Assembly: GCF_004104415.1 (NCBI RefSeq)
Contig: NZ_CP034669.1
DNA from: Corallococcus coralloides
Lineage (GTDB): Bacteria > Myxococcota > Myxococcia > Myxococcales > Myxococcaceae
DNA length: 64,000 bases
Reading direction: 5' to 3' (one strand)
Part shown: one piece after another, positions 1-64,000 of the stretch
Layout: every line of letters starts with the position of its first letter
Numbering within the stretch: position 1 is the first letter of the stretch
Translations under genes and position numbers: made by a program
The notes under the pieces: model-generated
Seen by the model: only the letters and a program-made list of their open reading frames with translations
Told to the model about the DNA's origin: nothing
Databases searched by the model: none

Positions 1-1347
1 CACCGACTCCGGGGCCTCCACCTGGAACTCGCAGTGCTCCAGGGCGAACCTCGGCGCGAACCGCGCGGCCACCTCGCGCACCACCTCCGCGACGTCCACC
101 TCCTCGCGCTGCAGGCGGAAGGTGCCGGCGCTGATGCGCGACACGTCCAGCAGGTCGTTCATCAGCTCCGTGAGCCGGCGGACCTGGCGGTGCCCCGTCT
201 CCACGTGGGCCTCGATGACCGGGGCGAGCGGCGAGTCCGGATGCGACTTCACCGCGCGCGAGAGCGCCTGGAGCTTCAGGCTCAGCGGCGTCAGCGGCGT
301 CTTCAGCTCGTGGCTCGCGACGGAGAGGAACTCGTCGCGCAGGCGGATGGCCTCGCGCGCGCCGTGGAGCAGCCGCGCGTTGTCCACCGCGAGCGCGGCC
401 ACGTTCGCCAGCTCCTGGGCGAAGCGCAGGTCCTCGTCGTCATACCGGCGGCTGGAGGTGGTGAGCAGGAAGGTCAGCGCGCCCAGGATGTGCCCCCGGG
501 CAATGAGCGGCACGGTGAGCAGCGAACGGACGCCCACCCGCCGCATCGTCTCCAGGTGCTCCGCGTCCTGCGCCACGGACTGCATCACCGCGTCCGTGAC
601 CTCCGGCACCAGGGTGGACCGGCCGGTCGCCAGCGCCACCGCGGGAGGATAGACGGGCCGCTCCTGGGGCACCGGCGTCAGCCGCTGCACGGTGGCCGCG
701 AGCGGCGCCTGCGAGGGATCCGCCGCCACCACCTGGACGCGCTCGAAGTGGCCGTCCGAAAGCAGCACGTCCACGATGCACCAGTCCGCGAGCGCCGACA
801 CCGACAGGTTCGCCAGCGACGCCAGCGTGGCGGAGGCGTCCAGCGACGACGCGAACAGCTCGCTGGCCCGCGCCAGGAACCCGGCGCGCTCCTCGCCCAG
901 GACCTGCGCCTGGATGTCCACGCAGGTGCCCACCCATTCGCGCACGCAGCCGTCCGGCCCCATCACGGGCACGCCCCGCGCGAGCATCCACACGTACGCG
1001 CCATCCACGCGGCGCAGCCGGTAGCGCGTGGCGAAGCGCTGCGTGCCCGCCTTGGCCCGCTGCCACGCCGCCAGGGCCCCGGCCTGGTCATCCGGGTGCA
1101 GGGCGAGGAGCCACCCCTGGTTGCGCAGCTGCTCCGCCGTCTGGCCGGTGAAGGCCGTCCACGACGGAGAGACGGGCGTCAGCGCATCCCGGGCGGGGTT
1201 CGTCGACCAGGTGACCTGCGCCGCGGTCTCCAGCAGCCGGCGGAGCCGCTCGGTCTCCTGGCGCAGTTGGGCCACCTCCTCACGCAGGGCGGCCTCGGCG
1301 CCGACAGGAGGCGTGGAGACGCGGCTCGGTTCCGTGAGGGGGGACGT
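1..1347 (-). CDS. Sensor histidine kinase (PAS-GAF-HisKA-HATPase); 3' end lies beyond window start
   Basis: Minus-strand frame ending at nt 1 translates cleanly: ATG at 1345-1347, GAF-like 'VRSLLTVPLIARGHILGALTFLLTTSSRRYDDEDLRFAQELANVAALAVDNARLL', HisKA H-box 'FLSVASHELKTPLT', 'NDLLDVSRISAGT', C-terminal 'FRLQREEVDVAEVVREVAARFAPRFALEHCEFQVEAPESV'. Not in ORF track because it runs off the window. Overlapping + ORF 34..2403 is R/H/G-rich antisense artefact. Confidence 0.75.
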
Positions 1348-1359
1348 CATCGTGGTGCC

Positions 1360-2376
1360 TCAGTACACGTTGTACTTGGCCCGAAGCGCTTCGTGCTCCT
1401 GCGCGTTGCGCGACGGGTGGAGGACCTTCCGCGCGTCGTGCAGGTAGTACCAGTAGTCGCTCTTCACCGGCCGCAGCGCGGCGAGCAGCGAGTCCACCGT
1501 GGGCGCGCCAATGGGGCCCGGCGGCAGGCCCGCGCGGGTGCGCGAGTTCCACGGATCCGAGTTGTCCCGCAGCCGCTTGAGGAACGCCTTGCGGTCGTTC
1601 CACTCCGCCAGCTCGTAGCGGCTGGTGGCGTCCACACCCAGCGGGAAGCCCTTGTCCACGCGCTTCCAGAGGATGCCCGCGACGAGCGCGCGCTGGGACG
1701 GCACCGGCTCCTCGCGCTCCAGCATGGAGGCCATCACGACGATGTCGTGCAGCGACCGGCCGCTCTTGGCGATCTCGTCCTTGTGCGCGTCGTAGAAGCG
1801 CGCGCGGAAGGTGTCGATCTGCCGCTGGATGAACGCCTCCACCTTGAAGTTGTCCGCGATGATCCCGTACGTCTCCGGGTAGAGGTAGCCCTCCAGGCTG
1901 CGCACAGGCAGCGGGAACGGCGCGGCGAAGTTGCTCGTGCGGCTGGCCGCGGCGATGTACTCGCCCGGTTTGATCAGCCCCTGGGCGGCGAGCACCTGGT
2001 CGGTGTCGCGCAGGCGCCAGCCTTCAATCATCGCGAAGGGCACGTCCTCCGGCAGCGGCTGGCCTTCCAGGGCGGTGGCCAGCTCCGCCACGGAGGCGGT
2101 GGGGCTGAGCATGAAGCGGCCCGCCTTCACGTTGAGGCTGCCCCGGCGCCACAGGTGGAAGCGCCACACCTTGGGGTCGTCCAGGAAGCCCTGGGCCTGG
2201 AGCTGCTGGCCCAGCGAGCGCGCGGACGCGCCCTTCTTCACCACGAACTCCTTGGGAGCCGGATCCGCCGCCGCATGCGGCGCGGTGGTGGCGTTCTGGA
2301 AGTGCATGAACACGCCGCCTGCACCCGCGACCGCCAGGACGATGAGCACGAGGAGCGCGACCAAAATCTTCTTCAT
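1360..2376 (-). CDS. mltG: Endolytic murein transglycosylase MltG (YceG-like)
   Basis: ORF 1360..2469; internal start MKKILVALLVLIVLAVAG (signal anchor) at 2376; YceG-like body 'KEFVVKKGASARSLGQQLQAQGFL...IEGWRLRD...GYLYPETY'. Upstream extension of the ORF lacks protein-like composition. Confidence 0.8.
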   Translation of the reverse strand: MKKILVALLVLIVLAVAGAGGVFMHFQNATTAPHAAADPAPKEFVVKKGASARSLGQQLQAQGFLDDPKVWRFHLWRRGSLNVKAGRFMLSPTASVAELATALEGQPLPEDVPFAMIEGWRLRDTDQVLAAQGLIKPGEYIAAASRTSNFAAPFPLPVRSLEGYLYPETYGIIADNFKVEAFIQRQIDTFRARFYDAHKDEIAKSGRSLHDIVVMASMLEREEPVPSQRALVAGILWKRVDKGFPLGVDATSRYELAEWNDRKAFLKRLRDNSDPWNSRTRAGLPPGPIGAPTVDSLLAALRPVKSDYWYYLHDARKVLHPSRNAQEHEALRAKYNVY

Positions 2377-2502
2377 GGGGCGCCAACCTATCAAAGGCCC
2401 TGACGCTTCCAACGAGAACCACCGTGCGCCCGGCCGGGCAGGCGGACGCAAGCGCCCCCTTCTCAACACCCGCCGGCCCCCCTGCCCCCTCCGGACGGAG
2501 GG

Positions 2503-3291
2503 TCAGCTCGCGAGGATGTGCAGGGACAGCTCGTTGGGCGTGAGGACTTCACAGCCGTCGCGGGTGACGAGCACGGTGTGCTCGAACTGGGCGGACAGGC
2601 TGCCGTCCGCGGTCACGACGGTCCACCCGTCCGGCATCATCCGGATGTCCGGCCGCCCCAGGTTCACCATGGGCTCGATGGTGATGACCATCCCCGACTT
2701 CAGCGTGATGCCCGTGCCCGCCCTGGCCACGTGCGGCACGTGCGGCTCCCCGTGCATCTGCCTGCCGATGCCGTGGCCTCCGAACTCCTCCACCACGCTG
2801 CACCCCTCCGCCTTCGCCAGCGCCATCACCGCCGCGCCAATGTCCCCCAGCCGCGCGCCGTGCCGCACCACGGACACGCCCACGTCCCGGCAGCGCCGCG
2901 CCACGTCCACGACGTGCTTCGCGTCCGCGGAGACTTCACCCATCATGAACGTGGCGGACGTGTCGCCGTGGAAGCCGTCCAGGTGCGTCGTCACGTCCAC
3001 GTTGACGATGTCGCCGGGCTTCAGCACCTCATCCGTGCGCGGGATGCCATGGCACACCACGTGGTTGCGGCTGGTGCACACCGTGGCCGGGAAGCCCTTG
3101 TAGCCCAGCTGGCTGGGCGTCCCACCCCGCCGCGCCGTGTCCTCGCGAACCCACGCGTCGATGTCCGCCGTCGTCACGCCCGGCTGGAGCCGGGAGCCCA
3201 CGTGCGCCAACGTGCCCGCCGCCGCGCGGCCCGCCAGCCGCAGCCGCTCCACTTCACTGCCCTTGAAGAGAGGAATGCCCATGCCGGGCAA
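2503..3291 (-). CDS. map: Type I methionine aminopeptidase
   Basis: 262 aa; metal ligands and motifs 'HGIPRTDEVLKPGDIVNVDV', 'DTSATFMMGE', 'FGGHGIGRQMHGEPHVPH', 'ITIEPMV' typical of MetAP1. Confidence 0.9.
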   Translation of the reverse strand: MPGMGIPLFKGSEVERLRLAGRAAAGTLAHVGSRLQPGVTTADIDAWVREDTARRGGTPSQLGYKGFPATVCTSRNHVVCHGIPRTDEVLKPGDIVNVDVTTHLDGFHGDTSATFMMGEVSADAKHVVDVARRCRDVGVSVVRHGARLGDIGAAVMALAKAEGCSVVEEFGGHGIGRQMHGEPHVPHVARAGTGITLKSGMVITIEPMVNLGRPDIRMMPDGWTVVTADGSLSAQFEHTVLVTRDGCEVLTPNELSLHILAS

Positions 3292-3384
3292 GGTGGCACC
3301 CGCCCGTCCGGAGCGTCCAATGCTGTTCTGGCATGACGCGGCCCGGGTGCACGGCGCGCACGACTCGCGCTAACCTCCCCGCGC

Positions 3385-3681
3385 GTGAGCATCACGCACC
3401 TCCAGTCCTTCGTCGCGGTGGCGGAAGAGGGCCACGTGGGCCGGGCCGCGCTCCGGCTGCACCTCACCCAGCCGCCGCTCAGCCGTCACATCCTCGCCCT
3501 GGAGGATGAACTGGGCACGCCCCTCTTCGAGCGCGTCCCCAAGGGCATGCGCCTCTTGCCCACCGGCGAGGCCCTGCTCCAGCACGCGCGCCGCATCCTC
3601 GCGGAGGTGGAGGTCGCCACCCGCACCGTGCGCGAGGCGGCCCAAGGCTCCGGAGCCGCCTCCAAGCCGCCCGCCGCCTGA
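3385..3681 (+). pseudogene. LysR-family regulator, N-terminal HTH fragment only (98 aa; truncated)
   Basis: 'MSITHLQSFVAVAEEGHVGRAALRLHLTQPPLSRHILALEDELGTPLFERVPKGMRLLPTGEALLQHARRIL' is a canonical LysR wHTH but ORF stops after ~98 aa, abutting the 3' end of the helicase gene (3685); no co-inducer-binding domain in any frame downstream. Confidence 0.45.
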
Positions 3682-3684
3682 CGG

Positions 3685-6246
3685 CTACGACCAGGCGGCC
3701 ATGCCGCCAATGCGGCGCAGCATCAGGATGGGGCCGTCGTCCATGCGCCGGCCGCGCAGATCAATCTCACAGTCGATGACCCAGTCCCCATGGCCCTCCG
3801 GGTCCATGATGCGCTGCTGGGCCTCCCACTGGCGCGTTCCTGCTTCCTTGAGCTGCGTGTTCGCCGGCTTGCGCGCCTGGGGCGTGAGCACCACCAGCTT
3901 GTGCTCCTCGAAGTACGGAGCCATGGCCTGCTCCAGCTTCGGCGCGGTCCACTCGCCCAGCGCGTTGTCCAGCATGCCCAGCGCGTCCAGGTAGCGGCGC
4001 TGGCCCAGCGCGCGCAGCAGCCGGTGCAGCTCCTCGCGCACGCGCGCGGCGAAGGCCTTGGGGTCCTCCGTGAGCTCCTTGGGCTTCAGGTCCACCACCG
4101 GCTTCACTTCGACGGGGGCCTCCGGGTTGCGCATCCGCTCCCACTCGTCCAGGAGGCTGGAGTCCACCTGACGCAGCGTCGCGCGGAGGTGGTCCAGGAT
4201 GTCGTCCAGGTCCTCGTTGCGGAACTTCTCCGGCACCGTCTGCACCAGCGACTTGTAGACGTCACCCACGTAGCGCAAGAGCACGCCCTCGCTGCGCTGC
4301 AGGCCGTACTCGCGCACGTAGTCGTGGAAGGACATGAAGCGCTCGAACATGTCCCGGACAATGGACTTGGGCCGGATGTTCTCCTCGCCCACCCACGGGT
4401 GCTTCTTCGCGAAGGCGTTGAAGGTGCCGTAGACGAACTCGCGGTTCGGCTTGGGCCACTCCAGCTTCTCCAGCTCCTCCATGCGGTCGTCGTACTCCAC
4501 GCCCCGCGCCTTCATCTCTTGGATCTTCTCCCCCTTCAGCTGGTGCAGCTGCGCGTACAGCACCACGTCCGGGTTCTCCAGGATGGACTCCACCAGCGTG
4601 ACGACGTCCAGCGCGTACGTGTCCAGCGTGGGATCCAACAGCTCCAGCGTCTCATGCAGGTACAGGGACAGCGTGTGGTTGAGGCTGAAGTCGCGCTGCA
4701 GGTCCTCCGACACCTCCACCGTCGCCGAGTGCTTCTCCCACTGCACCACCTTGACGATGCCCGCGTCGCGCAGCGTGCGGAAGTACATCGCCGCGTCCTT
4801 CAGCAGCTTCTTCTTCGTGTAGTCGGAGCTGTGCGAGCGCATCACCAGCTGCACCAGCCGCTTGTAGCCACCGCTGCCCTCCGTCTTGTCGCTCTGCAGC
4901 AGGTTGAGCAGCAGGCCGTGGCTCACGTCGAAGCGCGACTCCAGCGGCTCCGGCAGCCCGTTCTGGAGCCGCTCGAAGGTGCTCTTGTCGTACTGCACGA
5001 AGCCCTTCTGCGGCGGCTTCGCCTTGGGCGACTTCTTCTTGCCCGCGGCCTCCTTCGCGGCCTGGCGGATGTTTTCAATCATGTACTCCGGGGCCTGCGC
5101 CACCACGCTGCCCTCGGTGTCGAAGCCCTTGCGGCCCGCGCGGCCGGCGATCTGCTTGAAGTCGCGCACGCTCAGCGTCGTCAGCTTCTCGCCGTTGAAC
5201 TTGAACAGCTGCGTGAAGAGCACCGTGCGGATGGGGATGTTCACGCCCACGCCCAGCGTGTCCGTGCCGCTGATGACCTTGAGCAGGCCCTGCTGCGCCA
5301 GCTTCTCCACCAGCAGGCGGTACTTGGGCAAGAGGCCCGCGTGGTGCATGCCGATGCCGTGGCGCAGGAAGCGCTGGAAGTCCTTGCCGTAGGGCGTGTC
5401 GAAGGGGGCGTCCAAGAGCGCCTGGCGGATCTCCTCCTTCTCCTCCTTGGTGTTGAAGTCCACGGACATCAGATTCTGCGCCTGCTCGGCCGCGGCCCGC
5501 TGCGTGAAGTTCACCAGGTACACGGGGAACTTCCCGCGCGCGATGAGGTCCTGGATGGTCTCGTGCAGCGGCACCTCGCGGTAGTCGAAGTCCAGCGGCA
5601 CGGGGCGCTCGGAGCTGCGCACCGTGGCCACCTCGCGGCCGGTGAGCTTCTCCAGGCTCTGCTCGATGACGTGCGTGTCGCCCAGCGTGGCGGACATCAG
5701 CAGGAACTGCGTCTTGGGCAGCGCCAGCAGCGGAATCTGCCAGGCCACCCCGCGCTCCTTGTCGGAGTAGTAGTGGAACTCGTCCATCACCACCGCGTCC
5801 ACGCGCGCGGAGGCGTCACGCAGCGCGAGGTTCGACAAAATCTCCGCCGTGCAGCAGAGGATGGGCGCCTCGCGGTTGATGGACGCGTCGCCCGTGAGCA
5901 TGCCCACGTTCTCCGGGCCGAAGGCCTTGGAGAGCGCGAAGAACTTCTCGTTCACCAGCGCCTTGATGGGGCACGTGTAGAACGACACCCTCCCTTCGGC
6001 CATGGCCTTGAAGTGGAGCGCCATGGCCACCAGCGACTTGCCGGAGCCCGTGGGCGTCTTGAGGAACAGGTGCTTGTCGCTCAAGAGCTCCAGGATGGCC
6101 TCCTCCTGGGCGGAGTACAGGGAGAGGCCGTTCGTGGCCACGTAGCCCACGAAGCGGTTGAGGATCTCGTCGGCATCGAGGGGGGGCTCGCCGGGCTTCG
6201 GCAGCAGGGCGGCGAGCGGGGCGCGGGTGTCGGCGGAGGCACTCAT
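3685..6246 (-). CDS. DEAD/DEAH-box helicase with DUF3516-type C-terminal region (Ski2/Lhr-like)
   Basis: 853 aa; motif I 'KTPTGSGKSLVAMAL', II 'DEFHYY', III 'SATLG', VI 'QIAGRAGRKGFDTEG'; long helical C-terminal extension characteristic of DUF3516 helicases of high-GC bacteria. Confidence 0.85.
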   Translation of the reverse strand: MSASADTRAPLAALLPKPGEPPLDADEILNRFVGYVATNGLSLYSAQEEAILELLSDKHLFLKTPTGSGKSLVAMALHFKAMAEGRVSFYTCPIKALVNEKFFALSKAFGPENVGMLTGDASINREAPILCCTAEILSNLALRDASARVDAVVMDEFHYYSDKERGVAWQIPLLALPKTQFLLMSATLGDTHVIEQSLEKLTGREVATVRSSERPVPLDFDYREVPLHETIQDLIARGKFPVYLVNFTQRAAAEQAQNLMSVDFNTKEEKEEIRQALLDAPFDTPYGKDFQRFLRHGIGMHHAGLLPKYRLLVEKLAQQGLLKVISGTDTLGVGVNIPIRTVLFTQLFKFNGEKLTTLSVRDFKQIAGRAGRKGFDTEGSVVAQAPEYMIENIRQAAKEAAGKKKSPKAKPPQKGFVQYDKSTFERLQNGLPEPLESRFDVSHGLLLNLLQSDKTEGSGGYKRLVQLVMRSHSSDYTKKKLLKDAAMYFRTLRDAGIVKVVQWEKHSATVEVSEDLQRDFSLNHTLSLYLHETLELLDPTLDTYALDVVTLVESILENPDVVLYAQLHQLKGEKIQEMKARGVEYDDRMEELEKLEWPKPNREFVYGTFNAFAKKHPWVGEENIRPKSIVRDMFERFMSFHDYVREYGLQRSEGVLLRYVGDVYKSLVQTVPEKFRNEDLDDILDHLRATLRQVDSSLLDEWERMRNPEAPVEVKPVVDLKPKELTEDPKAFAARVREELHRLLRALGQRRYLDALGMLDNALGEWTAPKLEQAMAPYFEEHKLVVLTPQARKPANTQLKEAGTRQWEAQQRIMDPEGHGDWVIDCEIDLRGRRMDDGPILMLRRIGGMAAWS

Positions 6247-6298
6247 CGGGCCCGACTCTAGGGGTTGGCGCTGGGGCCACCGTGAAAAATCGCGCGGC

Positions 6299-6733
6299 TC
6301 AGCGGGAAACGTACAGTCCCACCGCGATGCGACCCTCCGTCAGGGGTCCGCCGGCCGCGGGGCGCTGCCAGCACACCCGCCCCGCCTGCTCCTGCGACAG
6401 GCAGGGCACGTCCGTCACCTCCAGCGAGGCTCCGGCCAGGCGGGCCTTGCGCACGGCGGCGCTCCGCGTCAGGCCCAGCAGCTCCGGCGCGGCGGGCGGT
6501 GTCGCCTCGGGGCCCTGCTGGACGAAGAGGGCCCGCACCTCACCGGGGCCACCGGGGGTGAAGCGCATTCCCGTCCCGTCCGCGGTGACCCCGCCGTGCA
6601 GCTCCAGCTCCACCGGCCCCAGCACGAAGGGGCCGGCGCCGAGCCGCGCCTGGACCCGCGCGAGCGACTCACGCAGGTCCACCAGCAGGGCCTCCAGGTC
6701 GATGGCGTCGCTCATCGCGCCAGGGGCCTCCAC
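6299..6733 (-). CDS. Hypothetical protein with C-terminal PASTA-like domain; last gene of 11-gene operon
   Basis: 144 aa; C-terminus 'PELLGLTRSAAVRKARLAGASLEVTDVPCLSQEQAGRVCWQRPAAGGPLTEGRIAVGLYV' fits PASTA consensus; N-terminus helix+hairpin 'LEALLVDLRESLARVQARLG...VELELHGGV' may be a degenerate copy of the operon's repeated module. No signal peptide. Confidence 0.5.
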   Translation of the reverse strand: MEAPGAMSDAIDLEALLVDLRESLARVQARLGAGPFVLGPVELELHGGVTADGTGMRFTPGGPGEVRALFVQQGPEATPPAAPELLGLTRSAAVRKARLAGASLEVTDVPCLSQEQAGRVCWQRPAAGGPLTEGRIAVGLYVSR

Positions 6734-6752
6734 CGTGGCGTGGCGCCCCGGC

Positions 6753-7421
6753 TCACTTCAGCGTCCCGGGCGTCGTGGACTCCAGGACGGGCGAGCGGGT
6801 GGGCGTGCTGGTGGGGGGGAGCTTCCCGCCCCCGGTGGCTTGCACGGTGAGCACCAGCTCGGTGCCGCGCGGAAGCAGCGTCCCCGGCTCGGCCGAGGCC
6901 GAGGTGACCAGGGCGGCGTCCGCCGCGCCGCTGGGGAACCGGTGCGGCACGCCAATCGCGGACAGCAGCAGCCGCGCGTCGCCCACCGTCTTGCCCACCA
7001 CCGCCGGCACCACCACCAGCGCCTCCGCCTGGGGCGAGGGAGGCACCGGCACCACCCGGAACTTCAGCCGCGACTGCGCCGTCAGGTTGTAGGCGAAGCG
7101 GTTGGTGTAGCTGGCGTCCATGGGCGCGCCGTACATCTTCAGCCGCGTCCGTCCATCCGTCCGCTCCTCCGCGGTGATGGACAGCGCCACGGCGATCTCC
7201 GCCTCGGCCTCGGGGATGTGGTACCAGGTCGGCCGGTAGCCGATGCGCTGCAGCTCCACCGCCAGGTCCTCGTCGGAGGCGTAGAGCTCGCGGATCCGCT
7301 CGATGGTCGCCGCGTCCAGCTCCCGCTGCGCCTCCGCCACGCCGCGGCCCACCGAGGAGATCAACGCGCCCAGCGGCGCGCTCAGCGCCTCCAGTTGGGG
7401 GACGTCATTCGAATCCGCCAT
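6753..7421 (-). CDS. Repeated-module paralog (copy 6) fused to C-terminal PASTA-like domain
   Basis: 222 aa; module 'LGALISSVGRGVAEAQRELD...WYHIPEAEAEIAVALSITAEERT...YNLTAQSRLKFRVVPVPPSP' then PASTA-like 'VVPAVVGKTVGDARLLLSAIGV...VTSASAEPGTLLPRGTELVLTV'. 3-nt gap to next gene. Confidence 0.55.
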   Translation of the reverse strand: MADSNDVPQLEALSAPLGALISSVGRGVAEAQRELDAATIERIRELYASDEDLAVELQRIGYRPTWYHIPEAEAEIAVALSITAEERTDGRTRLKMYGAPMDASYTNRFAYNLTAQSRLKFRVVPVPPSPQAEALVVVPAVVGKTVGDARLLLSAIGVPHRFPSGAADAALVTSASAEPGTLLPRGTELVLTVQATGGGKLPPTSTPTRSPVLESTTPGTLK

Positions 7422-7424
7422 GGT

Positions 7425-8156
7425 TCAGCCCTCCATCGCCTGGCCAATGATCAACTGCACGGGGCCCGAAGCGAGCGGCTTGCCGGGCTCCGGAATCTGC
7501 CGCAGCACGCGCCCCCACTGCCCGGGCTCCTTGACGAAGAGCGGCATCAGGTCCACCCGCAGCCCCGCCTCCGCCGCGCGCCGCCGGGCCGCCGAGGCCG
7601 TCAGCCCCAGGAAGCCTGGCACCTCGCGGGCGGGCGCGTCGCCCGGCTCGGGCGCGGCGGGAGACTGCTCCACGAACTGGGCCTCCGCCTCCGTCACGCC
7701 CTCGGGCGTCGTCTCCGTCCACCGCACGCGCACGGTGCTCAACCGCACCGTCGTCAGCGACGAGCGCACCGACTCAATCTGCTGGCCCGCCGACTTCAAC
7801 TTGTCGGACAGCACCAGGGACGGGGGCTGTTCCAGGGCGGGCTCCTTCGTGGGCTCCACCGCCGCGGAGGACACGGCGCGGACGCCCTCCCTCGCGGGCT
7901 CCAGGACGACCATCGTCCCGTAGTCGATGAGGGTGCTGCTCATCTTCACCGGGAAGGTGGCCACCCCGGCGGAGTCCAGCCGGAGGTGGGAGCCGAAGGT
8001 GGCGCTGCTGACCTCCATCTCCAGCACGCCCTCCTGGTTCGTCACCCCGGTGTCGCGCAGCTCGAAGGTGCCCGCCTTCGCGGGGACCCACCACGCCACC
8101 TTCATGCCCGCCACGGGGACTCCCGTGGCCTTGCGGAACACGGCCCGGACCTTCAT
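7425..8156 (-). CDS. CarboxypepD_reg/Big-like domain protein with C-terminal PASTA-like domain
   Basis: 243 aa; 'KATGVPVAGMKVAWWVPAKAGTFELRDTGVTNQEGVLEMEV' resembles carboxypeptidase-regulatory-like beta-sandwich; C-terminus 'VPGFLGLTASAARRRAAEAGLRVDLM...VLRQIPEPGKPLASGPVQLIIG' PASTA-like. ATGA overlap with upstream gene. Confidence 0.5.
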   Translation of the reverse strand: MKVRAVFRKATGVPVAGMKVAWWVPAKAGTFELRDTGVTNQEGVLEMEVSSATFGSHLRLDSAGVATFPVKMSSTLIDYGTMVVLEPAREGVRAVSSAAVEPTKEPALEQPPSLVLSDKLKSAGQQIESVRSSLTTVRLSTVRVRWTETTPEGVTEAEAQFVEQSPAAPEPGDAPAREVPGFLGLTASAARRRAAEAGLRVDLMPLFVKEPGQWGRVLRQIPEPGKPLASGPVQLIIGQAMEG

Positions 8157-8818
8157 CGAGCCACCTCGCAGGACAGCGCCAGCGTCCGCGACGCGGCGTC
8201 CACCGTGAGCGCCAGGATGCGGGCCTGCTCGCCGGCCGCCACGCGCAGCGTCGTCCGCGCCTCCCCGGCCGCGTCCGTCCTCACCACCGCGAGCACCACG
8301 TCCGTGCCCGCCAGCGGCGCCACGCCGGACAGCGACTGCGTCGTCCGCCGGTCCAGGTTGAACTCCACCTCCACGCCCGGCAGGGGCTCGCCCGCGGCGT
8401 TGCGCACGCGCACCACCACGCCCGGCACGCCCCCGTCGCCGAGGACGCAGCGGGCGTCCAGCACCACCGGAGGCAGGCCCTCGTTGGCCGGCACCGCGAC
8501 GAAGCTGCCGCGGATCACGCTGACAATCTCAGTCTGCGTCTGCGAAGAGGCCACGTCCGCCAGCCGCACGGGCCGCATCTTCAGGATCTTCCCGGTGGCC
8601 ACCGGTCCGGTGGTGGTGGTGGACGTCTCCACGCGCAGGTCCATCCGCAGCTCGAACTCCAGCTTCGGCACGTAGTAGGTGAACTGGCGGCCGGGGGCGC
8701 CGGCCGCGGAGATGCCCCCCAGCTCCTGCTGGGCCTTCGCCAGGCCGTCGGCCAGCTCGAGCAGGTACTCGTCCAGCGTGCCGAACAACTCCTGCGCCTG
8801 CTGTGTCGTGTCACTCAT
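8153..8818 (-). CDS. Repeated-module paralog (copy 5) fused to CarboxypepD_reg/Big-like domain
   Basis: Track ORF 8153..8857; start MSDTTQQAQELF at 8818 gives 8-nt 'ATGAGTGA' overlap with upstream stop. Module 'LDEYLLELADGLAKAQQELG...FTYYVPKLEFELRMDLRVETS...TQTEIVSVIRGSFVAVPANE' then 'VPGVVVRVRNAAGEPLPGVEVEFNLD' beta-sandwich. Confidence 0.55.
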   Translation of the reverse strand: MSDTTQQAQELFGTLDEYLLELADGLAKAQQELGGISAAGAPGRQFTYYVPKLEFELRMDLRVETSTTTTGPVATGKILKMRPVRLADVASSQTQTEIVSVIRGSFVAVPANEGLPPVVLDARCVLGDGGVPGVVVRVRNAAGEPLPGVEVEFNLDRRTTQSLSGVAPLAGTDVVLAVVRTDAAGEARTTLRVAAGEQARILALTVDAASRTLALSCEVAR

Positions 8819-9761
8819 CCCGCGCTCCCTGGCGCCCGCGTTCCCGCCGCGCGTCACGTGCCGTGTCGCGTGCGTCCATGTCGTCCATGCCCATGCCGGC
8901 GCGCTCCATCTCCATGTCCATCCGCTGCTCCATGGATTCCATGTCCATGCCGGCCATCGCCAGTCCGCGCATCATCAGGGCCTCGGTGTCCATCGAGCGG
9001 GGATCCATCCCCCGAAGCTCGCGCGCCACCGCCACCCCCTTCTCCACCTTCCCTACCGTGAGCCCGCCGCGCCCCACCAGGGCCCGGCCCACCTGCCCGA
9101 GCGAGGGCAGCGCCTGGCCCTTCTCCAGCGCGAGGGGCTTGCGCGCCGCCGAGCGCGCCTCCTCCGCCGCGTCCGACAGCCGCCGGGTCGCGGACCCCAG
9201 CTCGCCCAGGGTCATGCGCCCCCGGCCCGGAGACTCCAGCACGCGCTGCGCCAGCCGCGTCGCCAGCTTCGCGCGCTCACGCGCCTTGCGCGCCCACTGC
9301 TGGCGCAGCGTCTGCTGCTTCTGCGCCTGACGCCGGGCCGCCTTCCCCGTCTCCAGGCGCTCGCGGCGCAGCGCCTCCACCCGCTCGGCCTCCTCCGCCT
9401 CCGTCCGGCGCCGGGCGTATAGCTTCTGCTCCAGCAGCCGCCGCGCGGTGTCCCGCTCGTGCTGCTTGCGCTCCGCGATGCGCGACTCCGGCGTGTGCTG
9501 GACGACGGGGAACTGCTTCGCCAGCCGCTCGTCCACGGGCGCCTCCTGCACGCCGCTCAGCGCCTTCATCGTGTCTTCGAGCTGCCGGCGCTCCTTCAGC
9601 AGCGCCGCCAGCTCCGGGTCGCTGGCGGCCACCTGCTCCAGCGAGGGCACGGGCGCCGCCGCGGACGTGTCCGCTCCCGGAGCAGGAGCGGGCGCGCCAG
9701 CGTCGTCGGGGGCCCCGGCGGCGTCCTCCTCGAGCAGGTCTTCCCAACGGACGTGTGACAT
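8811..9761 (-). CDS. Highly charged coiled-coil protein with Met/Asp-rich C-terminal tail
   Basis: 316 aa, R/E/K/Q-rich heptad-like stretches ('RRRTEAEEAERVEALRRERLETGKAARRQAQKQQTLRQQWARKARERAKLA'), C-terminus 'MMRGLAMAGMDMESMEQRMDMEMERAGMGMDDMDARD'. No signal peptide. Confidence 0.5.
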   Translation of the reverse strand: MSHVRWEDLLEEDAAGAPDDAGAPAPAPGADTSAAAPVPSLEQVAASDPELAALLKERRQLEDTMKALSGVQEAPVDERLAKQFPVVQHTPESRIAERKQHERDTARRLLEQKLYARRRTEAEEAERVEALRRERLETGKAARRQAQKQQTLRQQWARKARERAKLATRLAQRVLESPGRGRMTLGELGSATRRLSDAAEEARSAARKPLALEKGQALPSLGQVGRALVGRGGLTVGKVEKGVAVARELRGMDPRSMDTEALMMRGLAMAGMDMESMEQRMDMEMERAGMGMDDMDARDTARDARRERGRQGARDE

Positions 9762-9779
9762 GCGCGGCGCCCCTCTTCG

Positions 9780-10370
9780 TCAGGTGACGTTGCCCACGGC
9801 GGTGTCGATCTTCCCGCTGACGGCCTCGCCCTCCGCGGTGCCCTTGAGGCTCTTGGCGATCTCCGCGCAGATCTGCTGGAGCGCCGCGGGCGGGGGGATG
9901 GGCACCAGCTTGGTGCGGATGAGGCTCGAGCCCTCGGCGGAATAGCTGTACTTCTGCGAGTGCTTGGCCGTGACGGTGGTGACGTGGCTCTTGTGGCCCT
10001 TCACCAGCGTGGTGAGGATGCCCTTGTCGCGGTCCACCTTGCGGTCGCGCGTCTGGGTCGAGTCGTCCGTGGACTCGTGCATGGAGATCTCCATCTTCAC
10101 TTCGATGATGGTCTCCACGAACTGGTAGAACGTGGGCGTGAAGCCGAGCAGGAGCAGGGGGTACTCGGTGGTCCCCAGCTTCACGAAGCCGGCGCCGTCC
10201 CGCACGGCGTTGCCGCTATCGTCGATGCGGTAGCCCGCCATGAGCTGGGCGATCTTCAGCGATGAGCTGTCCAGCGCGTACTGGGCATCCGCGATGGCGT
10301 TGCCCAGGTTGCGGACCATCTCCCCGAAGGGGACGTTGAGCAGATCCTGACCAATGGAGTGAGTGGGCAT
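9780..10370 (-). CDS. Repeated-module paralog (copy 1), stand-alone 196 aa
   Basis: 'LLNVPFGEMVRNLGNAIADAQYALD...LGFTPTFYQFVETIIEVKMEISMHEST...KYSYSAEGSSLIRTKLVPIPPPAAL'. Aligns along full length with 10389..10961 and 10984..11487. Confidence 0.6.
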   Translation of the reverse strand: MPTHSIGQDLLNVPFGEMVRNLGNAIADAQYALDSSSLKIAQLMAGYRIDDSGNAVRDGAGFVKLGTTEYPLLLLGFTPTFYQFVETIIEVKMEISMHESTDDSTQTRDRKVDRDKGILTTLVKGHKSHVTTVTAKHSQKYSYSAEGSSLIRTKLVPIPPPAALQQICAEIAKSLKGTAEGEAVSGKIDTAVGNVT

Positions 10371-10388
10371 GGTGCGCGCGCTCCCGGG

Positions 10389-10961
10389 CTACTTCGTGGT
10401 GGGCGTGGTGCCGGCCCTGGACGCGATGAGCGCGCGAACCCGCTCCTCGAAGAGGGCCGGCGGAGGCACCGGCACCAGCTTGGTGCGCAGCAGGCTGGAG
10501 CCCTCCACGCTGTAGTCGTACTTGCGCGTGTAGCTGGCATCCACGGTCGTCACCACGGCCTGGGGCGCGCCGCCGCGCTTGAAGAGGCGCAGCCCGCCGG
10601 CCGTCCGCGAGGTGCTCTGCGTCGCCACCTTGCTCTCCGTGCTCTCCGTCATCTTGATGGCGATCTTCACCTCGATGATGGTGTCCACGAACTGGTAGAA
10701 GTTGGGCGCGAAGCCCAGCTCCATCATGGACGAGGGCGTGCCCGCGAAGGACACCTTGGTGTCCACCCGGATGGGCTTGCCGGAGCCGTCGAGCTGGATG
10801 TTCCCGTCGGCGTCCCGCAGCAGCGCCTCGCCGCTCATCATCTCCGCGACGAGCATCCCGCTCTTGTCCAGCTCGAGCTGCGCCTCGGCGATGGCGGTCG
10901 CCATCTCACGAATCATGTCCCCCATGGGGACGTTCAGCAGTTCCTGACCGACGTTGGGCAT
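10389..10961 (-). CDS. Repeated-module paralog (copy 2), stand-alone 190 aa
   Basis: 'LLNVPMGDMIREMATAIAEAQLELD...LGFAPNFYQFVDTIIEVKIAIKMTESTES...KYDYSVEGSSLLRTKLVPVPPPALF'; AAGGA Shine-Dalgarno-like upstream. Confidence 0.6.
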   Translation of the reverse strand: MPNVGQELLNVPMGDMIREMATAIAEAQLELDKSGMLVAEMMSGEALLRDADGNIQLDGSGKPIRVDTKVSFAGTPSSMMELGFAPNFYQFVDTIIEVKIAIKMTESTESKVATQSTSRTAGGLRLFKRGGAPQAVVTTVDASYTRKYDYSVEGSSLLRTKLVPVPPPALFEERVRALIASRAGTTPTTK

Positions 10962-10983
10962 GGTGTCTGGGTCCTTGCGCGCT

Positions 10984-11487
10984 TCAGGCGGAGGTGTTGG
11001 TGGAGGCCGCGGGGGCGGGCGGCTGGGCGGCGATCTCGTTGAGCAGTTGGTGCAGGCGCGCGGGCGGGGGCAGCGACACCAGCCGCGCGGCGATGGAGCT
11101 GGCCCCCTGCACCTCGAAGCCGTACTTGCGGCTGTACTCGGCGTTGACCGTCACGGAGAAGACGCCGGCCATGCCGCCCGTCGCGCCGCCGCCCACGGAG
11201 AACTCCGTGGACTCGCGGATGGTGAAGGTGAGCTTCGCCTCGAGCGTGGCCTCGGCGAAGGCGTAGAACGTGGGCGTGAAGCCGAGCGCGAGCAGGCTCC
11301 ACAGCTGCCCGTCGCCCAGGTCCACGGTGCGCTCGGACATGCGCTTCGCGATGTCCAGCGAGTTGATGTCCAGCGCGTGCTGCGCGTCCGCCACCGCGCG
11401 CCCGAGCCGCTCGATGAGCTCCGGCAGCGGCGCGTCCAGCACCGTCATCATCGCGCGCTGGCCCTGCGTGGTGTTGTTTCCGGGCAT
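10984..11487 (-). CDS. Repeated-module paralog (copy 3), stand-alone 167 aa
   Basis: 'LPELIERLGRAVADAQHALD...LGFTPTFYAFAEATLEAKLTFTIRESTEFSV...KYGFEVQGASSIAARLVSLPPPARL'; AGGAGG SD immediately upstream. Confidence 0.6.
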   Translation of the reverse strand: MPGNNTTQGQRAMMTVLDAPLPELIERLGRAVADAQHALDINSLDIAKRMSERTVDLGDGQLWSLLALGFTPTFYAFAEATLEAKLTFTIRESTEFSVGGGATGGMAGVFSVTVNAEYSRKYGFEVQGASSIAARLVSLPPPARLHQLLNEIAAQPPAPAASTNTSA

Positions 11488-11496
11488 GGGGCCTCC

Positions 11497-13593
11497 TTAC
11501 GGGTACCAGCGCTGGAGGTAGTCGCCAATGGCCTGGAGGAACTGGGGCGGCGCGGGCACCGCCACCAGACGGGCCTTGATGGTCGAGCTGCCGGACACGC
11601 TCAGCTCGTACTTCACCGCCAGGTGCGCATCCACGTTGAGGGCGCGCAGCTCGCGCTCGGAGCTCTCCTCGCGGTCCGCGGACGGCTTGCCGGCGATGCG
11701 GTTGGCGGACAGCAGGAAGGCGGCGGGGTTGCTGGTGCCCAGCATGGTGCCGGAGGGGCCGGAGACGGTGACGATGTTGCCCGCGGACTGGGCCTGGAGG
11801 CCCGCGGCCAGCAGGCCGGAGCTGGAGCCCGCCGTGATGGCGGCGGCCAGGTTGCGCGCCGTGTCCGCGGCCGTCACCCCCAGCGTGAACTGCCCTGGCT
11901 GCGGGGCGACGCCGGCCTCCACGGCCACCAACTGCACGTTGTCGAGGACGACGGTGTCGCGCGGCTGGGGCGAGGCCGGGGGGCGGCCGTCGCCGAAGCG
12001 GCGGGCCACGCGGATGGAGCCGGCGGCGGACAGGGCCGGCGCGGTGGGCGTGCGCGCGAACAGGGTGAACAGGGCGTGGTCGCCGGTGCCGTACAGGTAG
12101 ACGCGGTCCCCGCGCGCGAAGGCGCCGAAGGCGGTGTTGGCGTTGGCGTCGCGGATGGCGCGGGCCAGGTTGGCGGCGGTGGACTCGGCGGTGGCGCCCA
12201 CCGCGAAGGTGGTGCCCTGGGAGGCGGTGCCCTGGGTGAAGTCCGTGCCGCGGAAGGTGACGACGGCCGTGGTGGGCGCGTTCGCCGCGGCGCGCGTGCG
12301 CGGCACGATGCGGGCCTCCCGGTCCGCCCCCGTGGGGTCGAAGGCGGCCGTGGCCGCGACGGTGCGGGCCACCAGCGACGCGGGCACGCCGGCGAACTTG
12401 AAGACGACGCGCCGGTTGGCCGCCAGGTCGGAGCCGCTGAAGCTGACCGTCGCGCCCATGCCCCGGGCCTTGAGCCTGCTGGCCGCCACGCCCCGCGACG
12501 TCAGCGCCCGCAGGACGAAGTCCGCGCGCTTCTGCGACAGGCGCTGGTTGTAGCCGGGGGCCGGCGGGGTGCGCTGGTCCGCCCAGCCCTCCAGGTCCAG
12601 CGAGGCGGACGGGTGCTCCGCCAGCAGCGCCGCCACCGCGTCGAGCACGGCGGAGGGCTCGCGGTCCGTGCTGTAGGTGGTGGTGGGCACGTCGTGGATG
12701 TCGGTGTCGAAGTAGAGGGCCCGGTTGCAGTCAGCGCCGGAGACGACGACGAAGGCCGCCGGGTCCACCTGCTGGCCAATGTCCGCCAGCGCCGCGCCCA
12801 CCGTCGCCGCGGCGCTGGTGTAGCGCGTGCCGTTGGTGGCCGGCAGCAGCAGCGCGGGCGCGGGCGTCACGCTGCCCAGGCGCGCGATGACCAGGTTGTC
12901 GCCGGGCGCCGCCTGCGGCGAGGTGCGCACGGTGATGACCGAGCGGTTGATGGCGTAGAGGTCCGGGCGGTTGGTGCTGGCGGTGACGCCCGACTGCATC
13001 TCCCAGTCCATGAAGATGCCCTGCAGATCCCCCGTGGCCTGGTTGGTCCAGACGGAGTTGTTGCGCAGGGCCACGAGCAGCTCCTGCGCCGTCTCCCACA
13101 GCGTGTCCTGGCGGGTCACGGGCAGGCCGGTGCTGTTGGGCCCCACGCCGCCGTCCAGCGCGTAGCTGGTGGTGCCCACCGTGAGGTGGCCCGGCGCGTT
13201 GGCCACCAACGCCAGACAGGCGTAGGGGGGAATGCCCTCGCCGTCCTGCACGGTGAGGGTGGCGCTGCCGCTGGCGGAGGACGTCTCGAGGCTGTACTCG
13301 CTCGACTCGTTCTCCCGGTCGTAGTTGAAGTTGACGTCCACGTCGACGGTGGTCGAGTAGTAGACGTTGAGGTTCACCTCCAGGTCGGCGTACTGGAAGT
13401 GGTAGAAGGCCGGCCGCAGCCCCAGCGACAGCAGGTTCTGCGTCATGCCCGGCAGGACGGTCTGCCCCATGCGCAGCGTCTGGTCCACGCTGTTGGTGTC
13501 CAGCTTGGCCTGGGCCTCGGCGATGGCGAGCCCCATGTCCCGGATGAAATCGGAGATGTTGAGATCCGCGAGGATCTTCCCTGCTTTCGGCAT
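11497..13593 (-). CDS. Repeated-module paralog (copy 4) split around a large insert containing an OmpA/MotB-like peptidoglycan-binding domain
   Basis: 698 aa; N-terminus 'ILADLNISDFIRDMGLAIAEAQAKLD...LGLRPAFYHFQYADLEVNLNVYYSTTVDVDV', central 'LDLEGWADQRTPPAPGYNQRLSQKRADFVLRALTSRGVAASRLKARGMGATVSF...NRRVVFKF' (OmpA_C-like), C-terminus 'KYELSVSGSSTIKARLVAVPAPPQFL'. No signal peptide. Confidence 0.6.
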   Translation of the reverse strand: MPKAGKILADLNISDFIRDMGLAIAEAQAKLDTNSVDQTLRMGQTVLPGMTQNLLSLGLRPAFYHFQYADLEVNLNVYYSTTVDVDVNFNYDRENESSEYSLETSSASGSATLTVQDGEGIPPYACLALVANAPGHLTVGTTSYALDGGVGPNSTGLPVTRQDTLWETAQELLVALRNNSVWTNQATGDLQGIFMDWEMQSGVTASTNRPDLYAINRSVITVRTSPQAAPGDNLVIARLGSVTPAPALLLPATNGTRYTSAAATVGAALADIGQQVDPAAFVVVSGADCNRALYFDTDIHDVPTTTYSTDREPSAVLDAVAALLAEHPSASLDLEGWADQRTPPAPGYNQRLSQKRADFVLRALTSRGVAASRLKARGMGATVSFSGSDLAANRRVVFKFAGVPASLVARTVAATAAFDPTGADREARIVPRTRAAANAPTTAVVTFRGTDFTQGTASQGTTFAVGATAESTAANLARAIRDANANTAFGAFARGDRVYLYGTGDHALFTLFARTPTAPALSAAGSIRVARRFGDGRPPASPQPRDTVVLDNVQLVAVEAGVAPQPGQFTLGVTAADTARNLAAAITAGSSSGLLAAGLQAQSAGNIVTVSGPSGTMLGTSNPAAFLLSANRIAGKPSADREESSERELRALNVDAHLAVKYELSVSGSSTIKARLVAVPAPPQFLQAIGDYLQRWYP

Positions 13594-13596
13594 GGT

Positions 13597-14145
13597 CTAC
13601 CCCAGGGGTGAAGCAACGGGAGGAAGTGAGACGGCGACTTCGGGACGAACGGTGTCCGGACGGACGACCCAGTAGGCGTGACGGTCCTGCTCCAGCGTGA
13701 TGCGGCGCGCGTCCACGTGCAGCCCGGTCCGCGCCCAGCCCAGTACCCGCTCCGACAGCGGGAGCCGCCCGGCGCCGGCCAGCGCCACCGCGGACTCCAG
13801 CCGGGTGCGCGCCTCCGCCAGGCGCCCCAGCTTCGCCAACGCCAGGCCGTGCCGCTCGTGGTGCGCGGCCAGGTCCAGGAGGGCCAGGTCGCTCGTGGGA
13901 GGCTGCTGCTGGTAGTGGGCCTCCACGCGCTGGCAGAAGGAGATGACGGCCTCGTGGGCCCCCGAGCGCTCCAGCGACTCGAGCACGCACCACGCATAGT
14001 GACGCTGGCAGACGTCGGAGCCGCCCTGGAGCGCGGCCAGCCGCAGCGCTTCCCGGTAGTGGCGCAGCGCCTCGTCATGCCGGCCGGCCAGCGCGAACAC
14101 CTTGCCCTGCTCCGCCACGCGGAAGTGGAGCGCGAGGGAGCTCAC
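13597..14145 (-). CDS. TPR-repeat protein
   Basis: 182 aa; helical repeats 'HDEALRHYREALRLAALQGG', 'AEARTRLESAVALAGAG' typical of TPR; ATGA overlap with upstream gene. Confidence 0.55.
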   Translation of the reverse strand: MSSLALHFRVAEQGKVFALAGRHDEALRHYREALRLAALQGGSDVCQRHYAWCVLESLERSGAHEAVISFCQRVEAHYQQQPPTSDLALLDLAAHHERHGLALAKLGRLAEARTRLESAVALAGAGRLPLSERVLGWARTGLHVDARRITLEQDRHAYWVVRPDTVRPEVAVSLPPVASPLG

Positions 14146-15224
14146 TGGGCCACCAGCGAGGCCCGCGTGCCCCGCGCTTTCAGCTCCGCGACGAGCCAGC
14201 GTGCGCGCGTGTCCCCCACCGCGGGCTGGAAGGTATGCGGCAGCCGGGAGAGCGCGGTGCGCGCCTCGTTGGCGGGCAGCCCCAGCACCGGGGCCAGCAG
14301 CTCCGCGGCCCCGGCGGGGTCCTTCGAGTCCTCCACCGTCAGGCGGAAGCTGCGGAAGTTGAGGAGCTGCACGGCCAGCTTCGCGCCCGCGGCCTCCAGG
14401 GGAGCGGTGCGCGCCACCACGTCCGCGCGCGACAGTCCCGTGTGCAGCACCACCGGCAGCCGCTTGAGCACCTTCGGCACCAGCGCCGGGGGCATGCCGG
14501 TCTCACGCACCAGCAGCTCCGGGAAGCCGGCGGCGGCGGGGGCCTCCAGGAGGCTGACGTCGAAGCGCTGGAAGGCGTGGTCCAACAACCGCACCCCACC
14601 CCGCGCTCCCAGCTCCCGCCACACGCGCTCCGCCTGCTCGTGCGAGAGGTCCCGGGCCACCAGCGGAGGCTCGCCCGGACTCACGCCCTGCGCCTCCAGC
14701 ACCGAGCGGACCACCGAGAGGCTGACCGCTTCGGTGGCGAAGACGTCATAGCGGGCCGTGGGCGGATGGCTGGCGTCCACCTCCGCGCCCAGCGGGGCGA
14801 AGCGCTCCCGGAGCGCGTCCACCGTGGCCTGGGACACGGAGCCGAGCACCGTGGGCGGCGTGGCGCAGAGCGCCGCGGCGGCGTCCGCCAGGGGACAGCC
14901 CAGGACGGCCGCCAGCTCCGTGGAAACCTCACGGAAGCGCCCGCCGTCACGCAGGTACAGCGCCACGTCGTAGGTCTGCCCGGCGGGGGGAGGAAGGGGC
15001 GCGTCATCCGGCTCCACGACCACGCGCAGGCCGGCGTTGCCCAGCACCTCCGACAGGCTCCTGGCGAGCTCCTCGGGCAGCCCTCCCGCCAGCACCGCGG
15101 GGGCGCGGAACAGCCGCGCGGCGAGCTCCGCCGGGGGCAGATCGAAATGGGGCACCAGGGCGCGGACGATGCTCGCGGAGCCTCGGTGCAAGGAGAGAAC
15201 AGTAACGCGCCATGAACCGTTCAT
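14142..15224 (-). CDS. Protein composed of ~5 tandem ribosomal L7/L12 C-terminal-domain-like repeats; first gene of operon
   Basis: 360 aa; repeats e.g. 'LPEELARSLSEVLGNAGLRVVVE', 'LSRADVVARTAPLEAAGAKLAVQ', 'ANEARTALSRLPHTFQPAVGDTRARWLVAELKARGTRASLV' resemble Ribosomal_L12 CTD (EAKdlve..Pk.lkegvskeeAeeikkkLeeaGAkvel). Confidence 0.5.
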   Translation of the reverse strand: MNGSWRVTVLSLHRGSASIVRALVPHFDLPPAELAARLFRAPAVLAGGLPEELARSLSEVLGNAGLRVVVEPDDAPLPPPAGQTYDVALYLRDGGRFREVSTELAAVLGCPLADAAAALCATPPTVLGSVSQATVDALRERFAPLGAEVDASHPPTARYDVFATEAVSLSVVRSVLEAQGVSPGEPPLVARDLSHEQAERVWRELGARGGVRLLDHAFQRFDVSLLEAPAAAGFPELLVRETGMPPALVPKVLKRLPVVLHTGLSRADVVARTAPLEAAGAKLAVQLLNFRSFRLTVEDSKDPAGAAELLAPVLGLPANEARTALSRLPHTFQPAVGDTRARWLVAELKARGTRASLVAQ

Positions 15225-15234
15225 CTGGAAACAC

Positions 15235-15262
15235 GAGACACCATCCGGTGTTTCACTGTCAA
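15235..15262 (-). promoter_or_regulatory. Candidate operator/promoter of the 11-gene operon: imperfect inverted repeat GAGACACC-N4-GGTGTTTC 11 nt upstream of ATG, preceded by TTGACA hexamer
   Basis: Seen directly: + strand 15235-15254 'gagacaccatccggtgtttc' (7/8 palindromic arms); 15257-15262 'tgtcaa' = TTGACA on the coding strand. No convincing -10 hexamer. Confidence 0.25.
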
Positions 15263-15510
15263 CGATTCGCGAGGTGCGAGGCGCTTACCAATGTATGAGA
15301 AATGCCCGCTCGCTCCTCTCAATCCAACCTCCTCCGTCATGACGCGGGCTGATACACGCCCGTGAAACATCCGGCTGGGTCTGGGCCGGCGGGTCGTGCC
15401 TGACGCCCTGCCTGCCCGGTCTGTGCTCACAGGCACACTGGCAACGGCTGAAGCGCGCATGGCCATGGGCGGAGGGCCTCCCCATCCTGCCCCCGCGACA
15501 TTCACGGGGG

Positions 15511-16161
15511 ATGAAAATGCGGACAGCGAAATTCTGGATGGGGACACTGCTGGCGGGCGCGCTGGCGCTGGGCTACGGGTGCGGAAGCGACGCGAACAAG
15601 GATCCGGCGCCGCAGGACGCGCCACAGCAGCAGGTCCCGGACGCGGGCACCGACGCGGGCGTGGTGCTGACGCTCACCGACGCGCAGATCGCCCGCGTCC
15701 TGCAGGTGGCCAACGAGGGCGAGGTGATGCTCGGCCAGTACGCCGCGTCGGTCGCCACCGACCAGGCCGTGATCGACTTCAACAACCAGATGGTGACCGA
15801 GCACACCGCCGTGAAGCAACGGCTGGACGCGGTGCTCGCGGCCGAGGGCATCACGCCCGAGGACTCCGCGCTGAGCCTCCAGTTGCAGACCGAGGTCCAG
15901 CAGCTCATGCAGATCCTCCAGGGCCCGAACGCGCCGGCCGCGGGCGCCGCGCTCGACCTGGCGTTGCTCAGCGCGCAGCTCAACGCGCACGCGCGCACCG
16001 CCTTCATCGGCGACAGCCTGCTGACGCCGCAGGCCACCAACACGGCCCTTCAGCAGGAGCTGCTCAGCGAACGGCAGGCCGTGCAGACGCACATCGACGA
16101 GGTGGCGGAACTCCAGTCCGCCATCGTCTTGCCTCCCATCGAGCCTCCCGTCGAGCCGTAG
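15511..16161 (+). CDS. DUF4142-family lipoprotein (predicted outer-membrane protein)
   Basis: 216 aa; signal + lipobox 'LALGYGC'; 'LTDAQIARVLQVANEGEVMLGQYAASVATDQAVIDFNNQMVTEHTAVKQRLD' matches DUF4142 duplicated-helix pattern. Confidence 0.75.
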   Translation: MKMRTAKFWMGTLLAGALALGYGCGSDANKDPAPQDAPQQQVPDAGTDAGVVLTLTDAQIARVLQVANEGEVMLGQYAASVATDQAVIDFNNQMVTEHTAVKQRLDAVLAAEGITPEDSALSLQLQTEVQQLMQILQGPNAPAAGAALDLALLSAQLNAHARTAFIGDSLLTPQATNTALQQELLSERQAVQTHIDEVAELQSAIVLPPIEPPVEP

Positions 16162-16196
16162 CCGGAGCGCCTTCCGTCTCTGGCTAAAAGTACAGC

Positions 16197-16228
16197 TCGG
16201 GCTCTCAGAACCTGAGAGCCCGAGCGCC
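16197..16228 (+). terminator. Perfect 14-bp stem hairpin (GCTCGGGCTCTCAG-AACC-CTGAGAGCCCGAGC) downstream of DUF4142 gene
   Basis: Seen directly; GC-rich stem, no U-tract (common in high-GC genomes). Confidence 0.5.
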
Positions 16229-16309
16229 TTCGCACGACCCGTGGGGGAGGATTCGACCCAGGTGCTTTCCAATCGTGTCGGCCCGGTTTAGTAGGAATTT
16301 GGACCGCCG

Positions 16310-17935
16310 ATGCAAAAGCCAACCGAACCGACCTCCGCGCAGAGTGAGCCGTTGACGACGGGCCGGGTCCTGCGCTCCACGTATGAGATTGGCACCGTGC
16401 TGGGCAAGGGCGGCATGGGCGCGGTGTTCCTCGCGCGCCACCTGCGCCTGCCGGGCAAGCAGGTCGCCATCAAGGTGCTGCACGGCGCGGAGGCGCTGTC
16501 GGAGGAGGTGGCGGTGCGCTTCCGGCGCGAGGCGGAGATCGCCTCGCGGCTGGGGCACCCGAACATCGTGGAGGTGCTGGACTTCGACACCCTGGAGGAC
16601 GGCACGCCCTTCATGGTGATGGAGTACCTGCGCGGTGAGGGCCTGTCGCGCCGGCTGCGCAAGCAGAAGCAGCTGCCGCTGGAGGAGGTCTTCTCCATCA
16701 CGCGGCAGATGGGCGCGGCGTTGCAGGCGGCGCACCGCGCGGGCGTGGTGCACCGCGACCTGAAGCCGGGCAACGTGTTCCTCGTGCCCACGGAGGCGGG
16801 CGGCGTCGTGGGCGAGCGCGTGAAGCTGCTCGACTTCGGCATCTCCAAGCTCGTGGACGCGCGCACGGTGATGACGCTGGACTCCGTGCTGATGGGGACG
16901 CCGCAGTACATGGCCCCCGAGCAGGCCATGGGCCACAACAGCAACGTGGACGCTCGCACGGACCTCTTCGCGTTCGGCTGCATCGTCTACGAGATGCTCG
17001 CCGGCCGGCCGCCCTACTCCGGCGAGAACGTCGCGGAGCTCATCTACCAGATCGTCCACCTGGAGCCCCCGCCGCTGCTGACGCTGGCGCCCGGGACGCC
17101 GCCGCACGTGGTGGCGGCCATCTCCCGCGCGATGGCGAAGAAGCCGGAGGACCGCTACCCGGACGTGGGCGCGTTCATCCTGGAGCTGACGGGCAGCCCG
17201 CTCCAGACGCTCGCGGAAGTGAAGCCGGAGCAGCGCTCGCGCCCCACCGCGCCCACGGCTCCGCCGCCCTCGGTGCCGCGTCCGCCGGACCGCGAGGAGC
17301 ACATCCCCACGGTGGGCATGCGCCCCCACGCCGGCCGGGATACGTCCCCTCCTGCTTCCGGGCCCCGGACGGAGTCCCTGGCCGCGCAGCCGCTGGCCCC
17401 CGCCCGCCCGAAGTGGCCGGTGGCCGTGGCGGTGGGGATGGCGGTCATCATCGCGTTCGCGGTCGCCTTCTTCTGGAAGCGCCCGGACGTGGCGCCGCCC
17501 GCCGTCGTCGCGGTGGATCCCCCGGCCCGGCCCCAGCCCTCCACGCCCGTCACCCCGCCGCCCGCGGCGGTCGTTGCGCCGCCGGAGGACGTGAAGAAGC
17601 CCGTGGAGCCGGAACCCCAGCAGCCGCCGACGGACCCGCCCACGGTGAACGCGAAGCCGAAGCCTCGCGTCGCCCCCGAGTCCATGCCGGACAGCGTGCG
17701 CGAGGACCTGGCGGCGGCGCAGAAGGCGCTGGACGCTTCGAACACGGAGGAAGCGCTGCGCCACATCCGGCGCAGCCAGCGCACGAAGATCACCGGCCTG
17801 TCGTTCTCGCTGCTCACCCGCGTGTACTGCCAGCAGCACGACCTGGCGAACACGCGAGCACAATGGACCCGCGTACCGGCAACGGAACGTCCCAGGGTCC
17901 GACAATACTGTTCGCAGTACGATATCGACCTGTAG
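16310..17935 (+). CDS. Ser/Thr protein kinase with Pro-rich linker, TM segment and C-terminal extracytoplasmic domain
   Basis: 541 aa; 'LGKGGMGAVFLARH', 'VAIKVL', 'HRDLKPGNVFL', 'DFGISK', 'APEQ'; TM 'WPVAVAVGMAVIIAFAVAFFW'. Confidence 0.9.
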   Translation: MQKPTEPTSAQSEPLTTGRVLRSTYEIGTVLGKGGMGAVFLARHLRLPGKQVAIKVLHGAEALSEEVAVRFRREAEIASRLGHPNIVEVLDFDTLEDGTPFMVMEYLRGEGLSRRLRKQKQLPLEEVFSITRQMGAALQAAHRAGVVHRDLKPGNVFLVPTEAGGVVGERVKLLDFGISKLVDARTVMTLDSVLMGTPQYMAPEQAMGHNSNVDARTDLFAFGCIVYEMLAGRPPYSGENVAELIYQIVHLEPPPLLTLAPGTPPHVVAAISRAMAKKPEDRYPDVGAFILELTGSPLQTLAEVKPEQRSRPTAPTAPPPSVPRPPDREEHIPTVGMRPHAGRDTSPPASGPRTESLAAQPLAPARPKWPVAVAVGMAVIIAFAVAFFWKRPDVAPPAVVAVDPPARPQPSTPVTPPPAAVVAPPEDVKKPVEPEPQQPPTDPPTVNAKPKPRVAPESMPDSVREDLAAAQKALDASNTEEALRHIRRSQRTKITGLSFSLLTRVYCQQHDLANTRAQWTRVPATERPRVRQYCSQYDIDL

Positions 17936-17995
17936 GGTCGTCCGGGCGCGCGGAAGCTCCAGAGCGGGGGCGCGCCCGCAATCCAAGGAGTCGTC

Positions 17996-18826
17996 GTGAG
18001 AGTGCTACTGGCAGTGGGGGTCGTGGCGCTGTCCCTGGGGTGTTCCCGGGGCGTGCGGCCCGACAGCGAGGTGGCGGGCACGAAGCCTGTCACCGGCAAG
18101 GTGTATTCCAATGAGGCCGGCGAGAAGATCACCCTCATCGCGCTGGAGCCCGGTGACGCGAAGAAGGCGCTGGTCGCGTTTGACGGCACGAAGAGCGAGC
18201 TGGACGGTCAGGTGCTGGTCGCGTCGGTGGGCCAGGACCGCCGCGCCGTGGAGTACTGGACGCTGTGGCGCGGCCGCAAGCAGCGCTTCGTCTCCGTGCA
18301 TGACCGGGGCGGCTTCGAGGACCTCGTTTTCAGCGGCGTGAACCACACGGGCTACACGCACCTGAAGCCGGACACGGGCAAGACGGGCGCGCTGAAGGTG
18401 GAGAAGGTCTTCGAGCGCTACGCGGACCTGGAAGGCGACAAGAAGTACCAGGGGATGCTCGCGTTCGACCGCAAGTTCTGGGCGAACCAGGCGGAGACGC
18501 AGCTCGCGGAGGCCCTGGCGGAGACGAACAAGGCGTGCGGCTCCAAGCTGACGTCCACCGTGGCCTGGGACTCCATCACGGACGCGCAGATCAACGAGAT
18601 CTCCTTCGGCAGCTACTGCGTGGGCCCGCTGGAGTCGCTCCAGAAGCTGTGCGAGCGCTCCGACGAGGCGAAGCGCACCGTGCAACAGAAGCTCCAGGCG
18701 GTGGAGTGCCGCATGGACGCGAAGGCCGCGGTGAAGCTGGAGGCCCAGAAGGTCATCTGGTCCGTGACCTCCGGTGAGCTGGTCCAGCCGGACGCGACCA
18801 CCACCTTCTTCATCGACACCCTCTAG
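17996..18826 (+). CDS. Hypothetical lipoprotein
   Basis: 276 aa; 'LLAVGVVALSLGCS' lipobox; no recognisable domain. Confidence 0.6.
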   Translation: MRVLLAVGVVALSLGCSRGVRPDSEVAGTKPVTGKVYSNEAGEKITLIALEPGDAKKALVAFDGTKSELDGQVLVASVGQDRRAVEYWTLWRGRKQRFVSVHDRGGFEDLVFSGVNHTGYTHLKPDTGKTGALKVEKVFERYADLEGDKKYQGMLAFDRKFWANQAETQLAEALAETNKACGSKLTSTVAWDSITDAQINEISFGSYCVGPLESLQKLCERSDEAKRTVQQKLQAVECRMDAKAAVKLEAQKVIWSVTSGELVQPDATTTFFIDTL

Positions 18827-18843
18827 AACGAAAGCCCACTGAC

Positions 18844-19659
18844 ATGACTCTTCGACGCATGGTCATCGCCCTGGGGCTCGTCCTGGCCCCGCAAGCCGCG
18901 CTCGCGCTGGATCCGCCCTGGAAGAAGGAGGAGAAGCTGCGCGACCGCATGGTGCTGGAGTCCGCGAAGGTCTGCGCGGACGGCAAGGGCCACTACACGG
19001 TCCTCATCCCCCAGACGCCCGAGCACGACGGCGAGCTGTATTACGGCGACGGCAAGACGTTCACGCAGGTGGCGCCCGTGGGCTACCCCAACGCCACGGA
19101 GGGCGGCTTCTTCGAGCCCCGCTTCTTCAACCCCAAGGCCAACGACAACTTCCGCGGCACGGACTACCGGGTCGTCTCGTACTTGAAGCTCAGCGAGGAC
19201 CTCAAGTCGTGCACGCTCAGCTGCGGGGAGAAGTCCCTGCCGCAGCAGCCGGTGCCGGCGGAAGAGGCCAGGGCGCTCCTGCGCAAGGCCGCCTACCAGC
19301 CCAGCCCGGTGAAGTTCCAGCCGTACGCGCTGCTGCGCGACGACAAGGGCGTGTACTACCTGGTGGAGCGCGGCATCGGCGCGGACAACAAGAGCTTCCG
19401 CATCTTCACGGGCCAGCGCGGCCAGGTGAAGCAGCAGAAGATGATCAACGTCGTCACCGACTCGCAGGGGGAGATCTTCTCCACGCAGGGCGGCGACCTG
19501 CGCCTCGTGGTGGACCGCGAGGAGCCGTCGTTCTGGGTGGTGAAGAGCAAGCGCCAGAAGCTGCGCGCGGTGCCGGTGGGTGAGAACCTGCCCTTCATCT
19601 ACAACGAGCTGGGCGTCTACACGGGCGCGCGGCTGGGCACGCCCTGCGACGACGTGTAG
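18844..19659 (+). CDS. Hypothetical secreted protein
   Basis: 271 aa; signal peptide 'MTLRRMVIALGLVLAPQAALA'. Confidence 0.6.
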   Translation: MTLRRMVIALGLVLAPQAALALDPPWKKEEKLRDRMVLESAKVCADGKGHYTVLIPQTPEHDGELYYGDGKTFTQVAPVGYPNATEGGFFEPRFFNPKANDNFRGTDYRVVSYLKLSEDLKSCTLSCGEKSLPQQPVPAEEARALLRKAAYQPSPVKFQPYALLRDDKGVYYLVERGIGADNKSFRIFTGQRGQVKQQKMINVVTDSQGEIFSTQGGDLRLVVDREEPSFWVVKSKRQKLRAVPVGENLPFIYNELGVYTGARLGTPCDDV

Positions 19660-19689
19660 TCCCGCATCCCCGGGGAGCCCCGGGCACGG

Positions 19690-22458
19690 TCAGCCGTGGA
19701 GCACCTTCACGGCCTTGACCATGTCCGGGGCCAGCTCCTCGTGTTCCACGAGGGTGAACCCCAGCTTCTTGCTGACGGCCTGCATGCCGCGGTTGCGCGT
19801 GAGGATGTCCGCGACGATGCGGCGCAGGCCCCAGTCCTTCCCGATATCCACCAGCCGCCGCAAGAGCTCCGTGCCCAGGCCCAGCCGCTGCGCGGGGTCG
19901 CTGACGGTGATGGCGAACTCCGCGTCCTTCGTGCCGCGCAGGCGCGTGAGCCGGCCCACCGCCAGAATCTCTCCCCCGCCCTTCCCGTCCACAGACGGCC
20001 GCTCGGCGACGAGCGCCATCTCCCGCGCGTAGTCGTTGAAGCAGATGCGCGCCAGGCGCTCGTGGGCCACGCGCTGGCTGAGCTTCATCAGGCCCGCGTA
20101 GCGCATGAACACGGTCTGTTCGGAGAGCGCCTGGTGGAAGCGGCCCATGGCGGGCTCGTCCTCCGGGCGGATGGGGCGCACCAGGAGCTGCTCGCCGTTC
20201 TTCAGCGTGAGCACCTTCGCGTACTGGTGCGGGTACGGTTCGATGGCGAGCTTCGGCAGCGACGCGGCAGCGACGTCCGGCGGGTGCAGCACCACGCGCG
20301 CGTCCAGCGCGATGATGCGCTCGCCGGAGACGAGCAGCGGGTTGATGTCCAGCTCGCGGATGAGGGGCTGCTCCACCACCAGCTGGCTGAAGCGCACCAT
20401 CAGCCGCTCCAGCGCGCCCAGGTCCACGGGGGCCCGGCCGCGCACGCCCTTGAGCGCGTGGTGGATGCGCGTGCGCTCCATCATCCGCCGCGCCAGCGTG
20501 GTGTTGAGGGGCGGCAGGCCCAGGGCCCGGTCCTGCATCACCTCCACCAGCGTGCCGCCCGCGCCGAAGAGCAGCACCGGCCCGAACTGCGCGTCCAGGC
20601 TGCTGCCCAGAATCAGCTCGTAGCCGTCCAGCTTCGCCATGGGCTGCACGGTGACACCGTGGAACGCGTCCTGGAGGCCCCGCTCCGCGAGCGCGTCGCG
20701 GATGGCGCGGTAGGCCTCCCGCACCTGCGCCTCGTCGCGCAGGTCCAACCGCACGCCGCCCACGTCCGTCTTGTGCGTCACCGTGAGCGAGTGCAGCTTG
20801 AGCACCACGGGGAAGCCCAGCGCGCGGGCCTTCTCCACCGCCTCGTCCTCCGACAGGGCGAGCCACGTCTCCACGGTGGGGATGCCGTAGGCGGCCAGGA
20901 GGCGCTTGGACTCGTATTCGGACAGGAGGGTGCGGCCGGAGGCGCGGGCCTCGTCCACCAGGGCGCGCGCCACGTCGCGGCCTCCGCCGGTGGGCTCCTC
21001 CGCCAGCGTGGGCGTCTCATAGAGCCCGGCGATGTTGTCCGAGTAGCGCCACATGTAGTTGAAGACGCGGGCCGCGGTGTCCGGGTAGCCGAAGGTCGGG
21101 ATGCCCGCGTCGTTGAGGATGCGCTCGCCCGCGGCCACTTCGGAGCCGCCCATCCAGCTGGCGAGCACGGGCTTGCCGGGCAGCTTCGCGTAGCCCTTGA
21201 GGCGGTCCGCCGTCTGGGTGGGCTCCGTCATGTCCTGCGGGGTGAGGATGACGAGCAGGCCGTCGCTGTTGGGGTCCGCGCCGGTGGTCTCCAGCGCCTT
21301 CGCGTAGCGCTCCGCGTCCGCGTCTCCCAGGATGTCCACCGGGTTGGCGTGGCTCCACGGCGGCGGCAGGAAGCCGTCCAGCTGCTTCCGGGTGTCGTCG
21401 GACAGCACGGCCAATTCACCGCCGCCGGACACGAGCGCGTCCGTGGCGAGCACCGCGGGGCCGCCCGCGTTGGTGAGCAGCGTGAGCCTGCGGCCGGAGG
21501 GCCGGGGCTGGCGGGCCAGCACCTCCGCCATGTGGAACAGGTCCTCGATGGAGTCCACGCGCAGCACGCCCGCGCGGCGGAAGGCGGCGGAGAGCACCTC
21601 GTCGCTGCCGGCGAGCGTGCCGGTGTGGGACGCGGCGGCCTGCGCGGCCTGCGCGGTGCGGCCGGCCTTGATGACGATGATGGGCTTGGTGAGGGCCACC
21701 TCGCGCGCGGCGGACAGGAAGGCGCGCGCGTCGCCGATGGACTCCATGTAGAGCAGGATGGAGCGCGTCATCGGATCATCCGCGAGGTAGTCGATGAGGT
21801 CTCCCCAGCCCACGTCCAGCATGGAGCCCACGGAGACGAAGGCGCTGAAGCCCACGGCCTCGCGCAGGCTCCAGTCGAGGATGGAGGTGAGCAGCGCGCC
21901 GGACTGGCTGATGAAGGCCACGTTGCCGGGGCGGGCCATGCCCTTGGCGAAGGTGGCGTTGAAGCCGCTCGTGGGGCGCATCACGCCCAGGCAGTTGGGC
22001 CCGATGATGCGCAGGTTCGCGGCCTGCGCGATGTGCAGCACCTCCTGCTCCAGCTTCGCGCCCTCCGGGCCCGTCTCCTTGAAGCCCGCGGAGATGATGA
22101 TGGCGCCCTTCACGCCGACCTCCGCGCACTCGCGGATGATGGCCGGCACGGACTTCGCGGGCGTGACGATGACGGCCAGGTCCACGGCCTCCGGCAGCGC
22201 GCGCAAGGAAGGCCACGCCTTGATGCCGAGCACGTTGGGGCGCTGCGGGTTCACCGGGTAGACGGTGCCGCCGAACGGGCTGCTGATGAGGTTCCAGAGG
22301 ACGGTGCGGCCCACGCTGCCGGGGCGCTCGCTCGCCCCCACCACCGCGACGCTGCGGGGGGAGAAGAGGACCTCCAGCGGCTGGCGGGTCCGCTGGTGGA
22401 GCAGGTCGATGGAGGGGTCCGTCCGGGCCGGGGGCGGGGCGGGGCGTTGCTCGTCCAT
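19690..22458 (-). CDS. Pat-like bifunctional protein: NDP-forming acyl-CoA synthetase domains fused to C-terminal GNAT acetyltransferase
   Basis: 922 aa; CoA-binding '[14 protein letters not shown]', succinyl-CoA-synthetase-like/ATP-grasp regions, C-terminal GNAT '[54 protein letters not shown]'. Same architecture as protein lysine acetyltransferase Pat. Confidence 0.8.
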
Positions 22459-22634
22459 GGTGCGCTCTTCTTCAGTGGGGTGGCCCTACCGGAGCAATCT
22501 CCGGCAGGCCCCCATTGTGCACCAGTTGTCAGGGAGGGGGCGGGGCGGCGGACGTTTCCCCTCACCCTGCCGCGGATGCGAGCGAACGGGCGGACGCCCC
22601 GCGCGTGGGGCGGAGCGTCCGCGGCGTCACCGGA

Positions 22635-25600
22635 CTACCGGACGCGACGGCGCCGCAAGCCCCAGGCGAGCACGACGAGGGTCCCGAGCCAGGGGGCCCA
22701 CCCCGAGGGGCCTCCCGCCGAGCACGCGAAGCCGCCGGGGGCGTTCTCCGCCTCCGCGAGCCCCTGTCCGCCGGACATCCGCCCAAGCGTGGCCGGCGTC
22801 ACGTTGAAGGACGCGGGCGGGGAGAAGCCGCTGCGGTGTCCCTGGGAGTCCTGCGCCTCCACGCGCCACGTGTACGTGCCGGGTGACAGCGTCCCGGGCA
22901 GCGTGAGCGTCGTGCCCGCGGCGTTGAGCGACGCGATGACGGCACCGTCACGGCTCAACTCCAACCGGTAGCTGACCGCGTCGCCCTCCGGGTCGAGCGA
23001 GGCGTCCCACGTGAAGGTGACCTCACCCGAGGACACGAGCGCGCTGTCGGCGGGCGAGCGGAGCACGGGCACCGCGGGCGCATGAGGCACCTGCGCGACG
23101 GTGGTGAGGGTGACGGTGGCGGGAGGGGACGCGGTGGTGCCGTCATGCGCCTGGAAGGTGAAGGTGTCGGGGCCCTCGTGGCCAGCCTGCGGCGTGTAGA
23201 TGACGTGGGGCGCGGTGCCGGAGAGCGTGCCGTGCGAGGGGAGCTGGAGCACGCTGTACGTCAGCGTGTCTCCATCCGCGTCGGTGGCCTCCAGGGTGAC
23301 GGGCACGCCCTGCCCCACCACGGTGGTGAGCGACGCGCTTCGCGCCACGGGGGCCAGGTTCACGGTGCCGAGCGTCACGGTCACGGGCCAGGAGTCGATG
23401 GTCCCGTCATTCACCCGGTAGGTGAAGGAGTCCGTGCCGGTGTGGCCCGCGTTGGGCGTGTACGTCAGGTCCGGCGCGGTGCCAGAAAGCGTGCCGCGCG
23501 AGGGCTGGCTGAGGACGCGGAAGGTGAGCGCGTCTCCGTCGCCGTCCTGGCCGGAGAGCGTGAGCTGCACGGGCTTCGCCTTGGAGGTCGTGACGGCGAA
23601 GGCGAGCGCCACCGGGATGGAGTTGCTCACCCGCAGCGTCACGGTGCCCAGGTTGGAGTCCGCGACGCCGTCGCTCACCCGGAAGGTGAACGTGTCGAGG
23701 CCGCTGTAGCCGGGCTGGGGCGTGTAGACGTGGGATGCGCCCGCGCCGGACAGCGTGCCGTGCTGGGGCGCCTGGACGATGGCGTACGTCAGCGAGTCCG
23801 AGTCCGCGTCCACGCCATTCAGCGTCACGGCGATGGGCGTGTTCTTCGACACGGACAGGGAGGCGTTGAGCGCGACGGGGGCGGCGTTCTCGTCGGTGAC
23901 GCGCACCATGCGTCCGCCGGTGACGCCCTGGACCGTGACGAGCAACAGGTACTGTCCGGCCGCGACGGTGGGAGCGCGCGCGGAGAACTGCTTGCCGTCC
24001 TGCCATCCGGTCACGCCCTTCACCCAGGAGACCGCTCCGCTCTCCACGTTCATCAGCCGGACCAGGGGCGCTTCGCTCGCGGAGGAGCCCGTGGTGCCAC
24101 CACCGCCATCGGAGACGCCCCGCAGGCGGGTGCCCGTGGCGATGAACGCGGCCCCGGGAGACAGGATGCGCGGCGTGTCGAGTGTGGGCCGCGCGGAGGC
24201 CGCCGCGGACACGGGGTCGAAGGACTCCACGGAGGCCAGCACCGCGTTGCTGCGCCCACCGGACACGAGGATTTCTCCCGAGGGCAACAGCGTCGCGGCG
24301 TGGCCAGCGCGCGCGGTCACCATGGGGGCCAGGTAGTCCCAGGCGGCGGTGGTGGCCTCGAAGCGCTCGACGCTGTTGAAGTAGCTCTCCGCGCCGCTGT
24401 GGCCACCGGTGATGATGACGTCACCGGAAGGCAGCAGCGTCGCGGTGTGGCCCGCGCGCGGAACGCCCAGCCGGGTGAGCCGGGTCCAGGTGTTGAGGCC
24501 CGGGTCGAACTGCTCCACTTCAGGCGTGGCGCCGCCGCCGGTGGTGAGGCCGCCGACGAGCAGCACCTTGCCGGAGGACAACACCGTCGCGGTGTGGTCC
24601 TCCCTGGCGGTGAGCATCGTGAGCACGGAGCCCCACGTATCCGTGGCCGGGTCGTAGACCTGGGCGGTGTTGAGCGGCGCGGTGCCGTTGGTGCCGCCCG
24701 CGACCAGCACCTTGCCGTTGGGCAGCAGCGTGGCGGTGTGCGAGGCGCGCGGCACGGCCATGGGGCTCGCGGCGGTCCACAGGCCGCTGCGCGGGTCATA
24801 CAGTTCCACGGTGTCGTGGACGCCGTAGTAGCTCGCGCCACCGGTCACCAGCACCTTGCCGGAAGGCAGCAGGGTCGCGGTGTGCCGCGCGCGCTCCACG
24901 GACATCCGGCCCGCGGGCATCCACTGGCTGGAGGCCGCGTCATACAGCTCCGCTTCGGGGACGGGCGCGAAGCCATCCGAGCCTCCGGTGACGAGCACAC
25001 GGCCCGAGGGCAGCAGGGTCGCGGTGTGCTGGGTGCGAGGCACGAGCATCCAGCCAGCCCCTACCCACCGTGCCCCGTGACGGTCGTAGAGGTCCGTGGT
25101 GGAGAGCGCCCCGCTGGCATCCTCGCCTCCCACGGCCAGCAACTGGCCGGACGGAAGCGGTGTCACGGTGTGCTTCATGCGCGGCGCGCCGAAGGCTTGA
25201 GCCTGGCTCCACTGCCCCGCGGACTCCAGCACCTCCGCGGTGTTCAGATAGGTCTGGCCAACCCCGAAGACTTGATAGATGCCTCCCGTGGCCAGGATGC
25301 GTCCCGAGGGCAACAGCGTCGCGGTGTGTTGCGCACGGCCTTTATTGAGTGAGCTGCCCTGCTGCCAGGTTCCCCTCGCAGGAACATAAATCTCGGAGGT
25401 GGCCAACACGTTGTAGTAGCCGCTGTTGTTGGGCTGATCCACGGACGAACCGCCAAGCACCAGCACGGAACCATCAGGCTGCAGGCTCGAGGAGTGCCAG
25501 CACCGCGCCGTCCCCATGGACGCCAGGGCCTTCCAGAGCCGCGTGGAGGGGTCGAAGAGCTCCGTGGAGGCCAGGAACGTCGTGCCGCCCGTGATCGAGC

Positions 25601-27080
25601 CGCCACTGACCAGGACTTTTCCATCTGGGAGCAGCGTCGCGGCGTGGCTCTGTCGATTCACGGAAGGGGCGCCCGCAGGCTCCCATTGCTCCGTCGTGGG
25701 GTTGAACATCTCAGCGGTATTGACCGTGCCTCCTCCACTCACGAGCACCGCCCCCGATGGCAGCAGCGTCGCGATGGCATGGGACCGCCCTACCGCCATG
25801 TTCGCGACCGGGCTCCAGCTCCCCGTCGCGGGATTGAACACCTCCGCGGATGCATGCCTCGCACCACCGGGCGCGATTCCGCCCGCCACCAACACGCGTC
25901 CATCCTGGAGATGCGTCGCGGTGTGGAAGGCACGACTGGTGGTCATGACGTCCGCGGGGCTCCAACTCCCTGTCTCCGGGTCAAACAGTTCGCTTGTCGC
26001 GACGCCCTCCGCGCTGGAGGTGACCCCGCCCGCCACGAGCAGCCGTCCCGAGGTGAGCATCGTCGCGGTGTGAAACACGCGTCCTTCTGCCATCGGCGCG
26101 ACACCGGCCCAGGTTCCGGACAACGGGTCATGGATCTCCACCGTGCGCATCGCCGTCGACTGGACGTAGGTCGACCGTCCACCCGTGACGAGCACCTTGC
26201 CCGAAGGCAGGAGCGTCGCCGTGTGGTTCAGGCGGTTCGAGGCCATGCTGCCCGTCGATGACCAGCCCGGATCCACGACCACGGGCCCCTGCATCCCGCG
26301 CAGGTCCACGGCCATCGCCACGTCCAGGCTTCGTCCCGTCAGCGCGTAGCGCGTGGGCCCCGCGCCCGGCAGCCGCACCGCGCCGTGCAACTGGACCGAG
26401 CCCTCGCGGTTCAACCCCTCCGCGTCCCTCGCGACCAGCGCGTGCATGCGCAGCTGGGGCACACCCTGCACGTCCGCGAACTCCAGATAGTCCCCCAGGT
26501 CGCGCACCGTGACGATGCCCTCGGGCACCTCCACCGTGTAGCGCACGCGGTGCTCGGGAGCGCCTTCCGGCGCGACGTCATACTCCTCCACGCGGGACGT
26601 CACCCAGCGGCCGGACGCGTCCGTCGAACGCGCCCCCACCTGCGCCCAGAAGTGCGGCGCGGCGGCGCGGTCCTTCACCGGGACGCCCTGCCCTTCCACG
26701 CCGTGCCGCCTCGCCCGGAACGTCAGGCCCCGGGTCTCCACCTCCAGCGTCCCCGTGGCCGTCTGGGGCACCGTCACGCGCAGGGCCGACGGCGACGCGT
26801 CCGAACCCACGGCGTCACCACCAGGCGCCCACTCCGGGAAGTACGCGTGCGCCAACGCGCGGGCCCCGGCTTCCGACGGCGCCTCCCGCCACGCGCGCAC
26901 CGCCGCGCTCCGGGCTTCAGCCGCCCCTGGGTTGGCGCCGAGCCGTGACTCCGAAGTGACTCCCACCCCTTCGCGCGGACGTGAGGCAACACCGTCACAC
27001 GCCGTCACCCCCAGCAAGAGGCACAGCCACACGACCACCGGTCTTCTCATGTCGAGCACGCCTGTCAGTCCGGCACACAC
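22635..27080 (-). CDS. Kelch-repeat lipoprotein with Ig/cadherin-like and FN3 domains and MYXO-CTERM sorting tag
   Basis: 1481 aa; lipobox 'LLGVTAC'; ~10 Kelch blades ('TATLLPSGKVLVTGG', 'AEVFNPATGSW'); cadherin-like repeats ('TYAIVQAPQHGTLSG...DTFTFRVSDG'); C-terminus 'GGFACSAGGPSGWAPWLGTLVVLAWGLRRRRVR' = MYXO-CTERM pattern. Confidence 0.85.
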   Translation of the reverse strand: MCAGLTGVLDMRRPVVVWLCLLLGVTACDGVASRPREGVGVTSESRLGANPGAAEARSAAVRAWREAPSEAGARALAHAYFPEWAPGGDAVGSDASPSALRVTVPQTATGTLEVETRGLTFRARRHGVEGQGVPVKDRAAAPHFWAQVGARSTDASGRWVTSRVEEYDVAPEGAPEHRVRYTVEVPEGIVTVRDLGDYLEFADVQGVPQLRMHALVARDAEGLNREGSVQLHGAVRLPGAGPTRYALTGRSLDVAMAVDLRGMQGPVVVDPGWSSTGSMASNRLNHTATLLPSGKVLVTGGRSTYVQSTAMRTVEIHDPLSGTWAGVAPMAEGRVFHTATMLTSGRLLVAGGVTSSAEGVATSELFDPETGSWSPADVMTTSRAFHTATHLQDGRVLVAGGIAPGGARHASAEVFNPATGSWSPVANMAVGRSHAIATLLPSGAVLVSGGGTVNTAEMFNPTTEQWEPAGAPSVNRQSHAATLLPDGKVLVSGGSITGGTTFLASTELFDPSTRLWKALASMGTARCWHSSSLQPDGSVLVLGGSSVDQPNNSGYYNVLATSEIYVPARGTWQQGSSLNKGRAQHTATLLPSGRILATGGIYQVFGVGQTYLNTAEVLESAGQWSQAQAFGAPRMKHTVTPLPSGQLLAVGGEDASGALSTTDLYDRHGARWVGAGWMLVPRTQHTATLLPSGRVLVTGGSDGFAPVPEAELYDAASSQWMPAGRMSVERARHTATLLPSGKVLVTGGASYYGVHDTVELYDPRSGLWTAASPMAVPRASHTATLLPNGKVLVAGGTNGTAPLNTAQVYDPATDTWGSVLTMLTAREDHTATVLSSGKVLLVGGLTTGGGATPEVEQFDPGLNTWTRLTRLGVPRAGHTATLLPSGDVIITGGHSGAESYFNSVERFEATTAAWDYLAPMVTARAGHAATLLPSGEILVSGGRSNAVLASVESFDPVSAAASARPTLDTPRILSPGAAFIATGTRLRGVSDGGGGTTGSSASEAPLVRLMNVESGAVSWVKGVTGWQDGKQFSARAPTVAAGQYLLLVTVQGVTGGRMVRVTDENAAPVALNASLSVSKNTPIAVTLNGVDADSDSLTYAIVQAPQHGTLSGAGASHVYTPQPGYSGLDTFTFRVSDGVADSNLGTVTLRVSNSIPVALAFAVTTSKAKPVQLTLSGQDGDGDALTFRVLSQPSRGTLSGTAPDLTYTPNAGHTGTDSFTYRVNDGTIDSWPVTVTLGTVNLAPVARSASLTTVVGQGVPVTLEATDADGDTLTYSVLQLPSHGTLSGTAPHVIYTPQAGHEGPDTFTFQAHDGTTASPPATVTLTTVAQVPHAPAVPVLRSPADSALVSSGEVTFTWDASLDPEGDAVSYRLELSRDGAVIASLNAAGTTLTLPGTLSPGTYTWRVEAQDSQGHRSGFSPPASFNVTPATLGRMSGGQGLAEAENAPGGFACSAGGPSGWAPWLGTLVVLAWGLRRRRVR

Positions 27081-27232
27081 TGCGGCGCTCGTGCAGGACG
27101 GGATGGTGTTGAGCGCAATGGCCCGCGCTCAACGCAATCCCCAGGCCAGGACCCAACCCCCTGGATTCTCAGGCTCTCAATCCCAGACAAGACCAGTCAC
27201 GTTGTACCCGGGTCCCCACCCGGGCGGCACCG

Positions 27233-28126
27233 TCACGACGCGCGCGCCCGCTCCACCACCGGCTTGAGCACGGTGCTGGCGAACTCCGCCAGCGTGGTGG
27301 GCGTGGTGGTCTCCTTCGAGCGCGGCTCCGCCGGGTCCATGCGCCCGTCCAGGATGGCGCCGTACATCTCCACGAAGGTGTCCGCCGCGAAGGCCGGCAT
27401 GCCCGCGCCCGTCATGCCCTTGCGCAGGTCCTCCAGCCCCACTTGCAGGTACTTCACGGGCTGGCCCAGCACCTGGGTGAGGATGCTGGCGACCTCCGGA
27501 TAGGTGAGGTCCCTGGGCCCGTGCACGCCCACGTAGCGGTGGCCCGTCCACGACGGCTCCAACAGGAACTCGGCGGCCTTGGCCGCGATGTCCGCCGTGG
27601 CGACCATGGGGAACGCCTTCGTCTCCGGGTTCGCGCTGAAGAGCGCGCCCGCCTTCGCCAGGCCCTGCACGTCGCGCAGCAGGTTCTCCATGAAGAAGCC
27701 CGCGCGCAGGCTGACGACGTGGGGCGCCGCCGCCTGGAAGGCCTCTTCAATGGACTTCATCGCGGACACCGGCCCCGTGCCGGCTCCGCTCTGCGCGCCG
27801 ACGCTGGAGAGCAGCACCACGCGCTTGACGCCGTGCGCCTTCACGCGCTCCGCGGCCCGCTGGCCGTTGGCCTTCGCCCAGTCGTGGAAGTCCGGGCGGA
27901 TGGCGGGCGGAGACAGCCAGAACAGCGCCTCCGCGCCAGCGAGCGCCGCGTCCAGCGTGGCCTGCTCGTCGATGGAGCCCTGCACCACCTTCGCGCCCCG
28001 CTTCACCAGGTCCGCCACCTTCTCCGGCGTGCGCGAGATGACGGTGACCTGCTTGCCCGCCTTCAGCAGCTGCTCCACGAGGGGACGGCCGATGTTGCTG
28101 TTCGGGGTGTTGATGACGATGGACAT
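27233..28126 (-). CDS. NmrA-like NAD(P)-binding family protein
   Basis: Real start MSIVINTPNSNIGRPLVEQLLKAGKQVTVISR at 28126 (Rossmann GxxGxxG-like); upstream part of track ORF 27233..29116 is antisense of lysR. Divergent from LysR gene. Confidence 0.75.
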   Translation of the reverse strand: MSIVINTPNSNIGRPLVEQLLKAGKQVTVISRTPEKVADLVKRGAKVVQGSIDEQATLDAALAGAEALFWLSPPAIRPDFHDWAKANGQRAAERVKAHGVKRVVLLSSVGAQSGAGTGPVSAMKSIEEAFQAAAPHVVSLRAGFFMENLLRDVQGLAKAGALFSANPETKAFPMVATADIAAKAAEFLLEPSWTGHRYVGVHGPRDLTYPEVASILTQVLGQPVKYLQVGLEDLRKGMTGAGMPAFAADTFVEMYGAILDGRMDPAEPRSKETTTPTTLAEFASTVLKPVVERARAS

Positions 28127-28195
28127 GGGGTGCCTCCAGCGACCGCGAGATGGAGCAACAGTGCCCCCGCGCCCTGCATGAGGCCACTGCATGCT

Positions 28196-29209
28196 ATGCA
28201 TGCGCCCATGCGCCGCGCTCATGAAACCCCAGCGCCCTCCCCCGCGGAGGTGGACCTCTCCGGCATCAACCTCAACCTGATGGTGGCGCTGGACGCGCTG
28301 CTGCACGAGGTGCACGTCACCCGCGCCGCCGCGCGCGTGGGCCTCACCCAGTCCGCGATGAGCCACGCGCTCGCCCAGCTGCGGGAGCTGTTGGGCGACG
28401 CGCTCCTCATCCGCGGCCGGGGCGGCATGGTGCTGACGCCGCGCGCGCAGGCCCTGGCCGCGCCGCTCAAGCGGGGGCTGGCGGAGCTGCGGCGGGCCCT
28501 GCGCGACGAGCCCGCGTTCGAGCCCGCCACCGCGAAGCGCCGCTTCACCGTGGCCACGCGCGACTTCTTCGGGTCGGTGCTGCTGCCGGGCGCGCTGGAG
28601 CTCCTGGGCCGCGAGGCCCCCGGCGTGGACCTGTCCGTGCTGCACGTGGACAGCAACACCTTCCCCAGCCACCTGGAGACGGGCGAGGTGGACCTGGCCA
28701 TCATCGTCGCGCCCGTGCCGTCCGGGCCGGGCCTGCGCCAGCAGAAGCTCCTCACCGAGGACTTCGTCTGCGTGGTGCGCAAGGACCACCCCACCGTGCG
28801 CCGCAAGCTGGACGTGGACACCTACCTGAAGCTGTCCCACATCCTCATCAGCCCCAAGGGCGACGGCGTGGGCGCGGTGGACCTGGCCCTGGCCCAGCGC
28901 GGCCTGCCCCCGCGCCGCATCGCCGTGCGCGTGCCCTACTTCCTCATCGCGCCGCTGGCGGTGTCGCGCTCGGACCACGTCCTCACCGCGCCCCGCCGCC
29001 TCATCGCCGCGTTCAAGGACGCGTACGCGCTCCAGGTGTTCCCCCCGCCCATCCCCCTGCGCCCCTTCGACATCCTCCAGGTCTGGCACGAGCGCTTCGA
29101 CGGCGACCCCGCGCACCAGTGGCTGCGCGGACTGGTGGCTCGGTCCGTCAACGCAGGGTCTGAAAACACCCGGAGTTCACGAAGGGTACGGCGCGCGCCA
29201 GCTTCCTGA
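28196..29209 (+). CDS. LysR-family transcriptional regulator
   Basis: HTH 'INLNLMVALDALLHEVHVTRAAARVGLTQSAMSHALAQLRELLGD' plus LysR substrate-binding domain; classic divergent arrangement with NmrA-like gene (69-bp intergenic). Start 28196 or 28208. Confidence 0.8.
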   Translation: MHAPMRRAHETPAPSPAEVDLSGINLNLMVALDALLHEVHVTRAAARVGLTQSAMSHALAQLRELLGDALLIRGRGGMVLTPRAQALAAPLKRGLAELRRALRDEPAFEPATAKRRFTVATRDFFGSVLLPGALELLGREAPGVDLSVLHVDSNTFPSHLETGEVDLAIIVAPVPSGPGLRQQKLLTEDFVCVVRKDHPTVRRKLDVDTYLKLSHILISPKGDGVGAVDLALAQRGLPPRRIAVRVPYFLIAPLAVSRSDHVLTAPRRLIAAFKDAYALQVFPPPIPLRPFDILQVWHERFDGDPAHQWLRGLVARSVNAGSENTRSSRRVRRAPAS

Positions 29210-29279
29210 CACTCGGGGGGCGCGGCACTGAACGTCAGTACACAGGTGGGGGAGCGTCGCATGGGGGGCTTCGTGTAGG

Positions 29280-29906
29280 GTGCTCCGCATGAATCCTGAG
29301 AAGCTTGTTTTCGCCCAGACCGTCGAAGCGCTCTTCGTCCGGGCGCTGGAGAACCGCCTGACGCCCGCATGCCGCGAGCACCTGAAGCGGGCAGGGCTGG
29401 ATCTCGACCGCAAGCTGGAGCGCACCTATTCGCTGGAGCAGTGGCGGGAGTTCCTGCGCATCGCGGCCGGGCACGTCTATGGCGGCGTGCCGGCGGAGGC
29501 CGCGTACTACTCCCTGGGCGAGCGCTTCATGGACGCCTACTTCGGGACGTTCTTTGGCCGCGCGCTCCTGGGCGTGGGCCGGCTGGCCGGTCCCCGGCGG
29601 ATGCTGCTGCGGGCGGACCTGGGCTTTCGCGCCGGCAACAACTTCAGTGAAGTCAAAATCGTGGAGCGCAGCGCGACTTCGCTGGAGCTGTGGATGAACG
29701 ACGTGCTGGCGGATCAGCCGACGTTCGCGGCGGGCTTGCTGGCGCGCGCGGTGGCGCTGTGCGGGGGCTGGCGGGTGGTGGCGCTGCCGGAGGAGTTCGA
29801 CGGCACGGCGGCGACGTTCCACCTGCGCTGGAGCGAGGCCGCCGTGGAAGGGGCGCTCAGCGCCACTGGGGATGGGTCCGGAGGCGACGCTCGACCTCAG
29901 GCGTGA
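29280..29906 (+). CDS. DUF2378-family protein (myxobacteria-specific paralogous family)
   Basis: 208 aa; 'EKLVFAQTVEALFVRALENRLTPACREHLKRAGLDLDRKLERTYSLEQWREFLRIAAGHVYGG' pattern recalled from DUF2378/TIGR02265. Confidence 0.55.
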   Translation: MLRMNPEKLVFAQTVEALFVRALENRLTPACREHLKRAGLDLDRKLERTYSLEQWREFLRIAAGHVYGGVPAEAAYYSLGERFMDAYFGTFFGRALLGVGRLAGPRRMLLRADLGFRAGNNFSEVKIVERSATSLELWMNDVLADQPTFAAGLLARAVALCGGWRVVALPEEFDGTAATFHLRWSEAAVEGALSATGDGSGGDARPQA

Positions 29907-30702
29907 GGGTGCCCCCGTGCGGGGCCCGGGAGGACGAGCGCTCCCAGCGCTCCAGCCACCGGGTCCCCAGCGGGGCCGTCAGTGTTTCGTAGCGGGTCGA
30001 GGCCACGGTGGTCTCCCCCTTGGTGCCGGTGGAAGCGCCGGCGCCCACGTAGAACCCCGCGAGCAGCAGCGTGACGCGGGTGGGCGTGGCCGCGCTGTAG
30101 GTCATCAGCAGGGCGCCCTCTGCGTCTTCCCGGCAGTGCCGGCGCACCCGGGCGAGGACGGCTTCGGTCCACATGTCCGGGTTGGACGCGGGTGAGAACG
30201 GGTCGAAGAAGACGAGGTCCGCGGGGGGCAGCTCCGCCTCCAGGAAGGGCACGGCGTCCCCCAGCTTGAGGGTCCACTGGATGCCGGGCTCGGACCAGGC
30301 GCCGTGCTTCATGAGGCGCTCACAGGCCTCGCGGAACGGCTGGAGGAAGGGGAAGCCCTCCGCGTCCGCGAGCGCGAGCCGCAGGGGGGCCAGGTCCACC
30401 TCGAAGCTGACGATGTGCAGGTCGCGGGCGCGGTCCGGGCCCAGCTCCCGGGCGCGGGTGAGCGCGGCGACGGCGTTGGTGGCGGCGCCCAGGCCCACGT
30501 CGTGGATGACGAGCGGCGGGCCGGGCTGGCGCAGGCGGTCCGCGAGGCCGGGCTGGTCGACGTAGAGGCGCAGGGCCTCCTGCCACGGGCCTACCGCGGG
30601 GTGCATGACCTCGCCATGGCCCAGGTGGCGCACGGCGCGGTGGCCGTTGCGCAGGGTGACGAGTTCGAAGTCGCCGTCGCGCGGATGGGAGGGCTCGGAC
30701 AT
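29857..30702 (-). CDS. MnmC-like SAM-dependent methyltransferase domain protein (DUF752/Methyltransf_30)
   Basis: Real start MSEPSHPRDGDFELVTLRNGHRAV at 30702; 'DLVFFDPFSPASNPDMWTEAVLARV' is the hallmark MnmC N-terminal-domain motif. Convergent 50-nt overlap with DUF2378 gene. Confidence 0.65.
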   Translation of the reverse strand: MSEPSHPRDGDFELVTLRNGHRAVRHLGHGEVMHPAVGPWQEALRLYVDQPGLADRLRQPGPPLVIHDVGLGAATNAVAALTRARELGPDRARDLHIVSFEVDLAPLRLALADAEGFPFLQPFREACERLMKHGAWSEPGIQWTLKLGDAVPFLEAELPPADLVFFDPFSPASNPDMWTEAVLARVRRHCREDAEGALLMTYSAATPTRVTLLLAGFYVGAGASTGTKGETTVASTRYETLTAPLGTRWLERWERSSSRAPHGGTLTPEVERRLRTHPQWR

Positions 30703-30750
30703 GGGGCTCCTGGCCTGGAGGGGACGTGTGGGAAAGGATGGGTGCCTAGC

Positions 30751-31749
30751 ATGACGACTCCAGGGCAGGAACATCGGGGCGCGCTTCACGGGGAGGACGT
30801 CCGGCACGGGGAGGCTCCATTCGAGGGCGGCCGGGTGCGGCTGTCGCTGCGGGTGGAGGCGGAGACGCGCACGGTGCTGGCGGCGGCGTGGGAGGCGTCG
30901 GGGGAAGCTTCGGGGGAAGCCTTGGGGCCTGCGCTGGCGGCGTGCCTGGAGTCGCTGTGTCAGAACGCGGTGGGCATGGGGGTGGACGTGTTCCTGCGCT
31001 TCGACGACTTCCACCTGCGCTCGGGGTGTCCTGAGGGGTTGGAGGCGACGGAGGAGGCGGGGCTGGCGGTGCGGGTGTTCCGGCTGGCGTTCAGCCAGTT
31101 CCACCCCCGGGCCACGGGGCCCGCGTACCTGTCGAGCGGGCTGGTGCTGGCGAAGCTGCCCCGGGGCGCGAGTCCGGAGTGGGACGAGCCGGGGTTCTAC
31201 TTCGCGCACTACTACCGGGAAGAGCTGTGGCCCGCGGCGGTGGAGGAGGCGCGCCGGGGCGGCGTGCTGGGGCCGCGAGCGGCGTGTGCGTACATCGATG
31301 CGCTGCTGGCGAAGGCGGATGACACGGTGGAGCTGGACTGGCCCGTGGAGCAGGGCACGGCGACCTGGGACTGGCTGACGCGCGTGTGCCTGCCGGCGGT
31401 GACGGGGGGAGAGGAGCGGACGCGTCAGCTGCTGGAAGGTGGGTACGGGGGCGCGAGCGGCACGGGGAGCTTCCCTTTCGGGCACCTGGACGGGGGCACG
31501 TGGCATCCACCGGAGGGGCTGCCGGAGCCCGAGGATGTGGGGCACGCGGAGTTCATCCTCGGCGATTTGGAGCACCTGCTGCCGGAGCTGCCGAAGGACG
31601 GAGTGCTGCTGGCCGCGCCCCGGTGGATGGCGGTGGGACAGACGCGGGACTCCCCTGCCCTGCGCCGGGCGGACATCTCCAGCGAGGAGGCCGGGGGCTT
31701 CGGCCTGTTCAACGCGGCGGCGCACGACGTGGGTGAAGACGATGATTGA
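30751..31749 (+). CDS. Hypothetical protein (333 aa)
   Basis: Real start MTTPGQEHRG at 30751 (upstream part of ORF 30304.. is antisense of MnmC-like gene). No recognised domain; 8-nt overlap with next gene. Confidence 0.5.
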   Translation: MTTPGQEHRGALHGEDVRHGEAPFEGGRVRLSLRVEAETRTVLAAAWEASGEASGEALGPALAACLESLCQNAVGMGVDVFLRFDDFHLRSGCPEGLEATEEAGLAVRVFRLAFSQFHPRATGPAYLSSGLVLAKLPRGASPEWDEPGFYFAHYYREELWPAAVEEARRGGVLGPRAACAYIDALLAKADDTVELDWPVEQGTATWDWLTRVCLPAVTGGEERTRQLLEGGYGGASGTGSFPFGHLDGGTWHPPEGLPEPEDVGHAEFILGDLEHLLPELPKDGVLLAAPRWMAVGQTRDSPALRRADISSEEAGGFGLFNAAAHDVGEDDD

Positions 31750-32464
31750 TGGGCGCCTGCTGTGCGGGCTGTTGGCCCTGCTCTGTCTGTCGTGCGCTTC
31801 GGGTCCAAGGCAGTACGCGCAGACGTCCGACTCCGCGACCAGCGGATGTCTGCGCAATCCCACCTGCTACACGCAGCCGGGGGATGAGGCGTTCCTGCCG
31901 TGGGTGGACAAGGCCGCCAGGGCCGCGGCCTCAGCGGGCGCCACGATGAAGCTCCTGGAGGCGGCGGACGTGGCCCGCATCGAGCACCTGCTGGTGGAGT
32001 GCGCGAAGGACGCGGACTTCATCGTCAATGAGCGTGAGTACGGCGAGGGGAAATACCCGGACGACAAGGAGTGCTTGCGCGTGGTGGGCCAGGACAAGGA
32101 CGGCAAACCCATCCGGCGGCAAGCGGAGCTGGGTAGGTTGAAGCATGACGTTGCCTTCGCATGCGTACGGCGTGAAATCCTCCGGCGCTTCCCCAGCAAC
32201 GTTTCGATCGAGCCGAGCTATGTGATCCGCACGGGCAAGTCGGGGCAACAGGACCTCATGAAGCCCGACGTCGTCCTTCACGCTTCAGGCCGGCCGGATC
32301 AGGCCCAGTGCGTCTACGACTTCAAGTTTCCATGTCTCAAGGCAAGCAAGGGCAATCCGCTCTCGGTTCCAGAAACACAGGTTCAGATGACCCGGTACTC
32401 ACGACTTGATGGACAGTGTAACCCCGCCATCATCACACCTCAGTTCGGGATCATTCGTGAGTAG
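31742..32464 (+). CDS. Lipoprotein with PD-(D/E)xK-like motif; candidate lipoprotein toxin (SitA-like?)
   Basis: Start MIDGRLLCGLLALLCLSCAS (lipobox LSC) overlapping upstream stop (ATGATTGA); 'KPDVVLH...(15)...CVYDFKFPC' resembles PD-(D/E)xK nuclease core; locally reduced GC (~58%). Confidence 0.45.
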   Translation: MIDGRLLCGLLALLCLSCASGPRQYAQTSDSATSGCLRNPTCYTQPGDEAFLPWVDKAARAAASAGATMKLLEAADVARIEHLLVECAKDADFIVNEREYGEGKYPDDKECLRVVGQDKDGKPIRRQAELGRLKHDVAFACVRREILRRFPSNVSIEPSYVIRTGKSGQQDLMKPDVVLHASGRPDQAQCVYDFKFPCLKASKGNPLSVPETQVQMTRYSRLDGQCNPAIITPQFGIIRE

Positions 32465-33461
32465 CTACACTCCCTCTGAACACTTCGCCACGACACTCCC
32501 CAGGGTCCAGCTCGTCCTGCGCATCGTGTTCTATCTGCCGCATGACCACGGGGTGCTGACCCCTGTTCTACGACGCCTTCTCGATACCTATCTCGCATTC
32601 ATTGCCGCCAGCGGTGGAGCACTGACTGCAGGAGCGGATCCCGACATCAGTGAGGCTGTCTTCCCGCTCACTCCCGCCACCTGGGAAGAGGTCCATACGG
32701 AACTGGCGAAGGCTCGTTTCGGCCCATTGGATGACATGGACAAGGACTCCTTCTGGTTCTGGACCTTGACCAAGCGGGGCTTCGACACGTGGGTCCATCT
32801 CATTGGCGGAGAGTCAGATCCCAGCGGCTACGAATTCAGCTTCCGCTCTCGGCTTCCCTGGCGTGAACCTTCTTCTGAGTACAGCGTCCTGAGCGTGAAG
32901 GTCCCCATGCAGTACCTGGAGGACCAGGGGCCCGAGAAGGCACGTGAGCTGGCGCTGGCGCTGGCGGAGCTCCTTCCCTTCAGCACGGGCCATGCGGGAC
33001 TGTCGCTTTCGTTCACCCGTGGGAGGTCGCAACTCCTTCCCCTCCTGAGGGATCGACTGACCCAACATCCCGGCTGGGATGTTCCACGGGAGAGTACCTG
33101 GGGCATGGGAGAAGGAGTTGACGGCATCCACTGGCTGAACTTCCTGGGCCCTCCCCTCCTCGAAACCGTTGGCGGCATCCAGGCGCTCCGCTCGCACCTG
33201 AGCCACCCGGAGACCTCCGTCCAGGAGCTCACCGGAGGCCGTGCCGTCATCGACCTGGGCCCCGCGCCGCTCGCGGGGAATACGAAGTGGGGTGAAACGC
33301 TGCCGGCGTATCGAGAGCTGGCCCGGTTCCTGGAGCCGTGGATGCTGCCCTCCGCTCCCTTCAACAATTTCGAGGGCTACACCCCGGAGGAGGCCCGCCT
33401 CTGGTGGCGCCGCTTCCTGGAGGCCCCTCCCGAGAAGCTCTACGACCCTCGCGGCGGGTAA
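32409..33461 (+). CDS. Hypothetical protein (possible cognate immunity protein); start may be GTG at 32457
   Basis: Track ORF begins TTG 32406/ATG 32409; GTG at 32457 would give the same 8-nt overlap geometry (GTGAGTAG) as upstream junction. Low GC (~57%) in first 600 nt. No recognised domain. Confidence 0.45.
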   Translation: MDSVTPPSSHLSSGSFVSSYTPSEHFATTLPRVQLVLRIVFYLPHDHGVLTPVLRRLLDTYLAFIAASGGALTAGADPDISEAVFPLTPATWEEVHTELAKARFGPLDDMDKDSFWFWTLTKRGFDTWVHLIGGESDPSGYEFSFRSRLPWREPSSEYSVLSVKVPMQYLEDQGPEKARELALALAELLPFSTGHAGLSLSFTRGRSQLLPLLRDRLTQHPGWDVPRESTWGMGEGVDGIHWLNFLGPPLLETVGGIQALRSHLSHPETSVQELTGGRAVIDLGPAPLAGNTKWGETLPAYRELARFLEPWMLPSAPFNNFEGYTPEEARLWWRRFLEAPPEKLYDPRGG

Positions 33462-33590
33462 CCGCGCCGGATTTTTTCACGCATTGCCCCAGCACCCGGC
33501 GCACTGATAATCCGCAACCCGGAGTGTTTACGTCGAGCGGCGGGCCGACGGTCGTGTTCGCGCCAGCCCTCGCGGATCGGGGTTTCATCG

Positions 33591-36500
33591 ATGCGGTCAC
33601 AACGCGCTGTCTGGAGCAGGCTCCTGTTGTTCGCCGCGAGCCTGGGCCTTCTGTCCTGCGGCGGGAACGAGCGCCCGGCGGCATCCGCGGGCATCCGCAC
33701 CACGCACGCCCGTCTCGCGACGGCGCCGGCCTGGTACGACACCGCCTCCATGGCGGCGACGCGCGCTCAACACGCGACCGTCCTGCTCCCAGACGGGAGG
33801 CTGCTCGTCGTCAATGGCATCAACACGGCCGGCTTCGTGGGGACGGCGGAGACCTACGATCCCGCCACCAACACCTGGAGCTCCGCGGGCCCCACCAGCC
33901 TCACGGGCAACGTCACCCTGGCCGTGCTCCTGCCCACGGGCCGGGTCCTGGTGCTGACCGATGGCTCGCAGGGGGGACGCCTCTATGATCCCGCCACCAA
34001 CGCCTGGTCCGCCACGGGCAACATGTCCTCGACCCGCGCCCTCCCCACGGCCACGCTGCTGGGCACGGGACAGGTCCTGATCGCGGGCGGCACTGGCGGT
34101 GGCGGCGTCCGGCTCGCCACCGCGGAGCTCTACGACCCCGCGACCAACACCTTCCTTCCCACCGGGGCGATGCCCCAGGGCCGCAACGCGCACACCGCCA
34201 CGCGCCTGCGCGACGGACGCGTGCTCGCGGTGAGCGGATTCAGCGGGTCCGGCGAGGTGGCCGGCGCCGACCTCTACGCCCCCGCGACCGGGACCTGGTC
34301 CGCCGCCGCGCCCCCGCTGGTCGCCCGTCACTACGCCACGAGCACCCTGCTCCCCGACGGCCGCGTGCTCGTCTCGGGTGGCTTCACCGCGGGCGGTGCC
34401 ACGGCCCAGTCGGAGCTCTACGATCCGGCGGCCAACACCTGGACCGCCACGGGCAGCCTCGCGTTCCCGCGCTCCGGCCACATGGCCACGCTGCTGCCCG
34501 ACGGGCGCGTCCTCGTCACCGGTGGTTCCGCCTCCGTCAGCGCGGCGGCGCAGATCGAATCGGAGATCTACGATCCCGCCACCGGCACCTGGACCAACGC
34601 GGGCACGATGAAGGTCGCCCGCGAGAACCACACCGCGACGCTGCTGCCCACGGGCAAGGTGTTCGTCGCGGGCGGCTACTCCAGAACCCCCGGCCTGACC
34701 TTCTATGCGCAGACGGAGGTCTACGACCCCGCCAGGAGCCAGTGGTCCCCGGCCGGCGCCATGGGCACGCCCCGCACCGACGCCGCCGTGGCGCTGCTGC
34801 CCTCGGGCCAGGTGCTCGTCGCGGGTGGCCGTGCGATCGGTTCCTCGGCGGCGGTGGAAGTGTACGACCGCGCGAGCAACAGCTGGAGCGCCGCGCCCGC
34901 GCTCGCCGGGCCTCGCGAGCGCGCGACCGCGACCGTCCTTCGCTCCGGCCAGGTGCTGGTCGCCGGTGGACGCGACGGGAGCACGTCGAGGGAGAGCGCG
35001 CAGCGCTTCGATCCCGCCACCAACACCTGGCTGGCCACCGCGCCCCTGCCGAGCCCGCGCCACCTGCACACCGCCACGCTCCTTCCGGATGGCCGGGTGC
35101 TCGTCGTCGGCGGTCAGCGCAACACCACCGTGCTGGACACCGTGGAGATCTACGCGCCCGACACGGATACCTGGACCTCCGGGGCCCCGCTCGCCACGAC
35201 GCGCGCCGGACACCGCGCCGTGCTGCTCCAGGACGGCCGGGTGCTCGTCGCGGGCGGCCGCACGGGCGGCGGCGTGGAGCTGGACTCGGCGGAGCTCTAC
35301 AACCCCACCAACGACACCTGGGCCCCGGCGGCGAACCTCCTGGGCGCCCGCGACGAGCTGACGCTGACGCTCTTGCCGTCGGGTCAGGTGCTCGCGGTGG
35401 GCGGCCTCGCGGCCTTCACGAAGCTTGCGTCCGCGGAGCTCTACACGCCCGGCACCAACACCTGGACGTCCGTGGGTGCGCTCACGCAGCCGCGCTGGAT
35501 CCACTCCGCCACGCTGATGCCTTCCGGCAAGGTGCTGGTCGCGGGCGGCATCACCACGACCGACGACTACGCCGACACGGCGGAGGTCTACGACCCCGCC
35601 CTCCGCGCTTGGACCAACGTCGAGGACCCCGCCGCGGCGGGAGGTCTGATCACCGTCTCCCTGCCCTCGGGCGAGGTCCTGCTGGCGGGGGGCCAGGAGC
35701 CCACCAACGCGCAGCTGTTTGACGACACCCGGGCCCTTCCCGCCTGGAAGCCGACGGTGACGAACCCGGCGACCCTCGTCGCCGCCTGCCCCACCGTCGT
35801 GGAGGGCCTGCGCTTCCGGGGCATCTCCGGCGGAAGCGGCGGCAACTTCGCGGACTCGCCCGCGGACTTCCCCCTGGTGCGCCTGCGGGCCGCCGAGGGT
35901 GGACGCCTCTGGACGCTCCCCAGCAGCAACACCTCGGACACCCGCGCGACGGTGACGGTGCCCGCAGACGCGCCGCTGGGCACCTACGCGCTCTCCGTCT
36001 TCGCCAACGCCATCCCCGGCGGCCGCATGGTGACGGTCGTCGCCAACCAGCCTCCGACGGCGGCGGACCAGACGGTCACCGTCCAGAGGGACACGCCGCT
36101 GGAACTCGCCCTGGCCGGCACGGATCCGGACCCCGGCCAGGTGTTGACCTGGACAATCGTCACCCAGCCGCAGCACGGCACGCTCGGCACCAGCGCGCAG
36201 GGGAACCTCGAGTACACGCCCGAGGCCGGCTTCGTGGGCACGGACAGCTTCACCTACCGGGTCCGCGACTGCGCCGACGACAGCAACGTCGCGACCGTGA
36301 CCCTCAACGTGACGGAGGACGTGGTCACCCGCACCCTCACCTGCCCCGCGAACGTCGTCGTGGAGGCGACGGATCCGGACGGCGCGCTCGTGACCTACGA
36401 CCCCGCGGTCCTGGACCCGGCGGGCGGGCTCCCGGTGAGCTACACGCAGCCGTCGGGCGCTCTGTTCCCCATTGGCACCACGACGGTCACCGCGACCTCC

Positions 36501-36872
36501 ACGGGCCTCACCTGTTCGTTCCAGGTGACGGTGCAGGACACCACGGCGCCCACGCTGACCTGCCCCGAGTCCCGGAGCGCGGCCCCTGGCGAGACGATCA
36601 CGTTCGAGCCCACGGCCACGGACGCGGTGACGGCCTCTCCGGTGGTGACGTCCTCGCCGGCTTCCGGCAGCCCCTTCCCCGCGGGCGCCACGACGGTCAC
36701 CGTCACCGCCACGGATGACGCGGGCAACACCGCGCAGTGCACGTTCCAGGTCCGGGTCCAGGCGCAGGTCGTGGAGATCGCTGGCGGTGGCTGCGATAGC
36801 ACCGGTGGCACCACGTCCGCGCTGGCGCTCCTCGCCGCGCTCGCGGCCTGGGGGAACTCGCGCCGCCGTCAG
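33591..36872 (+). CDS. Kelch-repeat lipoprotein with Ig-like/HYR domains and MYXO-CTERM tag; no in-frame stop before next gene
   Basis: Lipobox 'LGLLSCG'; >12 Kelch blades ('AELYDPATNTW', 'ATLLPDGRVLV'); HYR-like 'TLTCPANVVVEATDPDGALVTYDP'; MYXO-CTERM 'GGGCDSTGGTTSALALLAALAAWGNSRRRQ' then immediately 'MRMKAQSWALAALLATAVTPAAFA' (signal peptide of next protein) in the same frame. Confidence 0.7.
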
Positions 36873-38579
36873 ATGCGGATGAAGGCCCAGAGCTGGGCGC
36901 TGGCCGCGCTGCTGGCCACCGCCGTCACCCCCGCCGCTTTCGCGCAGACCCCCACGAGCCCGCTCGTCCCGCTGGACCTGGAGCGCCTGCGCTTCACGCC
37001 CGCGGCGACGGACTCGATGCTGGTGGACACCGGCCGCGTGCTCCCCGAGGGCGGCTACCGCCTGCTCCTCATGGTCAACTACGAGCGCGGCATCCTCCTG
37101 CTCCAGGGCAGTGACGGGCTGGAGCGCTCCATCCTCCACTACCGCACCGCGGGCTGGCTGGCCGGCGCGTGGTCGCCGGTGGACCGGTTGGAGTTCTCCG
37201 CGAAGCTGCCCGTCATCATCGCGCAGGGAGGCCACGGCGCGGAGCAGCTGGTGGGCGTGAGCGAGCCGGACTCGTTCGGCCTGGGCACGCCGGAGCTGGG
37301 CGTGCGCTACGAGCTCTTGCGGCGCGAGGAAGGCGCGCCGGTGTTCCTGGGCCTGGGATTGGACATCGGGATTCCGGGCGGCACGGCGGACGCGTTCGGC
37401 CGTCAGGCGGGCTGGGCCGGGTTCCAGTTCGCGCCCCGCGTGTCGGTGAGCCGCGAGCTGGGCCCCGTGGTGCTGGGCGCCAACGCGGGCATCCGGATCC
37501 GCTCGAAGGAAGTCGAGCCGGGCCGCGACGTGGGCACGGAGCTGGAGCAGGGCGTGGTGGTGGCCACGCGAGGCAAGGGGCTGCGCGGCGAAATCGCGCT
37601 GCAGGCCGCCGAGTCGCTCGTGGAGTCGGACTTCGCGCTGGAGCTGCTGGGCGGCGTGCGGCTGCCGGTGGGCGCCGGCTTCGAGGCGTTCGCGATCGGC
37701 GGGCACGGCTTCACGGACATCCCGGGCACGCCGTCGTTCCGGCTGGCTGCGGGCATCGCTTACGCGAACGATCCCGAGCCCGTGGACCGCTGCCGCACCG
37801 GCCGCAGCCACACGCCGGAGCAGTGCCCGAACGAGGACGACGACGGCGACGGCGTGGCGAACAAGGACGACCGCTGCCCGCTGGAGTCCGGCTCCGTGGA
37901 GAACAACGGCTGCCCGGACAAGGACTCGGACGGCGACGGCGTGGTGGACCGTGAGGACCAGTGCCCGAACGAGGCCGGTCCCTCGTCCGAGCGCGGCTGC
38001 CCCGTGAAGGACACGGATGGCGACGGCGTGCCCGACAAGGACGATGCCTGCCCGAACGAGGCCGGTCCGTCGTCCGAGCGTGGCTGCCCCGTGAAGGACA
38101 CGGACGGCGACGGCGTGCCGGACAAGGACGACGCCTGCCCGAACGAGGCCGGTCCCTCGTCCGAGCGCGGCTGCCCCGTCAAGGAACAGCCCAAGCCCGA
38201 GCCGAAGCCCGAGGAGAAGCCCGCGGAGGAGACGACGTCGCCGCTGGAGCACATCGTCCAGTTCCCGGTGAACCAGTCGGAGTTCCAGGAGAACGAGCAG
38301 CAGCAACTGGACGCCATCGTGGCCTACCTGAAGGCGAACCCGAAGCTGAACGTCCGGATTGAGGGCCACACGGACAACAGCGGCCCGGAGGAGGCCAACC
38401 GCACGCTGAGCCATCAGCGCGCGAACCGCGTGCGCGCGTACCTCATCCAGAAGGGCATCGCGGGCTCGCGGCTGGAGGCGAAGGGCTTCGGCCCCGACCG
38501 TCCGCGCGTGTCCAACGAGACGCCAGAAGGCCGCAGCGCGAACCGCCGCGTGGAGTTCGTCCCCGTCACGGGGAGCTGA
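36873..38579 (+). CDS. OmpA-family outer-membrane protein with thrombospondin type-3 (TSP3) repeats
   Basis: Signal 'MRMKAQSWALAALLATAVTPAAFAQ'; N-terminal beta-barrel-like region; TSP3 repeats 'DTDGDGVPDKDDACPNEAG' x5-6; C-terminal OmpA domain 'NVRIEGHTDNSGPEEANRTLSHQRANRVRAYLIQKGIAGSRLEAKGFGPDRP...ANRRVEF'. Confidence 0.85.
   Translation: MRMKAQSWALAALLATAVTPAAFAQTPTSPLVPLDLERLRFTPAATDSMLVDTGRVLPEGGYRLLLMVNYERGILLLQGSDGLERSILHYRTAGWLAGAWSPVDRLEFSAKLPVIIAQGGHGAEQLVGVSEPDSFGLGTPELGVRYELLRREEGAPVFLGLGLDIGIPGGTADAFGRQAGWAGFQFAPRVSVSRELGPVVLGANAGIRIRSKEVEPGRDVGTELEQGVVVATRGKGLRGEIALQAAESLVESDFALELLGGVRLPVGAGFEAFAIGGHGFTDIPGTPSFRLAAGIAYANDPEPVDRCRTGRSHTPEQCPNEDDDGDGVANKDDRCPLESGSVENNGCPDKDSDGDGVVDREDQCPNEAGPSSERGCPVKDTDGDGVPDKDDACPNEAGPSSERGCPVKDTDGDGVPDKDDACPNEAGPSSERGCPVKEQPKPEPKPEEKPAEETTSPLEHIVQFPVNQSEFQENEQQQLDAIVAYLKANPKLNVRIEGHTDNSGPEEANRTLSHQRANRVRAYLIQKGIAGSRLEAKGFGPDRPRVSNETPEGRSANRRVEFVPVTGS
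37962..38180 (+). repeat. Near-identical 87-bp tandem repeats (2.5 copies) encoding TSP3 units
   Basis: Seen directly: 37962-38048 and 38049-38135 differ at only a few positions; third copy starts 38136 and diverges after ~45 nt. Confidence 0.8.
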
Positions 38580-38600
38580 CTCCCGCGGGTCTCAACATGA

Positions 38601-38630
38601 CGCCGCTTCGTGGACACCCACGAAGCGGCG
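38601..38630. terminator. Perfect 13-bp stem hairpin (CGCCGCTTCGTGG-ACAC-CCACGAAGCGGCG) between convergent OmpA and HAD genes
   Basis: Seen directly; likely bidirectional terminator. Confidence 0.55.
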
Positions 38631-38668
38631 CATGGAAGTTCCCAGCACCTCGAAGGATGGCGCGGGCG

Positions 38669-39466
38669 TCAGGCCTCTTCGGGGTGCAGCTGTACCAGCG
38701 CGGGCAGCTCCGCCGCACGGTCGCGCAGCCGCGCCTTGGGCCGGATGGCCACCGGGACGCGGGAGGCCGCGAGCAGCTCCAGGTCGAACACGTTGTCGCC
38801 GAACGCCGCGTAGAGCGGCCGGTCCGTCCGCAGCCTCAGGCTGTTCACCTTGCCGGGGCCGTAGGGCACGGGCTCGAAGACGGACGTCAGCAGCCGTCCT
38901 CCCTCCTCCTTTGGCGTGCACGCCACCACGAAGTCGGGCGTGATGCCCACCTCGCGCACGGCGGCCTCCACCACCGCGCGCGGCGACGCGCTGACCACGT
39001 AGCAGTCCACGCCCTGCCCCCGGGCCCACTCCACCACGCGGCGGGCCTCCGGATGGACGCGGCCAGCCACGCCCCGCCGGGCCACCACGTCGAGGGCGAA
39101 GCCGCGCACCTCCTCCGCGTGCCAGCCGGCGAAGACCCACGCCATCATCTCGTAGGTGTCCTTCTCCGGCAGCCGCCCGGCCTCGAACGCCTTGAACAGC
39201 GCGTGCGCCAGCGTCACCGCGTCCGGATGCGACTCCACGCCATGGCGGGTCCCCAGTTGCTCCAGCGCCGCGCGGGCCTCGGGGCGCACGCCGCCGTGCT
39301 CCAGCAGGGCCATGAACAGGTCGTCCCCCACGTCCCCGCTCCACAGCGTGCCGTCCCCATCGAAGGCCAGCACGCCGTCCGGCGTCCGCTCCACCTCGCG
39401 ACGGATGCGCTCCAGCGTCTCCTCGACCCGCTCAGTCCTCATGGCCGGCATCCTCGCTGGCCGCAC
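38669..39466 (-). CDS. HAD-superfamily hydrolase (HAD-IB/phosphoserine-phosphatase-like)
   Basis: 'VLAFDGDGTLWSGDVGDDLF' DxDxT motif I; 'VVSASPRAVVEAA' motif II; start may be MRTERVEE (39442). Confidence 0.75.
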   Translation of the reverse strand: MRPARMPAMRTERVEETLERIRREVERTPDGVLAFDGDGTLWSGDVGDDLFMALLEHGGVRPEARAALEQLGTRHGVESHPDAVTLAHALFKAFEAGRLPEKDTYEMMAWVFAGWHAEEVRGFALDVVARRGVAGRVHPEARRVVEWARGQGVDCYVVSASPRAVVEAAVREVGITPDFVVACTPKEEGGRLLTSVFEPVPYGPGKVNSLRLRTDRPLYAAFGDNVFDLELLAASRVPVAIRPKARLRDRAAELPALVQLHPEEA

Positions 39467-39546
39467 TGTCCGGTGTCACCCGCGTCCGCGAAGCCGGGCC
39501 ACGGGCTGTTCACCATCCAGGGGAACAGGTGGCTACTCTTCAGGGC

Positions 39547-40107
39547 ATGGCACGAACCGAGAAAGAGAAGATGCTCGCGGGCGAGCTGTACAGCGCCAAT
39601 GACCCGCGGCTGACGGCCGAGCGGGGCCGCGCCCGCAAGCTCCTGCGCTCCTACAACCAGTCCACCGAGGACGAGCTGCCGCTGCGTGAGAGCCTGCTCA
39701 CCGAGCTCCTGGGCAAGGTGGGCGCCGGGACGTGGATCGAACCGCCGTTCTTCTGCGACTACGGCGAGCACATCCGGCTGGGCGAGCGCGTCTTCATGAA
39801 CTTCCAGTGCGTCATCCTGGACTGCAACACGGTGACGATTGGCGACGACGTGTCCTTCGGCCCGGGCGTGCAGGTGTACGCGGCCACGCATCCCCTGGAC
39901 CCGGATGAGCGCATCAAGGGCCCGGAGCTGGGGCGCCCCGTCACCATCGGCGCGAAGGTGTGGATTGGCGGCGGCTCCATCATCTGCCCGGGCGTCACCA
40001 TCGGCGAGGGGACCACGATTGGCGCGGGCAGCGTGGTGACGCGGGACATCCCGCCGTACGTCTTCGCCGCCGGCAATCCCTGTCGCGTCATCCGGAACCT
40101 CCGGTAG
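39547..40107 (+). CDS. maa: Maltose/galactoside O-acetyltransferase (hexapeptide-repeat)
   Basis: 'MARTEKEKMLAGELYSANDPRL...RKLLRSYNQS' parallels E. coli Maa N-terminus 'MSTEKEKMIAGELY'; LbH repeats 'VWIGGGSIICPGVTIGEGTTIGAGSVV'. Track start 39529 is GTG; ATG 39547 preferred. Confidence 0.9.
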   Translation: MARTEKEKMLAGELYSANDPRLTAERGRARKLLRSYNQSTEDELPLRESLLTELLGKVGAGTWIEPPFFCDYGEHIRLGERVFMNFQCVILDCNTVTIGDDVSFGPGVQVYAATHPLDPDERIKGPELGRPVTIGAKVWIGGGSIICPGVTIGEGTTIGAGSVVTRDIPPYVFAAGNPCRVIRNLR

Positions 40108-40117
40108 CGCACGGACC

Positions 40118-40966
40118 TCAGCCCACGGCCTGGTGGGTCTCGGTGACGCCCTGGTACCCGTAGAGGCCGCTGTCGTACGGGGTGATGGCGTCGTCGGCCT
40201 TCTTGGTGCAGGCCGCGGCGGTCGGGTCGAAGGCCTGGAACTGGCCCTTGTCGTCCTTGAACTCCACCCACGCATGGAGGCCCCGGTCCGTATTGCCGAA
40301 GACGACTTGCGCGTCCACGCCGGCCTGCTCGAAGCGCTGCTCGGCCTCGATGGCCATGTCCACGCAGACGCCGGACTTGGACGCGTCGAAGTTGCCGGCG
40401 TTCTTCATGGCGGCATCCCACGACTTGCCGCCCGTGTAGTCGTACTTCCAGGACGTGGCCTGCTTCGCGATGTCCTGGGCCACCGCATCCGCGCTCTTGC
40501 CGGAGGACGGGCCCTTCGCGCCCTGCGCCTGAGCGGGGGCAGGAGCCGGGGCCGGCGCGGGCTGCGCCTTCTGGGCCTGGGCCTTGGACGGCTCGAAGCT
40601 GTCGCGCTGCCAGTTCTGCTGGAAGCGCTGTGAGCCATTGGTGGGCTTCGGACCCTGGGCCTTCGCGCCCTCGCCCTTCAGCAGGGACTCCTTCGTCAGG
40701 CCCAGCTCCTTCAGCAGCTTCGCGAACTCCTGGGGCTGCTTCGCGGAGTCCACCGTCTTCACGTGCGAGCCGTCCGGCTTCACGACCTTCACCACGACAT
40801 TCCGCGGGGCCTGCCCGGCTTCGGGGGAAGGCTTCGCGCAAGGGCTGGAGGACGGACGTGAGAGGAAGGAGATCGCCATGGGACAGGGCCTCGAAGAAGC
40901 AGCGGGGATGCCCGTCCCATGAGCACGGCGTGTGCCAACGCTCGTGCTTCTTGGGGTGAACGCCAA
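40118..40966 (-). CDS. Transglutaminase-like (papain-fold) domain protein
   Basis: 'SGVCVDMAIEAEQRFEQAGVDAQVVFGNTDRGLHAWVEFKDDKGQFQAFDPT' gives Cys...His...Asp triad spacing of transglut_core; Pro/Ala/Gln-rich linker upstream. Start uncertain. Confidence 0.65.
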   Translation of the reverse strand: MAFTPRSTSVGTRRAHGTGIPAASSRPCPMAISFLSRPSSSPCAKPSPEAGQAPRNVVVKVVKPDGSHVKTVDSAKQPQEFAKLLKELGLTKESLLKGEGAKAQGPKPTNGSQRFQQNWQRDSFEPSKAQAQKAQPAPAPAPAPAQAQGAKGPSSGKSADAVAQDIAKQATSWKYDYTGGKSWDAAMKNAGNFDASKSGVCVDMAIEAEQRFEQAGVDAQVVFGNTDRGLHAWVEFKDDKGQFQAFDPTAAACTKKADDAITPYDSGLYGYQGVTETHQAVG

Positions 40967-41058
40967 ACCCCTGTGTTTCCAGGACCCGTGGGCCGGGCCT
41001 CGTCAGCGAAGGCCCGCGCCCCTGATGACAGCCGTGCGCCGGGTGATGTCCGGAGTCA

Positions 41059-42234
41059 TCACCCCGCCGGCTCGGAGGCGCCGTCGGGCTCCGGCTCCTC
41101 CGGCCCCTCCACGGTGCGCTCCAGGGTGCGTGCGAGCGCGGCCCGGGCCTCCTCGAAAGGCTCATCATTCCCGGCCCGGGCGGGGGCAGGCACCGTCGCC
41201 TCCAGTTCGTCCGGGTGCAGGCGGAACCACTTCGCGACGAGCATCACCTCCTGGGCCTCCTGCGCGCGGAGACCAATCGCCTCCGGCTCCGGCACGTCGA
41301 AGATGGCCCGCACGCGCGCGTCCAGCGCCGCCTGCTCCTCCGGCGTCCGGGGCGTGGGCACCTCCGCGCGGATCCGTCCCCGCCTGAGCACATACGTGCG
41401 GTCCTCACCGCCGTGCCCGCGCGCCGTGTAGACCAACGACAGCCGGCGCAGCGTGCGGCCCAGCTCGACGATCCACGCCTGCACGTTCTCCAGCCGCTCC
41501 GCGCGGTCGCGCAGCTCCGCCGCGTATTCGAACTGGAGCCGCCGCGCCGCCATCGCCATGCGCTCGCGAAGGATGACGAGCGGCCGGTCCGACTCCCCGT
41601 TGAGGAACGCCCGAGCCAGCGCGACCCGAGCCAGGTACTCCGCCGTCGTGCACCCGCCCGCGCACGGCGAGAGGCACCGCGCCGTCTGCCCGCGCATGCA
41701 CCGCGGGTCGTCCTTCAGGGGGAAGAGCTGGATCTGATCCGCCAGCCGCATGGGCGTCTCGGACGGACAGTCGCGCAGCTCCAGCAAGTCGTTCACCGCG
41801 CGCACCACGTCCGCCATGGTGTGCCGGCCGTGGAAGGGCCCGAAGTACTCCGCGCTCCCGCCGCCGCCGGGCTGGCCCACCACGCGCAGCCGGGGCACGG
41901 CCTCGCGCGTGAGCTGGAGGAAGCAGTGCGCGCGGTCGCGCTTGTGCTCCACGTTGTAGAGGGGCCGGTGGCTCTTGATGAGCCGGAACTCCTGGAGCAG
42001 CGCCGCGAACTCGCTGGCCGTGTACTCCCACTCCACCTGGTGCGCCTGGGCGACGATCTCCCAGGCCTTCTCGCCCTCGTCCGCGCGGAAGTACGACAGG
42101 AGCCGCGTGCGCACCCGCACGGACTTGCCCACGTAGAGCAGCTCCCCGGCGGGACCGAAGAACCGGTACACGCCGGGCCGGTTCTCCGCGCTCGCGCGGA
42201 CGTGACTCAGGAGGGTGGCGACGCGCGGGTCCAT
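41059..42234 (-). CDS. GIY-YIG nuclease domain protein (UvrC/Cho N-terminal-like)
   Basis: 'PGVYRFFGPAGELLYVGKSVRVRTRLLSYF...AQAHQVEWEYTASEFAALLQEFRLIKSHRPLYN' GIY-YIG core; followed by Cys cluster 'CPSE...CMRGQTARCLSPCAGGC'. Confidence 0.7.
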   Translation of the reverse strand: MDPRVATLLSHVRASAENRPGVYRFFGPAGELLYVGKSVRVRTRLLSYFRADEGEKAWEIVAQAHQVEWEYTASEFAALLQEFRLIKSHRPLYNVEHKRDRAHCFLQLTREAVPRLRVVGQPGGGGSAEYFGPFHGRHTMADVVRAVNDLLELRDCPSETPMRLADQIQLFPLKDDPRCMRGQTARCLSPCAGGCTTAEYLARVALARAFLNGESDRPLVILRERMAMAARRLQFEYAAELRDRAERLENVQAWIVELGRTLRRLSLVYTARGHGGEDRTYVLRRGRIRAEVPTPRTPEEQAALDARVRAIFDVPEPEAIGLRAQEAQEVMLVAKWFRLHPDELEATVPAPARAGNDEPFEEARAALARTLERTVEGPEEPEPDGASEPAG

Positions 42235-42367
42235 GCGGCGAAAAGGTGCGCCGGGCAGCCGGACCCGGGCACCGCAGGCTAACCCGCCACGTCCCGCCGC
42301 ACCGCCGTTCGCGTGGCGCCCATCACAACCCGGCCGGAGGGCGGGCGGAGGGCCGCGCGCCCGGACT

Positions 42368-43693
<1,326 letters not shown>

Positions 43694-43779
43694 TTACATT
43701 GGGTCCTCCGGTACGCCGCCGGGCTTCGATTTACCGCGCGTCTTGGGTCGCCGCGCCATTTCCGTTACAAGCCGCCGCC

Positions 43780-45378
43780 ATGTTCAACGTCATCAACGTC
43801 TCCAAGGCCTATGGGCCCAAGAAGCTGTTCGAGGAGGTCAACGTCGCCTTCTCGCCGGGCCGCCGCTACGGCCTGACCGGTCCGAACGGGGCCGGCAAGT
43901 CCACGTTCATGAAGATCCTCGCGGGAGACGAGGAGCAGGACACGGGCGAGATCATCCGCCCCCGCAAGCTGGGCATCCTGCGCCAGGACCACTTCCGCTA
44001 CGAGAACGACCGCGTCATCGACGTGGTGTTGATGGGCAACCGCCACCTGTGGGCGGCGATGGACGAGAAGAACAAGCTGCTCGCCAAGCCGGACATCACC
44101 GAGGAGGACGGCAACCGGCTGGGTGAGCTGGAAGGCGTCATCGCGGAAGAGGACGGCTACTCGGCGGAGAGCGACGCGGCCACGCTGCTGGCCGGCCTGG
44201 GCATCGAGGAGTCCTTCCACGAAGAGCCCATGCGCCAGCTGACGGGCGGCCTGAAGCTGCGAGTGCTGCTCGCGCAGGCGCTGTTCGGCAAGCCGGAGGG
44301 GCTGCTGCTCGACGAGCCCACGAACAACCTGGACATCGACTCCATCCGCTGGCTGGAGAACTTCCTGCATGTGTACGAGGGCGTGCTGATCACCATCAGC
44401 CACGACCGGCACTTCCTGAACTCCATCTGCACGCACATCGCGGACATCGATTACGAGACCATCATCCAGTACACGGGTGGTTACGACGACATGGTCCGGC
44501 AGAAGTCGCAGCTGCGCACCCGGGTCGAGTCCGAGACGGCGGAGAAGAAGAAGAAGATCGCCCAGCTGCAGGACTTCGTGGCGCGCTTCCACGCCGGTAC
44601 GCGCGCGTCGCAGGTGCAGAGCCGCATCAAGCAGATCGACAAGCTGAAGACGGAGGACCTGAAGCGCTCGAACATCGCGCGGCCGTTCATCCGGTTCGAC
44701 CAGAAGGTGGTGAGCGGCCGGCAGACGCTGATGTTCGAGGGGCTGAAGAAGTCCTTCGACGGGGTGCCTGTCATCAAGCCGTTCACGGGCCTGGTCTGCA
44801 AGGGCGAGCGCATCTGCGTGATTGGCCGCAACGCCGTGGGCAAGTCCACGCTGGTGAAGATGCTGGCCGGGCAGCTGGAGCCGGACGCGGGGACCATCAC
44901 CTGGGGCCATCAGGCGACGGTGGGCTACCTGCCTCAGGACCACCACGGCGTCATCCACAAGGGGACGACGTGCTTCGGCTACCTCCGGGAGATCAGCGAG
45001 AAGCTGACGAACGAGGAGATTTCCGGCGTGTTGGGCCGGATGCTCTTCTCGGGTGAGGAGCGGATGAAGGCGACGGACACGCTCTCCGGTGGTGAGACGG
45101 TGCGCGTGCTGTTGTCCAAGCTGATGATCACGCAGGACAACGTGCTGATTCTGGACGAGCCGACGAACCACCTGGACCTGGAGTCCATCGCGGCGCTGGC
45201 GGAAGGCCTGTCGAAGTTCGACGGCACGGTCATCTGCGTGACCCACGACCAGGAGCTCATCTCCGAGGTCGCGACCCGCATCTGGAGCCTGGAGGCGGGC
45301 AAGGACGTGCTCGACTTCAACGGCCCCTACTCCGAGTTCATGGAGAAGCACGCGGACGCGGCGCTCAAGCGCCGGTAG
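43780..45378 (+). CDS. ABC-F family ATPase (two ABC domains, no TMD; Uup/YheS/EttA-like)
   Basis: Start MFNVINVSKAYGPKKLF at 43780; two Walker A 'GPNGAGKST'/'GRNAVGKST', two signatures 'LTGGLKLRV'/'LSGGETVRV', inter-domain linker with KKKK. Confidence 0.9.
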   Translation: MFNVINVSKAYGPKKLFEEVNVAFSPGRRYGLTGPNGAGKSTFMKILAGDEEQDTGEIIRPRKLGILRQDHFRYENDRVIDVVLMGNRHLWAAMDEKNKLLAKPDITEEDGNRLGELEGVIAEEDGYSAESDAATLLAGLGIEESFHEEPMRQLTGGLKLRVLLAQALFGKPEGLLLDEPTNNLDIDSIRWLENFLHVYEGVLITISHDRHFLNSICTHIADIDYETIIQYTGGYDDMVRQKSQLRTRVESETAEKKKKIAQLQDFVARFHAGTRASQVQSRIKQIDKLKTEDLKRSNIARPFIRFDQKVVSGRQTLMFEGLKKSFDGVPVIKPFTGLVCKGERICVIGRNAVGKSTLVKMLAGQLEPDAGTITWGHQATVGYLPQDHHGVIHKGTTCFGYLREISEKLTNEEISGVLGRMLFSGEERMKATDTLSGGETVRVLLSKLMITQDNVLILDEPTNHLDLESIAALAEGLSKFDGTVICVTHDQELISEVATRIWSLEAGKDVLDFNGPYSEFMEKHADAALKRR

Positions 45379-45457
45379 TCAGCACAGCAAGACGAGGCAG
45401 TGCGAACGCCGCCCGTTTCCGGTCCTCCGGAAGCGATGCGGCGTTTTCGTGCGGGTG
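45363..45457 (+). repeat. Direct repeat copy 1 (ABC-F 3' end 'gctcaagcgccggtag' + terminator hairpin 'aacgccgcccgtttccgg...ccggaagcgatgcggcgttttc')
   Basis: Seen directly; 30-nt core 'ggcagtgcgaacgccgcccgtttccggtcc' (45396-45425) identical to 54818-54847; flanks putative island. Confidence 0.8.
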
Positions 45458-45553
45458 TCAATCACCCTCACGGGGGATGCAACCGCGGCGAGGAGTGCGC
45501 CAGAACCTGGGGTGCCAGGTCGTCCCACCCATGACGACCCGGGGGGCACCTCC

Positions 45554-48500
45554 ATGACTCCGCACGACTCGGACCTGCTGAAAGAGCTTCAGCGGCAACG
45601 CACCCGGTTGCTGGATCTGAGCGCAACCAACCGACTCCTCCATTTCAAGCACACGGCCCGGACGTCGCTGCGCCTTGTGGATGAACTGCCAGGTGTTGTC
45701 TTCGAGCGCCTGAGCAACCACCGCGCGCTCACGTTCCTCCCTGTGATGCCGCCGGAGCATGCCTCCTCGGAAGAGGAGGACTTCGACCCTGCCGCCGCGA
45801 CGGTGGTGTTTTCGATGACGGCGGAGGAGGCCCCCAGCAAGGACGCCCGGCAGAAGCTGGTGCTTCAACAGGCGAAGAAGTTGGGCATCGATACCCGGTA
45901 TGATCTGCCCAAGGCGGTCCCTGCAGAGAGCGGCAGCAATCCGCGCAAGCACCAGGACCGCCACATCCAAACGTTGTACTTCCCGGAGGATCTGGAGAGC
46001 CACCTGCACCGCCTCCAGGGCCTCGCGCAAACGGCCATCCAGGAGACCGGGGCCAACCTGCTCCACTTCGTCTTCGGGTTCCTGCGCTGGTACGAGTCCG
46101 GTGACACCCGACAGGAGAAGCCTCGCAGCGCTCCGCTCGTGCTCATGCCGGTGAGCCTCAAGCGCGGCCAGGCGCACCCGGAGACGCGGGTCCACGCCTA
46201 CGAGGTGGACTACAACGAAGGCGAGTCCATCGAAACGAACCTCACGCTCCAGGAGAAGCTGCGGCAGGAGTTCGGCATCACGCTGCCGACCTTCTCCGTG
46301 GAGGATGGCTTGGAGGCGTACTTCGACAAGGTGACGGCGCTGCTCAAGGGCCTGCGCCCTGGCTGGAGCCTGGAGCGGCAGGTGACCCTGACGCTGCTGT
46401 CCTTCGGGCGGCTCCTGATGTGGCGGGACCTGGAGCCCACCCGCTGGCCCCAGAACAGTCCCATGCTGGCGAACCCGCTCGTCCAGACGCTGATGGGAGG
46501 ACAGGCGCATGCGAACGAACTTGGCGGAGGTGGCGGGGGGAGTCGGGAACGCCGGAGCGAGGTCTACGACCTGGACTCGCCAGCAGTGAATCCTCCGCCG
46601 CTCATCACGGACGCGGACAGCAGCCAGCACAGCGTGTTGGTGGACGTGCTCCGAGGCGAGAACCTGGTGGTCCAGGGGCCGCCTGGCACCGGGAAATCAC
46701 AGACCATCACCAACCTCATTGGCGCGGCGCTGGCGGCGGGCAAGACTGTGCTGTTCGTTACGCAGAAGCTGGCGGCGCTGGAGGTCGTCTCACGCCGCCT
46801 CCAGCAGGCGGGGCTCGGCGAGTTCTGCTTGGAGTTACACAGCCACAAGACCCAGAAACAGCAGTTCATGGAGGACCTGCGTCGACGACTCAACCTGGAT
46901 GCGAGCGCGAGCGCCCCTCGCCCGCTCACCGAACAGGTCTCGAGCGCGGCGGGCATCCTGCGCGCGCATACCGAGCGAATGCACAAGCCATTCGGGACGC
47001 TCGGCATGTCACCACACGACGTGTTCTGGAAGGTCAGTCGTGCTGAATCAGAGCTCGGGGAAGCGGTCGTGGAGCTGGAGGGCCTCCGCTTCGAGGGCGC
47101 TGAAGGCATGTCCACCTCTGCTCTGGCGGAGGTTCGCGACGCGGTTCGGAGCCTCGCGGCTCAGCTGGGGGATGTTCGCCGCGTCGCACCCATCCTTAGT
47201 GCTCACCCCTGGGCGGGTGTGACGAACGATGCGCTGACCGACAAGGACCGCCAGACACTCATTCAACGGATCGCCACTTGGGAAGAGTCCGCCCTGCGCT
47301 TGGAGAAAGCGCTGGCGGCCTTCACCGTCCGCACGGGCGTCACGCCCAGGTCGAGCGTGCTCGCGGCGGATGCGCTGGTCTCCAACATCCGGGTCTTGCC
47401 GCGACTCCCGGAGGGGGCTCCCGCGACGCTGGTCCCTGCCCTGCTCGATTCCACGCAGCGCGAGGGATTACGAGCCCTGCTTGATGCCATCGAAGCGGTC
47501 CAGGCGCGGTGGGCGGGGTTGGAAGCGGGCTGGCGCGCCCAGGAGGACCTGACCGCGCCCGCGCTGCGCGATGCGGAAGCCGTCCTCGACATTGCCCTGC
47601 GCCTGCTCTCGCCTGACACCACGCTCGTCACCCTGACGCGCGCGCATGAAGCGGTGGAAGCAGCGGCCCGAGCACTGGCGCAGGCTCGCCGGTTCGTGGC
47701 CGAAGTGGCCTCGTGCCTGGAGGTCGATGTCACGCTCTGGACGCCTCAGCAGCTCCAGACTTTCGCCCGCGTTGTCGAGGCGATGGCCGCCCTGGACGAC
47801 ACCACTTTGGAGTGGCGGGACCCGCGCTGGCTCGATCGCGAAGCCGAGGAGTCACTTCGGAAGGCCGACAGGACCTGCACGGAATTGAAAGAGCAGGCGC
47901 GGGCGCTCGCGGTGCGCTTCATGCCCGAGCTCGTTCCTCCCCTCGCGACGCTCAAGTCCCATGCCGTCGCGGTTGCGACCGCGCCATTCATCCCCTGGCT
48001 CTCGGGCGCATGGCGTGCCGCGCGGCGAGATTTCCAGGCCATGGCCCACGGCGTCCGTCCAACGAGGCCCGTATTGATCCAGGGCTACAACGACCTGCTG
48101 GCACATTACGCGGCACGGGAGCGGCTCCAAGAGGACGCGCCCCTGAAAGCGACCTTGGGCGCCCGCTTCCAGGGAGTCGAGACACGCTTCGACCGAATCC
48201 TTTCGTGGTTGGACGCATACCGGAACATCGATGCATTGCTCCTCACAATGGGCGATCGAGGTTTGGAGCTACGCCGCGCGGTGTTGGAGCGCTCCCCGAG
48301 CCATTGGAGAGAGGTCCTGGCGAAGGTCCGCGCGAAGAGTGATGAACTGCCCCAGGTCCGCGACGTGAGTACCTCCGTGCAAGAGGCCTCGACGCGCATG
48401 GGGCTGCCGCACGCGCCCTGGAACACCGAGCCTTTCGGAAAGGCCCAGGACAGTCTCGACGCCCTGCGGAAGCACCTGGGCGAGGTTCTAAACTGGGCAC

Positions 48501-50752
48501 GGAAGGGAGATGCCCCGCCGTCCCTGACCCTCTCCCAGCTCCAGGGACAGCTGCGCCGGGTGCACGAGGCGTGCGGCGCCACGGACGAACTGGAAGCGCA
48601 CGCTCCCGCAGCGGCCCTGCCAGGGGTGGCCTACCAGGGCCGGAAAACCTCCCTCGCGGGTCCCCGAAGCGTTCTCCGCCATGTTGATGACCTCCTCGCG
48701 GCGCCGCTGCCGGAAGGCTTGGCCGAGTGGCTGCTGCGAGAGGACACGCCACGAAAGCATGCGGACCTGCTCGCCGCCGCGGACGAGTTGGAGACAGCGC
48801 TCTCCGCCTACAGACAGTCCGCCACCCAAGCCTGGGAACTGGGAAGGATGGCCCCGGGCACCTGGGAGGATCACTCCGCCGAGGAACCGCTCCAATGGAC
48901 GGTCTTGCGCCTGCGCCAGGCCCGAAGCCAGTCCGCGACGCTTCCGGCCTGGTGCGCGTATCAACGGCAGCGGCGCGCCGTCGCGCGAGCGCGGAGCACC
49001 GCTGGGTTCTTGGAGCGCGTCGACACACGCCCCGGCCTGGAGCCAGAGCGGCTGGTCGCGGCCTTCGACGCTGTCTTCTTCCGCTCCCTGGCGGAAGCCA
49101 TCCTGCGAAACCAACCGGAGCTCGATCAATTCACGGGCGCCGTCCATGCCTCCCAGCGTGAGGAGTTCGCACGCCTGGACACGCATTGCATCGAAAAGCA
49201 GGGTCGATACCTGGCGCGTCAGCTCAGCCAGCGTCCGGCTCCTCCCGGCGTGTCCTCGGCGAAAGTGGCGGGTATGACGGAGACCCATCTTCTGAGGCAT
49301 GAGCTGGGTAAGAAGCAGCGGCACCTCCCCATCCGTGAGCTGGTGGCACGCGCTGGCAGTGCGCTTCAGACGCTGATGCCGTGTTTCATGATGGGTCCGC
49401 AGTCAGTTGCCCAGTACCTGCCCGCCGGACAGCTGACCTTCGACCTGGTGGTGATGGACGAGGCCAGCCAGATGCGTCCCGAGGATGCACTGGGAGCCAT
49501 TGCCCGAGGAAGGCAGTTGGTGGTGGTGGGCGACCCGGAGCAACTCCCTCCCACCAGCTTCTTCGCCCAGATGGAGCAGGAGGACACAGACTCCAACAAC
49601 GAGACGGGAGACGAGGTCCAGGGCCCGTCCTTCCTGGAGGATTCAGAGAGCATCCTCACGGCGGCGGCGGAGCGGTTCCCCATGCGCATGCTGCGCTGGC
49701 ATTACCGTTCCCGCCATCCCTCGCTCATCGCTTTCAGCAATCGCGAGTTCTACAACGGAGACCTCATCACCTTCCCCGCACCAGGTGAGCAACTGGACGG
49801 GCTGGGACTGCGCTTCCACAAGGTAGACGGAGGATTGTACGAGTCCAACCGAAACGTCCCCGAAGCTCGCGAGGTGCTGGCGAAGGTGAAAGAGCACGCG
49901 CGTACTCGCCCCGAGCAGAGCCTGTTGGTCGTCACGTTGAACTCGAAGCAGCGGGATCTCATCGACGACCTGGTGATTGCCGAGGAGAAGAACGACGTGA
50001 CCCTCCGGGCCTTCCTGGCGAAATGGGAAAAGTCACCCATGCCCTTCAACGTGAAGAACCTGGAGAACGTCCAGGGCGACGAGCGCGACGCCATCTTCGT
50101 GTCGGTCACGTTTGGTCGGAACCAGCAGAAGCAGTTCCGGATGAACTTCGGCCCCATCAACCAAGCGGACGGGTACCGTCGGCTGAACGTGCTCTTCACG
50201 CGGGCGAGATGCGCGCTGACGGTGTTCGCATCGTTCGACCCCTCGGAACTCACGCTCCAGGAAAGCAGCCCGCGTGGGATGCGCGTCCTGCAACGGTACC
50301 TGTCCGAAGCCAAAGGAGAGAAGGTGGCGCACGGCGTGGGGAGCGGCCGTCCACCGGATTCCGACTTCGAAATCGCTGTCGCGAAGGCGCTCGCGGCGCG
50401 GGGCTTCGAGGTGGTTCCGCAGGTAGGCGTCGCGGGCTACTTCATCGACATGGCCCTCCGGCATCCCCAGCAACCGGGCCGATACATTCTCGGTGTCGAG
50501 TGCGACGGCGAGCGGTATCACTCATCGCGCTCCGCACGGGACCGAGATCGGCTCCGGGACCAGGTGTTGAAGGGCCTGGGGTGGAAGCTCCACCGCATCT
50601 GGTCCACGGACTGGTTCCGCTCACCTTCCGAAGAGGTCGCCCGGATCGTCGCGCACGTCGAAAAGCTCCTTCGGGAGGAGGCAACTGAGTTGCCAGCCGT
50701 CGTGCGTGATGCGTCCCAGGTGGAGCACCAGATGCGAGCCGTCAGCGCCTGA
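45554..50752 (+). CDS. Large DUF4011/SF1 (Upf1-DNA2-like) helicase fused to C-terminal Vsr/DUF559(DUF3320)-type endonuclease; candidate defence protein
   Basis: Start MTPHDSDLLKEL at 45554; Walker A 'VVQGPPGTGKSQTITNLI', motif II 'FDLVVMDEASQM', 'VVVGDPEQLPPT', 'NVQGDERDAIFVS', 'NVLFTRAR'; C-terminus 'GYFIDMALRHPQQPGRYILGVECDGERYHSSRSARDRDRLRDQVLKGLGWKLHRIWSTDW' REase-like. Confidence 0.8.
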   Translation: MTPHDSDLLKELQRQRTRLLDLSATNRLLHFKHTARTSLRLVDELPGVVFERLSNHRALTFLPVMPPEHASSEEEDFDPAAATVVFSMTAEEAPSKDARQKLVLQQAKKLGIDTRYDLPKAVPAESGSNPRKHQDRHIQTLYFPEDLESHLHRLQGLAQTAIQETGANLLHFVFGFLRWYESGDTRQEKPRSAPLVLMPVSLKRGQAHPETRVHAYEVDYNEGESIETNLTLQEKLRQEFGITLPTFSVEDGLEAYFDKVTALLKGLRPGWSLERQVTLTLLSFGRLLMWRDLEPTRWPQNSPMLANPLVQTLMGGQAHANELGGGGGGSRERRSEVYDLDSPAVNPPPLITDADSSQHSVLVDVLRGENLVVQGPPGTGKSQTITNLIGAALAAGKTVLFVTQKLAALEVVSRRLQQAGLGEFCLELHSHKTQKQQFMEDLRRRLNLDASASAPRPLTEQVSSAAGILRAHTERMHKPFGTLGMSPHDVFWKVSRAESELGEAVVELEGLRFEGAEGMSTSALAEVRDAVRSLAAQLGDVRRVAPILSAHPWAGVTNDALTDKDRQTLIQRIATWEESALRLEKALAAFTVRTGVTPRSSVLAADALVSNIRVLPRLPEGAPATLVPALLDSTQREGLRALLDAIEAVQARWAGLEAGWRAQEDLTAPALRDAEAVLDIALRLLSPDTTLVTLTRAHEAVEAAARALAQARRFVAEVASCLEVDVTLWTPQQLQTFARVVEAMAALDDTTLEWRDPRWLDREAEESLRKADRTCTELKEQARALAVRFMPELVPPLATLKSHAVAVATAPFIPWLSGAWRAARRDFQAMAHGVRPTRPVLIQGYNDLLAHYAARERLQEDAPLKATLGARFQGVETRFDRILSWLDAYRNIDALLLTMGDRGLELRRAVLERSPSHWREVLAKVRAKSDELPQVRDVSTSVQEASTRMGLPHAPWNTEPFGKAQDSLDALRKHLGEVLNWARKGDAPPSLTLSQLQGQLRRVHEACGATDELEAHAPAAALPGVAYQGRKTSLAGPRSVLRHVDDLLAAPLPEGLAEWLLREDTPRKHADLLAAADELETALSAYRQSATQAWELGRMAPGTWEDHSAEEPLQWTVLRLRQARSQSATLPAWCAYQRQRRAVARARSTAGFLERVDTRPGLEPERLVAAFDAVFFRSLAEAILRNQPELDQFTGAVHASQREEFARLDTHCIEKQGRYLARQLSQRPAPPGVSSAKVAGMTETHLLRHELGKKQRHLPIRELVARAGSALQTLMPCFMMGPQSVAQYLPAGQLTFDLVVMDEASQMRPEDALGAIARGRQLVVVGDPEQLPPTSFFAQMEQEDTDSNNETGDEVQGPSFLEDSESILTAAAERFPMRMLRWHYRSRHPSLIAFSNREFYNGDLITFPAPGEQLDGLGLRFHKVDGGLYESNRNVPEAREVLAKVKEHARTRPEQSLLVVTLNSKQRDLIDDLVIAEEKNDVTLRAFLAKWEKSPMPFNVKNLENVQGDERDAIFVSVTFGRNQQKQFRMNFGPINQADGYRRLNVLFTRARCALTVFASFDPSELTLQESSPRGMRVLQRYLSEAKGEKVAHGVGSGRPPDSDFEIAVAKALAARGFEVVPQVGVAGYFIDMALRHPQQPGRYILGVECDGERYHSSRSARDRDRLRDQVLKGLGWKLHRIWSTDWFRSPSEEVARIVAHVEKLLREEATELPAVVRDASQVEHQMRAVSA

Positions 50753-50765
50753 ACAGGAGACATCC

Positions 50766-52331
50766 ATGACAACGATCATCGCCATTGGCCTGGGCGTGTT
50801 GGGCCTGTTGCTCCTTGGCTTGTGGTTGCGGACGCGAAGCCAGCTCAAGGCCGTCCAGGAACGATTCAAGCCCATCCTGGACCTGGAGGCCGAACGGCGC
50901 CGGGTCGCGGAGGAGTTGACGCAGGCCCGCACGGACGCGACCACGGCGATGGCCGCGGAACAAAAGCGGGTCCAGGACGAACTGGCCAAAGCCCGAAGCG
51001 AAGCGGACAGTGCGCTGGCGGCGGAGCGGAAGCGGGTGGAAACCGAGCTCGCTCGCGCCAAGGCAGACGTGGAGCAGGCCATCTCCGCGGAACAGGGCCG
51101 GGCCAAAGCGGAGTTGAACCGGCTCCGCGAAGAGACGAGCCGGACGACGCAAAGCGCGACGCGCGCCATGGAGGAAGCCGAAGCGCGTCGAAAGCAGGCG
51201 AACACCGAGCGGACCAGCCTGGAGTCAGGCATCGCCCGACTGAAGGCCGAGTTGAAGGCATTGGAGGAAGAGGAGGTCCTGCTCTCATTCGGATTCTACA
51301 AGCCGGTGTATGCGTTGGCGTCGGTCAAGGAGTACGAGGACCGGCTGGAGAGGATCCGCGACTCCCAGAAGCAGATGCTGAAGAACAAGGAAGCCGCCAC
51401 GTGCTCCATTCAGTGGGAGGTGAATGGAAGCAAGGCAGAAGGCAAGAAGCAGATTGACCGGACCTTGAAGCTGATGCTCCGGGCCTTCAACGGCGAGGCG
51501 GACGCGTGTGTGGCGAAGGTGTCCTACAAGAACGTAAAGGCCATGGAGACGCGCATCGAGAAGGCGGCCGCCGCCATCAATGGTCTCGCGGAGATCCAGC
51601 AGTGCGTCATCGCCAGGCGCTACGTCAAGCTCAAGGTCGAGGAGCTGATGCTCGCGTACGAGTATGAGGAGAAGGTGCAGCAGGAGCGTGACGAGCAGCG
51701 CCGGATCCGGGAGCAGATGCGCGAGGAGGAGGCCGCCCAACGCGAGTTGGAGAAGGCGAAGCTGGAGGCGGAGCGCGAAGCGAAGCGCGACGCAGAGGCC
51801 CTGGCCAAGGCAAAGGCGGACTACGAGCAGGCCAAGGGCTCAGAGCAGCAGAGGCTGATGGAGCGCATCGCGGAGCTGGAGCGCCGTGTGGCGGAAGACC
51901 TGGAGAAGCAGCGCGCCATCTCCCAGGCCCAGCTCACCCGGACGGGGCATGTCTACGTCATCTCCAACATCGGCTCCTTTGGAGACGGCGTGTTCAAGAT
52001 GGGAATGACCCGGCGGCTGGTACCCCAGGACCGCATCGACGAGCTGGGAGACGCGTCGGTGCCCTTCGAGTTCGACGTCCACGCCATCATCCGGACCTCG
52101 GATGCCCCGGCCTTGGAAAACGCATTGCACAAGGCTTTCGCGAATCGGCGCGTCAACCGCATCAACGAGCGCAAGGAGTTCTTCCGCGTCAGCCTGGATG
52201 AGATCGCGGAGGCGGTCCGCAAGCATCACGGTGAGTTTGAATTGACCCGGACTGCTGAAGCTGCGGAATACCGGAAGACGTTGGCACTCCAAGAGGGAGA
52301 ACAAGGTCGGCCCAGTGAGCAAGCCGCATGA
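50766..52331 (+). CDS. N-terminal TM + coiled-coil + DUF4041 + T5orf172 (GIY-YIG-like) domain protein; candidate defence protein
   Basis: Start MTTIIAIGLGVLGLLLLGLWL at 50766; 180-aa coiled coil; C-terminus 'GHVYVISNIGSFGDGVFKMGMTRRLVPQDRIDELGDASVPFEFDVHAIIRTSDAPALENALHKAFANRRVNRINERKEFFRVSLDEI' matches T5orf172/MUG113 consensus. Confidence 0.75.
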   Translation: MTTIIAIGLGVLGLLLLGLWLRTRSQLKAVQERFKPILDLEAERRRVAEELTQARTDATTAMAAEQKRVQDELAKARSEADSALAAERKRVETELARAKADVEQAISAEQGRAKAELNRLREETSRTTQSATRAMEEAEARRKQANTERTSLESGIARLKAELKALEEEEVLLSFGFYKPVYALASVKEYEDRLERIRDSQKQMLKNKEAATCSIQWEVNGSKAEGKKQIDRTLKLMLRAFNGEADACVAKVSYKNVKAMETRIEKAAAAINGLAEIQQCVIARRYVKLKVEELMLAYEYEEKVQQERDEQRRIREQMREEEAAQRELEKAKLEAEREAKRDAEALAKAKADYEQAKGSEQQRLMERIAELERRVAEDLEKQRAISQAQLTRTGHVYVISNIGSFGDGVFKMGMTRRLVPQDRIDELGDASVPFEFDVHAIIRTSDAPALENALHKAFANRRVNRINERKEFFRVSLDEIAEAVRKHHGEFELTRTAEAAEYRKTLALQEGEQGRPSEQAA

Positions 52332-52371
52332 ATTATGACCGGCCTGCACTTCTGGTAGCGTTCAGCACTCG

Positions 52372-54102
52372 ATGAACTCCGACCCGTTTTCGCATCCTGC
52401 GGATGCGCTCCCTAATGCTGTCATTGCCGCCTCTCAAACTCGGAAGATCGCGTTTTTGCTAGGCTCCGCCCTGTCGACACAAGAAAGAACTGGCGCCCCC
52501 CAGGTCCCCGGGGTGAACGCGATGCTCGATCTGATCCGCGAGCACGTTCCCGCCCAGTTTCAGGCGAAATTCGATACAGATCGGATTCACATCAAAGACA
52601 ATATCTACCAATGGGCCATGCATTTTCTGCAGGGCCGAGAGGGCAAGCAGGTCGCCGAGAAGGTTGTGAGAGAAGCTGTGCTCCGTGCACGGCTCGACCG
52701 ACAAAGGGATGGCGCCGCAACTGATGCCGAGCTTGATCGGGACTACGACGGATGGGCACTGCCTCCTGCGACTGAGCACCTTGGCAAACTACTGGTGGAG
52801 CAGGCTGACAAATTTGGTCCTGTCTTGACCACGAACTTCGACCCTCTCATCTCCGCGTCAATCAAGATGGCTGGCGGAGATTTTCACCGCACCCTCGTGG
52901 TCAACAACAGTCCTTTTGGGCACACGACTCTATCCTCGAACTCGACACACATTATTCATCTACACGGCTACTGGCACAAGTCACCCACGTTACACTCCGT
53001 CGCGCAGATTGCTCGTGATCGAGATCAAGTCGCCGCAGAGCTTGTTCAGATTCTTCAAAACCACACCCTCGTTGTCGTCGGATACGGCGGCTGGGATGAC
53101 GTCTTCACCAAGACGCTCTCGGCTATCAACGCCAACCCGCATAATGATGTCGACATCCTTTGGGCATTCTACGAAACCGAAGCAGATCACTTGCTTGAGG
53201 CGCGTTATCACCACCTCTTCAGCAAGGTTTCAAACTTAAGGGGCAACACGGGTCTTCGCTGCTACAAGGGCATCAACTGCCACAAGTTCTTTCCTGAACT
53301 TCGAAAACAGTTCGACGCATCCGTTGCCCCGCAGTCGCCCCCTCCCAGCACAGTCCGACAGCCACCGCCGCCATCCATCCCAATCGCCTCGACCACCAGA
53401 GCCCCTGGGCCGGCGACCTCGTCCCCCTCAAGTGCGGCGAAGCCACCCGAGCCAGTGCCCTCCGCGTCGGACCGTCCCGCCTCCCCTTCCGTTCCAAAGA
53501 CGGACGGCACGGGCAGCCCTCCGAAATCAGGCTCCAGGAGAATCCTGCCGTTTGCGGCTGCCGCGCTGATTGCCGGCGGCGTGGCAGCGGTCTGGCCATC
53601 CCCGAGCAAAGGCGTCAGCAATGACGTCTTTGTCGTTCAGACTCCGCGCAATCTGAGACCTGTCGAGCCGCAGCCCCCGACGACGACCGCTCCGGCCCCG
53701 GTACCCGCAAGCACGCTCAGAAGCGTTCGCCAACAACACCAGGTCGTGGCAGCTTCGGACGCCGAACGCGGAACTCGCGTCTCGCAGCTTCCCCGGGGTC
53801 GCTACGCATTTGTGCCGATGAGCGCTCTTCCCACCTACAGCGCGGACACCCCCATCTACGGCCCCATTCAGGAGGGAATCGAGATTCATCGCTCGCGCGC
53901 GGATGGAGCCTTGTATCTCGTAGGCTACGCGGATGCCCCGACCATCGCGGCCCTGGGATATCCGAACCCCGCGCCCATCGTCATTACCCCAACACCCAGC
54001 GGTAGAAGGACGCAGGTCGCGAGCATTTCTGTCTCTCGGATGACCACCGCTGAAGTACGCATGGACAAGGGCACCCGCGTGTTGGTTCTCCACCTCAACT
54101 AA
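52372..54102 (+). CDS. SIR2-like (SIR2_2/DHS-like NAD-binding) domain protein with Pro-rich linker, single TM helix and C-terminal periplasmic domain
   Basis: Ordered motifs 'KIAFLLGSALS' (Rossmann Gly loop), 'VLTTNFDPLI' (TTNYD-like), 'HIIHLHGYW' (catalytic His) with ThsA-like spacing; TM 'ILPFAAAALIAGGVAAVW'; N-terminal 900 nt ~50-53% GC vs ~69% background. Confidence 0.6.
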   Translation: MNSDPFSHPADALPNAVIAASQTRKIAFLLGSALSTQERTGAPQVPGVNAMLDLIREHVPAQFQAKFDTDRIHIKDNIYQWAMHFLQGREGKQVAEKVVREAVLRARLDRQRDGAATDAELDRDYDGWALPPATEHLGKLLVEQADKFGPVLTTNFDPLISASIKMAGGDFHRTLVVNNSPFGHTTLSSNSTHIIHLHGYWHKSPTLHSVAQIARDRDQVAAELVQILQNHTLVVVGYGGWDDVFTKTLSAINANPHNDVDILWAFYETEADHLLEARYHHLFSKVSNLRGNTGLRCYKGINCHKFFPELRKQFDASVAPQSPPPSTVRQPPPPSIPIASTTRAPGPATSSPSSAAKPPEPVPSASDRPASPSVPKTDGTGSPPKSGSRRILPFAAAALIAGGVAAVWPSPSKGVSNDVFVVQTPRNLRPVEPQPPTTTAPAPVPASTLRSVRQQHQVVAASDAERGTRVSQLPRGRYAFVPMSALPTYSADTPIYGPIQEGIEIHRSRADGALYLVGYADAPTIAALGYPNPAPIVITPTPSGRRTQVASISVSRMTTAEVRMDKGTRVLVLHLN

Positions 54103-54108
54103 CTAACA

Positions 54109-54783
54109 ATGAAACTCAAAAATCGTCCCCTTTTCCTTGGTTTGATGTCGCTTCTCTTGCTTGCTGGCTGTGGGCCCGAGGACCTCAACCCTGGTCCCGT
54201 CGACCCCATCGTGGAAGACCCGCCGCTCGAGCAGATCTGCACTGCGGGAAACTGCGCGGGCTGCTGTGACCCGACCACGAAAAAATGCGTCCAGGTTCGC
54301 ACCAACGATGCATGTGGCGCCAATGGCGTCAGCTGCACGAAATGCGCGACGGGCACCATCTGCCATCCATCACAGCAACAGTGCTACACACCTACCATCC
54401 GCGCGAAGATCCGGGCTGTGCGGGCTACAGTCTCCTCCCATGATCCCGCAGATGACAGTGACTGGGATGTCGATGGCTCACCCCCGGACGCCTTGATTCA
54501 GCTGACCTGCCCCAACGCCCAGCCTGCGGTTTCCGAGTCGGAAGAGGTTGAGAGCTTCACCCCCAACTGGACCACGGGGGCGTGTGATGTCCTCGGCACG
54601 GATCTGCTTTCCATGCCTGTCCAGTTCAACGTTCTCGATGTCGACGTTCTCGTCGATGACAATGTTGCGTCAGGCCAGTACCAGTTCACCCAAGCCGACG
54701 TCGATAATGGAGCCGTGGAATTGACGGGCTCCGGTGCTCTGACCTCCGTGGTTTTCCAGCTCACCACCTACTACGCCGACTAG
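54109..54783 (+). CDS. Cys-rich lipoprotein (paralog of 58758..59378)
   Basis: Lipobox 'LLLLAGCG'; 'CTAGNCAGCCDPTTKKCVQVRTNDACGANGVSCTKCATGTICHPSQQQCYTP...DWDVDGSPPDALIQLTCPNA' conserved with 58758 gene. Confidence 0.65.
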   Translation: MKLKNRPLFLGLMSLLLLAGCGPEDLNPGPVDPIVEDPPLEQICTAGNCAGCCDPTTKKCVQVRTNDACGANGVSCTKCATGTICHPSQQQCYTPTIRAKIRAVRATVSSHDPADDSDWDVDGSPPDALIQLTCPNAQPAVSESEEVESFTPNWTTGACDVLGTDLLSMPVQFNVLDVDVLVDDNVASGQYQFTQADVDNGAVELTGSGALTSVVFQLTTYYAD

Positions 54784-54789
54784 GTCGGA

Positions 54790-54881
54790 GCTCAAGAGCG
54801 CCGGTTCCGAGGCTCCAGGCAGTGCGAACGCCGCCCGTTTCCGGTCCATCCGGAAACGAGGCGGCGTTTTCATGCCCGGGT
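54790..54881 (+). repeat. Direct repeat copy 2 (includes 'gctcaagagcgccggt' remnant of ABC-F 3' end + terminator hairpin with U-tract)
   Basis: Seen directly; hairpin 'aacgccgcccgtttccgg-tccat-ccggaaacgaggcggcgtt' followed by TTTTC. Confidence 0.8.
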
Positions 54882-54934
54882 CGACAATGGCTCTACTGCA
54901 ATATGGTGCAGCTCGTTCGGTATGATGCAGGGCC

Positions 54935-56365
54935 ATGTACCCGAGACGCCGTCTTCTGGCCCGTGGACAGTGGCTGTTCGATCTCAGACCGCATCGGCTC
55001 ATCGTCTTCCACGGAGGCGAAGGCGTGCGCCGGGAGGTCAGTGGAGACGTTCCGAATCCTCCGGCCGCACCCGTGGTGCTCGCCGCGCTGGATGAGGCAA
55101 CGAACGTCTGGGTGGGAAGCGGGAATCGGCGTGTCTTTACCGTGGGGGCCAGCGCGAGCGCTCCCGCCCAGGCCTTTCCGCGGGAGTGCTTCGATCTCAC
55201 CTCCGATGGGGACCGGCTCATCGGAACGGTGGTGGACGGCGCCCTCAAGCTGACCACCCTCTTCACGACCGATGGGTCCGGGCAGCAATGGGCGCCCCTG
55301 CCCCTGCCCAAGCCCGTGACCGCCACGCACGGATATGGGTACTCCGAGGGGCGCCCTCCCCGTCAGTCCCCTGATGGGGCGTTCCTTGATACGAGCCCCT
55401 TTGGCATCACCGTCGTGGAGAAGGGCCGGGGCCGCGTCTACGTGCTCCGCCCGGGGGCGGCTCAGCCGGAGGGAGCGCTCCAGATGGAACCGGGCCATGA
55501 GCAGGACATCTGGCGGGCCCAGGCCACTCCCCATGGTGTGCTCCTCCTGCTCGTCATCAACTACCGCCAGACAGCGCTCCTCCACTTCGCGCTCGACGGC
55601 ACCCTGCTCGGCTCCATCCCGGAACAGGATGGTGATGACGATGAGGAAGAGGAACAGACCTGGGGCGGTGCCGGTGTGTGTGTCCTCGACGCGGACCGGG
55701 CGCTCCTCTTCGTCCAGGACAAGGCCCTCCTCGTATCTCTGCCCGGGCTCCAGGTGATCGAAACGCTCGCGGGAGAATGGCCCTCCTTCGTGTCCGTGAC
55801 GCCCGCGGGACCTGACCGGTGGTGGGTGGGCGCCGAGGACAGTGACTCACTCTTCCTGCTCACAGCCGAACCCGGACACCCCTTGCACCTCCATTCCTCG
55901 AACCGTCCGGTGAGCCCGGGCGCGCCGCTCATGCACGTGGGCTACAAGACGCCCGCGATCCACTGGGCCGAGCACACCTCGGCGCCGCTGACCGTGTCCG
56001 CGCCCGTGACCGAGACCTGGCGGGCGGTGGTGCGCAATGACGGGACCGCGTGTGAGGTGGTGCGGATCCGCGTGTCCGGAGTGCTCGTCGGCGCTCGCGT
56101 GGTGGACGTGAGCGTGCGGTATCGCGGCCAGCCGCTCCCGATGGTAGAGGAGCACCGCGTGAACCTCGTGGGGAATACCTCCGGACTGGAGGGAGGGGCC
56201 ACCGCGGAGCTGGAGGTGACCTTCAAGCCCCGGAGCGAGGGCTCGGGACCGCTGACCATCACCGTCGAGCCGTGCTCCTGGCAGTGGCAGGGCAAGGACG
56301 AGCCTCGCGCCCTCGCGGTGACGGGCCATCCGGCATCCGCCCAATTCCTGCTCACGGTGGAGTAG
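54935..56365 (+). CDS. Hypothetical protein (476 aa)
   Basis: Protein-like composition, acidic linker 'DGDDDEEEEQ'; no recognised domain. Start uncertain. Confidence 0.45.
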   Translation: MYPRRRLLARGQWLFDLRPHRLIVFHGGEGVRREVSGDVPNPPAAPVVLAALDEATNVWVGSGNRRVFTVGASASAPAQAFPRECFDLTSDGDRLIGTVVDGALKLTTLFTTDGSGQQWAPLPLPKPVTATHGYGYSEGRPPRQSPDGAFLDTSPFGITVVEKGRGRVYVLRPGAAQPEGALQMEPGHEQDIWRAQATPHGVLLLLVINYRQTALLHFALDGTLLGSIPEQDGDDDEEEEQTWGGAGVCVLDADRALLFVQDKALLVSLPGLQVIETLAGEWPSFVSVTPAGPDRWWVGAEDSDSLFLLTAEPGHPLHLHSSNRPVSPGAPLMHVGYKTPAIHWAEHTSAPLTVSAPVTETWRAVVRNDGTACEVVRIRVSGVLVGARVVDVSVRYRGQPLPMVEEHRVNLVGNTSGLEGGATAELEVTFKPRSEGSGPLTITVEPCSWQWQGKDEPRALAVTGHPASAQFLLTVE

Positions 56366-56394
56366 CGCGGACCACGCCCCCGTCTTCGCTCAGC

Positions 56395-57393
56395 TCATGA
56401 CGGGCGAGGGCTGGAGTCGTCGCTCGCGGTGACCTGCTGGACGAGCTGGGCCAACTGCCGCGAGGTCACCGGCTCCCCCTCCGAGAGGATGAAGTCCTCC
56501 AGGTCCTTCCGGAACGCGTGGCAGTCCGGGTAGCGCTGCTCCCGCTCCTTCGCGAGCGCCCGGGCGAGGATGGCTCGAAGGGCATCGGGCAGGTCTTGCC
56601 GGTGCTGCTCGGCGGGCACGAGGGGCTCGAACAAGGCGGCCTGAAACAAGCCCCCGTCGGGCGTGGAATCAAAGGGCCTGCGCGTGGTGAGCACCCCGTA
56701 GAGCGCCACACCGAGCGCGTATACGTCCACCCTCCGATCCACCGGCACGCCCCTGGCCTCCTCGGTCGCCATGTACCTGTACTTGCTCAGGTTGGGGATG
56801 AGGTATCGGGGCGCCCATCGATCCCGGAAATCGTCGATGCCGAAGCCCACCACCTGGGTCATCCCCTGGCGCGACAGGAGGATGTTGTACGGCCTGATGT
56901 GTCGGTGGATGAGCCTCAACGGCTCGTGCGTCTTTGGGTCGGTGAGGTCGTGGGCATAGGCGAGCCCCTCGCAGGCTTGCGAGATGATGCGCGCGCACAG
57001 GGTCGCCGGCAGGGGCATCCGCTGGGCCGCCACGTGCTCGATCACCCTGCGCAGGCTGGGCCCGTCAATGTGCTCCCTGGCGAGGAAGTACGTGCCGTCC
57101 GCCTCACCCACGTCGAAGACCTTCACGAGGTGCGGGTGCGTGAGCCGGGCGGCGTTCCTCGCCGTGTCGAGGAAGATCTCCGGGAAATCCACCTGCTCGG
57201 CCATGTCCGAGCGGAGGCACTGGAGCACCAGCGTCTTCTCGGTGCCCTGCGGGCCGGCGGCGCTGGCCAGATAGTCCTCGATGATGCCTTCAGCGAGCAG
57301 GCGGATGCGCTGGTATTTGCCAACTTGGGATGTCACGGGGCGTATGAATAGCAGACCATGACCCGGTATCGCTTCCTGGGGCTTGCACCGCAC
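56395..57393 (-). CDS. Ser/Thr kinase-fold pseudokinase
   Basis: Kinase subdomains recognisable but catalytic residues replaced: 'TLVLQCL' (VAIK Lys->Gln), 'IHRHIRPYNILL' (HRD Asp->His), 'VVGFGI' (DFG->GFG); retains 'YMATEEA' (APE-like) and 'DVYALGVALYGVLT'. Confidence 0.65.
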   Translation of the reverse strand: MRCKPQEAIPGHGLLFIRPVTSQVGKYQRIRLLAEGIIEDYLASAAGPQGTEKTLVLQCLRSDMAEQVDFPEIFLDTARNAARLTHPHLVKVFDVGEADGTYFLAREHIDGPSLRRVIEHVAAQRMPLPATLCARIISQACEGLAYAHDLTDPKTHEPLRLIHRHIRPYNILLSRQGMTQVVGFGIDDFRDRWAPRYLIPNLSKYRYMATEEARGVPVDRRVDVYALGVALYGVLTTRRPFDSTPDGGLFQAALFEPLVPAEQHRQDLPDALRAILARALAKEREQRYPDCHAFRKDLEDFILSEGEPVTSRQLAQLVQQVTASDDSSPRPS

Positions 57394-57470
57394 CGGATTG
57401 TTGAGACACCCGATGGGTCGTAATCAGGCCGCTTGCTTTCGCAGCAGCTCCCGCCGGCCCTGACCCGCGC

Positions 57471-58130
57471 TCAATCGCGGTCCGGCGCTCCCAGCGGGAA
57501 GAGCGGCCGGTACGGCCTCCCTCCATCCACCGCGCGGGCAACGGACGGACGCGCGAGCAACCTCGCGCGATAGGCGCGCAGTTCGGGACACGACTCGGGA
57601 ATCCGGTGCGTCCAGTCCGCGTAGAACAGCGACGGCGCCGCCGCACAGTCCGCCAGCGTGAAGTCGTTGCCCGCGGCCCAGGTCCGGCCACCCAGCTGCC
57701 CTTCAATCCAACCGTAGGCGCGCTCCAGCTTCTCCACCGCCAGCTTCATCCCGTCCTGGCGCTTCACCGGGTCCCCCGTCAACGCACCATCCACGGCGTG
57801 CTGGACCATGTTCATGACGTGCAGGTCGAAGAAGCGGTCGAGGAACCGCACGTCCAGCGCTGCCATCGGCTCCTCGGGCAGCAGGCGCACCGGGCCGGGA
57901 TGCTTCAGTTGGAGATACTCGATGATGATGCTCGTCTCGACGACCTGACGGTCACCGTCCACCAGCAGCGGGAACTTGCGCAGCGGCCAGCGGCGCAGCC
58001 ATTCGGCTGAGTGCTCCGGTGTCTCCGGGCTGATGCTTCGAAACTCGAAGGGCGTGCCGTTCTCATACAGCGCGATGAGCACCTTCTGCGTGTACGCGGA
58101 GAAATAGTGACCGTAGACCGCGAGCGACAT
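57471..58130 (-). CDS. Glutathione S-transferase
   Basis: Start MSLAVYGHYFSAYTQKVLIALYENGTPFEF at 58130; GST N- and C-terminal domains. Upstream ORF extension not protein-like. Confidence 0.85.
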   Translation of the reverse strand: MSLAVYGHYFSAYTQKVLIALYENGTPFEFRSISPETPEHSAEWLRRWPLRKFPLLVDGDRQVVETSIIIEYLQLKHPGPVRLLPEEPMAALDVRFLDRFFDLHVMNMVQHAVDGALTGDPVKRQDGMKLAVEKLERAYGWIEGQLGGRTWAAGNDFTLADCAAAPSLFYADWTHRIPESCPELRAYRARLLARPSVARAVDGGRPYRPLFPLGAPDRD

Positions 58131-58227
58131 CGTCGGACCCTTCCTTTCGACTACTTGCGTTTCGCAATGGGTTGAACCGTATTCAGACTGCTTGCATACT
58201 GCAAGTATCAATTCCTGGAGAACGGCC

Positions 58228-58734
58228 ATGCCGCAGACGGGACGCTCCGGCTGCCCCATCAACCTGACGCTCGAACAGCTCGGCGACCGCTGGAGCCTGA
58301 TCGTCATCCGCGACGTCATGTTCGGGAACCGGCGCAGCTATGGCGACCTGCTCTCGCAGAGTGAGGAGGGCATCGCCTCCAACATCCTCGCGGACCGGCT
58401 CAAGCGCCTGACCGCGTCCGGCCTGCTGTCGCGACGTCCGGATCCGAAGCACCAACAGAAGGGCATCTACAGCCTCACGGAGGCGTCCATCCAGCTGGTG
58501 CCCCTGCTCGCGCACATGGGGGCCTGGGGCCGCCGGCACACGGAGGTGAGCGAGGAGCTGTCGGTGCGCGCGGAGCTGCTGGAGAAGGGCGGCCCGCCGC
58601 TCTGGGATGCGTTCATGGAGGAGCTGCGCCACCTGCACCTGGACGCGCCGCGCCCTACCCGCTCGGTGTTCCGCGAGCTTCAGGCCGCCTATGAGAAGGC
58701 CGTCGCGCGCAACGCTCGGGACGGACGGACCTGA
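58228..58734 (+). CDS. HxlR-family transcriptional regulator
   Basis: 'CPINLTLEQLGDRWSLIVIRDVMFGNRRSYGDLL...GIASNILADRLKRLTASGLLSR' HxlR wHTH; divergent from GST. Confidence 0.8.
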   Translation: MPQTGRSGCPINLTLEQLGDRWSLIVIRDVMFGNRRSYGDLLSQSEEGIASNILADRLKRLTASGLLSRRPDPKHQQKGIYSLTEASIQLVPLLAHMGAWGRRHTEVSEELSVRAELLEKGGPPLWDAFMEELRHLHLDAPRPTRSVFRELQAAYEKAVARNARDGRT

Positions 58735-58757
58735 AGCGGGTAGCGTTCACCGCGCTC

Positions 58758-59378
58758 ATGAAAGTCCTTGGCCGTTGGATGTTCGTCCTGCTGTGCGCGC
58801 TGTGGCTCCCCGCCTGCGGTCCCTACGACTGCAACCCGGAGAACTGCGCGGACGGCTGCTGCTCCGCGCTCAATGAGTGCATCCGCTACCGGAGCGACTC
58901 GGAATGCGGCCCCAATGGCGGCACCTGTGAAGCCTGCGCGGAAGGCAGCGTCTGCCGGCTCGACCAGCGCGTTTGCTACACGGGCGTGATGCGCACCTAC
59001 GTGCAGCCCCGGCGCGCCGTCATCGCGGACGTCGCCCCGGATACGGGCGAGGACTGGGACTCCGATGGCTCCCCGCCGGACGTCGTCGTGGAGATGGAGT
59101 GCCCCTCCGCTCCCGAGCGCTCCCGTACCCCCGAGGACGAGAGCTGGGACCCCGAATGGCGCTCCGGCGGCTGCCAGGTCATCACGTCCAACCTGCTGCG
59201 CTACCCGCTCGAAATCTCCATCTTCGACAACGACGACTTCACCTTCGATGACGGGTTCGGCGGCCTCTCCTACCAGGTCACCCGCGCGGACCTGAGCCTG
59301 GGCCGCATCGAGCTGTCCATCCCGCCCATCGTGAAGACGCTCGTCTTCGACCTGAGCCACAACTACGCGCCGCAATGA
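58758..59378 (+). CDS. Cys-rich lipoprotein (paralog of 54109..54783)
   Basis: Lipobox 'LWLPACG'; 'CNPENCADGCCSALNECIRYRSDSECGPNGGTCEACAEGSVCRLDQRVCYTG...DWDSDGSPPDVVVEMECPSA' same Cys spacing as 54109 gene. Confidence 0.65.
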   Translation: MKVLGRWMFVLLCALWLPACGPYDCNPENCADGCCSALNECIRYRSDSECGPNGGTCEACAEGSVCRLDQRVCYTGVMRTYVQPRRAVIADVAPDTGEDWDSDGSPPDVVVEMECPSAPERSRTPEDESWDPEWRSGGCQVITSNLLRYPLEISIFDNDDFTFDDGFGGLSYQVTRADLSLGRIELSIPPIVKTLVFDLSHNYAPQ

Positions 59379-59417
59379 GGCTGTAACCGCTCCCCCGCCC
59401 CCGGCGTAGTCCTGACC

Positions 59418-59903
59418 ATGCGCGCCCACCTCCTGCCGTACATGGTCCTGTTCGCCGCCGCCTGCGGTCCCTCCTCCTCCGTGGACGAGGGGCTCGGCGT
59501 CGTCCAGGGCATCGACACGTCCGAGACCGGCATCACCGCCTTCGTCCGCTCGGGCCAGTACACCTCCTGGCTCGCGGAGCCCTCGGTCCACGACACGCGC
59601 GCGCCCCATGGCAGCAAGGTCCGCGTGTTCTTCAACGACGTCGTCGCCCAGTCGCTTCGCGACGGCAACGCCACGCACCCCGTGGGCAGCATCCTGGTGA
59701 AGGAGCTCTTCGAGGACGACGGGAAGACGCTCAAGGGCCACGCGCTGGACGTGAAGGTCGCGGAGGGCCCCGGCAAGGACACCTGGATCTTCTACGAGGG
59801 CTTCGGCCCCAGCTACTCCAACAACTACTACGGCCGCGCCCACTCGACCTGCCACGGCTGCCACTCGGACGGGGTGGACTACGTCACCTCCCCCCTGCCC
59901 TGA
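59418..59903 (+). CDS. Small lipoprotein with C-terminal CXXCH motif
   Basis: Lipobox 'LFAAACG'; C-terminus 'AHSTCHGCHSDG' contains CHGCH (CXXCH haem-c-like). Confidence 0.5.
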   Translation: MRAHLLPYMVLFAAACGPSSSVDEGLGVVQGIDTSETGITAFVRSGQYTSWLAEPSVHDTRAPHGSKVRVFFNDVVAQSLRDGNATHPVGSILVKELFEDDGKTLKGHALDVKVAEGPGKDTWIFYEGFGPSYSNNYYGRAHSTCHGCHSDGVDYVTSPLP

Positions 59904-59956
59904 AAATGACGACGGGCGGCCCCCTTCCGAGGACCGCCCGCCGTTGAGCGGCTTGG

Positions 59957-60997
59957 CTACCGTGCCGCGGACTTGCGGCGCATCAGGAACACGCCCAGGC
60001 CCACGCCCGCGACCCACTTCGCTGCGGCGGCCAGCGGCGTCTTGCTCAGCGCCACCGGGCGGCTCTCGTACCGTGGCTGGGGCGGCACCGGACGGAAGTC
60101 CGTGGCGCCGGGGAGGCTCGCGCCCTTCTCCTCCGCCTCCGTCTTCGTCACGTTCGGTCCCGGCGCGTCCGGATCCCGCGAACCCGGCGCCTTCCCGTCC
60201 GGCGACTTGTGCTCGAGGATGCCGTTGATCTCCGCGCCCAGCAGCACGACCATGCAGGAGATCTGCATCCACAGCAGCATCACGATGACACCGCCGATGG
60301 CGCCGTAGTTCACGTCGTACGAGCCAAAGTTCGCCACGTACTTCGAGAACCCCCACGAGGCGAGCACCCAGATGATCACGCTCACCACCGACCCCGGCGT
60401 GATGAACCTGAACTTCTGCTTCACGTCCGGCAGCACGTAGTAGAGCACCGCCAGCAGCAGCATCATCAGGATGCCCGCCACCGGCATGCGCAGCCACAGC
60501 ACGAGGCTGGTGAATGGCTCGCCCAGCTTGTCCGCGATGGCCGGCGTGACGACCGCGACGAGGGCCGCCAGCACCACCGTCACCGCCGTGCCCAGCGTCG
60601 TCAGCAGGGCAATGCCGCGCTTCTTCCAGAACGGGCGCTTCTCCGTCACGCCGTAGACCGTGTTGAGCGCCTCCATCAGCGCCACCACACCGCCGGACGC
60701 CGCCCAGACGGCGCCCACGCCGCCGATCGTCAGCAACCCCACCGGATTGCTGGTCGCCAGCGCCTCCAACCGCTCGCCCAGGATCTTCGTCACCTCCTGG
60801 GGCGCCACCTTCGACAGCTCCTGGATGAGCTGCTGCGCCTGGTGCGGATCAATCAGCACACCGGCCAGTGACACGAGGAACAGCAGGAACGGGAACAGCG
60901 CCAGGATGGCGGAGAACGTCAGCGCGCCCGCGACGTTGCCCACGTTGTCGCGCCCCCACTCATCCTTGAGGGACTTGAAGAACTCCTTCCAACTCAT
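59957..60997 (-). CDS. YihY/BrkB-family inner-membrane protein
   Basis: Start MSWKEFFKSLKDEWGRDNVGNVAGALTFSAILALFPFLLF at 60997; six TM helices, family pattern 'YGAIGGVIVMLLWMQISCMVVLLGAEIN'. Confidence 0.8.
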   Translation of the reverse strand: MSWKEFFKSLKDEWGRDNVGNVAGALTFSAILALFPFLLFLVSLAGVLIDPHQAQQLIQELSKVAPQEVTKILGERLEALATSNPVGLLTIGGVGAVWAASGGVVALMEALNTVYGVTEKRPFWKKRGIALLTTLGTAVTVVLAALVAVVTPAIADKLGEPFTSLVLWLRMPVAGILMMLLLAVLYYVLPDVKQKFRFITPGSVVSVIIWVLASWGFSKYVANFGSYDVNYGAIGGVIVMLLWMQISCMVVLLGAEINGILEHKSPDGKAPGSRDPDAPGPNVTKTEAEEKGASLPGATDFRPVPPQPRYESRPVALSKTPLAAAAKWVAGVGLGVFLMRRKSAAR

Positions 60998-61164
60998 TCC
61001 CCTGCCGGGCAGGACCATGCGTCTCCTCCTTGGAGGAGATTGGGCATTCCATCCCCCGGCTGGCCTCCTCCCCCGGGACGATGCTCGCCCCCCTGCCTGC
61101 TCACCGCGCAGGGGGCGGGGAATGACAAGCCCCCCGCGCCACGCCTGCCCGGCCGCCCTTCGTG

Positions 61165-61710
61165 TCAGAAAACAGGCAGCACGGGCGCGTCCTTCAGCAG
61201 GGGCGCGCGCTGATCCTTCCCGGAAAGCAGGGGCTCCTTCACGGGCCAGGGGATGGCCAGGTCCGGATCATTCCAGGCCACGCTCCGCTCGGACTCCGGG
61301 GAGTACAGCGCGGTGCACTTGTAGAAGAAGTCCGCCGAGTCGCTCACCACGCAGAACCCGTGCGCGAAGCCCGCGGGCACCCAGAGCTGGTGCTTGTTCT
61401 CTCCCGTCAGCTCCGCGGCCACCCAGCGGCCGAACGTGGGTGAGCCCTTGCGGATGTCCACCGCCACGTCCCACACCGCGCCCGCCAGGCACTGCACCAA
61501 CTTGCCCTGCGCGTTCGGCTCCTGGAAGTGCAGCCCTCGCAGCGTGCCCTTCACCGAGCGCGACAGGTTGTCCTGCACGAACGGGCCCACCACGCCCACG
61601 TCCGCGTAGCGCTTCGCGTGGAAGGACTCGAGGAAGAAGCCCCGGTCGTCGCCGAACACCTTCGGCTCGATGAGCAGGACGTCCGGAATGGCCAGCGGGG
61701 TCACCTTCAC
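61165..61710 (-). CDS. rfbC: dTDP-4-dehydrorhamnose 3,5-epimerase
   Basis: GTG start at 61710 overlapping rfbA stop (GTGA); '[19 protein letters not shown]...GLHFQ...[27 protein letters not shown]' RmlC cupin. Confidence 0.85.
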
Positions 61711-62588
61711 GACACCGCCCCCCGCTTCTCCACCAGGTCCAACAGGTACTGGCCGTACTCGTTCTTGCGCATGGGCTCCGCCAGCGCCGTCAGCCGCTGC
61801 TCGTCGATGTAGCCCATGCGGAAGGCGATCTCCTCCGGACAGGCCACCTTGAGGCCCTGACGGCGCTCGATGATCTCGATGTAGTTGGAGGCCTGCATCA
61901 GCGACTCGTGCGTGCCGGTGTCCAGCCACGCGTAGCCGCGCCCCATCAGCTCCACGTTGAGCTGGCCGCGGCGCAGGTACTCCGCGTTGACGTCGGTGAT
62001 TTCGTACTCGCCGCGCTTGCCCGGCTTGAGGTTCGCCGCGATGTCGAGGACCTGGTTGTCGTAGAAGTACAGCCCGGTGACGGCGTAGTGCGACTTGGGC
62101 TTCGCCGGCTTCTCCTCGAGGCTGACGGCCTGGTGCTGGGCGTTGAGCTCCACCACGCCGTAGCGCTCCGGATCCTTCACGTAGTAGCCGAACACCGTGG
62201 CGCCCTGCGTCCGCTTCGACGCGCGCTGGGTGAGCTCCCCCATGCCGTGGCCGTAGAAGATGTTGTCCCCCAGGATGAGCGACACGGGGTCCTTGCCCAC
62301 GAAGTCCCGGCCGATGACGAACGCCTGCGCCAGGCCCTCCGGGCGCGGCTGCTCGGCGTACTGGAAGCGCACGCCCCACTGCTCTCCGTCGCCCAACAGC
62401 TCGCGGAAGCGCGGCAGGTCCTGCGGCGTGGAGATGATGAGGATCTCCCGGATGCCCGCCAGCATCAGCGTCGTCAGCGGGTAGTAGATCATCGGCTTGT
62501 CGTAGACGGGCAACAGCTGCTTGCTCACCACGCGCGTCAGCGGGTACAGGCGCGTGCCCGACCCCCCGGCCAGAACGATTCCCTTCAT
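61707..62588 (-). CDS. rfbA: Glucose-1-phosphate thymidylyltransferase
   Basis: Start [38 protein letters not shown] at 62588; upstream part of track ORF is not protein-like. Confidence 0.9.
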
Positions 62589-62659
62589 GCGTTCTCCCCT
62601 GTGTTCCACGGCGCGGCCGCGAAACGGATGCGCGCGGCCTGCCGCCACGCGCTCGATGC

Positions 62660-63559
62660 TCAACCGGCGCGGTGCGCCTTCCAGGCCGCGTGGAAGCGCG
62701 CCAGGGACTCCGCCAGCTCCAGCGGCTGGGCCTTCAGCTCCGTGCGCACCTTGTCCGTCTTGAGGCCGCTGCGCAGCGGGCGGGGGCTGGCCAGCTTCAG
62801 GTCCGCCATCCGCGTGGGAGTGATCAGCGACGCGTCGAAGCCGAACACCTCGCAGAGCGCCCGGCCAAAGCCCACCCGGTCGATGACCGTGCCGCCGCAG
62901 GTGTTCCACACCCCGCCGAGCCGGCGCTCCCCCAGCTCCACCAGCATGGCGGCCACGCTGTCCGCGAAGCTGGGGGACACCACCTGGTCCTCGAAGAGCT
63001 TCACCGGCTGGCCCTTCTCCAGCGCCCCCACCAGCCAGGCCCCGAAGTTGGGGCGGCCCGCCGCGGGCCAGCCATACACCACCGCGGTGCGCGCGATGGC
63101 ACAGCCCGGCGCGAAGACGCGCGCGGCCTGCTCGGCCATGTGCTTGGTCAGCGCGTACACGCCTCTGGGGTTTGGCAGCGCGTCTTCGGAGTACGGCCCC
63201 GCGTCCCCGTCGAAGACGTAGTCCGTGGAGACGTGCACCAGGTGCGCGCCCGCGAGCTTCGCCGCCCGGGCCACCGCCGCCGTGGCGTGGACGTTCGCCG
63301 CGTAGGCCGCGTCCGGGTCCTTCTCACACGCGTCCACCTCCGTCATGGAGGCGGGGTGGATGATGGCCTCCGGACGGGCCTGGGCGATGGCCGCGGCCAC
63401 GTCCTGCTCGCGCGTGAGGTCCACCTCCACGTAGCCGTGCGTGCCGCCCGTGCGCCGGGGACCGCGCCCCAGGCCCACCACTTCATGTCCACGTCCGGTC
63501 AGCTGCGCGCAGACGCGGCTGCCCACCAGACCGTTAGCCCCCGTGACGACAAAGCGCAT
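62660..63559 (-). CDS. rfbD: dTDP-4-dehydrorhamnose reductase
   Basis: '[16 protein letters not shown]' Rossmann; '[10 protein letters not shown]', '[10 protein letters not shown]' RmlD pattern. Confidence 0.85.
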
Positions 63560-63563
63560 GGCG

Positions 63564-64000
63564 CTAACCCCGCCCCTGCAGACGGGCCTTGTACTGGGTG
63601 TCGAAGTACTGGCGGTAGGCGCCGCTGGTGACGCGCTCCCACCAGGCGCGGTTCTCCACGTACCAGGTCACCGTGTCCGCCAGCCCCTGCTCGAAGGTGT
63701 GCTTCGGCTGATAGCCCAGCTCCGTGCGGATCTTCGTGGGGTCGATGGCGTAGCGGCGGTCATGGCCGGGCCGGTCCGCCACGTACTGGATGAGGGACTC
63801 GGGCTTCTTCAGGAGGCCCAGGATGCCCTTGACGATCTCGATGTTGCGCCGCTCGGAGCCGCCGCCGATGTTGTAGACCTCGCCCGCGCGGCCCTTCTCC
63901 AGCGCCACCAGCAGGCCCTGGCAGTGGTCGTCCACGTGGAGCCAGTCGCGCACGTTGGCGCCGTCGCCGTAGACGGGCAGCGGCTTGTCGTGCAGCGCGT
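63564..64000 (-). CDS. rfbB: dTDP-glucose 4,6-dehydratase, C-terminal part (5' end beyond window)
   Basis: 'RDWLHVDDHCQGLLVALEKGRAGEVYNIGGGSERRNIEIV...DRPGHDRRYAIDPTKIRTELGYQPKHTFEQGL' = RmlB C-terminus; minus-strand frame stays open to nt 64000. Confidence 0.8.
   Translation of the reverse strand, partial: ALHDKPLPVYGDGANVRDWLHVDDHCQGLLVALEKGRAGEVYNIGGGSERRNIEIVKGILGLLKKPESLIQYVADRPGHDRRYAIDPTKIRTELGYQPKHTFEQGLADTVTWYVENRAWWERVTSGAYRQYFDTQYKARLQGRG

What the first reader, a model, noticed from the sequence alone, without database searches (positions are those of the whole stretch)
6299..15224. Eleven-gene translationally coupled operon built around six copies of an unrecognised ~90-aa module fused to PASTA, OmpA-like and Big-like domains
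All eleven ORFs are on the minus strand with gaps of 22 nt or less, or 4/8-nt start-stop overlaps (ATGA at 14142/8153; ATGAGTGA at 8811-8818). Six proteins carry the same module: an N-terminal helix with 'A-I-A-E-A-Q-x-x-L-D', a beta-hairpin '(G-F-x-P-x-F-Y-x-F-x-x-x-x-I/L-E-V-K)', and a C-terminal 'Y-x-R-K-Y-D-Y-S-V-E-G-S-S-L-x-R-T-K-L-V-P-V-P-P-P'. Three are stand-alone (P1-P3, 167-196 aa). One is split around an OmpA/MotB-like peptidoglycan-binding domain. One is fused to a CarboxypepD_reg-like beta-sandwich. One is fused to a PASTA-like domain. Flanking genes add two more PASTA-like C-termini, a TPR protein, a charged coiled-coil protein and a protein of five L7/L12-CTD-like repeats. No product has a signal peptide although PASTA and OmpA-like domains normally act outside the cytoplasm. 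I could not place the module in any family I know (not Hcp/tube, gp25, GvpA, WXG100, flagellin or pilin). The composition (peptidoglycan-binding domains, scaffold-like coiled-coil/TPR, multiple paralogous small subunits in stoichiometric tandem) suggests a heteromeric envelope-associated structure of unknown function.
Basis: partly seen in the sequence, partly recalled or inferred. Interest (0 to 1): 0.85.

Follow-up and report, generated by a model that had tools for sequence, protein, structure and literature searches.

The report
Widespread ten-gene cell-wall-binding assembly cassette
The operon is real. It is one copy of an undescribed ten-gene cassette, kept in the same gene order in bacteria from about ten phyla, that encodes six related helix-plus-long-beta-hairpin subunits carrying cell-wall-binding domains but no export signals.

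Summary
**Observation: confirmed.** Eleven tightly packed minus-strand genes lie at 6299-15224. Six proteins share one module. Five of them match each other at 99-100% hhalign probability, and O8 matches O10 at 97%. OmpA, PASTA, TPR and five L7/L12-CTD repeats are all verified.

**Conservation.** 257 of 185,579 species genomes carry it, in the same gene order, across about ten phyla. It has no conserved neighbours and no phage copies.

**The module.**
- It has no match in Pfam, NCBIfam, PHROGs, PADLOC or the PDB.
- AlphaFold2 predicts an N-terminal amphipathic helix plus a hairpin with strands of about 30 residues.
- Its structural look-alikes, none significant, are the stems of oligomeric beta-barrels.
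- A short form of the module in O9 and O11 is probably related to Trypco2/Pepco (about 85% hhalign probability), a recently described barrel-forming pore protein.
- The link from Trypco2/Pepco to the full module is weak.

**Clues from other genomes.** The genes just downstream vary. They include leaderless wall hydrolases, LodA and a holin-endolysin pair, and adjacent ones sometimes share an N-terminal leader.

**Best guess (about 0.33).** A self-assembling barrel or tube complex that reaches the cell wall by a non-classical route and binds or breaches it. Function is unproven, and I found no description of the cassette in the literature.

The parts
14142..15224 (-). O1 (G1): protein of five tandem L7/L12-C-terminal-domain-like repeats. 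360 aa from the first ATG; public gene calls start 11 codons later, giving 349 aa.
   Evidence: Pfam Ribosomal_L12 at 29.1 bits, above the 25.9-bit cut-off. Five-fold internal repeat and match to L7/L12 CTD. It is the first gene of the cassette in 76 loci.
13597..14145 (-). O2 (G2): TPR protein of 182 aa with a GTG start that overlaps the O1 stop (GTGA).
   Evidence: Pfam TPR_12 and TPR_2 at their cut-offs. Overlap shown. Always the second gene.
11497..13593 (-). O3 (G3): module split by an insertion of about 520 aa at the hairpin tip. Module N-half at 13246-13587, OmpA-like domain at 12421-12654, module C-half at 11524-11667.
   Evidence: Split HMM match at E 6.6e-21. Pfam OmpA at E 1.5e-10. 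In roughly half of the loci G3 is short (about 170-290 aa as ORFs) and lacks the insertion.
10984..11487 (-). O4 (G4): stand-alone module, 167 aa.
   Evidence: HMM match at E 5.5e-44, though O4 was itself in the profile. hhalign G4 vs G3, G5, G6 and G10 gives 99.8-100%.
10389..10961 (-). O5 (G5): stand-alone module, 190 aa, the most conserved protein of the cassette (about 50-60% identity between phyla).
   Evidence: 1647 homologues, all unnamed and without Pfam domains. AF2 model with pLDDT 74.8: helix 13-42, hairpin 88-119 and 135-165, helix 169-185. Both faces of the proximal hairpin are nearly invariant.
9780..10370 (-). O6 (G6): stand-alone module, 196 aa.
   Evidence: HMM match at E 8e-67. 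hhalign G5 vs G6 gives 100%.
8811..9761 (-). O7 (G7): highly charged, R/E/A/Q-rich helical protein of 316 aa with a Met/Asp-rich C-terminal tail. Length varies from 212 to 640 aa between genomes.
   Evidence: 39% charged residues in aa 46-215 and 21% Met in the tail. No family hit. Conserved position.
8153..8818 (-). O8 (G8): divergent sixth module copy followed by an Ig-like beta-sandwich (about 8204-8419). The ATG at 8818 overlaps the O7 stop by 8 nt.
   Evidence: hhalign G8 vs G10 gives 97%, vs G4 89%. Pfam Big_1 at E 2e-5 and CarboxypepD_reg at E 0.04, both below their cut-offs.
7425..8156 (-). O9 (G9): N-terminal Ig-like domain, a linker (a coiled coil of very variable length in other genomes), a mini-module, and a C-terminal PASTA domain (7446-7625).
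   Evidence: Pfam PASTA at 26.7 bits, above the 23.2-bit cut-off, and Big_1 below cut-off. Coiled coils in orthologues (protein 6). Mini-module described.
6753..7421 (-). O10 (G10): module with a C-terminal PASTA domain (6843-7016).
   Evidence: HMM match at E 6e-14. Pfam PASTA at 29.8 bits. hhalign G10 vs G3-G6 gives 99.2-99.8%.
6299..6733 (-). O11: optional eleventh gene, a short paralogue of the C-terminal part of G9. Mini-module at 6569-6703 and PASTA-like domain at 6305-6487. The public call starts at the ATG at 6715 (138 aa).
   Evidence: Pfam Trypco2 at E 3e-4 and PASTA at E 2.8e-4, both just below cut-off. Found in 12 loci. Best match among the cassette family profiles is G9.
15225..15510 (.). 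Divergent intergenic region between O1 and a plus-strand DUF4142 gene. It is the presumed promoter region of the operon.
   Evidence: Gene calls. No sigma-70-like consensus and no Rfam family found. Its promoter function is inferred only.

Best explanation
**What is shown.** The window holds one copy of a self-contained ten-gene cassette, plus an optional eleventh gene, whose patchy spread across phyla suggests horizontal transfer. It encodes only non-enzymatic, leaderless proteins:
- six paralogous subunits, each an N-terminal amphipathic helix followed by a beta-hairpin with strands of about 30 residues;
- two proteins with a short form of the same module;
- a charged helical spacer;
- a coiled-coil fibre;
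- a TPR protein;
- a protein of five L7/L12-CTD-like repeats.

**What is inferred about the structure.** The six subunits co-assemble edge to edge through their hairpins into a long hetero-oligomeric beta-barrel or tube, with the helices forming a second layer. This is what Pepco/Trypco2 does on a smaller scale. The wall-binding and surface-type domains sit on this core:
- OmpA-like at the hairpin tip of O3;
- PASTA at the C-termini of O9, O10 and O11;
- Ig-like domains on O8 and O9;
- lectin-like LamG domains on extra subunits in other genomes.

O7 and the coiled coil of O9 act as spacers or fibres. O1 and O2 act in assembly or control.

**What is inferred about the function.** Every decorating domain normally works outside the cytoplasm, yet nothing has an export signal. 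The complex therefore probably reaches the cell wall by a non-classical route: lysis of the producer, or a pore it makes itself. There it binds peptidoglycan and breaches or degrades an envelope. In many genomes it probably does this together with leaderless wall hydrolases or LodA encoded just downstream. Some of these carry a shared N-terminal leader that could dock them to the complex.
For: **Cassette as a unit.**
- 257 species genomes carry it.
- Identical gene order in 42 loci, plus 18 more that lack only a detectable G7, out of 80.
- No conserved gene upstream.
- Neighbours are housekeeping genes.

**Paralogy of the six modules.**

**Fold.**
- The AF2 model has a long helix plus a hairpin of about 30 residues per strand.
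- The proximal half of the hairpin alternates invariant hydrophobic and invariant charged residues. The distal half is polar and variable.
- The Foldseek list has no significant hit (best E 0.027). It is dominated by hairpin stems of oligomeric barrels: CDTb, iota Ib, the anthrax PA pore, lysenin, aerolysin, FlgH, the FliF collar and SpoIIIAG.

**Link to Pepco/Trypco2.**
- O11 hits Pfam Trypco2 at E 3e-4.
- The mini-module family matches Trypco2 at 84-86% probability, E about 5e-6.
- G8 scores 19-39% and G10 12-42%, against 0.1-0.4% for control families.
- 34 of the top 45 Trypco2-HMM scores among 13,659 ORFs fall on module-bearing ORFs.
- Pepco forms 9-10-mer barrels with basal amphipathic helices.
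- The AF2 model of a Pepco orthologue has the same order of elements, a helix then antiparallel strands.

**Extracytoplasmic-type domains on leaderless proteins.**

**Downstream genes in other genomes.**
- Amidase_2, Peptidase_M74 with PG_binding_1, LodA, and GH108 followed by GTA_holin_3TM.
- Shared leaders of 35-43 aa between otherwise unrelated neighbours: E 7e-9 (L004) and E 2.5e-6 (L036) in two independent loci, E 2e-7 in L012 (a close relative of L004), and a marginal E 0.008 in L003.
Against: - No oligomer was modelled or observed. The barrel rests on analogy and on a monomer model of moderate confidence.
- Homology of the full-length module to Trypco2 is not established: at most 42%, and about 0-2% for G3, G5 and G6.
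- The window itself has no hydrolase or holin next to the operon. Only about a dozen of the roughly 66 loci with downstream sequence have a recognisable wall enzyme, and most downstream proteins match nothing.
- PG-binding domains sit at both ends of the predicted hairpin: at the tip in O3 and at the C-terminus in O10. This is hard to reconcile with a simple transmembrane barrel.
- A simpler five-gene relative of the cassette has no wall-binding domain at all. Wall binding is therefore an add-on, not the core function.
- The absence of signal peptides was judged by hydropathy only.
Confidence: 0.33

Rival explanations
1. **Anti-phage or stress-triggered suicide device.** The modules are giant Pepco-like pore formers that stay in the cytoplasm. 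The PASTA and OmpA-like domains sense muropeptides or wall precursors that accumulate when a phage damages the wall. O1 and O2 act as sensors or adaptors. Activation opens the inner membrane, and the downstream leaderless hydrolases then finish lysis.
For: - The similarity to Trypco2/Pepco.
- Pepco is an abortive-infection pore. Its partner proteases are sometimes fused to peptidoglycan-binding sensor domains.
- No export signals.
- A patchy distribution that looks horizontally transferred, 0.14% of species across about ten phyla.
Against: - No protease or NTPase in the cassette. This was tested with Pfam on the eleven window proteins only.
- No PADLOC hit apart from one weak coiled-coil match.
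- Not located in defence islands.
- G5 is 50-60% identical between phyla, which I consider unusual for defence genes.
- Ig-like and Laminin_G_3 domains and long coiled-coil fibres are not expected on a cytoplasmic sensor.
- Six obligatory paralogues are unexplained by this model.
Confidence: 0.2
2. **Permanent envelope structure of the producer.** This would be a periplasm-spanning anchor, junction or conduit fixed to the cell's own peptidoglycan. Its parts would be exported by an unrecognised route, for example a signal in the conserved N-termini.
For: - The OmpA-like domain is the type that anchors envelope machines to the wall (NCBIfam hits to Pal, MotB, TssL, PorE and YiaD).
- Nearly all hosts are diderm, judged from the record titles.
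- The N-termini of G4, G5 and G6 are conserved.
- The strict stoichiometric-looking operon.
Against: - No membrane protein, ATPase or known export component in or next to the cassette.
- The downstream holin-endolysin pair and endolysin-like amidases point to lysis rather than to a stable structure.
- The cassette is dispensable, being absent from more than 99.8% of species.
Confidence: 0.15
3. **Intracellular shell, filament or compartment.** This would be analogous to a gas vesicle or a nanocompartment, built from paralogous small subunits. The wall-binding-type domains would be used for some other ligand.
For: - The element order helix, hairpin, helix in small, very conserved paralogues in tandem resembles the GvpA-type organisation. 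The structure is; the comparison rests on my own knowledge of GvpA.
- No export signals.
- The leader peptides on neighbouring genes resemble encapsulation peptides.
Against: - hhalign against GvpA gives 0.2%.
- No Gvp, encapsulin or BMC family hit.
- Wall hydrolases make little sense as cytoplasmic cargo unless the cell later lyses.
Confidence: 0.07
4. **Phage-derived particle.** This would be a tailocin, gene transfer agent or prophage remnant.
For: - A GTA-type holin and a GH108 endolysin follow the cassette in one genome.
Against: - No homologue in 50,697 phage genomes or in 2.9 million IMG/VR contigs.
- No meaningful PHROGs hit.
- No sheath, tube, baseplate, portal, terminase or integrase.
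- All structural matches are below significance.
Confidence: 0.03

Closest known systems
Pepco / Trypco2 (Pfam PF19631), the protease-activated beta-barrel pore effector of anti-phage systems (bioRxiv 10.1101/2025.11.14.688446; named in eLife 2020, PMC7159879)
   Same: - Both have an N-terminal amphipathic helix followed by antiparallel amphipathic strands and a Pro-rich segment after the last strand.
- The short module of O11 and O9 gives a sub-threshold Pfam hit and 84-86% profile-profile probability.
- Pepco is known to form stable homo-oligomeric barrels.
   Different: - Pepco is a single protein of about 100-140 aa next to a trypsin-like or caspase-like protease fused to a sensor.
- Here there is no protease. 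There are six obligatory paralogues of 167-698 aa with hairpins about three times longer, plus fused wall-binding domains and four further conserved proteins.
- The full-length modules do not reach significance against Trypco2.
Stems of beta-barrel pore-forming toxins and ring-forming machines (anthrax PA, CDTb/iota Ib, lysenin, aerolysin; FlgH L-ring, FliF collar, SpoIIIAG)
   Same: They have very long beta-hairpins that only make sense as staves of an oligomeric barrel. They are the top, though non-significant, Foldseek neighbours.
   Different: - No sequence or domain relationship.
- Those proteins carry globular cap or ring domains and, with the exception of FliF, which inserts by its own transmembrane segments, Sec signals. 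(This is my own knowledge.)
- Here the distal half of the hairpin is polar, whereas the toxins have a hydrophobic tip.
Phage-type lysis cassettes and lysis-dependent release (holin-endolysin; 'type 10' secretion; tailocin release)
   Same: Leaderless peptidoglycan hydrolases sit at the end of an operon of structural genes. One genome has a true GTA-type holin and a GH108 endolysin directly after the cassette.
   Different: No holin or other membrane protein lies in the conserved core. No phage homology. The window has no hydrolase.
Cellulosome-like enzyme scaffolds
   Same: Non-catalytic scaffold proteins carry substrate-binding modules. Variable enzymes share a short docking-like peptide.
   Different: This is purely an analogy. 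There are no cohesin or dockerin domains, the substrate would be peptidoglycan, and cellulosome parts are Sec-exported.
Gas-vesicle protein GvpA and its paralogues
   Same: Small, highly conserved helix-hairpin-helix subunits present as several paralogues in one operon.
   Different: hhalign gives 0.2%. There is no Gas_vesicle Pfam hit, there are no GvpN, GvpF or GvpL partners, and the hairpin is twice as long.

Membership tests
Trypco2 / Pepco (PF19631) | Match to the Pfam model at or above the gathering score (24.2 bits) | tested here: not met
   O3-O6, O8, O9 and O10 give no hit at E<=1. O11 scores 21.4 bits, E 3e-4. Only 5 of 62 module or mini-module sequences hit at E<=0.05, presumably the five closely related Corallococcus/Myxococcus/Archangium O11 orthologues.
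Trypco2 / Pepco (PF19631) | Profile-profile homology to a diverse Trypco2 alignment | tested here: inconclusive
   Mini-module (O11 family plus G9) 84-86%, E about 5e-6. G8 19-39%. G10 12-42%. G4 7-8%. G3, G5 and G6 at most 2%. Controls G1, G2 and G7 0.1-0.4%. A2 vs A6 gives 0.5%.
Trypco2 / Pepco (PF19631) | Encoded next to a trypsin-like or caspase-like protease that cleaves its C-terminal tail | tested here: not met
   No peptidase domain in any of the eleven window proteins. No conserved extra gene beside the cassette.
Trypco2 / Pepco (PF19631) | N-terminal amphipathic helix followed by antiparallel beta-strands | tested here: met
   AF2 of O5: H13-42, E88-119, E135-165. AF2 of Pepco orthologue P0125: H6-22, E38-46, E52-58, E76-81. 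This shows the same order of elements only; no superposition was possible.
Trypco2 / Pepco (PF19631) | Detergent-resistant 9-10-mer beta-barrel; membrane permeabilisation | not testable with these tools
   Needs multimer modelling, SDS-PAGE or cryo-EM, and liposome leakage assays.
PASTA domain (PF03793) | Pfam match above the gathering score (23.2 bits) | tested here: met
   O9 26.7 bits and O10 29.8 bits. O11 is just below at 21.2 bits. Ligand binding was not tested.
OmpA-like peptidoglycan-binding domain (PF00691) | Pfam match above the gathering score (27.2 bits) | tested here: met
   O3 aa 314-391, 41.7 bits. 22 NCBIfam OmpA-type families hit the same stretch.
Ribosomal L7/L12 C-terminal domain (PF00542) | Pfam match above the gathering score; repeated five times | tested here: met
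   29.1 bits against a 25.9-bit cut-off. Five-fold self-similarity, with three repeats at 68-92% against E. coli L7/L12. O1 is not the ribosomal protein itself: TIGR00855 scores 21.5 bits against an 84.4-bit cut-off.
Contractile or non-contractile phage-tail-like particles (tailocins, eCIS, GTA) | Tube, sheath, baseplate or capsid homologues; relatives in phage genomes | tested here: not met
Known anti-phage defence systems (PADLOC-DB 2.0) | Match to any defence-system protein model | tested here: not met
   Only O7 vs RT_III-A at E 0.016, which I take to be a coiled-coil artefact.
Gas-vesicle GvpA family | Sequence-profile similarity to GvpA | tested here: not met
No Gas_vesicle Pfam hit.
Holin-endolysin lysis cassette | A small membrane holin plus a leaderless muralytic enzyme in the unit | tested here: not met
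   The window has no transmembrane protein and no muralytic domain. A true pair (GH108 with PG_binding_3, then GTA_holin_3TM) follows the cassette only in L038.

The most novel reading that the evidence does not exclude
The cassette specifies a previously unrecognised kind of self-assembling bacterial nanomachine. It would be a hetero-oligomeric giant beta-barrel or tube built from six Pepco-like paralogues, without any ATPase, membrane protein or phage-derived part. It would get itself, and leaderless wall-degrading or oxidative enzymes carrying a docking leader, to the peptidoglycan of the producer or of a target cell. In effect this would be a new class of lysis, secretion or bacteriocin apparatus. 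A five-gene minimal relative is also widespread in metagenomes.
Probability: 0.4. Interest if true: 0.9.

Novelty: categorically new. Interest (0 to 1): 0.8.

Why it matters
- **A conserved machine nobody has named.** Ten genes held together in the same order across about ten phyla imply a multi-protein machine under strong selection. One subunit stays 50-60% identical between phyla. Yet no library names six of its parts, and the literature available here describes nothing like it.
- **A route out of the cell.** If the parts do form a large beta-barrel that carries wall-binding domains and enzymes out without Sec signals, this would be a new route for getting folded proteins to the cell wall. 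LodA-type oxidases and leaderless wall hydrolases are cases where such a route is needed.
- **A wider role for the Pepco fold.** It would show that the recently found Pepco pore fold has a much larger multi-subunit relative.
- **Possible role in predation.** For predatory bacteria such as Corallococcus it is a candidate killing or feeding device.
- **Testable now.** The cassette is compact (about 9 kb) and self-contained, so the idea can be tested by heterologous expression.

Tried and rejected
**Library searches**
- Pfam, NCBIfam, PADLOC and PHROGs gave nothing for the module on ten of the window proteins. O11 was later scanned against Pfam only.
- A PDB sequence-profile search gave nothing.

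**Structure searches with the O5 model**
- Foldseek against the PDB: best E 0.027.
- Foldseek against BFVD: one unnamed borderline hit that I could not follow up.
- The afdb50 library was unavailable.

**Specific hypotheses rejected**
- GvpA.
- Phage origin.
- Plasmid carriage: one hit only, and it turned out to be a simpler relative of the cassette.

**The Trypco2 link**
- A narrow Streptomyces-only Pepco alignment gave only 11-14% against the mini-module.
- A second word-index search added no diversity.
- The exhaustive representative search was needed to get a diverse profile.
- A direct Trypco2 HMM search of all loci gave no individually significant hit.

**Context**
- No conserved upstream regulator.
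- No conserved neighbours of the minimal cassette; the apparent clusters were only alternative-frame shadows of the core genes.
- No Rfam element and no sigma-70-like promoter in the operon region.

**Downstream proteins and literature**
- The large downstream proteins tested, including those of Amphritea and Neptuniibacter, have no Pfam, NCBIfam or PDB match.
- Five literature searches found no description of the cassette. One further search failed on syntax.

Full report
**1. The observation**

The window is about 71% G+C. Its O5 protein is identical to one in Corallococcus coralloides KYC2213 (L005).

Eleven minus-strand ORFs fill 6299-15224. The gaps between them are -4, 3, 9, 22, 18, 18, -8, -4, 3 and 19 nt. 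The first overlap is GTGA rather than ATGA. Public gene calls agree, apart from later starts for O1, O7 and O11.

A DEAD/DEAH helicase with DUF3516 follows 52 nt downstream. It is linked to the operon only in Corallococcus.

**2. The repeated module is real**

I built a profile from O5 orthologues plus O4 and O6 and ran it against the six-frame window.
- It finds O3 at E 6.6e-21, in two pieces on either side of an insertion of about 520 residues.
- It finds O10 at E 6e-14.
- The best unrelated ORF scores E 2.6.

Family alignments from 80 genomes give these hhalign probabilities:
- G3, G4, G5, G6 and G10 match each other at 99-100%.
- G8 matches G10 at 97% and G4 at 89%.

Six copies are therefore confirmed.

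O9 and O11 contain a shorter helix-plus-hairpin element before their PASTA domains. O11 is a short paralogue of the C-terminal part of G9 and occurs in only 12 loci.

- OmpA, PASTA, TPR and Ribosomal_L12 reach Pfam thresholds.
- The Ig-like domains do not reach their thresholds.
- O1 has five L7/L12-CTD-like repeats.
- Simple hydropathy finds no signal-like or transmembrane segment.

**3. Conservation**

O5 has 1647 homologues, none with a Pfam domain. All those shown that carry a name are called 'hypothetical protein'.

A scan of one genome for each of 185,579 species found 257 with a relative of O5. By record titles they belong to:
- Myxococcota;
- Gamma- and Alphaproteobacteria, including Caulobacter and Sphingomonas;
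- Bacteroidota;
- Balneolales;
- Verrucomicrobiota;
- Planctomycetota;
- Chloroflexota;
- Gemmatimonadota;
- Acidobacteriota;
- Desulfobacterota.

The 80 fetched loci break down as follows:
- 42 show G1 to G10 in the same order.
- 18 more lack only a detectable hit for the low-complexity G7.
- Most of the remaining 20 are cut by contig ends.

Nothing upstream is conserved beyond genus level. The neighbours are housekeeping genes.

The unit is therefore a self-contained ten-gene cassette. It is rare (0.14% of species) but phylogenetically very broad, which points to horizontal spread.

G5 stays 50-60% identical between phyla. Both faces of the proximal half of its hairpin, and the whole first helix, are nearly invariant.

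**4. What the module looks like**

AlphaFold2 on O5 with 42 homologues gave mean pLDDT 74.8. The model has:
- a helix at 13-42;
- a small variable insert;
- a hairpin with strands 88-119 and 135-165 and a disordered tip;
- a C-terminal helix at 169-185.

The proximal hairpin alternates hydrophobic and charged residues. The distal half is polar and variable.

In O3 the OmpA-containing insertion sits between the two module halves, where the model places the hairpin tip. In O10 the PASTA domain follows the last strand, and in O8 the Ig-like domain does.

No solved structure is significantly similar:
- Foldseek gives E at least 0.027.

The Foldseek list is nonetheless almost entirely long-hairpin staves of oligomeric barrels. 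It includes binary-toxin and anthrax pores, lysenin, aerolysin, FlgH, the FliF collar, SpoIIIAG and phage tail knobs. I read this as a resemblance of shape, not as evidence of homology.

**5. A partial family assignment**

Pfam matches O11 residues 11-55 to Trypco2 at E 3e-4, 21.4 bits against a cut-off of 24.2.

A 2025 preprint (10.1101/2025.11.14.688446) shows what Trypco1 and Trypco2, there renamed Pepco, do:
- It is a protein of about 117 residues.
- It forms SDS-resistant 9-10-mer beta-barrels with basal amphipathic helices.
- It becomes a pore once a neighbouring protease removes its Pro- and charge-rich tail.

I took the SsPepco sequence from that paper's supplement. I collected 150 diverse representatives by exhaustive HMM search, which found 917 at E<=1e-3.

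Profile-profile results against this Trypco2 set:

| Compared with Trypco2 | hhalign probability |
|---|---|
| Mini-module (O11 family plus G9) | 84-86% (E about 5e-6, in register over 52-83 columns) |
| G8 | 19-39% |
| G10 | 12-42% |
| G4 | 7-8% |
| G3, G5, G6 | at most 2% |
| Controls G1, G2, G7 | 0.1-0.4% |

The mini-module in turn matches G8 at 66%, G6 at 47% and G3 at 32%.

A Trypco2 HMM finds nothing individually significant among 13,659 ORFs. Even so, its top ten scores, and 34 of its top 45, fall on module-bearing ORFs. I estimate that such ORFs make up about 4% of the set. These hits are orthologues of one another, so the independent evidence is smaller than the count suggests.

An AF2 model of a Pepco orthologue has the same order of elements.

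My reading is this:
- The short module is probably a Trypco2 relative.
- The long module is plausibly a much enlarged member of the same superfamily. I put this at roughly two in three, as a judgement rather than a computed number.
- The cassette is not a Pepco system. It has no protease, its modules do not reach the family threshold, and the architecture is entirely different.

**6. Clues from relatives**

(a) *Variable downstream genes.* In other genomes the genes directly after G10 vary and often act on the cell wall:
- Amidase_2, with or without SH3_3;
- Peptidase_M74 with PG_binding_1;
- a lysozyme-like protein;
- GH108 with PG_binding_3, followed by a GTA-type holin;
- LodA, in one genome.

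The downstream proteins I inspected have no signal-peptide-like N-terminus. This was a check by eye of the printed N-termini, not a computed one.

(b) *Shared leaders.* Adjacent downstream proteins that are otherwise unrelated share their first 35-43 residues. The matches are E 7e-9 in L004 and E 2.5e-6 in L036, which are independent loci; E 2e-7 in L012, a close relative of L004; and a marginal E 0.008 in L003. This is the pattern of a targeting or docking peptide.

(c) *Lectin-like subunits.* Extra module proteins are fused to Laminin_G_3 lectin-like domains.

(d) *A minimal relative.* A simpler five-gene cassette is equally collinear. It has two modules, a short G8-like module, a coiled-coil protein ending in a mini-module, and a small unknown protein. 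It occurs in a Sphaerotilus plasmid and in about 25 metagenome contigs, and it has no wall-binding domain. The module assembly is therefore the core, and wall binding is an elaboration.

(e) *No phage copies.* There is no homologue in phage genomes or IMG/VR contigs, and there are no PHROGs or PADLOC assignments.

**7. Interpretation**

What is shown:
- a conserved, enzyme-free, ATPase-free, leaderless set of structural-looking proteins;
- six obligatory paralogues of one helix-plus-hairpin module;
- decoration with domains that otherwise act on or outside the cell wall.

What is inferred:
- The paralogues join through their hairpins into a barrel or tube.
- The complex acts at peptidoglycan and must get there by lysis or by its own pore.
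- The variable downstream enzymes are passengers.

I give this about one chance in three. The main rival is a cytoplasmic, Pepco-like suicide pore that senses wall fragments (0.2). Next come a permanent envelope structure (0.15), an intracellular shell (0.07) and a phage-derived particle (0.03). The rest is 'something else'.

Points that do not fit neatly:
- Wall-binding domains sit at both ends of the predicted hairpin.
- The Corallococcus locus has no hydrolase or holin.
- The role of a protein made of five L7/L12-CTD repeats is unexplained.
- The Met/Asp-rich tail of O7 is unexplained.

**8. Novelty and score**

Five literature searches and four protein-family libraries give no description of the cassette. 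The library does not cover most subscription journals, so an existing description cannot be excluded.

The building block probably has a distant, recently characterised relative. The system fits no known kind, so I rate it categorically new, with interest 0.8.

Noticed in passing
L085 11643-14422 (Sphaerotilus sulfidivorans plasmid NZ_CP035710.1); metagenome loci L088-L150: A second, simpler cassette is built on the same module. Its five collinear genes are a protein of about 110 aa with no family, two full modules, a short G8-like module, and a coiled-coil protein ending in a mini-module. It has no wall-binding domains and no L12-repeat or TPR genes. Identity across metagenomes is mostly 60-100%. 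No conserved neighbours.
   Followed up: partly
L004 14957-18421; L012 14988-18476; L036 9945-12639; L003 14880-17343: Adjacent, otherwise unrelated proteins encoded just after the cassette share their first 35-43 residues. The pairs include a Peptidase_M74/PG_binding_1 enzyme with a 693-aa PG_binding_1 protein, and LodA with a 292-aa unknown. The pattern looks like a targeting or docking leader.
   Followed up: partly
L038 15888-16828: In Pleionea sediminis, a GH108 endolysin with PG_binding_3 and a GTA-type three-TM holin follow the cassette, directly after an extra module gene.
   Followed up: partly
L081 13707-15560; L078 17831-19993: Extra module-bearing proteins after G10 are fused to Laminin_G_3 (concanavalin-A-like lectin) domains, at E 1.6e-28 and E 5.6e-40.
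   Followed up: yes
window 8814-9011 (minus strand, C-terminal 66 residues of O7): The tail of the charged protein O7 is 21% Met and 15% Asp (MDMESMEQRMDMEMERAGMGMDDMD). This is an unusual composition of unknown meaning.
   Followed up: no
window 3685-6246 (minus strand): A DEAD/DEAH-box helicase with DUF3516 (E 2e-153) lies 52 nt downstream of O11 on the same strand. The linkage is seen only in Corallococcus species, so it is probably not part of the cassette.
   Followed up: partly
L046 14697-17276 and the equivalent positions in other Amphritea and Neptuniibacter loci (L025-L029, L048-L060, L068): In these marine gammaproteobacteria the cassette is followed by a small Q/S-rich protein (about 105-120 aa). 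After that comes a 470-750-aa protein beginning MCN or MCD. The two representatives tested (L046, L025) have no Pfam, NCBIfam or PDB match.
   Followed up: partly
BFVD entry A0A516MP19 (not in the window): An unnamed 178-aa viral protein is the only borderline structural neighbour of the O5 model (Foldseek E 7e-4, TM 0.33). Its sequence could not be retrieved here.
   Followed up: no
window 44000-56000: G+C falls from about 0.71 to 0.60-0.65 in this stretch, which may be a foreign island. I did not examine it.
   Followed up: no
window 15511-16161 (plus strand) and 16195-16225: A DUF4142 gene is divergent from the operon. A strong terminator-like hairpin (14 bp, 10 G-C pairs) on the minus strand lies just beyond it, and a Ser/Thr kinase gene lies further upstream.
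   Followed up: no

Follow-up and report, generated by a model that had tools for sequence, protein, structure and literature searches.

Gene content of the locus

The window, i.e. the whole analysed stretch of 64,000 nucleotides from the Corallococcus coralloides contig NZ_CP034669.1, has a GC content of 72 %. On its minus strand, an open reading frame at 14142..15224 starts with ATG and encodes a soluble protein of 360 aa, which is made of five tandem domains like the C-terminal domain (CTD) of the ribosomal protein bL12 (L7/L12), has no other domain and is referred to here as L12x5. This reading frame had been claimed by a first-pass annotation made from the sequence alone; it is present, and both peptides quoted from it were located in the translation, at aa 31-71 and aa 317-358. 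Its third-position GC of 0.92 is typical of real genes in a window of this composition. The protein has no detectable export signal, as a search for a signal peptide and a membrane segment detected neither. Upstream, a gap of 286 bp separates L12x5 from a divergent gene, and ten tightly spaced or overlapping genes follow downstream on the same strand, which agrees with its earlier description as the first gene of an operon.

All genes of the 9-kb cassette lie on the minus strand. The second gene (13597..14145) encodes a TPR protein of 182 aa with Pfam matches to TPR_12/TPR_2 at the cut-off. Its GTG start overlaps the TGA stop of L12x5 by 4 nt (GTGA), which suggests translational coupling of the two genes, and the same 4-nt overlap was found in six distant loci. 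Gene 3 (P1, 11497..13593, 698 aa) encodes a helix/beta-hairpin paralog that is split by an insert of about 550 aa. The insert contains an OmpA-like peptidoglycan-binding domain (Pfam OmpA, E=1.5e-10), and the N- and C-terminal ends of P1 match the small paralogs in BLAST. Gene 4 (P2, 10984-11487, 167 aa), gene 5 (P3, 10389-10961, 190 aa) and gene 6 (P4, 9780-10370, 196 aa) cover 9780..11487, and their products have a long N-terminal helix, a beta-hairpin of about 30 residues per strand and a C-terminal helix. The paralogs have a common conserved N-terminus such as MP..GQ.LLNVP, and their hairpin strands of about 30 residues are predicted to be amphipathic. Gene 7 (8811..9761) encodes a highly charged, Arg/Glu/Ala-rich protein of 316 aa with a Met/Asp-rich tail. 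Genes 8-11 (6299..8857) form the end of the cassette and comprise P5 (8153-8857), which combines a paralog N-terminal region with a Big_1-like domain, a protein with Big_1-like and PASTA domains (7425-8156), P6 (6753-7421), a paralog with PASTA, and a small PASTA protein of 144 aa as the last gene (6299-6733). Pfam PASTA scored above the cut-off in two of these four proteins, and Big_1 scored below it.

Neither an enzyme nor an NTPase was detected among the cassette proteins, none of them showed a signal peptide or membrane segment, and no solved structural relative was found for the paralogs, which are the putative core subunits. NCBIfam gave only generic OmpA-like matches on the OmpA-insert protein, all far below the curated cut-offs, and no match for seven other cassette proteins. 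PHROGs gave nothing meaningful for the cassette.

Domain structure of L12x5

The whole of L12x5 is built from five tandem domains that are homologs of the bL12 CTD. The five repeats reported by the first-pass annotation were recovered in the AlphaFold2 model (pLDDT 92.1, pTM 0.84) as five units with the secondary structure beta-alpha-alpha-beta-alpha-beta, although the third of them is a degenerate copy. Repeat 1 (R1, 15009..15215, minus strand like all repeats, aa 4-72) matches the E. coli L12 CTD in hhalign with P=4e-10, and the pLDDT of the model is lowest over the first 40 or so residues of this repeat (81-86). A Pro-rich linker of 11 residues (aa 73-83) connects R1 to the remainder of the protein. 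R2 (14769..14975, aa 84-152) is the most conserved repeat and contains the best PF00542 stretch at aa 106-150. R3 (14580..14750, aa 159-215) is a shorter unit without the second helix (beta-alpha-beta-alpha-beta); compared alone with the L12 CTD in hhalign, it gave no significant match, and it matches R1, R2 and R4 with P of about 1e-6 each. R4 (14364..14567, aa 220-287) matches the L12 CTD with P=7e-9 and R5 (14148..14351, aa 292-359) with P=3e-5, the latter also matching R4 with P=1e-12. From R2 through R5, the linkers between the repeats have 4-6 residues in the model, which in conjunction with the high pTM suggests a fixed arrangement of the domains.

The pairwise identity among the repeats is only 17-28 %. 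Profiles of the individual repeats, each built from 162 family members, match one another with hhalign P values from 1e-12 to 1e-6, with the exception of R3 against R5 (2e-3). Against the E. coli L12 CTD, the profiles of R1, R2, R4 and R5 scored 46.0, 38.9, 39.6 and 23.2, respectively, compared to column-shuffled control profiles that averaged 7-9 and reached 16 at most. A search with the PF00542 HMM, which had been proposed as a check, gave 29.1 bits for Ribosomal_L12 over the whole protein (gathering cut-off 25.9, E=1.3e-6), and the Pfam scan at E values up to 10 found no other family. In a reciprocal search of all PDB sequences with the family profile, bL12 chains accounted for 12 of the 15 matches listed (E<=10) and for all significant ones. 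The best match was the E. coli L7/L12 CTD (PDB 1ctf, E=1.1e-5), with which the R4 region aligns end to end. The motifs common to the repeats, namely [FY]DV.L, G[LM]x[LP]xxA, AP, GxS and a G before the last strand, are structural.

Comparison with bL12 and other L12-fold proteins

With bL12 (PF00542; PDB 1ctf, 8yeq), L12x5 shares a CTD with the PF00542 signature and the beta-alpha-alpha-beta-alpha-beta fold, but bL12 has one CTD per chain of about 120-130 aa, whereas L12x5 has five in 360 aa. L12x5 has neither the N-terminal domain for dimerisation and uL10 binding nor the long flexible hinge of bL12, as R1 already starts at residue 4, and the domains appear rigidly packed in the predicted model (pTM 0.84), in contrast to the freely mobile CTD of bL12. 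The bL12 gene adjoins the uL10 gene (rplJ) in the rpoBC region, whereas the neighbours of L12x5 are TPR, OmpA-like, paralog and PASTA genes, both in C. coralloides and in 78 other loci. Since no L12 N-terminal domain was detected and the gene lies within an unrelated cassette, L12x5 is non-ribosomal, as had been stated before. The NCBIfam equivalog TIGR00855 reached only 21.5 bits against a cut-off of 84.4. K65, V66, I69, K70, R73, L80 and E82 in helices 4 and 5 of E. coli L12, which we take to be the translation-factor-binding residues, have unconserved equivalents in all five repeats over the 162 members. Conservation is seen for the structural residues P91 and G114 in R1, R2, R4 and R5 and is strongest in R1 and R4.

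Searching the literature for L12 domains that occur in tandem or outside the ribosome yielded only two cases. Single non-ribosomal bL12-CTD domains were known earlier from phage proteins (Mizuno et al. 2019, PMC6375957) and from one orthocaspase of cyanobacteria that contains a Ribosomal_L12 domain (PMC8283722). As in L12x5, the bL12 CTD occurs here beyond the canonical ribosomal proteins and embedded in larger polypeptides. However, these proteins contain one such domain amid unrelated sequence, whereas L12x5 consists entirely of five diverged copies. In addition, the phage proteins keep the residues for contact with uL11, EF-G and EF-Tu, which the L12x5 copies lack, and at least one of them was detected in ribosome preparations (PMC6375957). 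The unusualness pointed out by the first-pass annotation thus lies in the five-domain architecture made solely of L12 CTDs and in its context, not in mere reuse of the fold. A tblastn search of L12x5 against 50,697 phage records gave no match.

Conservation of the family and the cassette

The family to which L12x5 belongs is large, has no name and keeps to a length of five domains; neither Pfam nor NCBIfam has a specific model for it. It comprises 560 representative clusters at E<1e-3 and 239 at E<1e-30 (clusters at 50 % identity). Nearly all of the best 150 of the 560 clusters have 340-430 aa and are collinear across the whole profile; the minority with shorter sequences seems to be truncated. 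The match to the profile is a single stretch in all but one of them. The C. coralloides protein shows the features of the family, i.e. a length of about 350-400 aa, five collinear domains, the first position in the cassette and a stop codon overlapping the TPR start. The products of distant first genes can be aligned with the family profile over their full length with an hhalign probability of 100, and the alignment contains no conserved stretch of 7-10 residues. The conserved polar residues of L12x5 are D93, S131, T134, R141, W202, R212, R220, D222 and R342.

The cassette is a strictly ordered, uncharacterised set of 10-11 genes scattered over more than ten bacterial phyla. Its order is L12x5, the TPR protein, about six hairpin paralogs, one of them with the OmpA insert, the charged protein and the PASTA proteins. 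Related loci (n=88) were gathered through alignment of the paralogs and not of L12x5. In 78 of them, L12x5 occurs once, upstream and on the same strand, and the other ten contigs begin inside the cassette, so that it is the first gene in all 78 informative loci. The TPR protein is present in one copy in 80 of the 88 loci, the charged protein (gene 7) in one copy per cassette in 78 loci, and exactly six paralogs were counted in 54 of the 66 complete loci. Where the number of paralog ORFs rises to 10-12, the number of L12 domains stays at five. The gene order, including that of genes 8-11, is kept in Burkholderiales, Acidobacteriota, Nitrincola and other loci. Among the homologs listed, the paralogs are mostly 50-60 % identical across phyla.

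The patchy distribution across phyla suggests horizontal transfer, and no conserved flanking genes were found around the cassette. The seeming recurrence of a sigma-54 activator upstream in 16 loci resulted from single-linkage clustering and was artefactual, with a close homolog in only 2 loci, and no sigma-54 promoter with at least 10 of 12 positions was found upstream of gene 1 in 79 upstream regions.

Discussion

Our best guess, which we hold tentatively and with somewhat less than even confidence, is that L12x5 and the TPR protein are a protein-binding assembly platform for the hairpin subunits. The two proteins would form a complex acting as a non-enzymatic assembly chaperone or scaffold for the approximately six helix/long-beta-hairpin paralogs, and this complex would keep the aggregation-prone paralogs soluble and ordered before assembly. 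From the paralogs, a structure of several subunits could then arise that carries peptidoglycan-binding modules (OmpA-like, PASTA). The L12 fold would be reused as a protein-protein interaction module, as in the ribosomal stalk and the ClpS adaptor. The paralogs are plausible clients of a chaperone because of their predicted long amphipathic strands. Small TPR chaperones, such as the class II type III secretion chaperones, pair with aggregation-prone structural or pore-forming subunits, and the cassette may be analogous in that an all-TPR protein of about 180 aa adjoins, and is probably co-translated with, a partner upstream of the predicted hairpin subunits. However, the cassette encodes no secretion system, and the only PDB sequences matched by its TPR protein are those of generic or designed TPR proteins.

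Several points count against the platform. We know of no chaperone that is built from L12-fold domains. The normal place of action of OmpA-like and PASTA domains is outside the cytoplasm, but no export route is apparent for the cassette that has these modules. L12x5 also evolves faster than its proposed clients, with 25-39 % identity compared to 50-60 % for the paralogs over the same loci. A simple model with one L12 domain per paralog is unsupported because six paralogs face five domains and the domain number stays constant at 10-12 paralogs. Furthermore, the high pTM and the short linkers from R2 through R5 fit a rigid structural piece as well as a chaperone.

Accordingly, L12x5 may instead be a subunit of the final assembly of the cassette and not a transient chaperone, for example a putative rigid pseudo-pentameric hub, cap or base with five homologous domains in one chain. 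We consider this unlikely: the fixed domain arrangement suggested by the pTM of 0.84 and the linkers of 4-6 residues, the single copy, the invariant five-domain length, the strictly conserved position and the independence of domain number from paralog number all favor it, but L12x5 is much less conserved than the paralogs, and by analogy its first position and coupling to a small TPR protein seem closer to an accessory or chaperone pair than to a core subunit. A role in a conflict system (defence or toxin), in which the hairpin paralogs would be latent pore-forming effectors and L12x5 and the TPR protein would keep them inactive or sense a trigger, appears improbable. It is consistent with the long amphipathic beta-hairpins predicted in the paralogs, with the patchy phyletic distribution, which suggests horizontal transfer, and with the missing conserved flanking genes. 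A match to Trypco2 in the last PASTA protein had also pointed in this direction, but it is below the cut-off (21.4 against 24.2 bits) and absent from 40 paralogs (0/40), and was dropped as evidence; this domain is on record only as one that neighbours trypsin-like peptidases in conflict systems (PMC7159879). The cassette encodes no protease, NTPase or nuclease, and six paralogs in a fixed order are more typical of a structural apparatus. In addition, tblastn searches of L12x5 and P3 against plasmids and phages gave no match, and the PADLOC models of anti-phage defence systems, applied to the ten cassette proteins other than the 144-aa PASTA protein, returned only one match at chance level (E=0.016, 12 bits).

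The homology to the ribosomal stalk could also be taken at face value, with the five CTDs recruiting or sequestering translational GTPases (EF-G, EF-Tu, IF2, RF3), which would possibly provide the NTPase missing from the cassette. The five CTDs are genuinely homologous to the domain with which bL12 binds factors, and the ribosomal stalk carries four to eight bL12 CTDs, a comparable multiplicity. This role is nevertheless very unlikely, as the factor-binding residues of helices 4 and 5 are kept in no repeat over the 162 members and only core and turn residues are common, in contrast to the phage bL12-domain proteins, which retain them (PMC6375957). A similarly slim chance is given to a function like that of ClpS, in which the domains would bind the N-termini of the paralogs or deliver proteins to a Clp protease. 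The ClpS-like alpha/beta fold of the domains and the common conserved N-terminus of the paralogs are in line with it. ClpS, however, is a single-domain N-degron adaptor of ClpAP/ClpCP, and an adaptor rather than a chaperone, whereas L12x5 has five domains whose signature is that of L12. ClpS was found neither in Pfam at E<=10 nor among the 15 PDB matches at E<=10, and no clp gene lies within or adjoining the cassette in the loci examined. Finally, the L12x5 reading frame could have arisen by chance in GC-rich DNA and match an Ala/Leu-rich Pfam model through its composition, considering that many long spurious ORFs overlap the region in this 72 % GC window and that the repeats share only 17-28 % identity. 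This reading is already refuted by the evidence given above, and its probability is close to nil.

The strict order, the fixed number of paralogs, the lack of detectable enzymes and export signals and the peptidoglycan-binding modules point to an unknown self-assembling apparatus that has spread horizontally. A more far-reaching reading, which is conceivable but rather doubtful, is that the cassette builds an undescribed self-assembling multi-subunit structure in more than ten phyla, with L12x5 as a rigid five-fold template or chaperone platform. One possible form of this structure is a hetero-oligomeric beta-barrel or tube of six long-hairpin paralogs with OmpA/PASTA modules. If true, the ribosomal stalk domain would have a new role in the cell, and the structure would be a new kind of apparatus in bacteria. 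To our knowledge, the role of the bL12 CTD as the mobile tip of the ribosomal stalk that recruits factors is almost the only one known. In L12x5, this domain is duplicated into a five-domain protein that is predicted to be rigid, has unconserved factor-binding residues and is encoded by the gene at the head of a conserved cassette whose proteins all lack a characterised relative. A family definition is now available for several hundred proteins whose sources, if they give a name, use only 'hypothetical protein'. Cultivable hosts of the cassette include Corallococcus, Caulobacter, Pseudomonas abyssi, Halopseudomonas, Sphingomonas trueperi and Nitrincola.

Homology to the bL12 C-terminal domain

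The first-pass annotation had claimed that the gene at 14142-15224 encodes five tandem repeats resembling the C-terminal domain (CTD) of the ribosomal protein bL12 (L7/L12). Both peptides quoted there were found in this ORF, which lies on the minus strand, has an ATG start and encodes a protein of 360 aa, here called L12x5. Many other ORFs overlap in this region, but unlike these, the L12x5 ORF has a coding-like third-position GC of 0.92. With Pfam, the match of PF00542 (Ribosomal_L12) to the whole protein exceeds the gathering cutoff (29.1 vs 25.9 bits, E=1.3e-6). When the repeats were searched singly, only repeat 2 was hit, with 14.6 bits, and the score of the whole protein is therefore a sum of several weak copies.

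Hand-cut segments of the five repeats (R1-R5) were aligned with the E. coli L7/L12 CTD using MAFFT, nearly without gaps and with pairwise identities of 16-28 %. The E. coli sequence agrees with the alignment to 1ctf. L12x5 and bL12 have in common the core motifs [FY]DVxL in strand 1 and G[LM]x[LP]xxA in the turn between the helices, as well as AP before strand 2, GxS capping the last helix and a G preceding the last strand.

For more sensitive comparisons, 25 homologs were collected, 150 more were then added from an exhaustive HMMER search, and five repeat profiles were cut from the alignment of 162 full-length members. Compared with each other by hhalign, these profiles match with P=1e-12 to 1e-6, except for R3-R5 (2e-3). 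Against the single E. coli CTD sequence, P values of 4e-10 (R1), 3e-8 (R2) and 7e-9 (R4) were obtained, and R5 (3e-5) and R3 (4e-3) were weaker. The scores of R1, R2, R4 and R5 against this CTD (46, 38.9, 39.6 and 23.2) are far above those of column-shuffled controls of the repeat profiles (mean 7-9, maximum 16), so that composition does not explain the match. When all PDB sequences were searched with the family profile, bL12 chains accounted for 12 of the 15 matches listed (E<=10), including all significant ones. The best match was 1ctf (E=1.1e-5), spanning all of repeat 4.

The AlphaFold2 model of L12x5, built from a 24-sequence alignment, has a mean pLDDT of 92.1, a pTM of 0.84 and no segment with a pLDDT below 50. 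DSSP assigned five beta-alpha-alpha-beta-alpha-beta units (aa 4-72, 84-152, 159-215, 220-287 and 292-359), the third without the second helix, and the five-repeat claim is thus borne out by the predicted structure as well. The linkers from R2 to R5 have 4-6 residues. R1 is tethered via a Pro-rich linker of 11 residues, and the confidence of the model is lowest over the first ~40 residues of this repeat (pLDDT 81-86). A pTM this high suggests a fixed packing of the modeled domains and not beads on a string.

In agreement with the first-pass annotation, L12x5 is not a ribosomal protein. No Pfam domain besides PF00542 was detected even at E-values up to 10, which indicates that the N-terminal uL10-binding domain of L12 is absent, and the NCBIfam bL12 equivalog scored 21.5 bits, far below its cutoff of 84.4. 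The residues with which E. coli bL12 contacts EF-G, EF-Tu, IF2 and RF3 (K65, V66, I69, K70, R73, L80 and E82) have a conserved equivalent in no repeat across the 162 members. Conservation of the structural Pro91 (of the AP motif) and Gly114 is seen in R1, R2, R4 and R5, and both are near-invariant in R1 and R4. L12x5 is a single, rigid-looking chain of five bL12-CTD homologs that has lost the ribosome-anchoring domain and the factor-binding residues.

The L12x5 family

When 1.84 billion representative proteins were searched exhaustively, 560 clusters passed E<1e-3; of these, 368 had E<1e-10 and 239 had E<1e-30. Nearly all of the best 150 of these 560 clusters have 340-430 aa; a minority is shorter and apparently truncated. 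All but one of these 150 align to the 362-position profile as a single collinear stretch, which implies a fixed five-domain architecture among them, and no variants with three or seven repeats occur among the matches listed. The median identity of aligned members to the L12x5 of the window is 31 %, and the closest homologs are Corallococcus proteins (89-92 % identical). Across the family, conservation is highest in R1 and R2 and lowest in R3 and R5. Members named by their sources are called 'hypothetical protein', a precomputed PF00542 hit exists for some only, and neither Pfam nor NCBIfam holds a family-specific model.

A conserved gene cassette

As claimed by the first-pass annotation, L12x5 is the first gene of an operon-like run: it leads a series of eleven closely spaced genes on the minus strand (15224 down to 6299). 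Its stop is joined by a GTGA overlap to the start of a TPR protein (13597-14145, 182 aa). This is followed by P1 (11497-13593, 698 aa), P2 (10984-11487, 167 aa), P3 (10389-10961, 190 aa) and P4 (9780-10370, 196 aa), a charged protein (8811-9761, 316 aa), P5 (8153-8857, 234 aa), a Big_1-like and PASTA protein (7425-8156, 243 aa), P6 (6753-7421, 222 aa), which combines a paralog with PASTA, and a PASTA protein (6299-6733, 144 aa). P1-P6 are predicted helix/long-beta-hairpin proteins; BLAST searches identify P1-P4 and P6 as paralogs, and P5, which has a sub-threshold Big_1-like match, enters the superfamily on iteration. P1 is a paralog interrupted by a ~550-aa insert bearing an OmpA-like domain. 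More than 1600 homologs of P3 were found; among the matches listed, they are mostly 50-60 % identical across phyla and carry neither a name nor a Pfam domain. The charged protein is rich in Arg, Glu and Ala, is probably a coiled coil and has a Met/Asp-rich C-terminal tail that contains GMDMESMEQRMDMEMERAGMGMDDMD.

The same gene order was found in Burkholderiales bacterium JOSHI_001, two metagenomic contigs (L003 and L005), an Acidobacteriota MAG (L006), Nitrincola schmidtii (L007) and another MAG (L008), in each case with a first gene of ~360-400 aa and a 4-nt overlap with the TPR gene. The first genes of L006, L007 and L008 match the L12x5 profile end-to-end (hhalign probability 100, E=1e-39 to 1e-60). 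When 185,579 species-representative genomes were scanned with two peptides conserved in the paralogs, 250 matches were obtained, from which 80 loci were kept. These come from Myxococcota, Alpha- and Gammaproteobacteria (Caulobacter spp., Sphingomonas trueperi, Pseudomonas abyssi, Halopseudomonas, Saccharophagus, Marinibactrum), Bacteroidota (Olleya, Chitinophagales, Saprospiraceae), Acidobacteriota, Planctomycetota, Chloroflexia, Gemmatimonadota, Opitutales, Desulfonema magnum and Nitrospirota. The P3 of the window shares 100 % identity with its counterpart in C. coralloides KYC2213.

In 78 of 88 loci, the L12x5 HMM hit a single copy, which lies upstream on the same strand. Since the remaining 10 contigs begin inside the cassette, L12x5 is present in 78 of 78 loci whose contig covers its position; its lead position is invariant, and the 4-nt overlap with the TPR gene is conserved. 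The TPR protein is also single-copy per cassette, as is the charged protein in 78 loci, with a length of ~225 to 670 aa. In 54 of 66 complete loci, the paralog superfamily is represented by exactly six genes, which keep the same order. Extra paralogs (10-12 ORFs, or copies downstream of the PASTA genes) were observed in two Chloroflexia MAGs (L023 and L036) and in L065 and L080; L12x5 keeps its five-domain size in such loci.

With a few hundred matches at most in ~186,000 species genomes, the cassette is rare, and its self-contained, patchy occurrence suggests horizontal transfer. Searches of plasmids and phages with L12x5 and P3 gave no match, and no flanking gene recurs around the loci. At the Nitrincola schmidtii locus only, an Amidase_2 and SH3_3 gene (11843-12706), peptidoglycan amidase-like, directly follows the cassette, which would be in keeping with a link to the cell wall or to lysis.

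Possible roles and novelty

The OmpA-like and PASTA (peptidoglycan-associated) domains at 6299-13593 (minus strand) are borne by proteins without a detectable export signal. A hydropathy heuristic found no signal peptide or membrane segment in any of the 11 cassette proteins, and the cassette lacks genes for secretion components. Together with the Nitrincola gene, these modules point to a peptidoglycan link. The paralog subunits are likely meaningful only as an oligomer, and the charged protein could be a scaffold or ruler. We tentatively prefer a reading in which a complex of L12x5 with the TPR protein would bind the hairpin subunits and serve as their assembly platform or chaperone. The constant domain number and the rigidity speak equally for the main alternative, in which L12x5 would itself be a structural hub of the assembly and which we regard as possible, if rather unlikely.

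A conflict system is possible but improbable: ten of the eleven cassette proteins gave no meaningful hit to a defence model, and no enzymatic effector was detected. Pfam and NCBIfam detected no enzyme or NTPase among its proteins; the lack of an NTPase would suit a mimic of the ribosomal stalk that binds translation GTPases, but the contact residues are not conserved in the repeats, which makes this role very improbable. A ClpS-like role agrees with L12x5 only at the level of the fold, and it is just as hard to credit. Phage proteins are known that carry a single bL12 CTD inside a larger chain with the factor-contact residues kept, and one of them was detected in ribosome preparations (PMC6375957), whereas L12x5 has five CTDs in which these residues are not conserved. 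A Ribosomal_L12 domain also occurs in one cyanobacterial orthocaspase (PMC8283722). No description of a wholly tandem-L12-CTD protein or of the cassette was found in the limited searchable literature, in which absence is no proof. In L12x5, a known fold thus appears in an architecture and a conserved context that are both new, and the entire cassette may itself be new.

Genomic surroundings

Directly downstream of the cassette, on its strand, lies a DEAD-box helicase with DUF3516 (3685-6246, minus strand, E=2e-153), and after it come a methionine aminopeptidase (2503-3291) and YceG/MltG (1360-2469). As these genes are not near the cassette in other phyla, they are placed outside it. The sequence TGGTAAGCGCCTCGCA (15275-15290, minus strand), some 50 nt ahead of the L12x5 start, is spaced GG-N10-GC like a sigma-54 promoter and agrees with the consensus at 9 of 12 positions. 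The likeness is probably due to chance, since the upstream regions of the orthologs from 78 other loci yielded no element with at least 10 of 12 positions. The GC content of the window is 70-73 % across most of its length and dips from 0.70-0.73 to 0.60-0.66 at 44000-56000, where few ORFs pass the GC3 filter; this stretch may be a foreign island, or it may be non-coding or atypical.

What the first reader, a model, noticed from the sequence alone, without database searches (positions are those of the whole stretch)
36840..36885. No stop codon between MYXO-CTERM lipoprotein and downstream OmpA-TSP3 gene: probable TAG->CAG stop loss or genuine fusion
The Kelch/HYR protein ends with a complete MYXO-CTERM tag ('GGGCDSTGG...LALLAALAAWGNSRRR'). 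The next codon is CAG (36870-36872), followed directly by ATG CGG ATG AAG. This encodes an obvious signal peptide ('MRMKAQSWALAALLATAVTPAAFA') of an OmpA-family protein. A single C->T at 36870 would restore TAG immediately before the ATG. As it stands a 1662-aa read-through ORF results, with a sorting tag and a signal peptide stranded internally.
Basis: seen in the sequence. Interest (0 to 1): 0.6.

Follow-up and report, generated by a model that had tools for sequence, protein, structure and literature searches.

The report
Deletion-made adhesin–OmpA envelope gene fusion
A 60-base in-frame deletion has joined a myxobacterial surface-adhesin gene to the outer-membrane anchor gene behind it; many other myxobacteria carry the same join, and it is probably cut back into two proteins during export.

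Summary
One ORF (33591-38579, 1662 aa) runs from a Kelch/HYR lipoprotein, through a complete MYXO-CTERM tag, into a signal peptide and a barrel/TSP3/OmpA protein.

The proposed TAG->CAG mutation is wrong. The CAG (Gln) is conserved in the eight closest Corallococcus orthologs, which continue ...RRRQ-NPARGN-TGA, then 3 nt, then ATG (MRSLFSRMDLPLRMK...). The window lacks exactly 60 nt: the tail, the stop, the spacer and the first 12 codons of the downstream gene. ATG 36873 is created by the deletion join. A strain 96.5% identical in DNA (Corallococcus sp. CA049B) still has two genes, so the event is recent and strain-level.

The fusion is nevertheless a natural state. At least 20 intact 1507-1902 aa fused orthologs exist in Pyxidicoccus, Cystobacter, Archangium, Melittangium, Myxococcus stipitatus and others. 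They are interleaved with split forms on a tree (at least 9 state changes). All keep the same module: GGGC, a membrane helix, an Arg cluster, a short basic linker, a second hydrophobic segment, then AxA/G|Q.

Best model (inferred): a membrane hairpin cut by myxosortase and signal peptidase I, giving a surface adhesin and a TraB-like barrel/OmpA anchor. A 2025 paper noted one such fusion (MXAN_5598), so this is a new member of a known kind.

The parts
33591..38579 (+). Fused ORF, 1662 codons plus stop: Kelch/HYR adhesin, internal MYXO-CTERM tag, internal signal peptide, beta-barrel, TSP3 repeats, OmpA domain
33591..33659 (+). N-terminal lipoprotein-type signal peptide ending in the lipobox LLS|C (Cys codon 33657-33659)
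   Evidence: Read from the sequence. The L-L/A-S/A-C motif is conserved in orthologs. No signal-peptide predictor was run.
33720..35700 (+). Kelch beta-propeller repeats (approximate bounds)
   Evidence: Kelch_4, Kelch_1 and Kelch_6, E 1e-64 to 1e-70
36033..36317 (+). Big_9 / cadherin-like Ig domain (aa 815-909)
36534..36758 (+). HYR domain (best stretch aa 982-1056; a second copy lies just upstream)
36783..36869 (+). MYXO-CTERM tripartite tag, now internal: GGGC (Cys codon 36792-36794), hydrophobic helix SALALLAALAAW (36816-36851), Arg cluster RRR (36861-36869)
   Evidence: TIGR03382 above cutoff, TIGR03901 just below
36870..36875 (+). Deletion join. CAG (Gln, ancestral) is followed by ATG, made from the A of the ancestral AAC and the TG of the ancestral TTG. 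The breakpoint lies between 36873 and 36874. 60 nt present in relatives are missing here (NPARGN, TGA, 3-nt spacer, MRSLFSRMDLPL).
36861..36890 (+). Basic linker RRRQMRMKAQ (net charge +5), the predicted cytoplasmic turn of the hairpin. It contains ATG 36873 and ATG 36879.
36891..36944 (+). Second hydrophobic segment plus c-region, SWALAALLATAVTPAAFA: an internal signal peptide with predicted SPase I cleavage AFA|Q between 36944 and 36945
   Evidence: Sequence, and conservation in 22 fused and about 40 split homologs. Cleavage is inferred.
37056..37769 (+). Predicted 12-stranded outer-membrane beta-barrel (mature residues 38-275)
37860..38222 (+). Thrombospondin type-3 (TSP3) calcium-binding repeats (approximate bounds); the copy number varies between strains
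38262..38546 (+). OmpA-like peptidoglycan-binding domain

Best explanation
This is a TraAB-like two-gene envelope cassette. Its first gene encodes a Kelch/HYR surface lipoprotein with a MYXO-CTERM sorting tag. Its second encodes a TraB-like protein made of an outer-membrane beta-barrel, TSP3 repeats and an OmpA peptidoglycan-binding domain. In this Corallococcus strain a 60-nt in-frame deletion has turned the two genes into one ORF. The deletion removed the six-codon tail, the TGA stop, the 3-nt spacer and the first 12 codons of the second gene. That part is shown.

The rest is inferred. The fused precursor is exported through Sec by its N-terminal lipoprotein signal. The MYXO-CTERM helix stops transfer, with its Arg cluster left on the cytoplasmic side. 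The next hydrophobic segment re-inserts with its N-terminus in the cytoplasm and its C-terminus outside, and so restarts translocation. The tag, linker and signal peptide therefore form a helical hairpin with a short, strongly basic cytoplasmic turn. Myxosortase cuts at the tag and frees the adhesin for surface display. Signal peptidase I cuts at AFA|Q and frees the barrel/OmpA protein for assembly into the outer membrane. A peptide of about 50 aa is left over. The fusion is therefore functionally near-neutral, or useful for strict 1:1 co-delivery. That would explain why the same kind of fusion has arisen and persisted repeatedly in myxobacteria.
For: Shown:
- Eleven other Corallococcus loci have two genes. 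Eight of them carry RRRQ(N/H)...TGA + 3 nt + ATG, and the window differs from these by a single clean 60-nt gap.
- A conspecific (L018, Corallococcus sp. CA049B, 96.5% nt identity over 9.2 kb) is split. The alignment breaks exactly at window 36873/36874.
- At least 20 intact fused orthologs of 1507-1902 aa occur in at least 6 genera.
- In 22 fused proteins the module is constant: GGGC; 21-23 aa from the Cys to the Arg cluster; a linker of 4-18 aa with net charge +3 to +8; a second hydrophobic segment of 12-21 aa; and G or A at position -1 in 22 of 22.
- Fused proteins that share a junction type are only 83-88% identical over 1500-1870 aa, yet remain intact. The fused state has therefore survived speciation.
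- Fused and split forms are interleaved on a barrel-domain tree, with at least 9 state changes. The window is nested among split Corallococcus, and the fused C. macrosporus among split M. xanthus-group proteins.
- Fused L012-L014 have no ATG, GTG or TTG between the Arg cluster and the hydrophobic segment, and no SD-like motif. There the barrel protein can only be made as part of the precursor.
- The downstream half is a predicted integral outer-membrane 12-strand barrel plus a Pal-like domain, so it must cross the inner membrane.
- A more distant Hyalangium paralog has the same fused module next to a split pair.

Literature:
- traA and traB overlap by 4 nt (PMC3325183).
- MXAN_5598 has an internal MYXO-CTERM followed by an outer-membrane barrel and OmpA. 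It was proposed to be a gene fusion whose N-terminal part is processed, on the grounds that internal sorting tags are known to work (PMC11980579).
Against: - There is no experimental evidence here for either cleavage, or that the fused product of this strain is functional.
- The deletion is strain-level: a conspecific lacks it. It could be a recent, mildly deleterious mutation.
- The deletion allele was seen only in this one sequence, and reads cannot be inspected.
- No signal-peptide or topology predictor was available. The helix and cleavage calls rest on hydropathy, charge and the -3/-1 rule.
- TIGR03901 scores just below its cutoff (17.1 against 20).
- Two ATGs (36873, 36879) sit in front of the signal peptide, so some independent initiation cannot be excluded.
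Confidence: 0.66

Rival explanations
1. This is a recent, damaging mutation. The deletion strands the sorting tag and signal peptide inside the protein, so one or both halves are mis-sorted, and the allele simply has not yet been purged.
For: The event is strain-level: conspecific CA049B is split. The native start and the SD-like GGGGGA, which sits 8 nt upstream of that start in relatives, are deleted. No second observation of the allele was found.
Against: Equivalent fusions with the same module are intact and conserved across species and genera. Both halves of the window ORF are full length, with no other lesion. The deletion preserved the frame, the helix, the Arg cluster, the h-region and the AxA site.
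Confidence: 0.15
2. The two proteins are still made separately. The OmpA-like protein is translated independently from the internal ATG at 36873 or 36879, and the read-through fusion is a minor or irrelevant product.
For: Two in-frame ATGs lie directly before a complete signal peptide. Annotation of relatives often starts at the equivalent MK or TTG codons.
Against: With no stop codon, every ribosome translating the adhesin must continue into the OmpA part. No SD-like motif lies 4-12 nt upstream of either ATG. Fused orthologs L012-L014 have no usable start codon in the linker at all, yet keep the signal-peptide features.
Confidence: 0.12
3. This is a sequencing or assembly artefact. The 60 nt are present in the real genome, which has two genes.
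For: Only one sequence shows it. Reads could not be examined. The source genome is not in the searchable collections.
Against: The gap is a single clean block of exactly 60 nt with unique boundaries. No flanking repeat could collapse an assembly, and the region is not a homopolymer. Natural fusions of the same kind are common.
Confidence: 0.06
4. This is a point-mutation stop loss (TAG->CAG at 36870).
For: A single C->T change would indeed create TAG directly before the ATG.
Against: CAG is conserved as Gln in the eight closest orthologs. Their stop is a TGA 18 nt downstream, within a 60-nt block that the window lacks.
Confidence: 0.01

Closest known systems
TraA/TraB outer-membrane-exchange pair of Myxococcus xanthus (PMC3325183)
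   Same: A surface protein with a MYXO-CTERM tag is encoded immediately upstream of a protein with an N-terminal barrel-like domain, TSP3 repeats and a C-terminal OmpA domain. The two genes are translationally coupled: traA and traB overlap by 4 nt, and the Stigmatella ortholog of this pair overlaps by GTGA. The TraB model matches both the TSP3/OmpA part (194 bits) and, weakly but co-linearly, the barrel (E 3e-4).
   Different: The adhesin here is a Kelch propeller with Big_9 and HYR domains and an N-terminal lipobox, not PA14 plus Cys-rich repeats. The TraB score is far below the family cutoff of 700 bits, so this is a paralogous family. Here the two genes are fused. No role in outer-membrane exchange is implied.
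MXAN_5598, the internal-MYXO-CTERM fusion noted in the myxosortase paper (PMC11980579)
   Same: The architecture is the same: a large adhesin, an internal MYXO-CTERM, an outer-membrane beta-barrel and an OmpA domain. The authors interpreted it as a fusion of two TraA/TraB-like genes, with processing of the N-terminal part proposed.
   Different: It lies at a different locus (beside ftsA and ftsZ) and has a different adhesin. Homology to the window protein was not tested here. That paper does not describe the internal signal peptide, the split/fused polymorphism among orthologs, or the recurrence of fusions.
Sorting tags that work at internal positions: LPXTG (Navarre and Schneewind 1994) and an ArtA substrate with a non-C-terminal tripartite signal (both as cited in PMC11980579, refs 45 and 46)
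   Same: A tripartite sorting signal (motif, helix, basic cluster) is recognised and cut although more polypeptide follows it.
   Different: The enzymes and organisms are different. In those cases the trailing sequence is not a second exported protein with its own signal peptide.
Membrane polyproteins split at internal signal peptides, e.g. Bradyrhizobium FbcH cytochrome b/c1 precursor and flavivirus polyproteins (from my own knowledge; not checked with the tools)
   Same: A stop-transfer helix is followed by an internal signal sequence, which signal peptidase cleaves to release a second mature protein.
   Different: The proteins are unrelated. Here the first cut would be made by a sorting protease (myxosortase), and the products go to the cell surface and the outer membrane.
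Classical (type Va) autotransporters
   Different: A membrane hairpin with two predicted cleavage sites separates the passenger from the barrel. The barrel is followed by TSP3 and OmpA domains. MYXO-CTERM proteins are reported to reach the surface through the type II secretion system (PMC11980579). Sequence identity to these barrels is only 8-13%.

Membership tests
MYXO-CTERM sorting domain (TIGR03901 / TIGR03382) | Signature motif with an invariant Cys (G-G-C) | tested here: met
   GGGC at aa 1065-1068 (36783-36794), invariant in 22 of 22 fused homologs
MYXO-CTERM sorting domain (TIGR03901 / TIGR03382) | Hydrophobic helix followed by a cluster of Arg residues | tested here: met
   SALALLAALAAW followed by RRR. 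The distance from the Cys to the Arg cluster is 21-23 aa in all fused homologs.
MYXO-CTERM sorting domain (TIGR03901 / TIGR03382) | HMM score above the curated cutoff | tested here: inconclusive
   TIGR03382 scores 18.1 bits against a cutoff of 15.85 (met). TIGR03901 scores 17.1 bits against a cutoff of 20 (not met).
MYXO-CTERM sorting domain (TIGR03901 / TIGR03382) | Located at the extreme C-terminus of the protein | tested here: not met
   568 further residues follow the tag in the window ORF. In split relatives the tag is followed only by QNPARGN.
MYXO-CTERM sorting domain (TIGR03901 / TIGR03382) | Cleavage by myxosortase MrtX and surface display | not testable with these tools
   Requires experiments. 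Known for TraA and MXAN_4924 (PMC11980579).
TraB, outer membrane exchange protein (NCBIfam NF033763) | Whole-protein score of at least 700 bits | tested here: not met
   193.7 bits, mostly from the TSP3/OmpA part. The barrel alone gives 18.7 bits, E 3e-4. This is a TraB-like paralog, not TraB.
OmpA-like peptidoglycan-binding domain (PF00691) | Pfam gathering score, and the Pal/OmpA C-domain fold | tested here: met
Integral outer-membrane beta-barrel | Closed antiparallel barrel resembling solved outer-membrane barrels | tested here: met
Sec type I signal peptide, here internal | Basic n-region, hydrophobic h-region, small residues at -3 and -1 | tested here: met
   n-region RRRQMRMKAQ (+5), h-region SWALAALLATAV, c-region PAAFA|Q. 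Position -1 is G or A in 22 of 22 fused homologs, and -3 is A, V or T in 21 of 22. No dedicated predictor was available, and cleavage was not tested.
Adhesin / internal MYXO-CTERM / barrel / OmpA fusion (MXAN_5598 type, PMC11980579) | One ORF with an N-terminal adhesin region, an internal MYXO-CTERM, and a C-terminal outer-membrane barrel plus OmpA domain | tested here: met
   Sequence homology to MXAN_5598 itself was not tested.

The most novel reading that the evidence does not exclude
The tag, basic turn and signal peptide together form a self-resolving separator module. It lets myxobacteria switch freely between a two-gene operon and a single polyprotein for a surface adhesin and its TraB-like outer-membrane anchor. 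The repeated, independent fusions (at least 9 state changes) would then be selected, because one precursor guarantees 1:1, co-localised delivery of the two partners. The autotransporter-like or FapF-like 12-strand barrel might serve as the dock, or even the conduit, for its own adhesin. That would make this a previously unrecognised class of bacterial envelope polyprotein, processed by a sorting protease together with signal peptidase.
Probability: 0.3. Interest if true: 0.6.

Novelty: new member of a known kind. Interest (0 to 1): 0.42.

Why it matters
The finding corrects a plausible but wrong call (point-mutation stop loss or sequencing error) that would lead annotators to mark the gene as broken. 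It shows that a Kelch/HYR adhesin and its TraB-like anchor exist as two genes or as one ORF in closely related myxobacteria, always with the same tag, basic turn and signal peptide at the join.

This offers a natural, isogenic-scale test system: the fused strain here against split CA049B, 96.5% identical. Two questions from recent myxosortase work could be addressed with it. Do internal MYXO-CTERM tags get processed? How are TraA/TraB-type partners delivered together?

It also warns that internal sorting tags followed by signal peptides in long ORFs are not necessarily errors.

Tried and rejected
- The first homolog search timed out.
- Homolog searches with 345-350 aa queries returned only proteins up to about 1.75 times the query length. 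They therefore missed the fused proteins and at first suggested that fusions were unannotated. The full-length query corrected this.
- Exact look-ups of the 1662-aa, 568-aa and 566-aa products and of two neighbouring proteins found nothing. The source genome seems to be absent from the collections, so nothing can be said about how it was annotated.
- A metagenome scan for the novel junction (CGNCAGATGCGNATGAAGGC) gave 74 matches. All were chance hits with no similarity beyond the seed.
- I looked for microhomology or repeats at the deletion ends and found none of more than 1 nt. A model with two deletions (24 nt + 36 nt, between TGCG repeats) fits equally well in length but needs more events. 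I kept the single 60-nt deletion.
- I considered that the conserved reading frame across the 'intergenic' region in Corallococcus meant TGA read-through. I rejected this because an ATG 3 nt after the TGA is conserved in all 10 Corallococcus species. The region is therefore the N-terminus of the second gene.
- A literature search for bacterial polyproteins with internal signal peptides returned nothing useful. The supplementary Table S1 of PMC11980579 is an image and could not be read.
Full report
**1. The observation**

The + strand ORF 33591..38579 is uninterrupted: 1662 codons and then a stop. Its first 1094 residues carry:
- a lipoprotein-type signal (…LGLLS|C);
- Kelch repeats, a Big_9/cadherin-like domain and HYR domains;
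- a tripartite MYXO-CTERM tag, GGGCDSTGGTTSALALLAALAAWGNSRRR. TIGR03382 scores 18.1 bits, above its cutoff. TIGR03901 scores 17.1 bits, just below its cutoff of 20.

CAG sits at 36870-36872. It is followed by ATG (36873), CGG, ATG (36879) and KAQSWALAALLATAVTPAAFA|QTPTS. The remaining 568 residues carry TSP_3 repeats and an OmpA domain. They score 194 bits on the NCBIfam TraB model, far below its cutoff of 700.

A stop-free ORF alone means little at about 73% G+C; the antisense strand has a 1605-aa ORF. The in-frame joining of two recognisable genes is real, however.

**2. How the stop was lost**

A scan of one genome per species found 14 orthologous loci.

In the ten Corallococcus species among them, there are two genes. 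In seven (L001-L007) the upstream gene ends …RRRQ(N/H)-x4-N-TGA; in L008-L010 it ends …RRRRTSxGVR-TGA. In all ten, three bases follow the stop, and then comes an ATG that opens MRSLFSRMDLPLR(M/T)KAQSW… or a related sequence. The two genes therefore share a reading frame, separated by one stop codon.

The nucleotide alignment shows the window differs by a single clean 60-nt gap. The gap runs from just after CGTCAGA to just before TGCG(G/T)ATGAAG. Three points follow:
- The real stop was a TGA 18 nt further on.
- ATG 36873 is assembled by the join, from the A of AAC and the TG of TTG.

The closest relative found is Corallococcus sp. CA049B (L018). It is 96.5% identical to the window over 9.2 kb and has the two-gene state. 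The BLAST alignment breaks exactly at window 36873/36874. The deletion is thus a recent, strain-level event.

The boundaries are unique, with no flanking repeat. That argues against an assembly collapse, but reads could not be inspected. The source genome is not in the searchable collections. A metagenome scan for the junction gave only chance hits.

**3. The fusion is a common natural state**

The four non-Corallococcus loci are Pyxidicoccus fallax, Archangium gephyra, A. lansingense and Myxococcaceae GXIMD 01537. In each, the tag runs in frame into the signal-peptide-like segment with no stop, and the ORFs are intact at 1535-1800 aa.

A full-length protein search found at least 20 annotated fused proteins of 1507-1902 aa combining Kelch, HYR, TSP3 and OmpA. 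They come from P. fallax, Cystobacter fuscus, Corallococcus macrosporus, Myxococcus stipitatus, M. landrumensis, Archangium species, Melittangium boletus and several uncultured sources. Shorter queries had missed these, because the tool lists only hits up to about 1.75 times the query length.

Across 22 fused sequences the junction module is constant:

| Feature | Value |
|---|---|
| Cys motif | GGGC in all |
| Cys to Arg cluster | 21-23 residues |
| Basic linker | 4-18 residues, net charge +3 to +8 |
| Second hydrophobic segment | 12-21 residues |
| Position -1 | G or A in 22 of 22 |
| Position -3 | A, V or T in 21 of 22 |
| Residue after the predicted cut | Gln |

Fused proteins that share a junction type are only 83-88% identical over 1500-1870 residues. 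The fused ORF has therefore been kept intact through speciation.

**4. Recurrence and direction**

On a neighbour-joining tree of the barrel domain (59 distinct sequences, 19 of them fused), the two states are interleaved. Fitch parsimony needs at least 9 changes. The tree is NJ only, so this count is approximate.
- The window sits among split Corallococcus proteins.
- Fused C. macrosporus (…RRRSR-TRARSW…) sits among split M. xanthus-group proteins (…RRRSRHASH-TGA-24 nt-ATG MDFTLRTQARSW…).

Split proteins of both major clades share an N-terminal extension: MRSLFSRMDLPLR…, or MSxxNLxxRxxS(A/S)KDLPLR…. Some fused proteins keep fragments of it, such as RRRRKDLPWRE… and RRQKRDLPLRT…. This points to repeated fusion by deletions of different extent.

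Split arrangements are themselves tightly coupled:
- a GTGA overlap in Stigmatella;
- an ATGA overlap in a Hyalangium paralog;
- a 3-nt spacer in Corallococcus;
- a 24-nt spacer in M. xanthus.

Hyalangium minutum carries a split pair and, directly next to it, a fused paralog with the same module.

**5. How it most likely works (inferred)**

In fused Archangium and GXIMD loci there is no ATG, GTG or TTG between the Arg cluster and the hydrophobic segment, and no SD-like motif. Export there can only use the internal segment within the precursor.

The proposed topology is as follows:
1. The N-terminal lipoprotein signal exports the adhesin.
2. The MYXO-CTERM helix stops transfer, leaving the Arg cluster in the cytoplasm.
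3. The next hydrophobic segment re-inserts with its N-terminus inside and its C-terminus outside, consistent with the positive-inside rule.
4. Myxosortase cuts at the tag, and signal peptidase I cuts at AxA/G|Q.

In the window the two ATGs could allow some independent initiation, but no SD-like motif lies 4-12 nt upstream. With no stop codon, every ribosome on the adhesin must read through. Cleavage, localisation and fitness remain untested.

**6. Comparison with what is known**

TraA and TraB of M. xanthus are a MYXO-CTERM receptor and an OmpA-domain partner whose ORFs overlap by four bases (PMC3325183). The window's barrel gives a weak, co-linear match to the TraB model (E 3e-4), and its C-terminal part a strong one. 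The total is far below the family cutoff, so this is a TraB-like paralog and not TraB.

The 2025 myxosortase paper notes that MXAN_5598 has an internal MYXO-CTERM followed by an outer-membrane barrel and OmpA domains. [quoted passage not shown] It proposes that the N-terminal part is processed, because internal sorting tags are known to work (PMC11980579, citing Navarre and Schneewind 1994 and an ArtA study).

The kind of fusion is thus already recognised. I did not find the following described:
- this Kelch/HYR family;
- the split/fused polymorphism among orthologs, down to strain level;
- the recurrence of fusions;
- the conserved internal signal peptide.

**7. Verdict**

The point-mutation reading is refuted, and the 'genuine fusion' reading is partly supported. 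The feature is a new member of a known kind and is moderately interesting. It supplies a natural fused/split pair for testing how internal MYXO-CTERM tags and TraAB-type partners are processed.

Noticed in passing
window 32100-33460: G+C drops to 0.59-0.64, against about 0.73 around it. The drop covers an ORF (32406-33461, +) that matches TsiV, a type VI immunity protein for VRR-NUC effectors (E 3e-40). Part of this stretch is missing or divergent in C. interemptor (L002). It may be a horizontally acquired, variable T6SS effector/immunity islet just upstream of the adhesin gene.
   Followed up: partly
L001-L007, L018: about 50 nt before the TGA of the upstream gene (corresponds to window 36843-36860 plus the deleted block): In split Corallococcus, the tail …GCC CGG GGG AAC TGA (PARGN*) is an imperfect direct repeat of …GCC TGG GGG AAC TCG (AWGNS) about 30 nt upstream. 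The extra tail and its stop codon may have arisen by a local duplication. The second GGGGGA also sits 8 nt before the downstream ATG, like an SD sequence.
   Followed up: no
window 33591-36872 versus 36873-38579, compared with L001-L007: Between species the adhesin gene is clearly more diverged (82-88% nt identity) than the barrel/OmpA gene (89-94%). This recalls the polymorphism of the TraA receptor relative to TraB.
   Followed up: no
window about 37820-38190: The TSP3 region contains near-identical tandem units (…CPNEAGPSSERGCPVKDTDGDGVPDKDDA… occurs twice). Off-diagonal BLAST hits show the repeat, and the copy number differs between strains (orthologs are 513-612 aa).
   Followed up: partly
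window 33597-38414, minus strand: A 1605-aa antisense ORF mirrors the fused gene. This is a typical artefact of very high G+C and gives no evidence of a gene.
   Followed up: no
L019 (Hyalangium minutum) 1079-11966: Two paralogous adhesin/OmpA cassettes lie side by side. One is split (1619 aa + 551 aa, with an ATGA overlap). The other is fused (1373 aa) and has the same Cys-motif, helix, basic-turn and signal-peptide module.
   Followed up: partly
L015-L017 (M. xanthus), genes downstream of the pair: In M. xanthus the pair lies upstream of DJ-1/PfpI, an AraC regulator and a 755-aa terminal terpene synthase with two cNMP-binding proteins. This downstream synteny is not kept in the window, where a HAD hydrolase follows.
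   Followed up: no
tool behaviour: the search for homologous proteins appears to list only hits up to about 1.75 times the query length. A domain-sized query therefore cannot reveal fused, longer homologs.
   Followed up: yes
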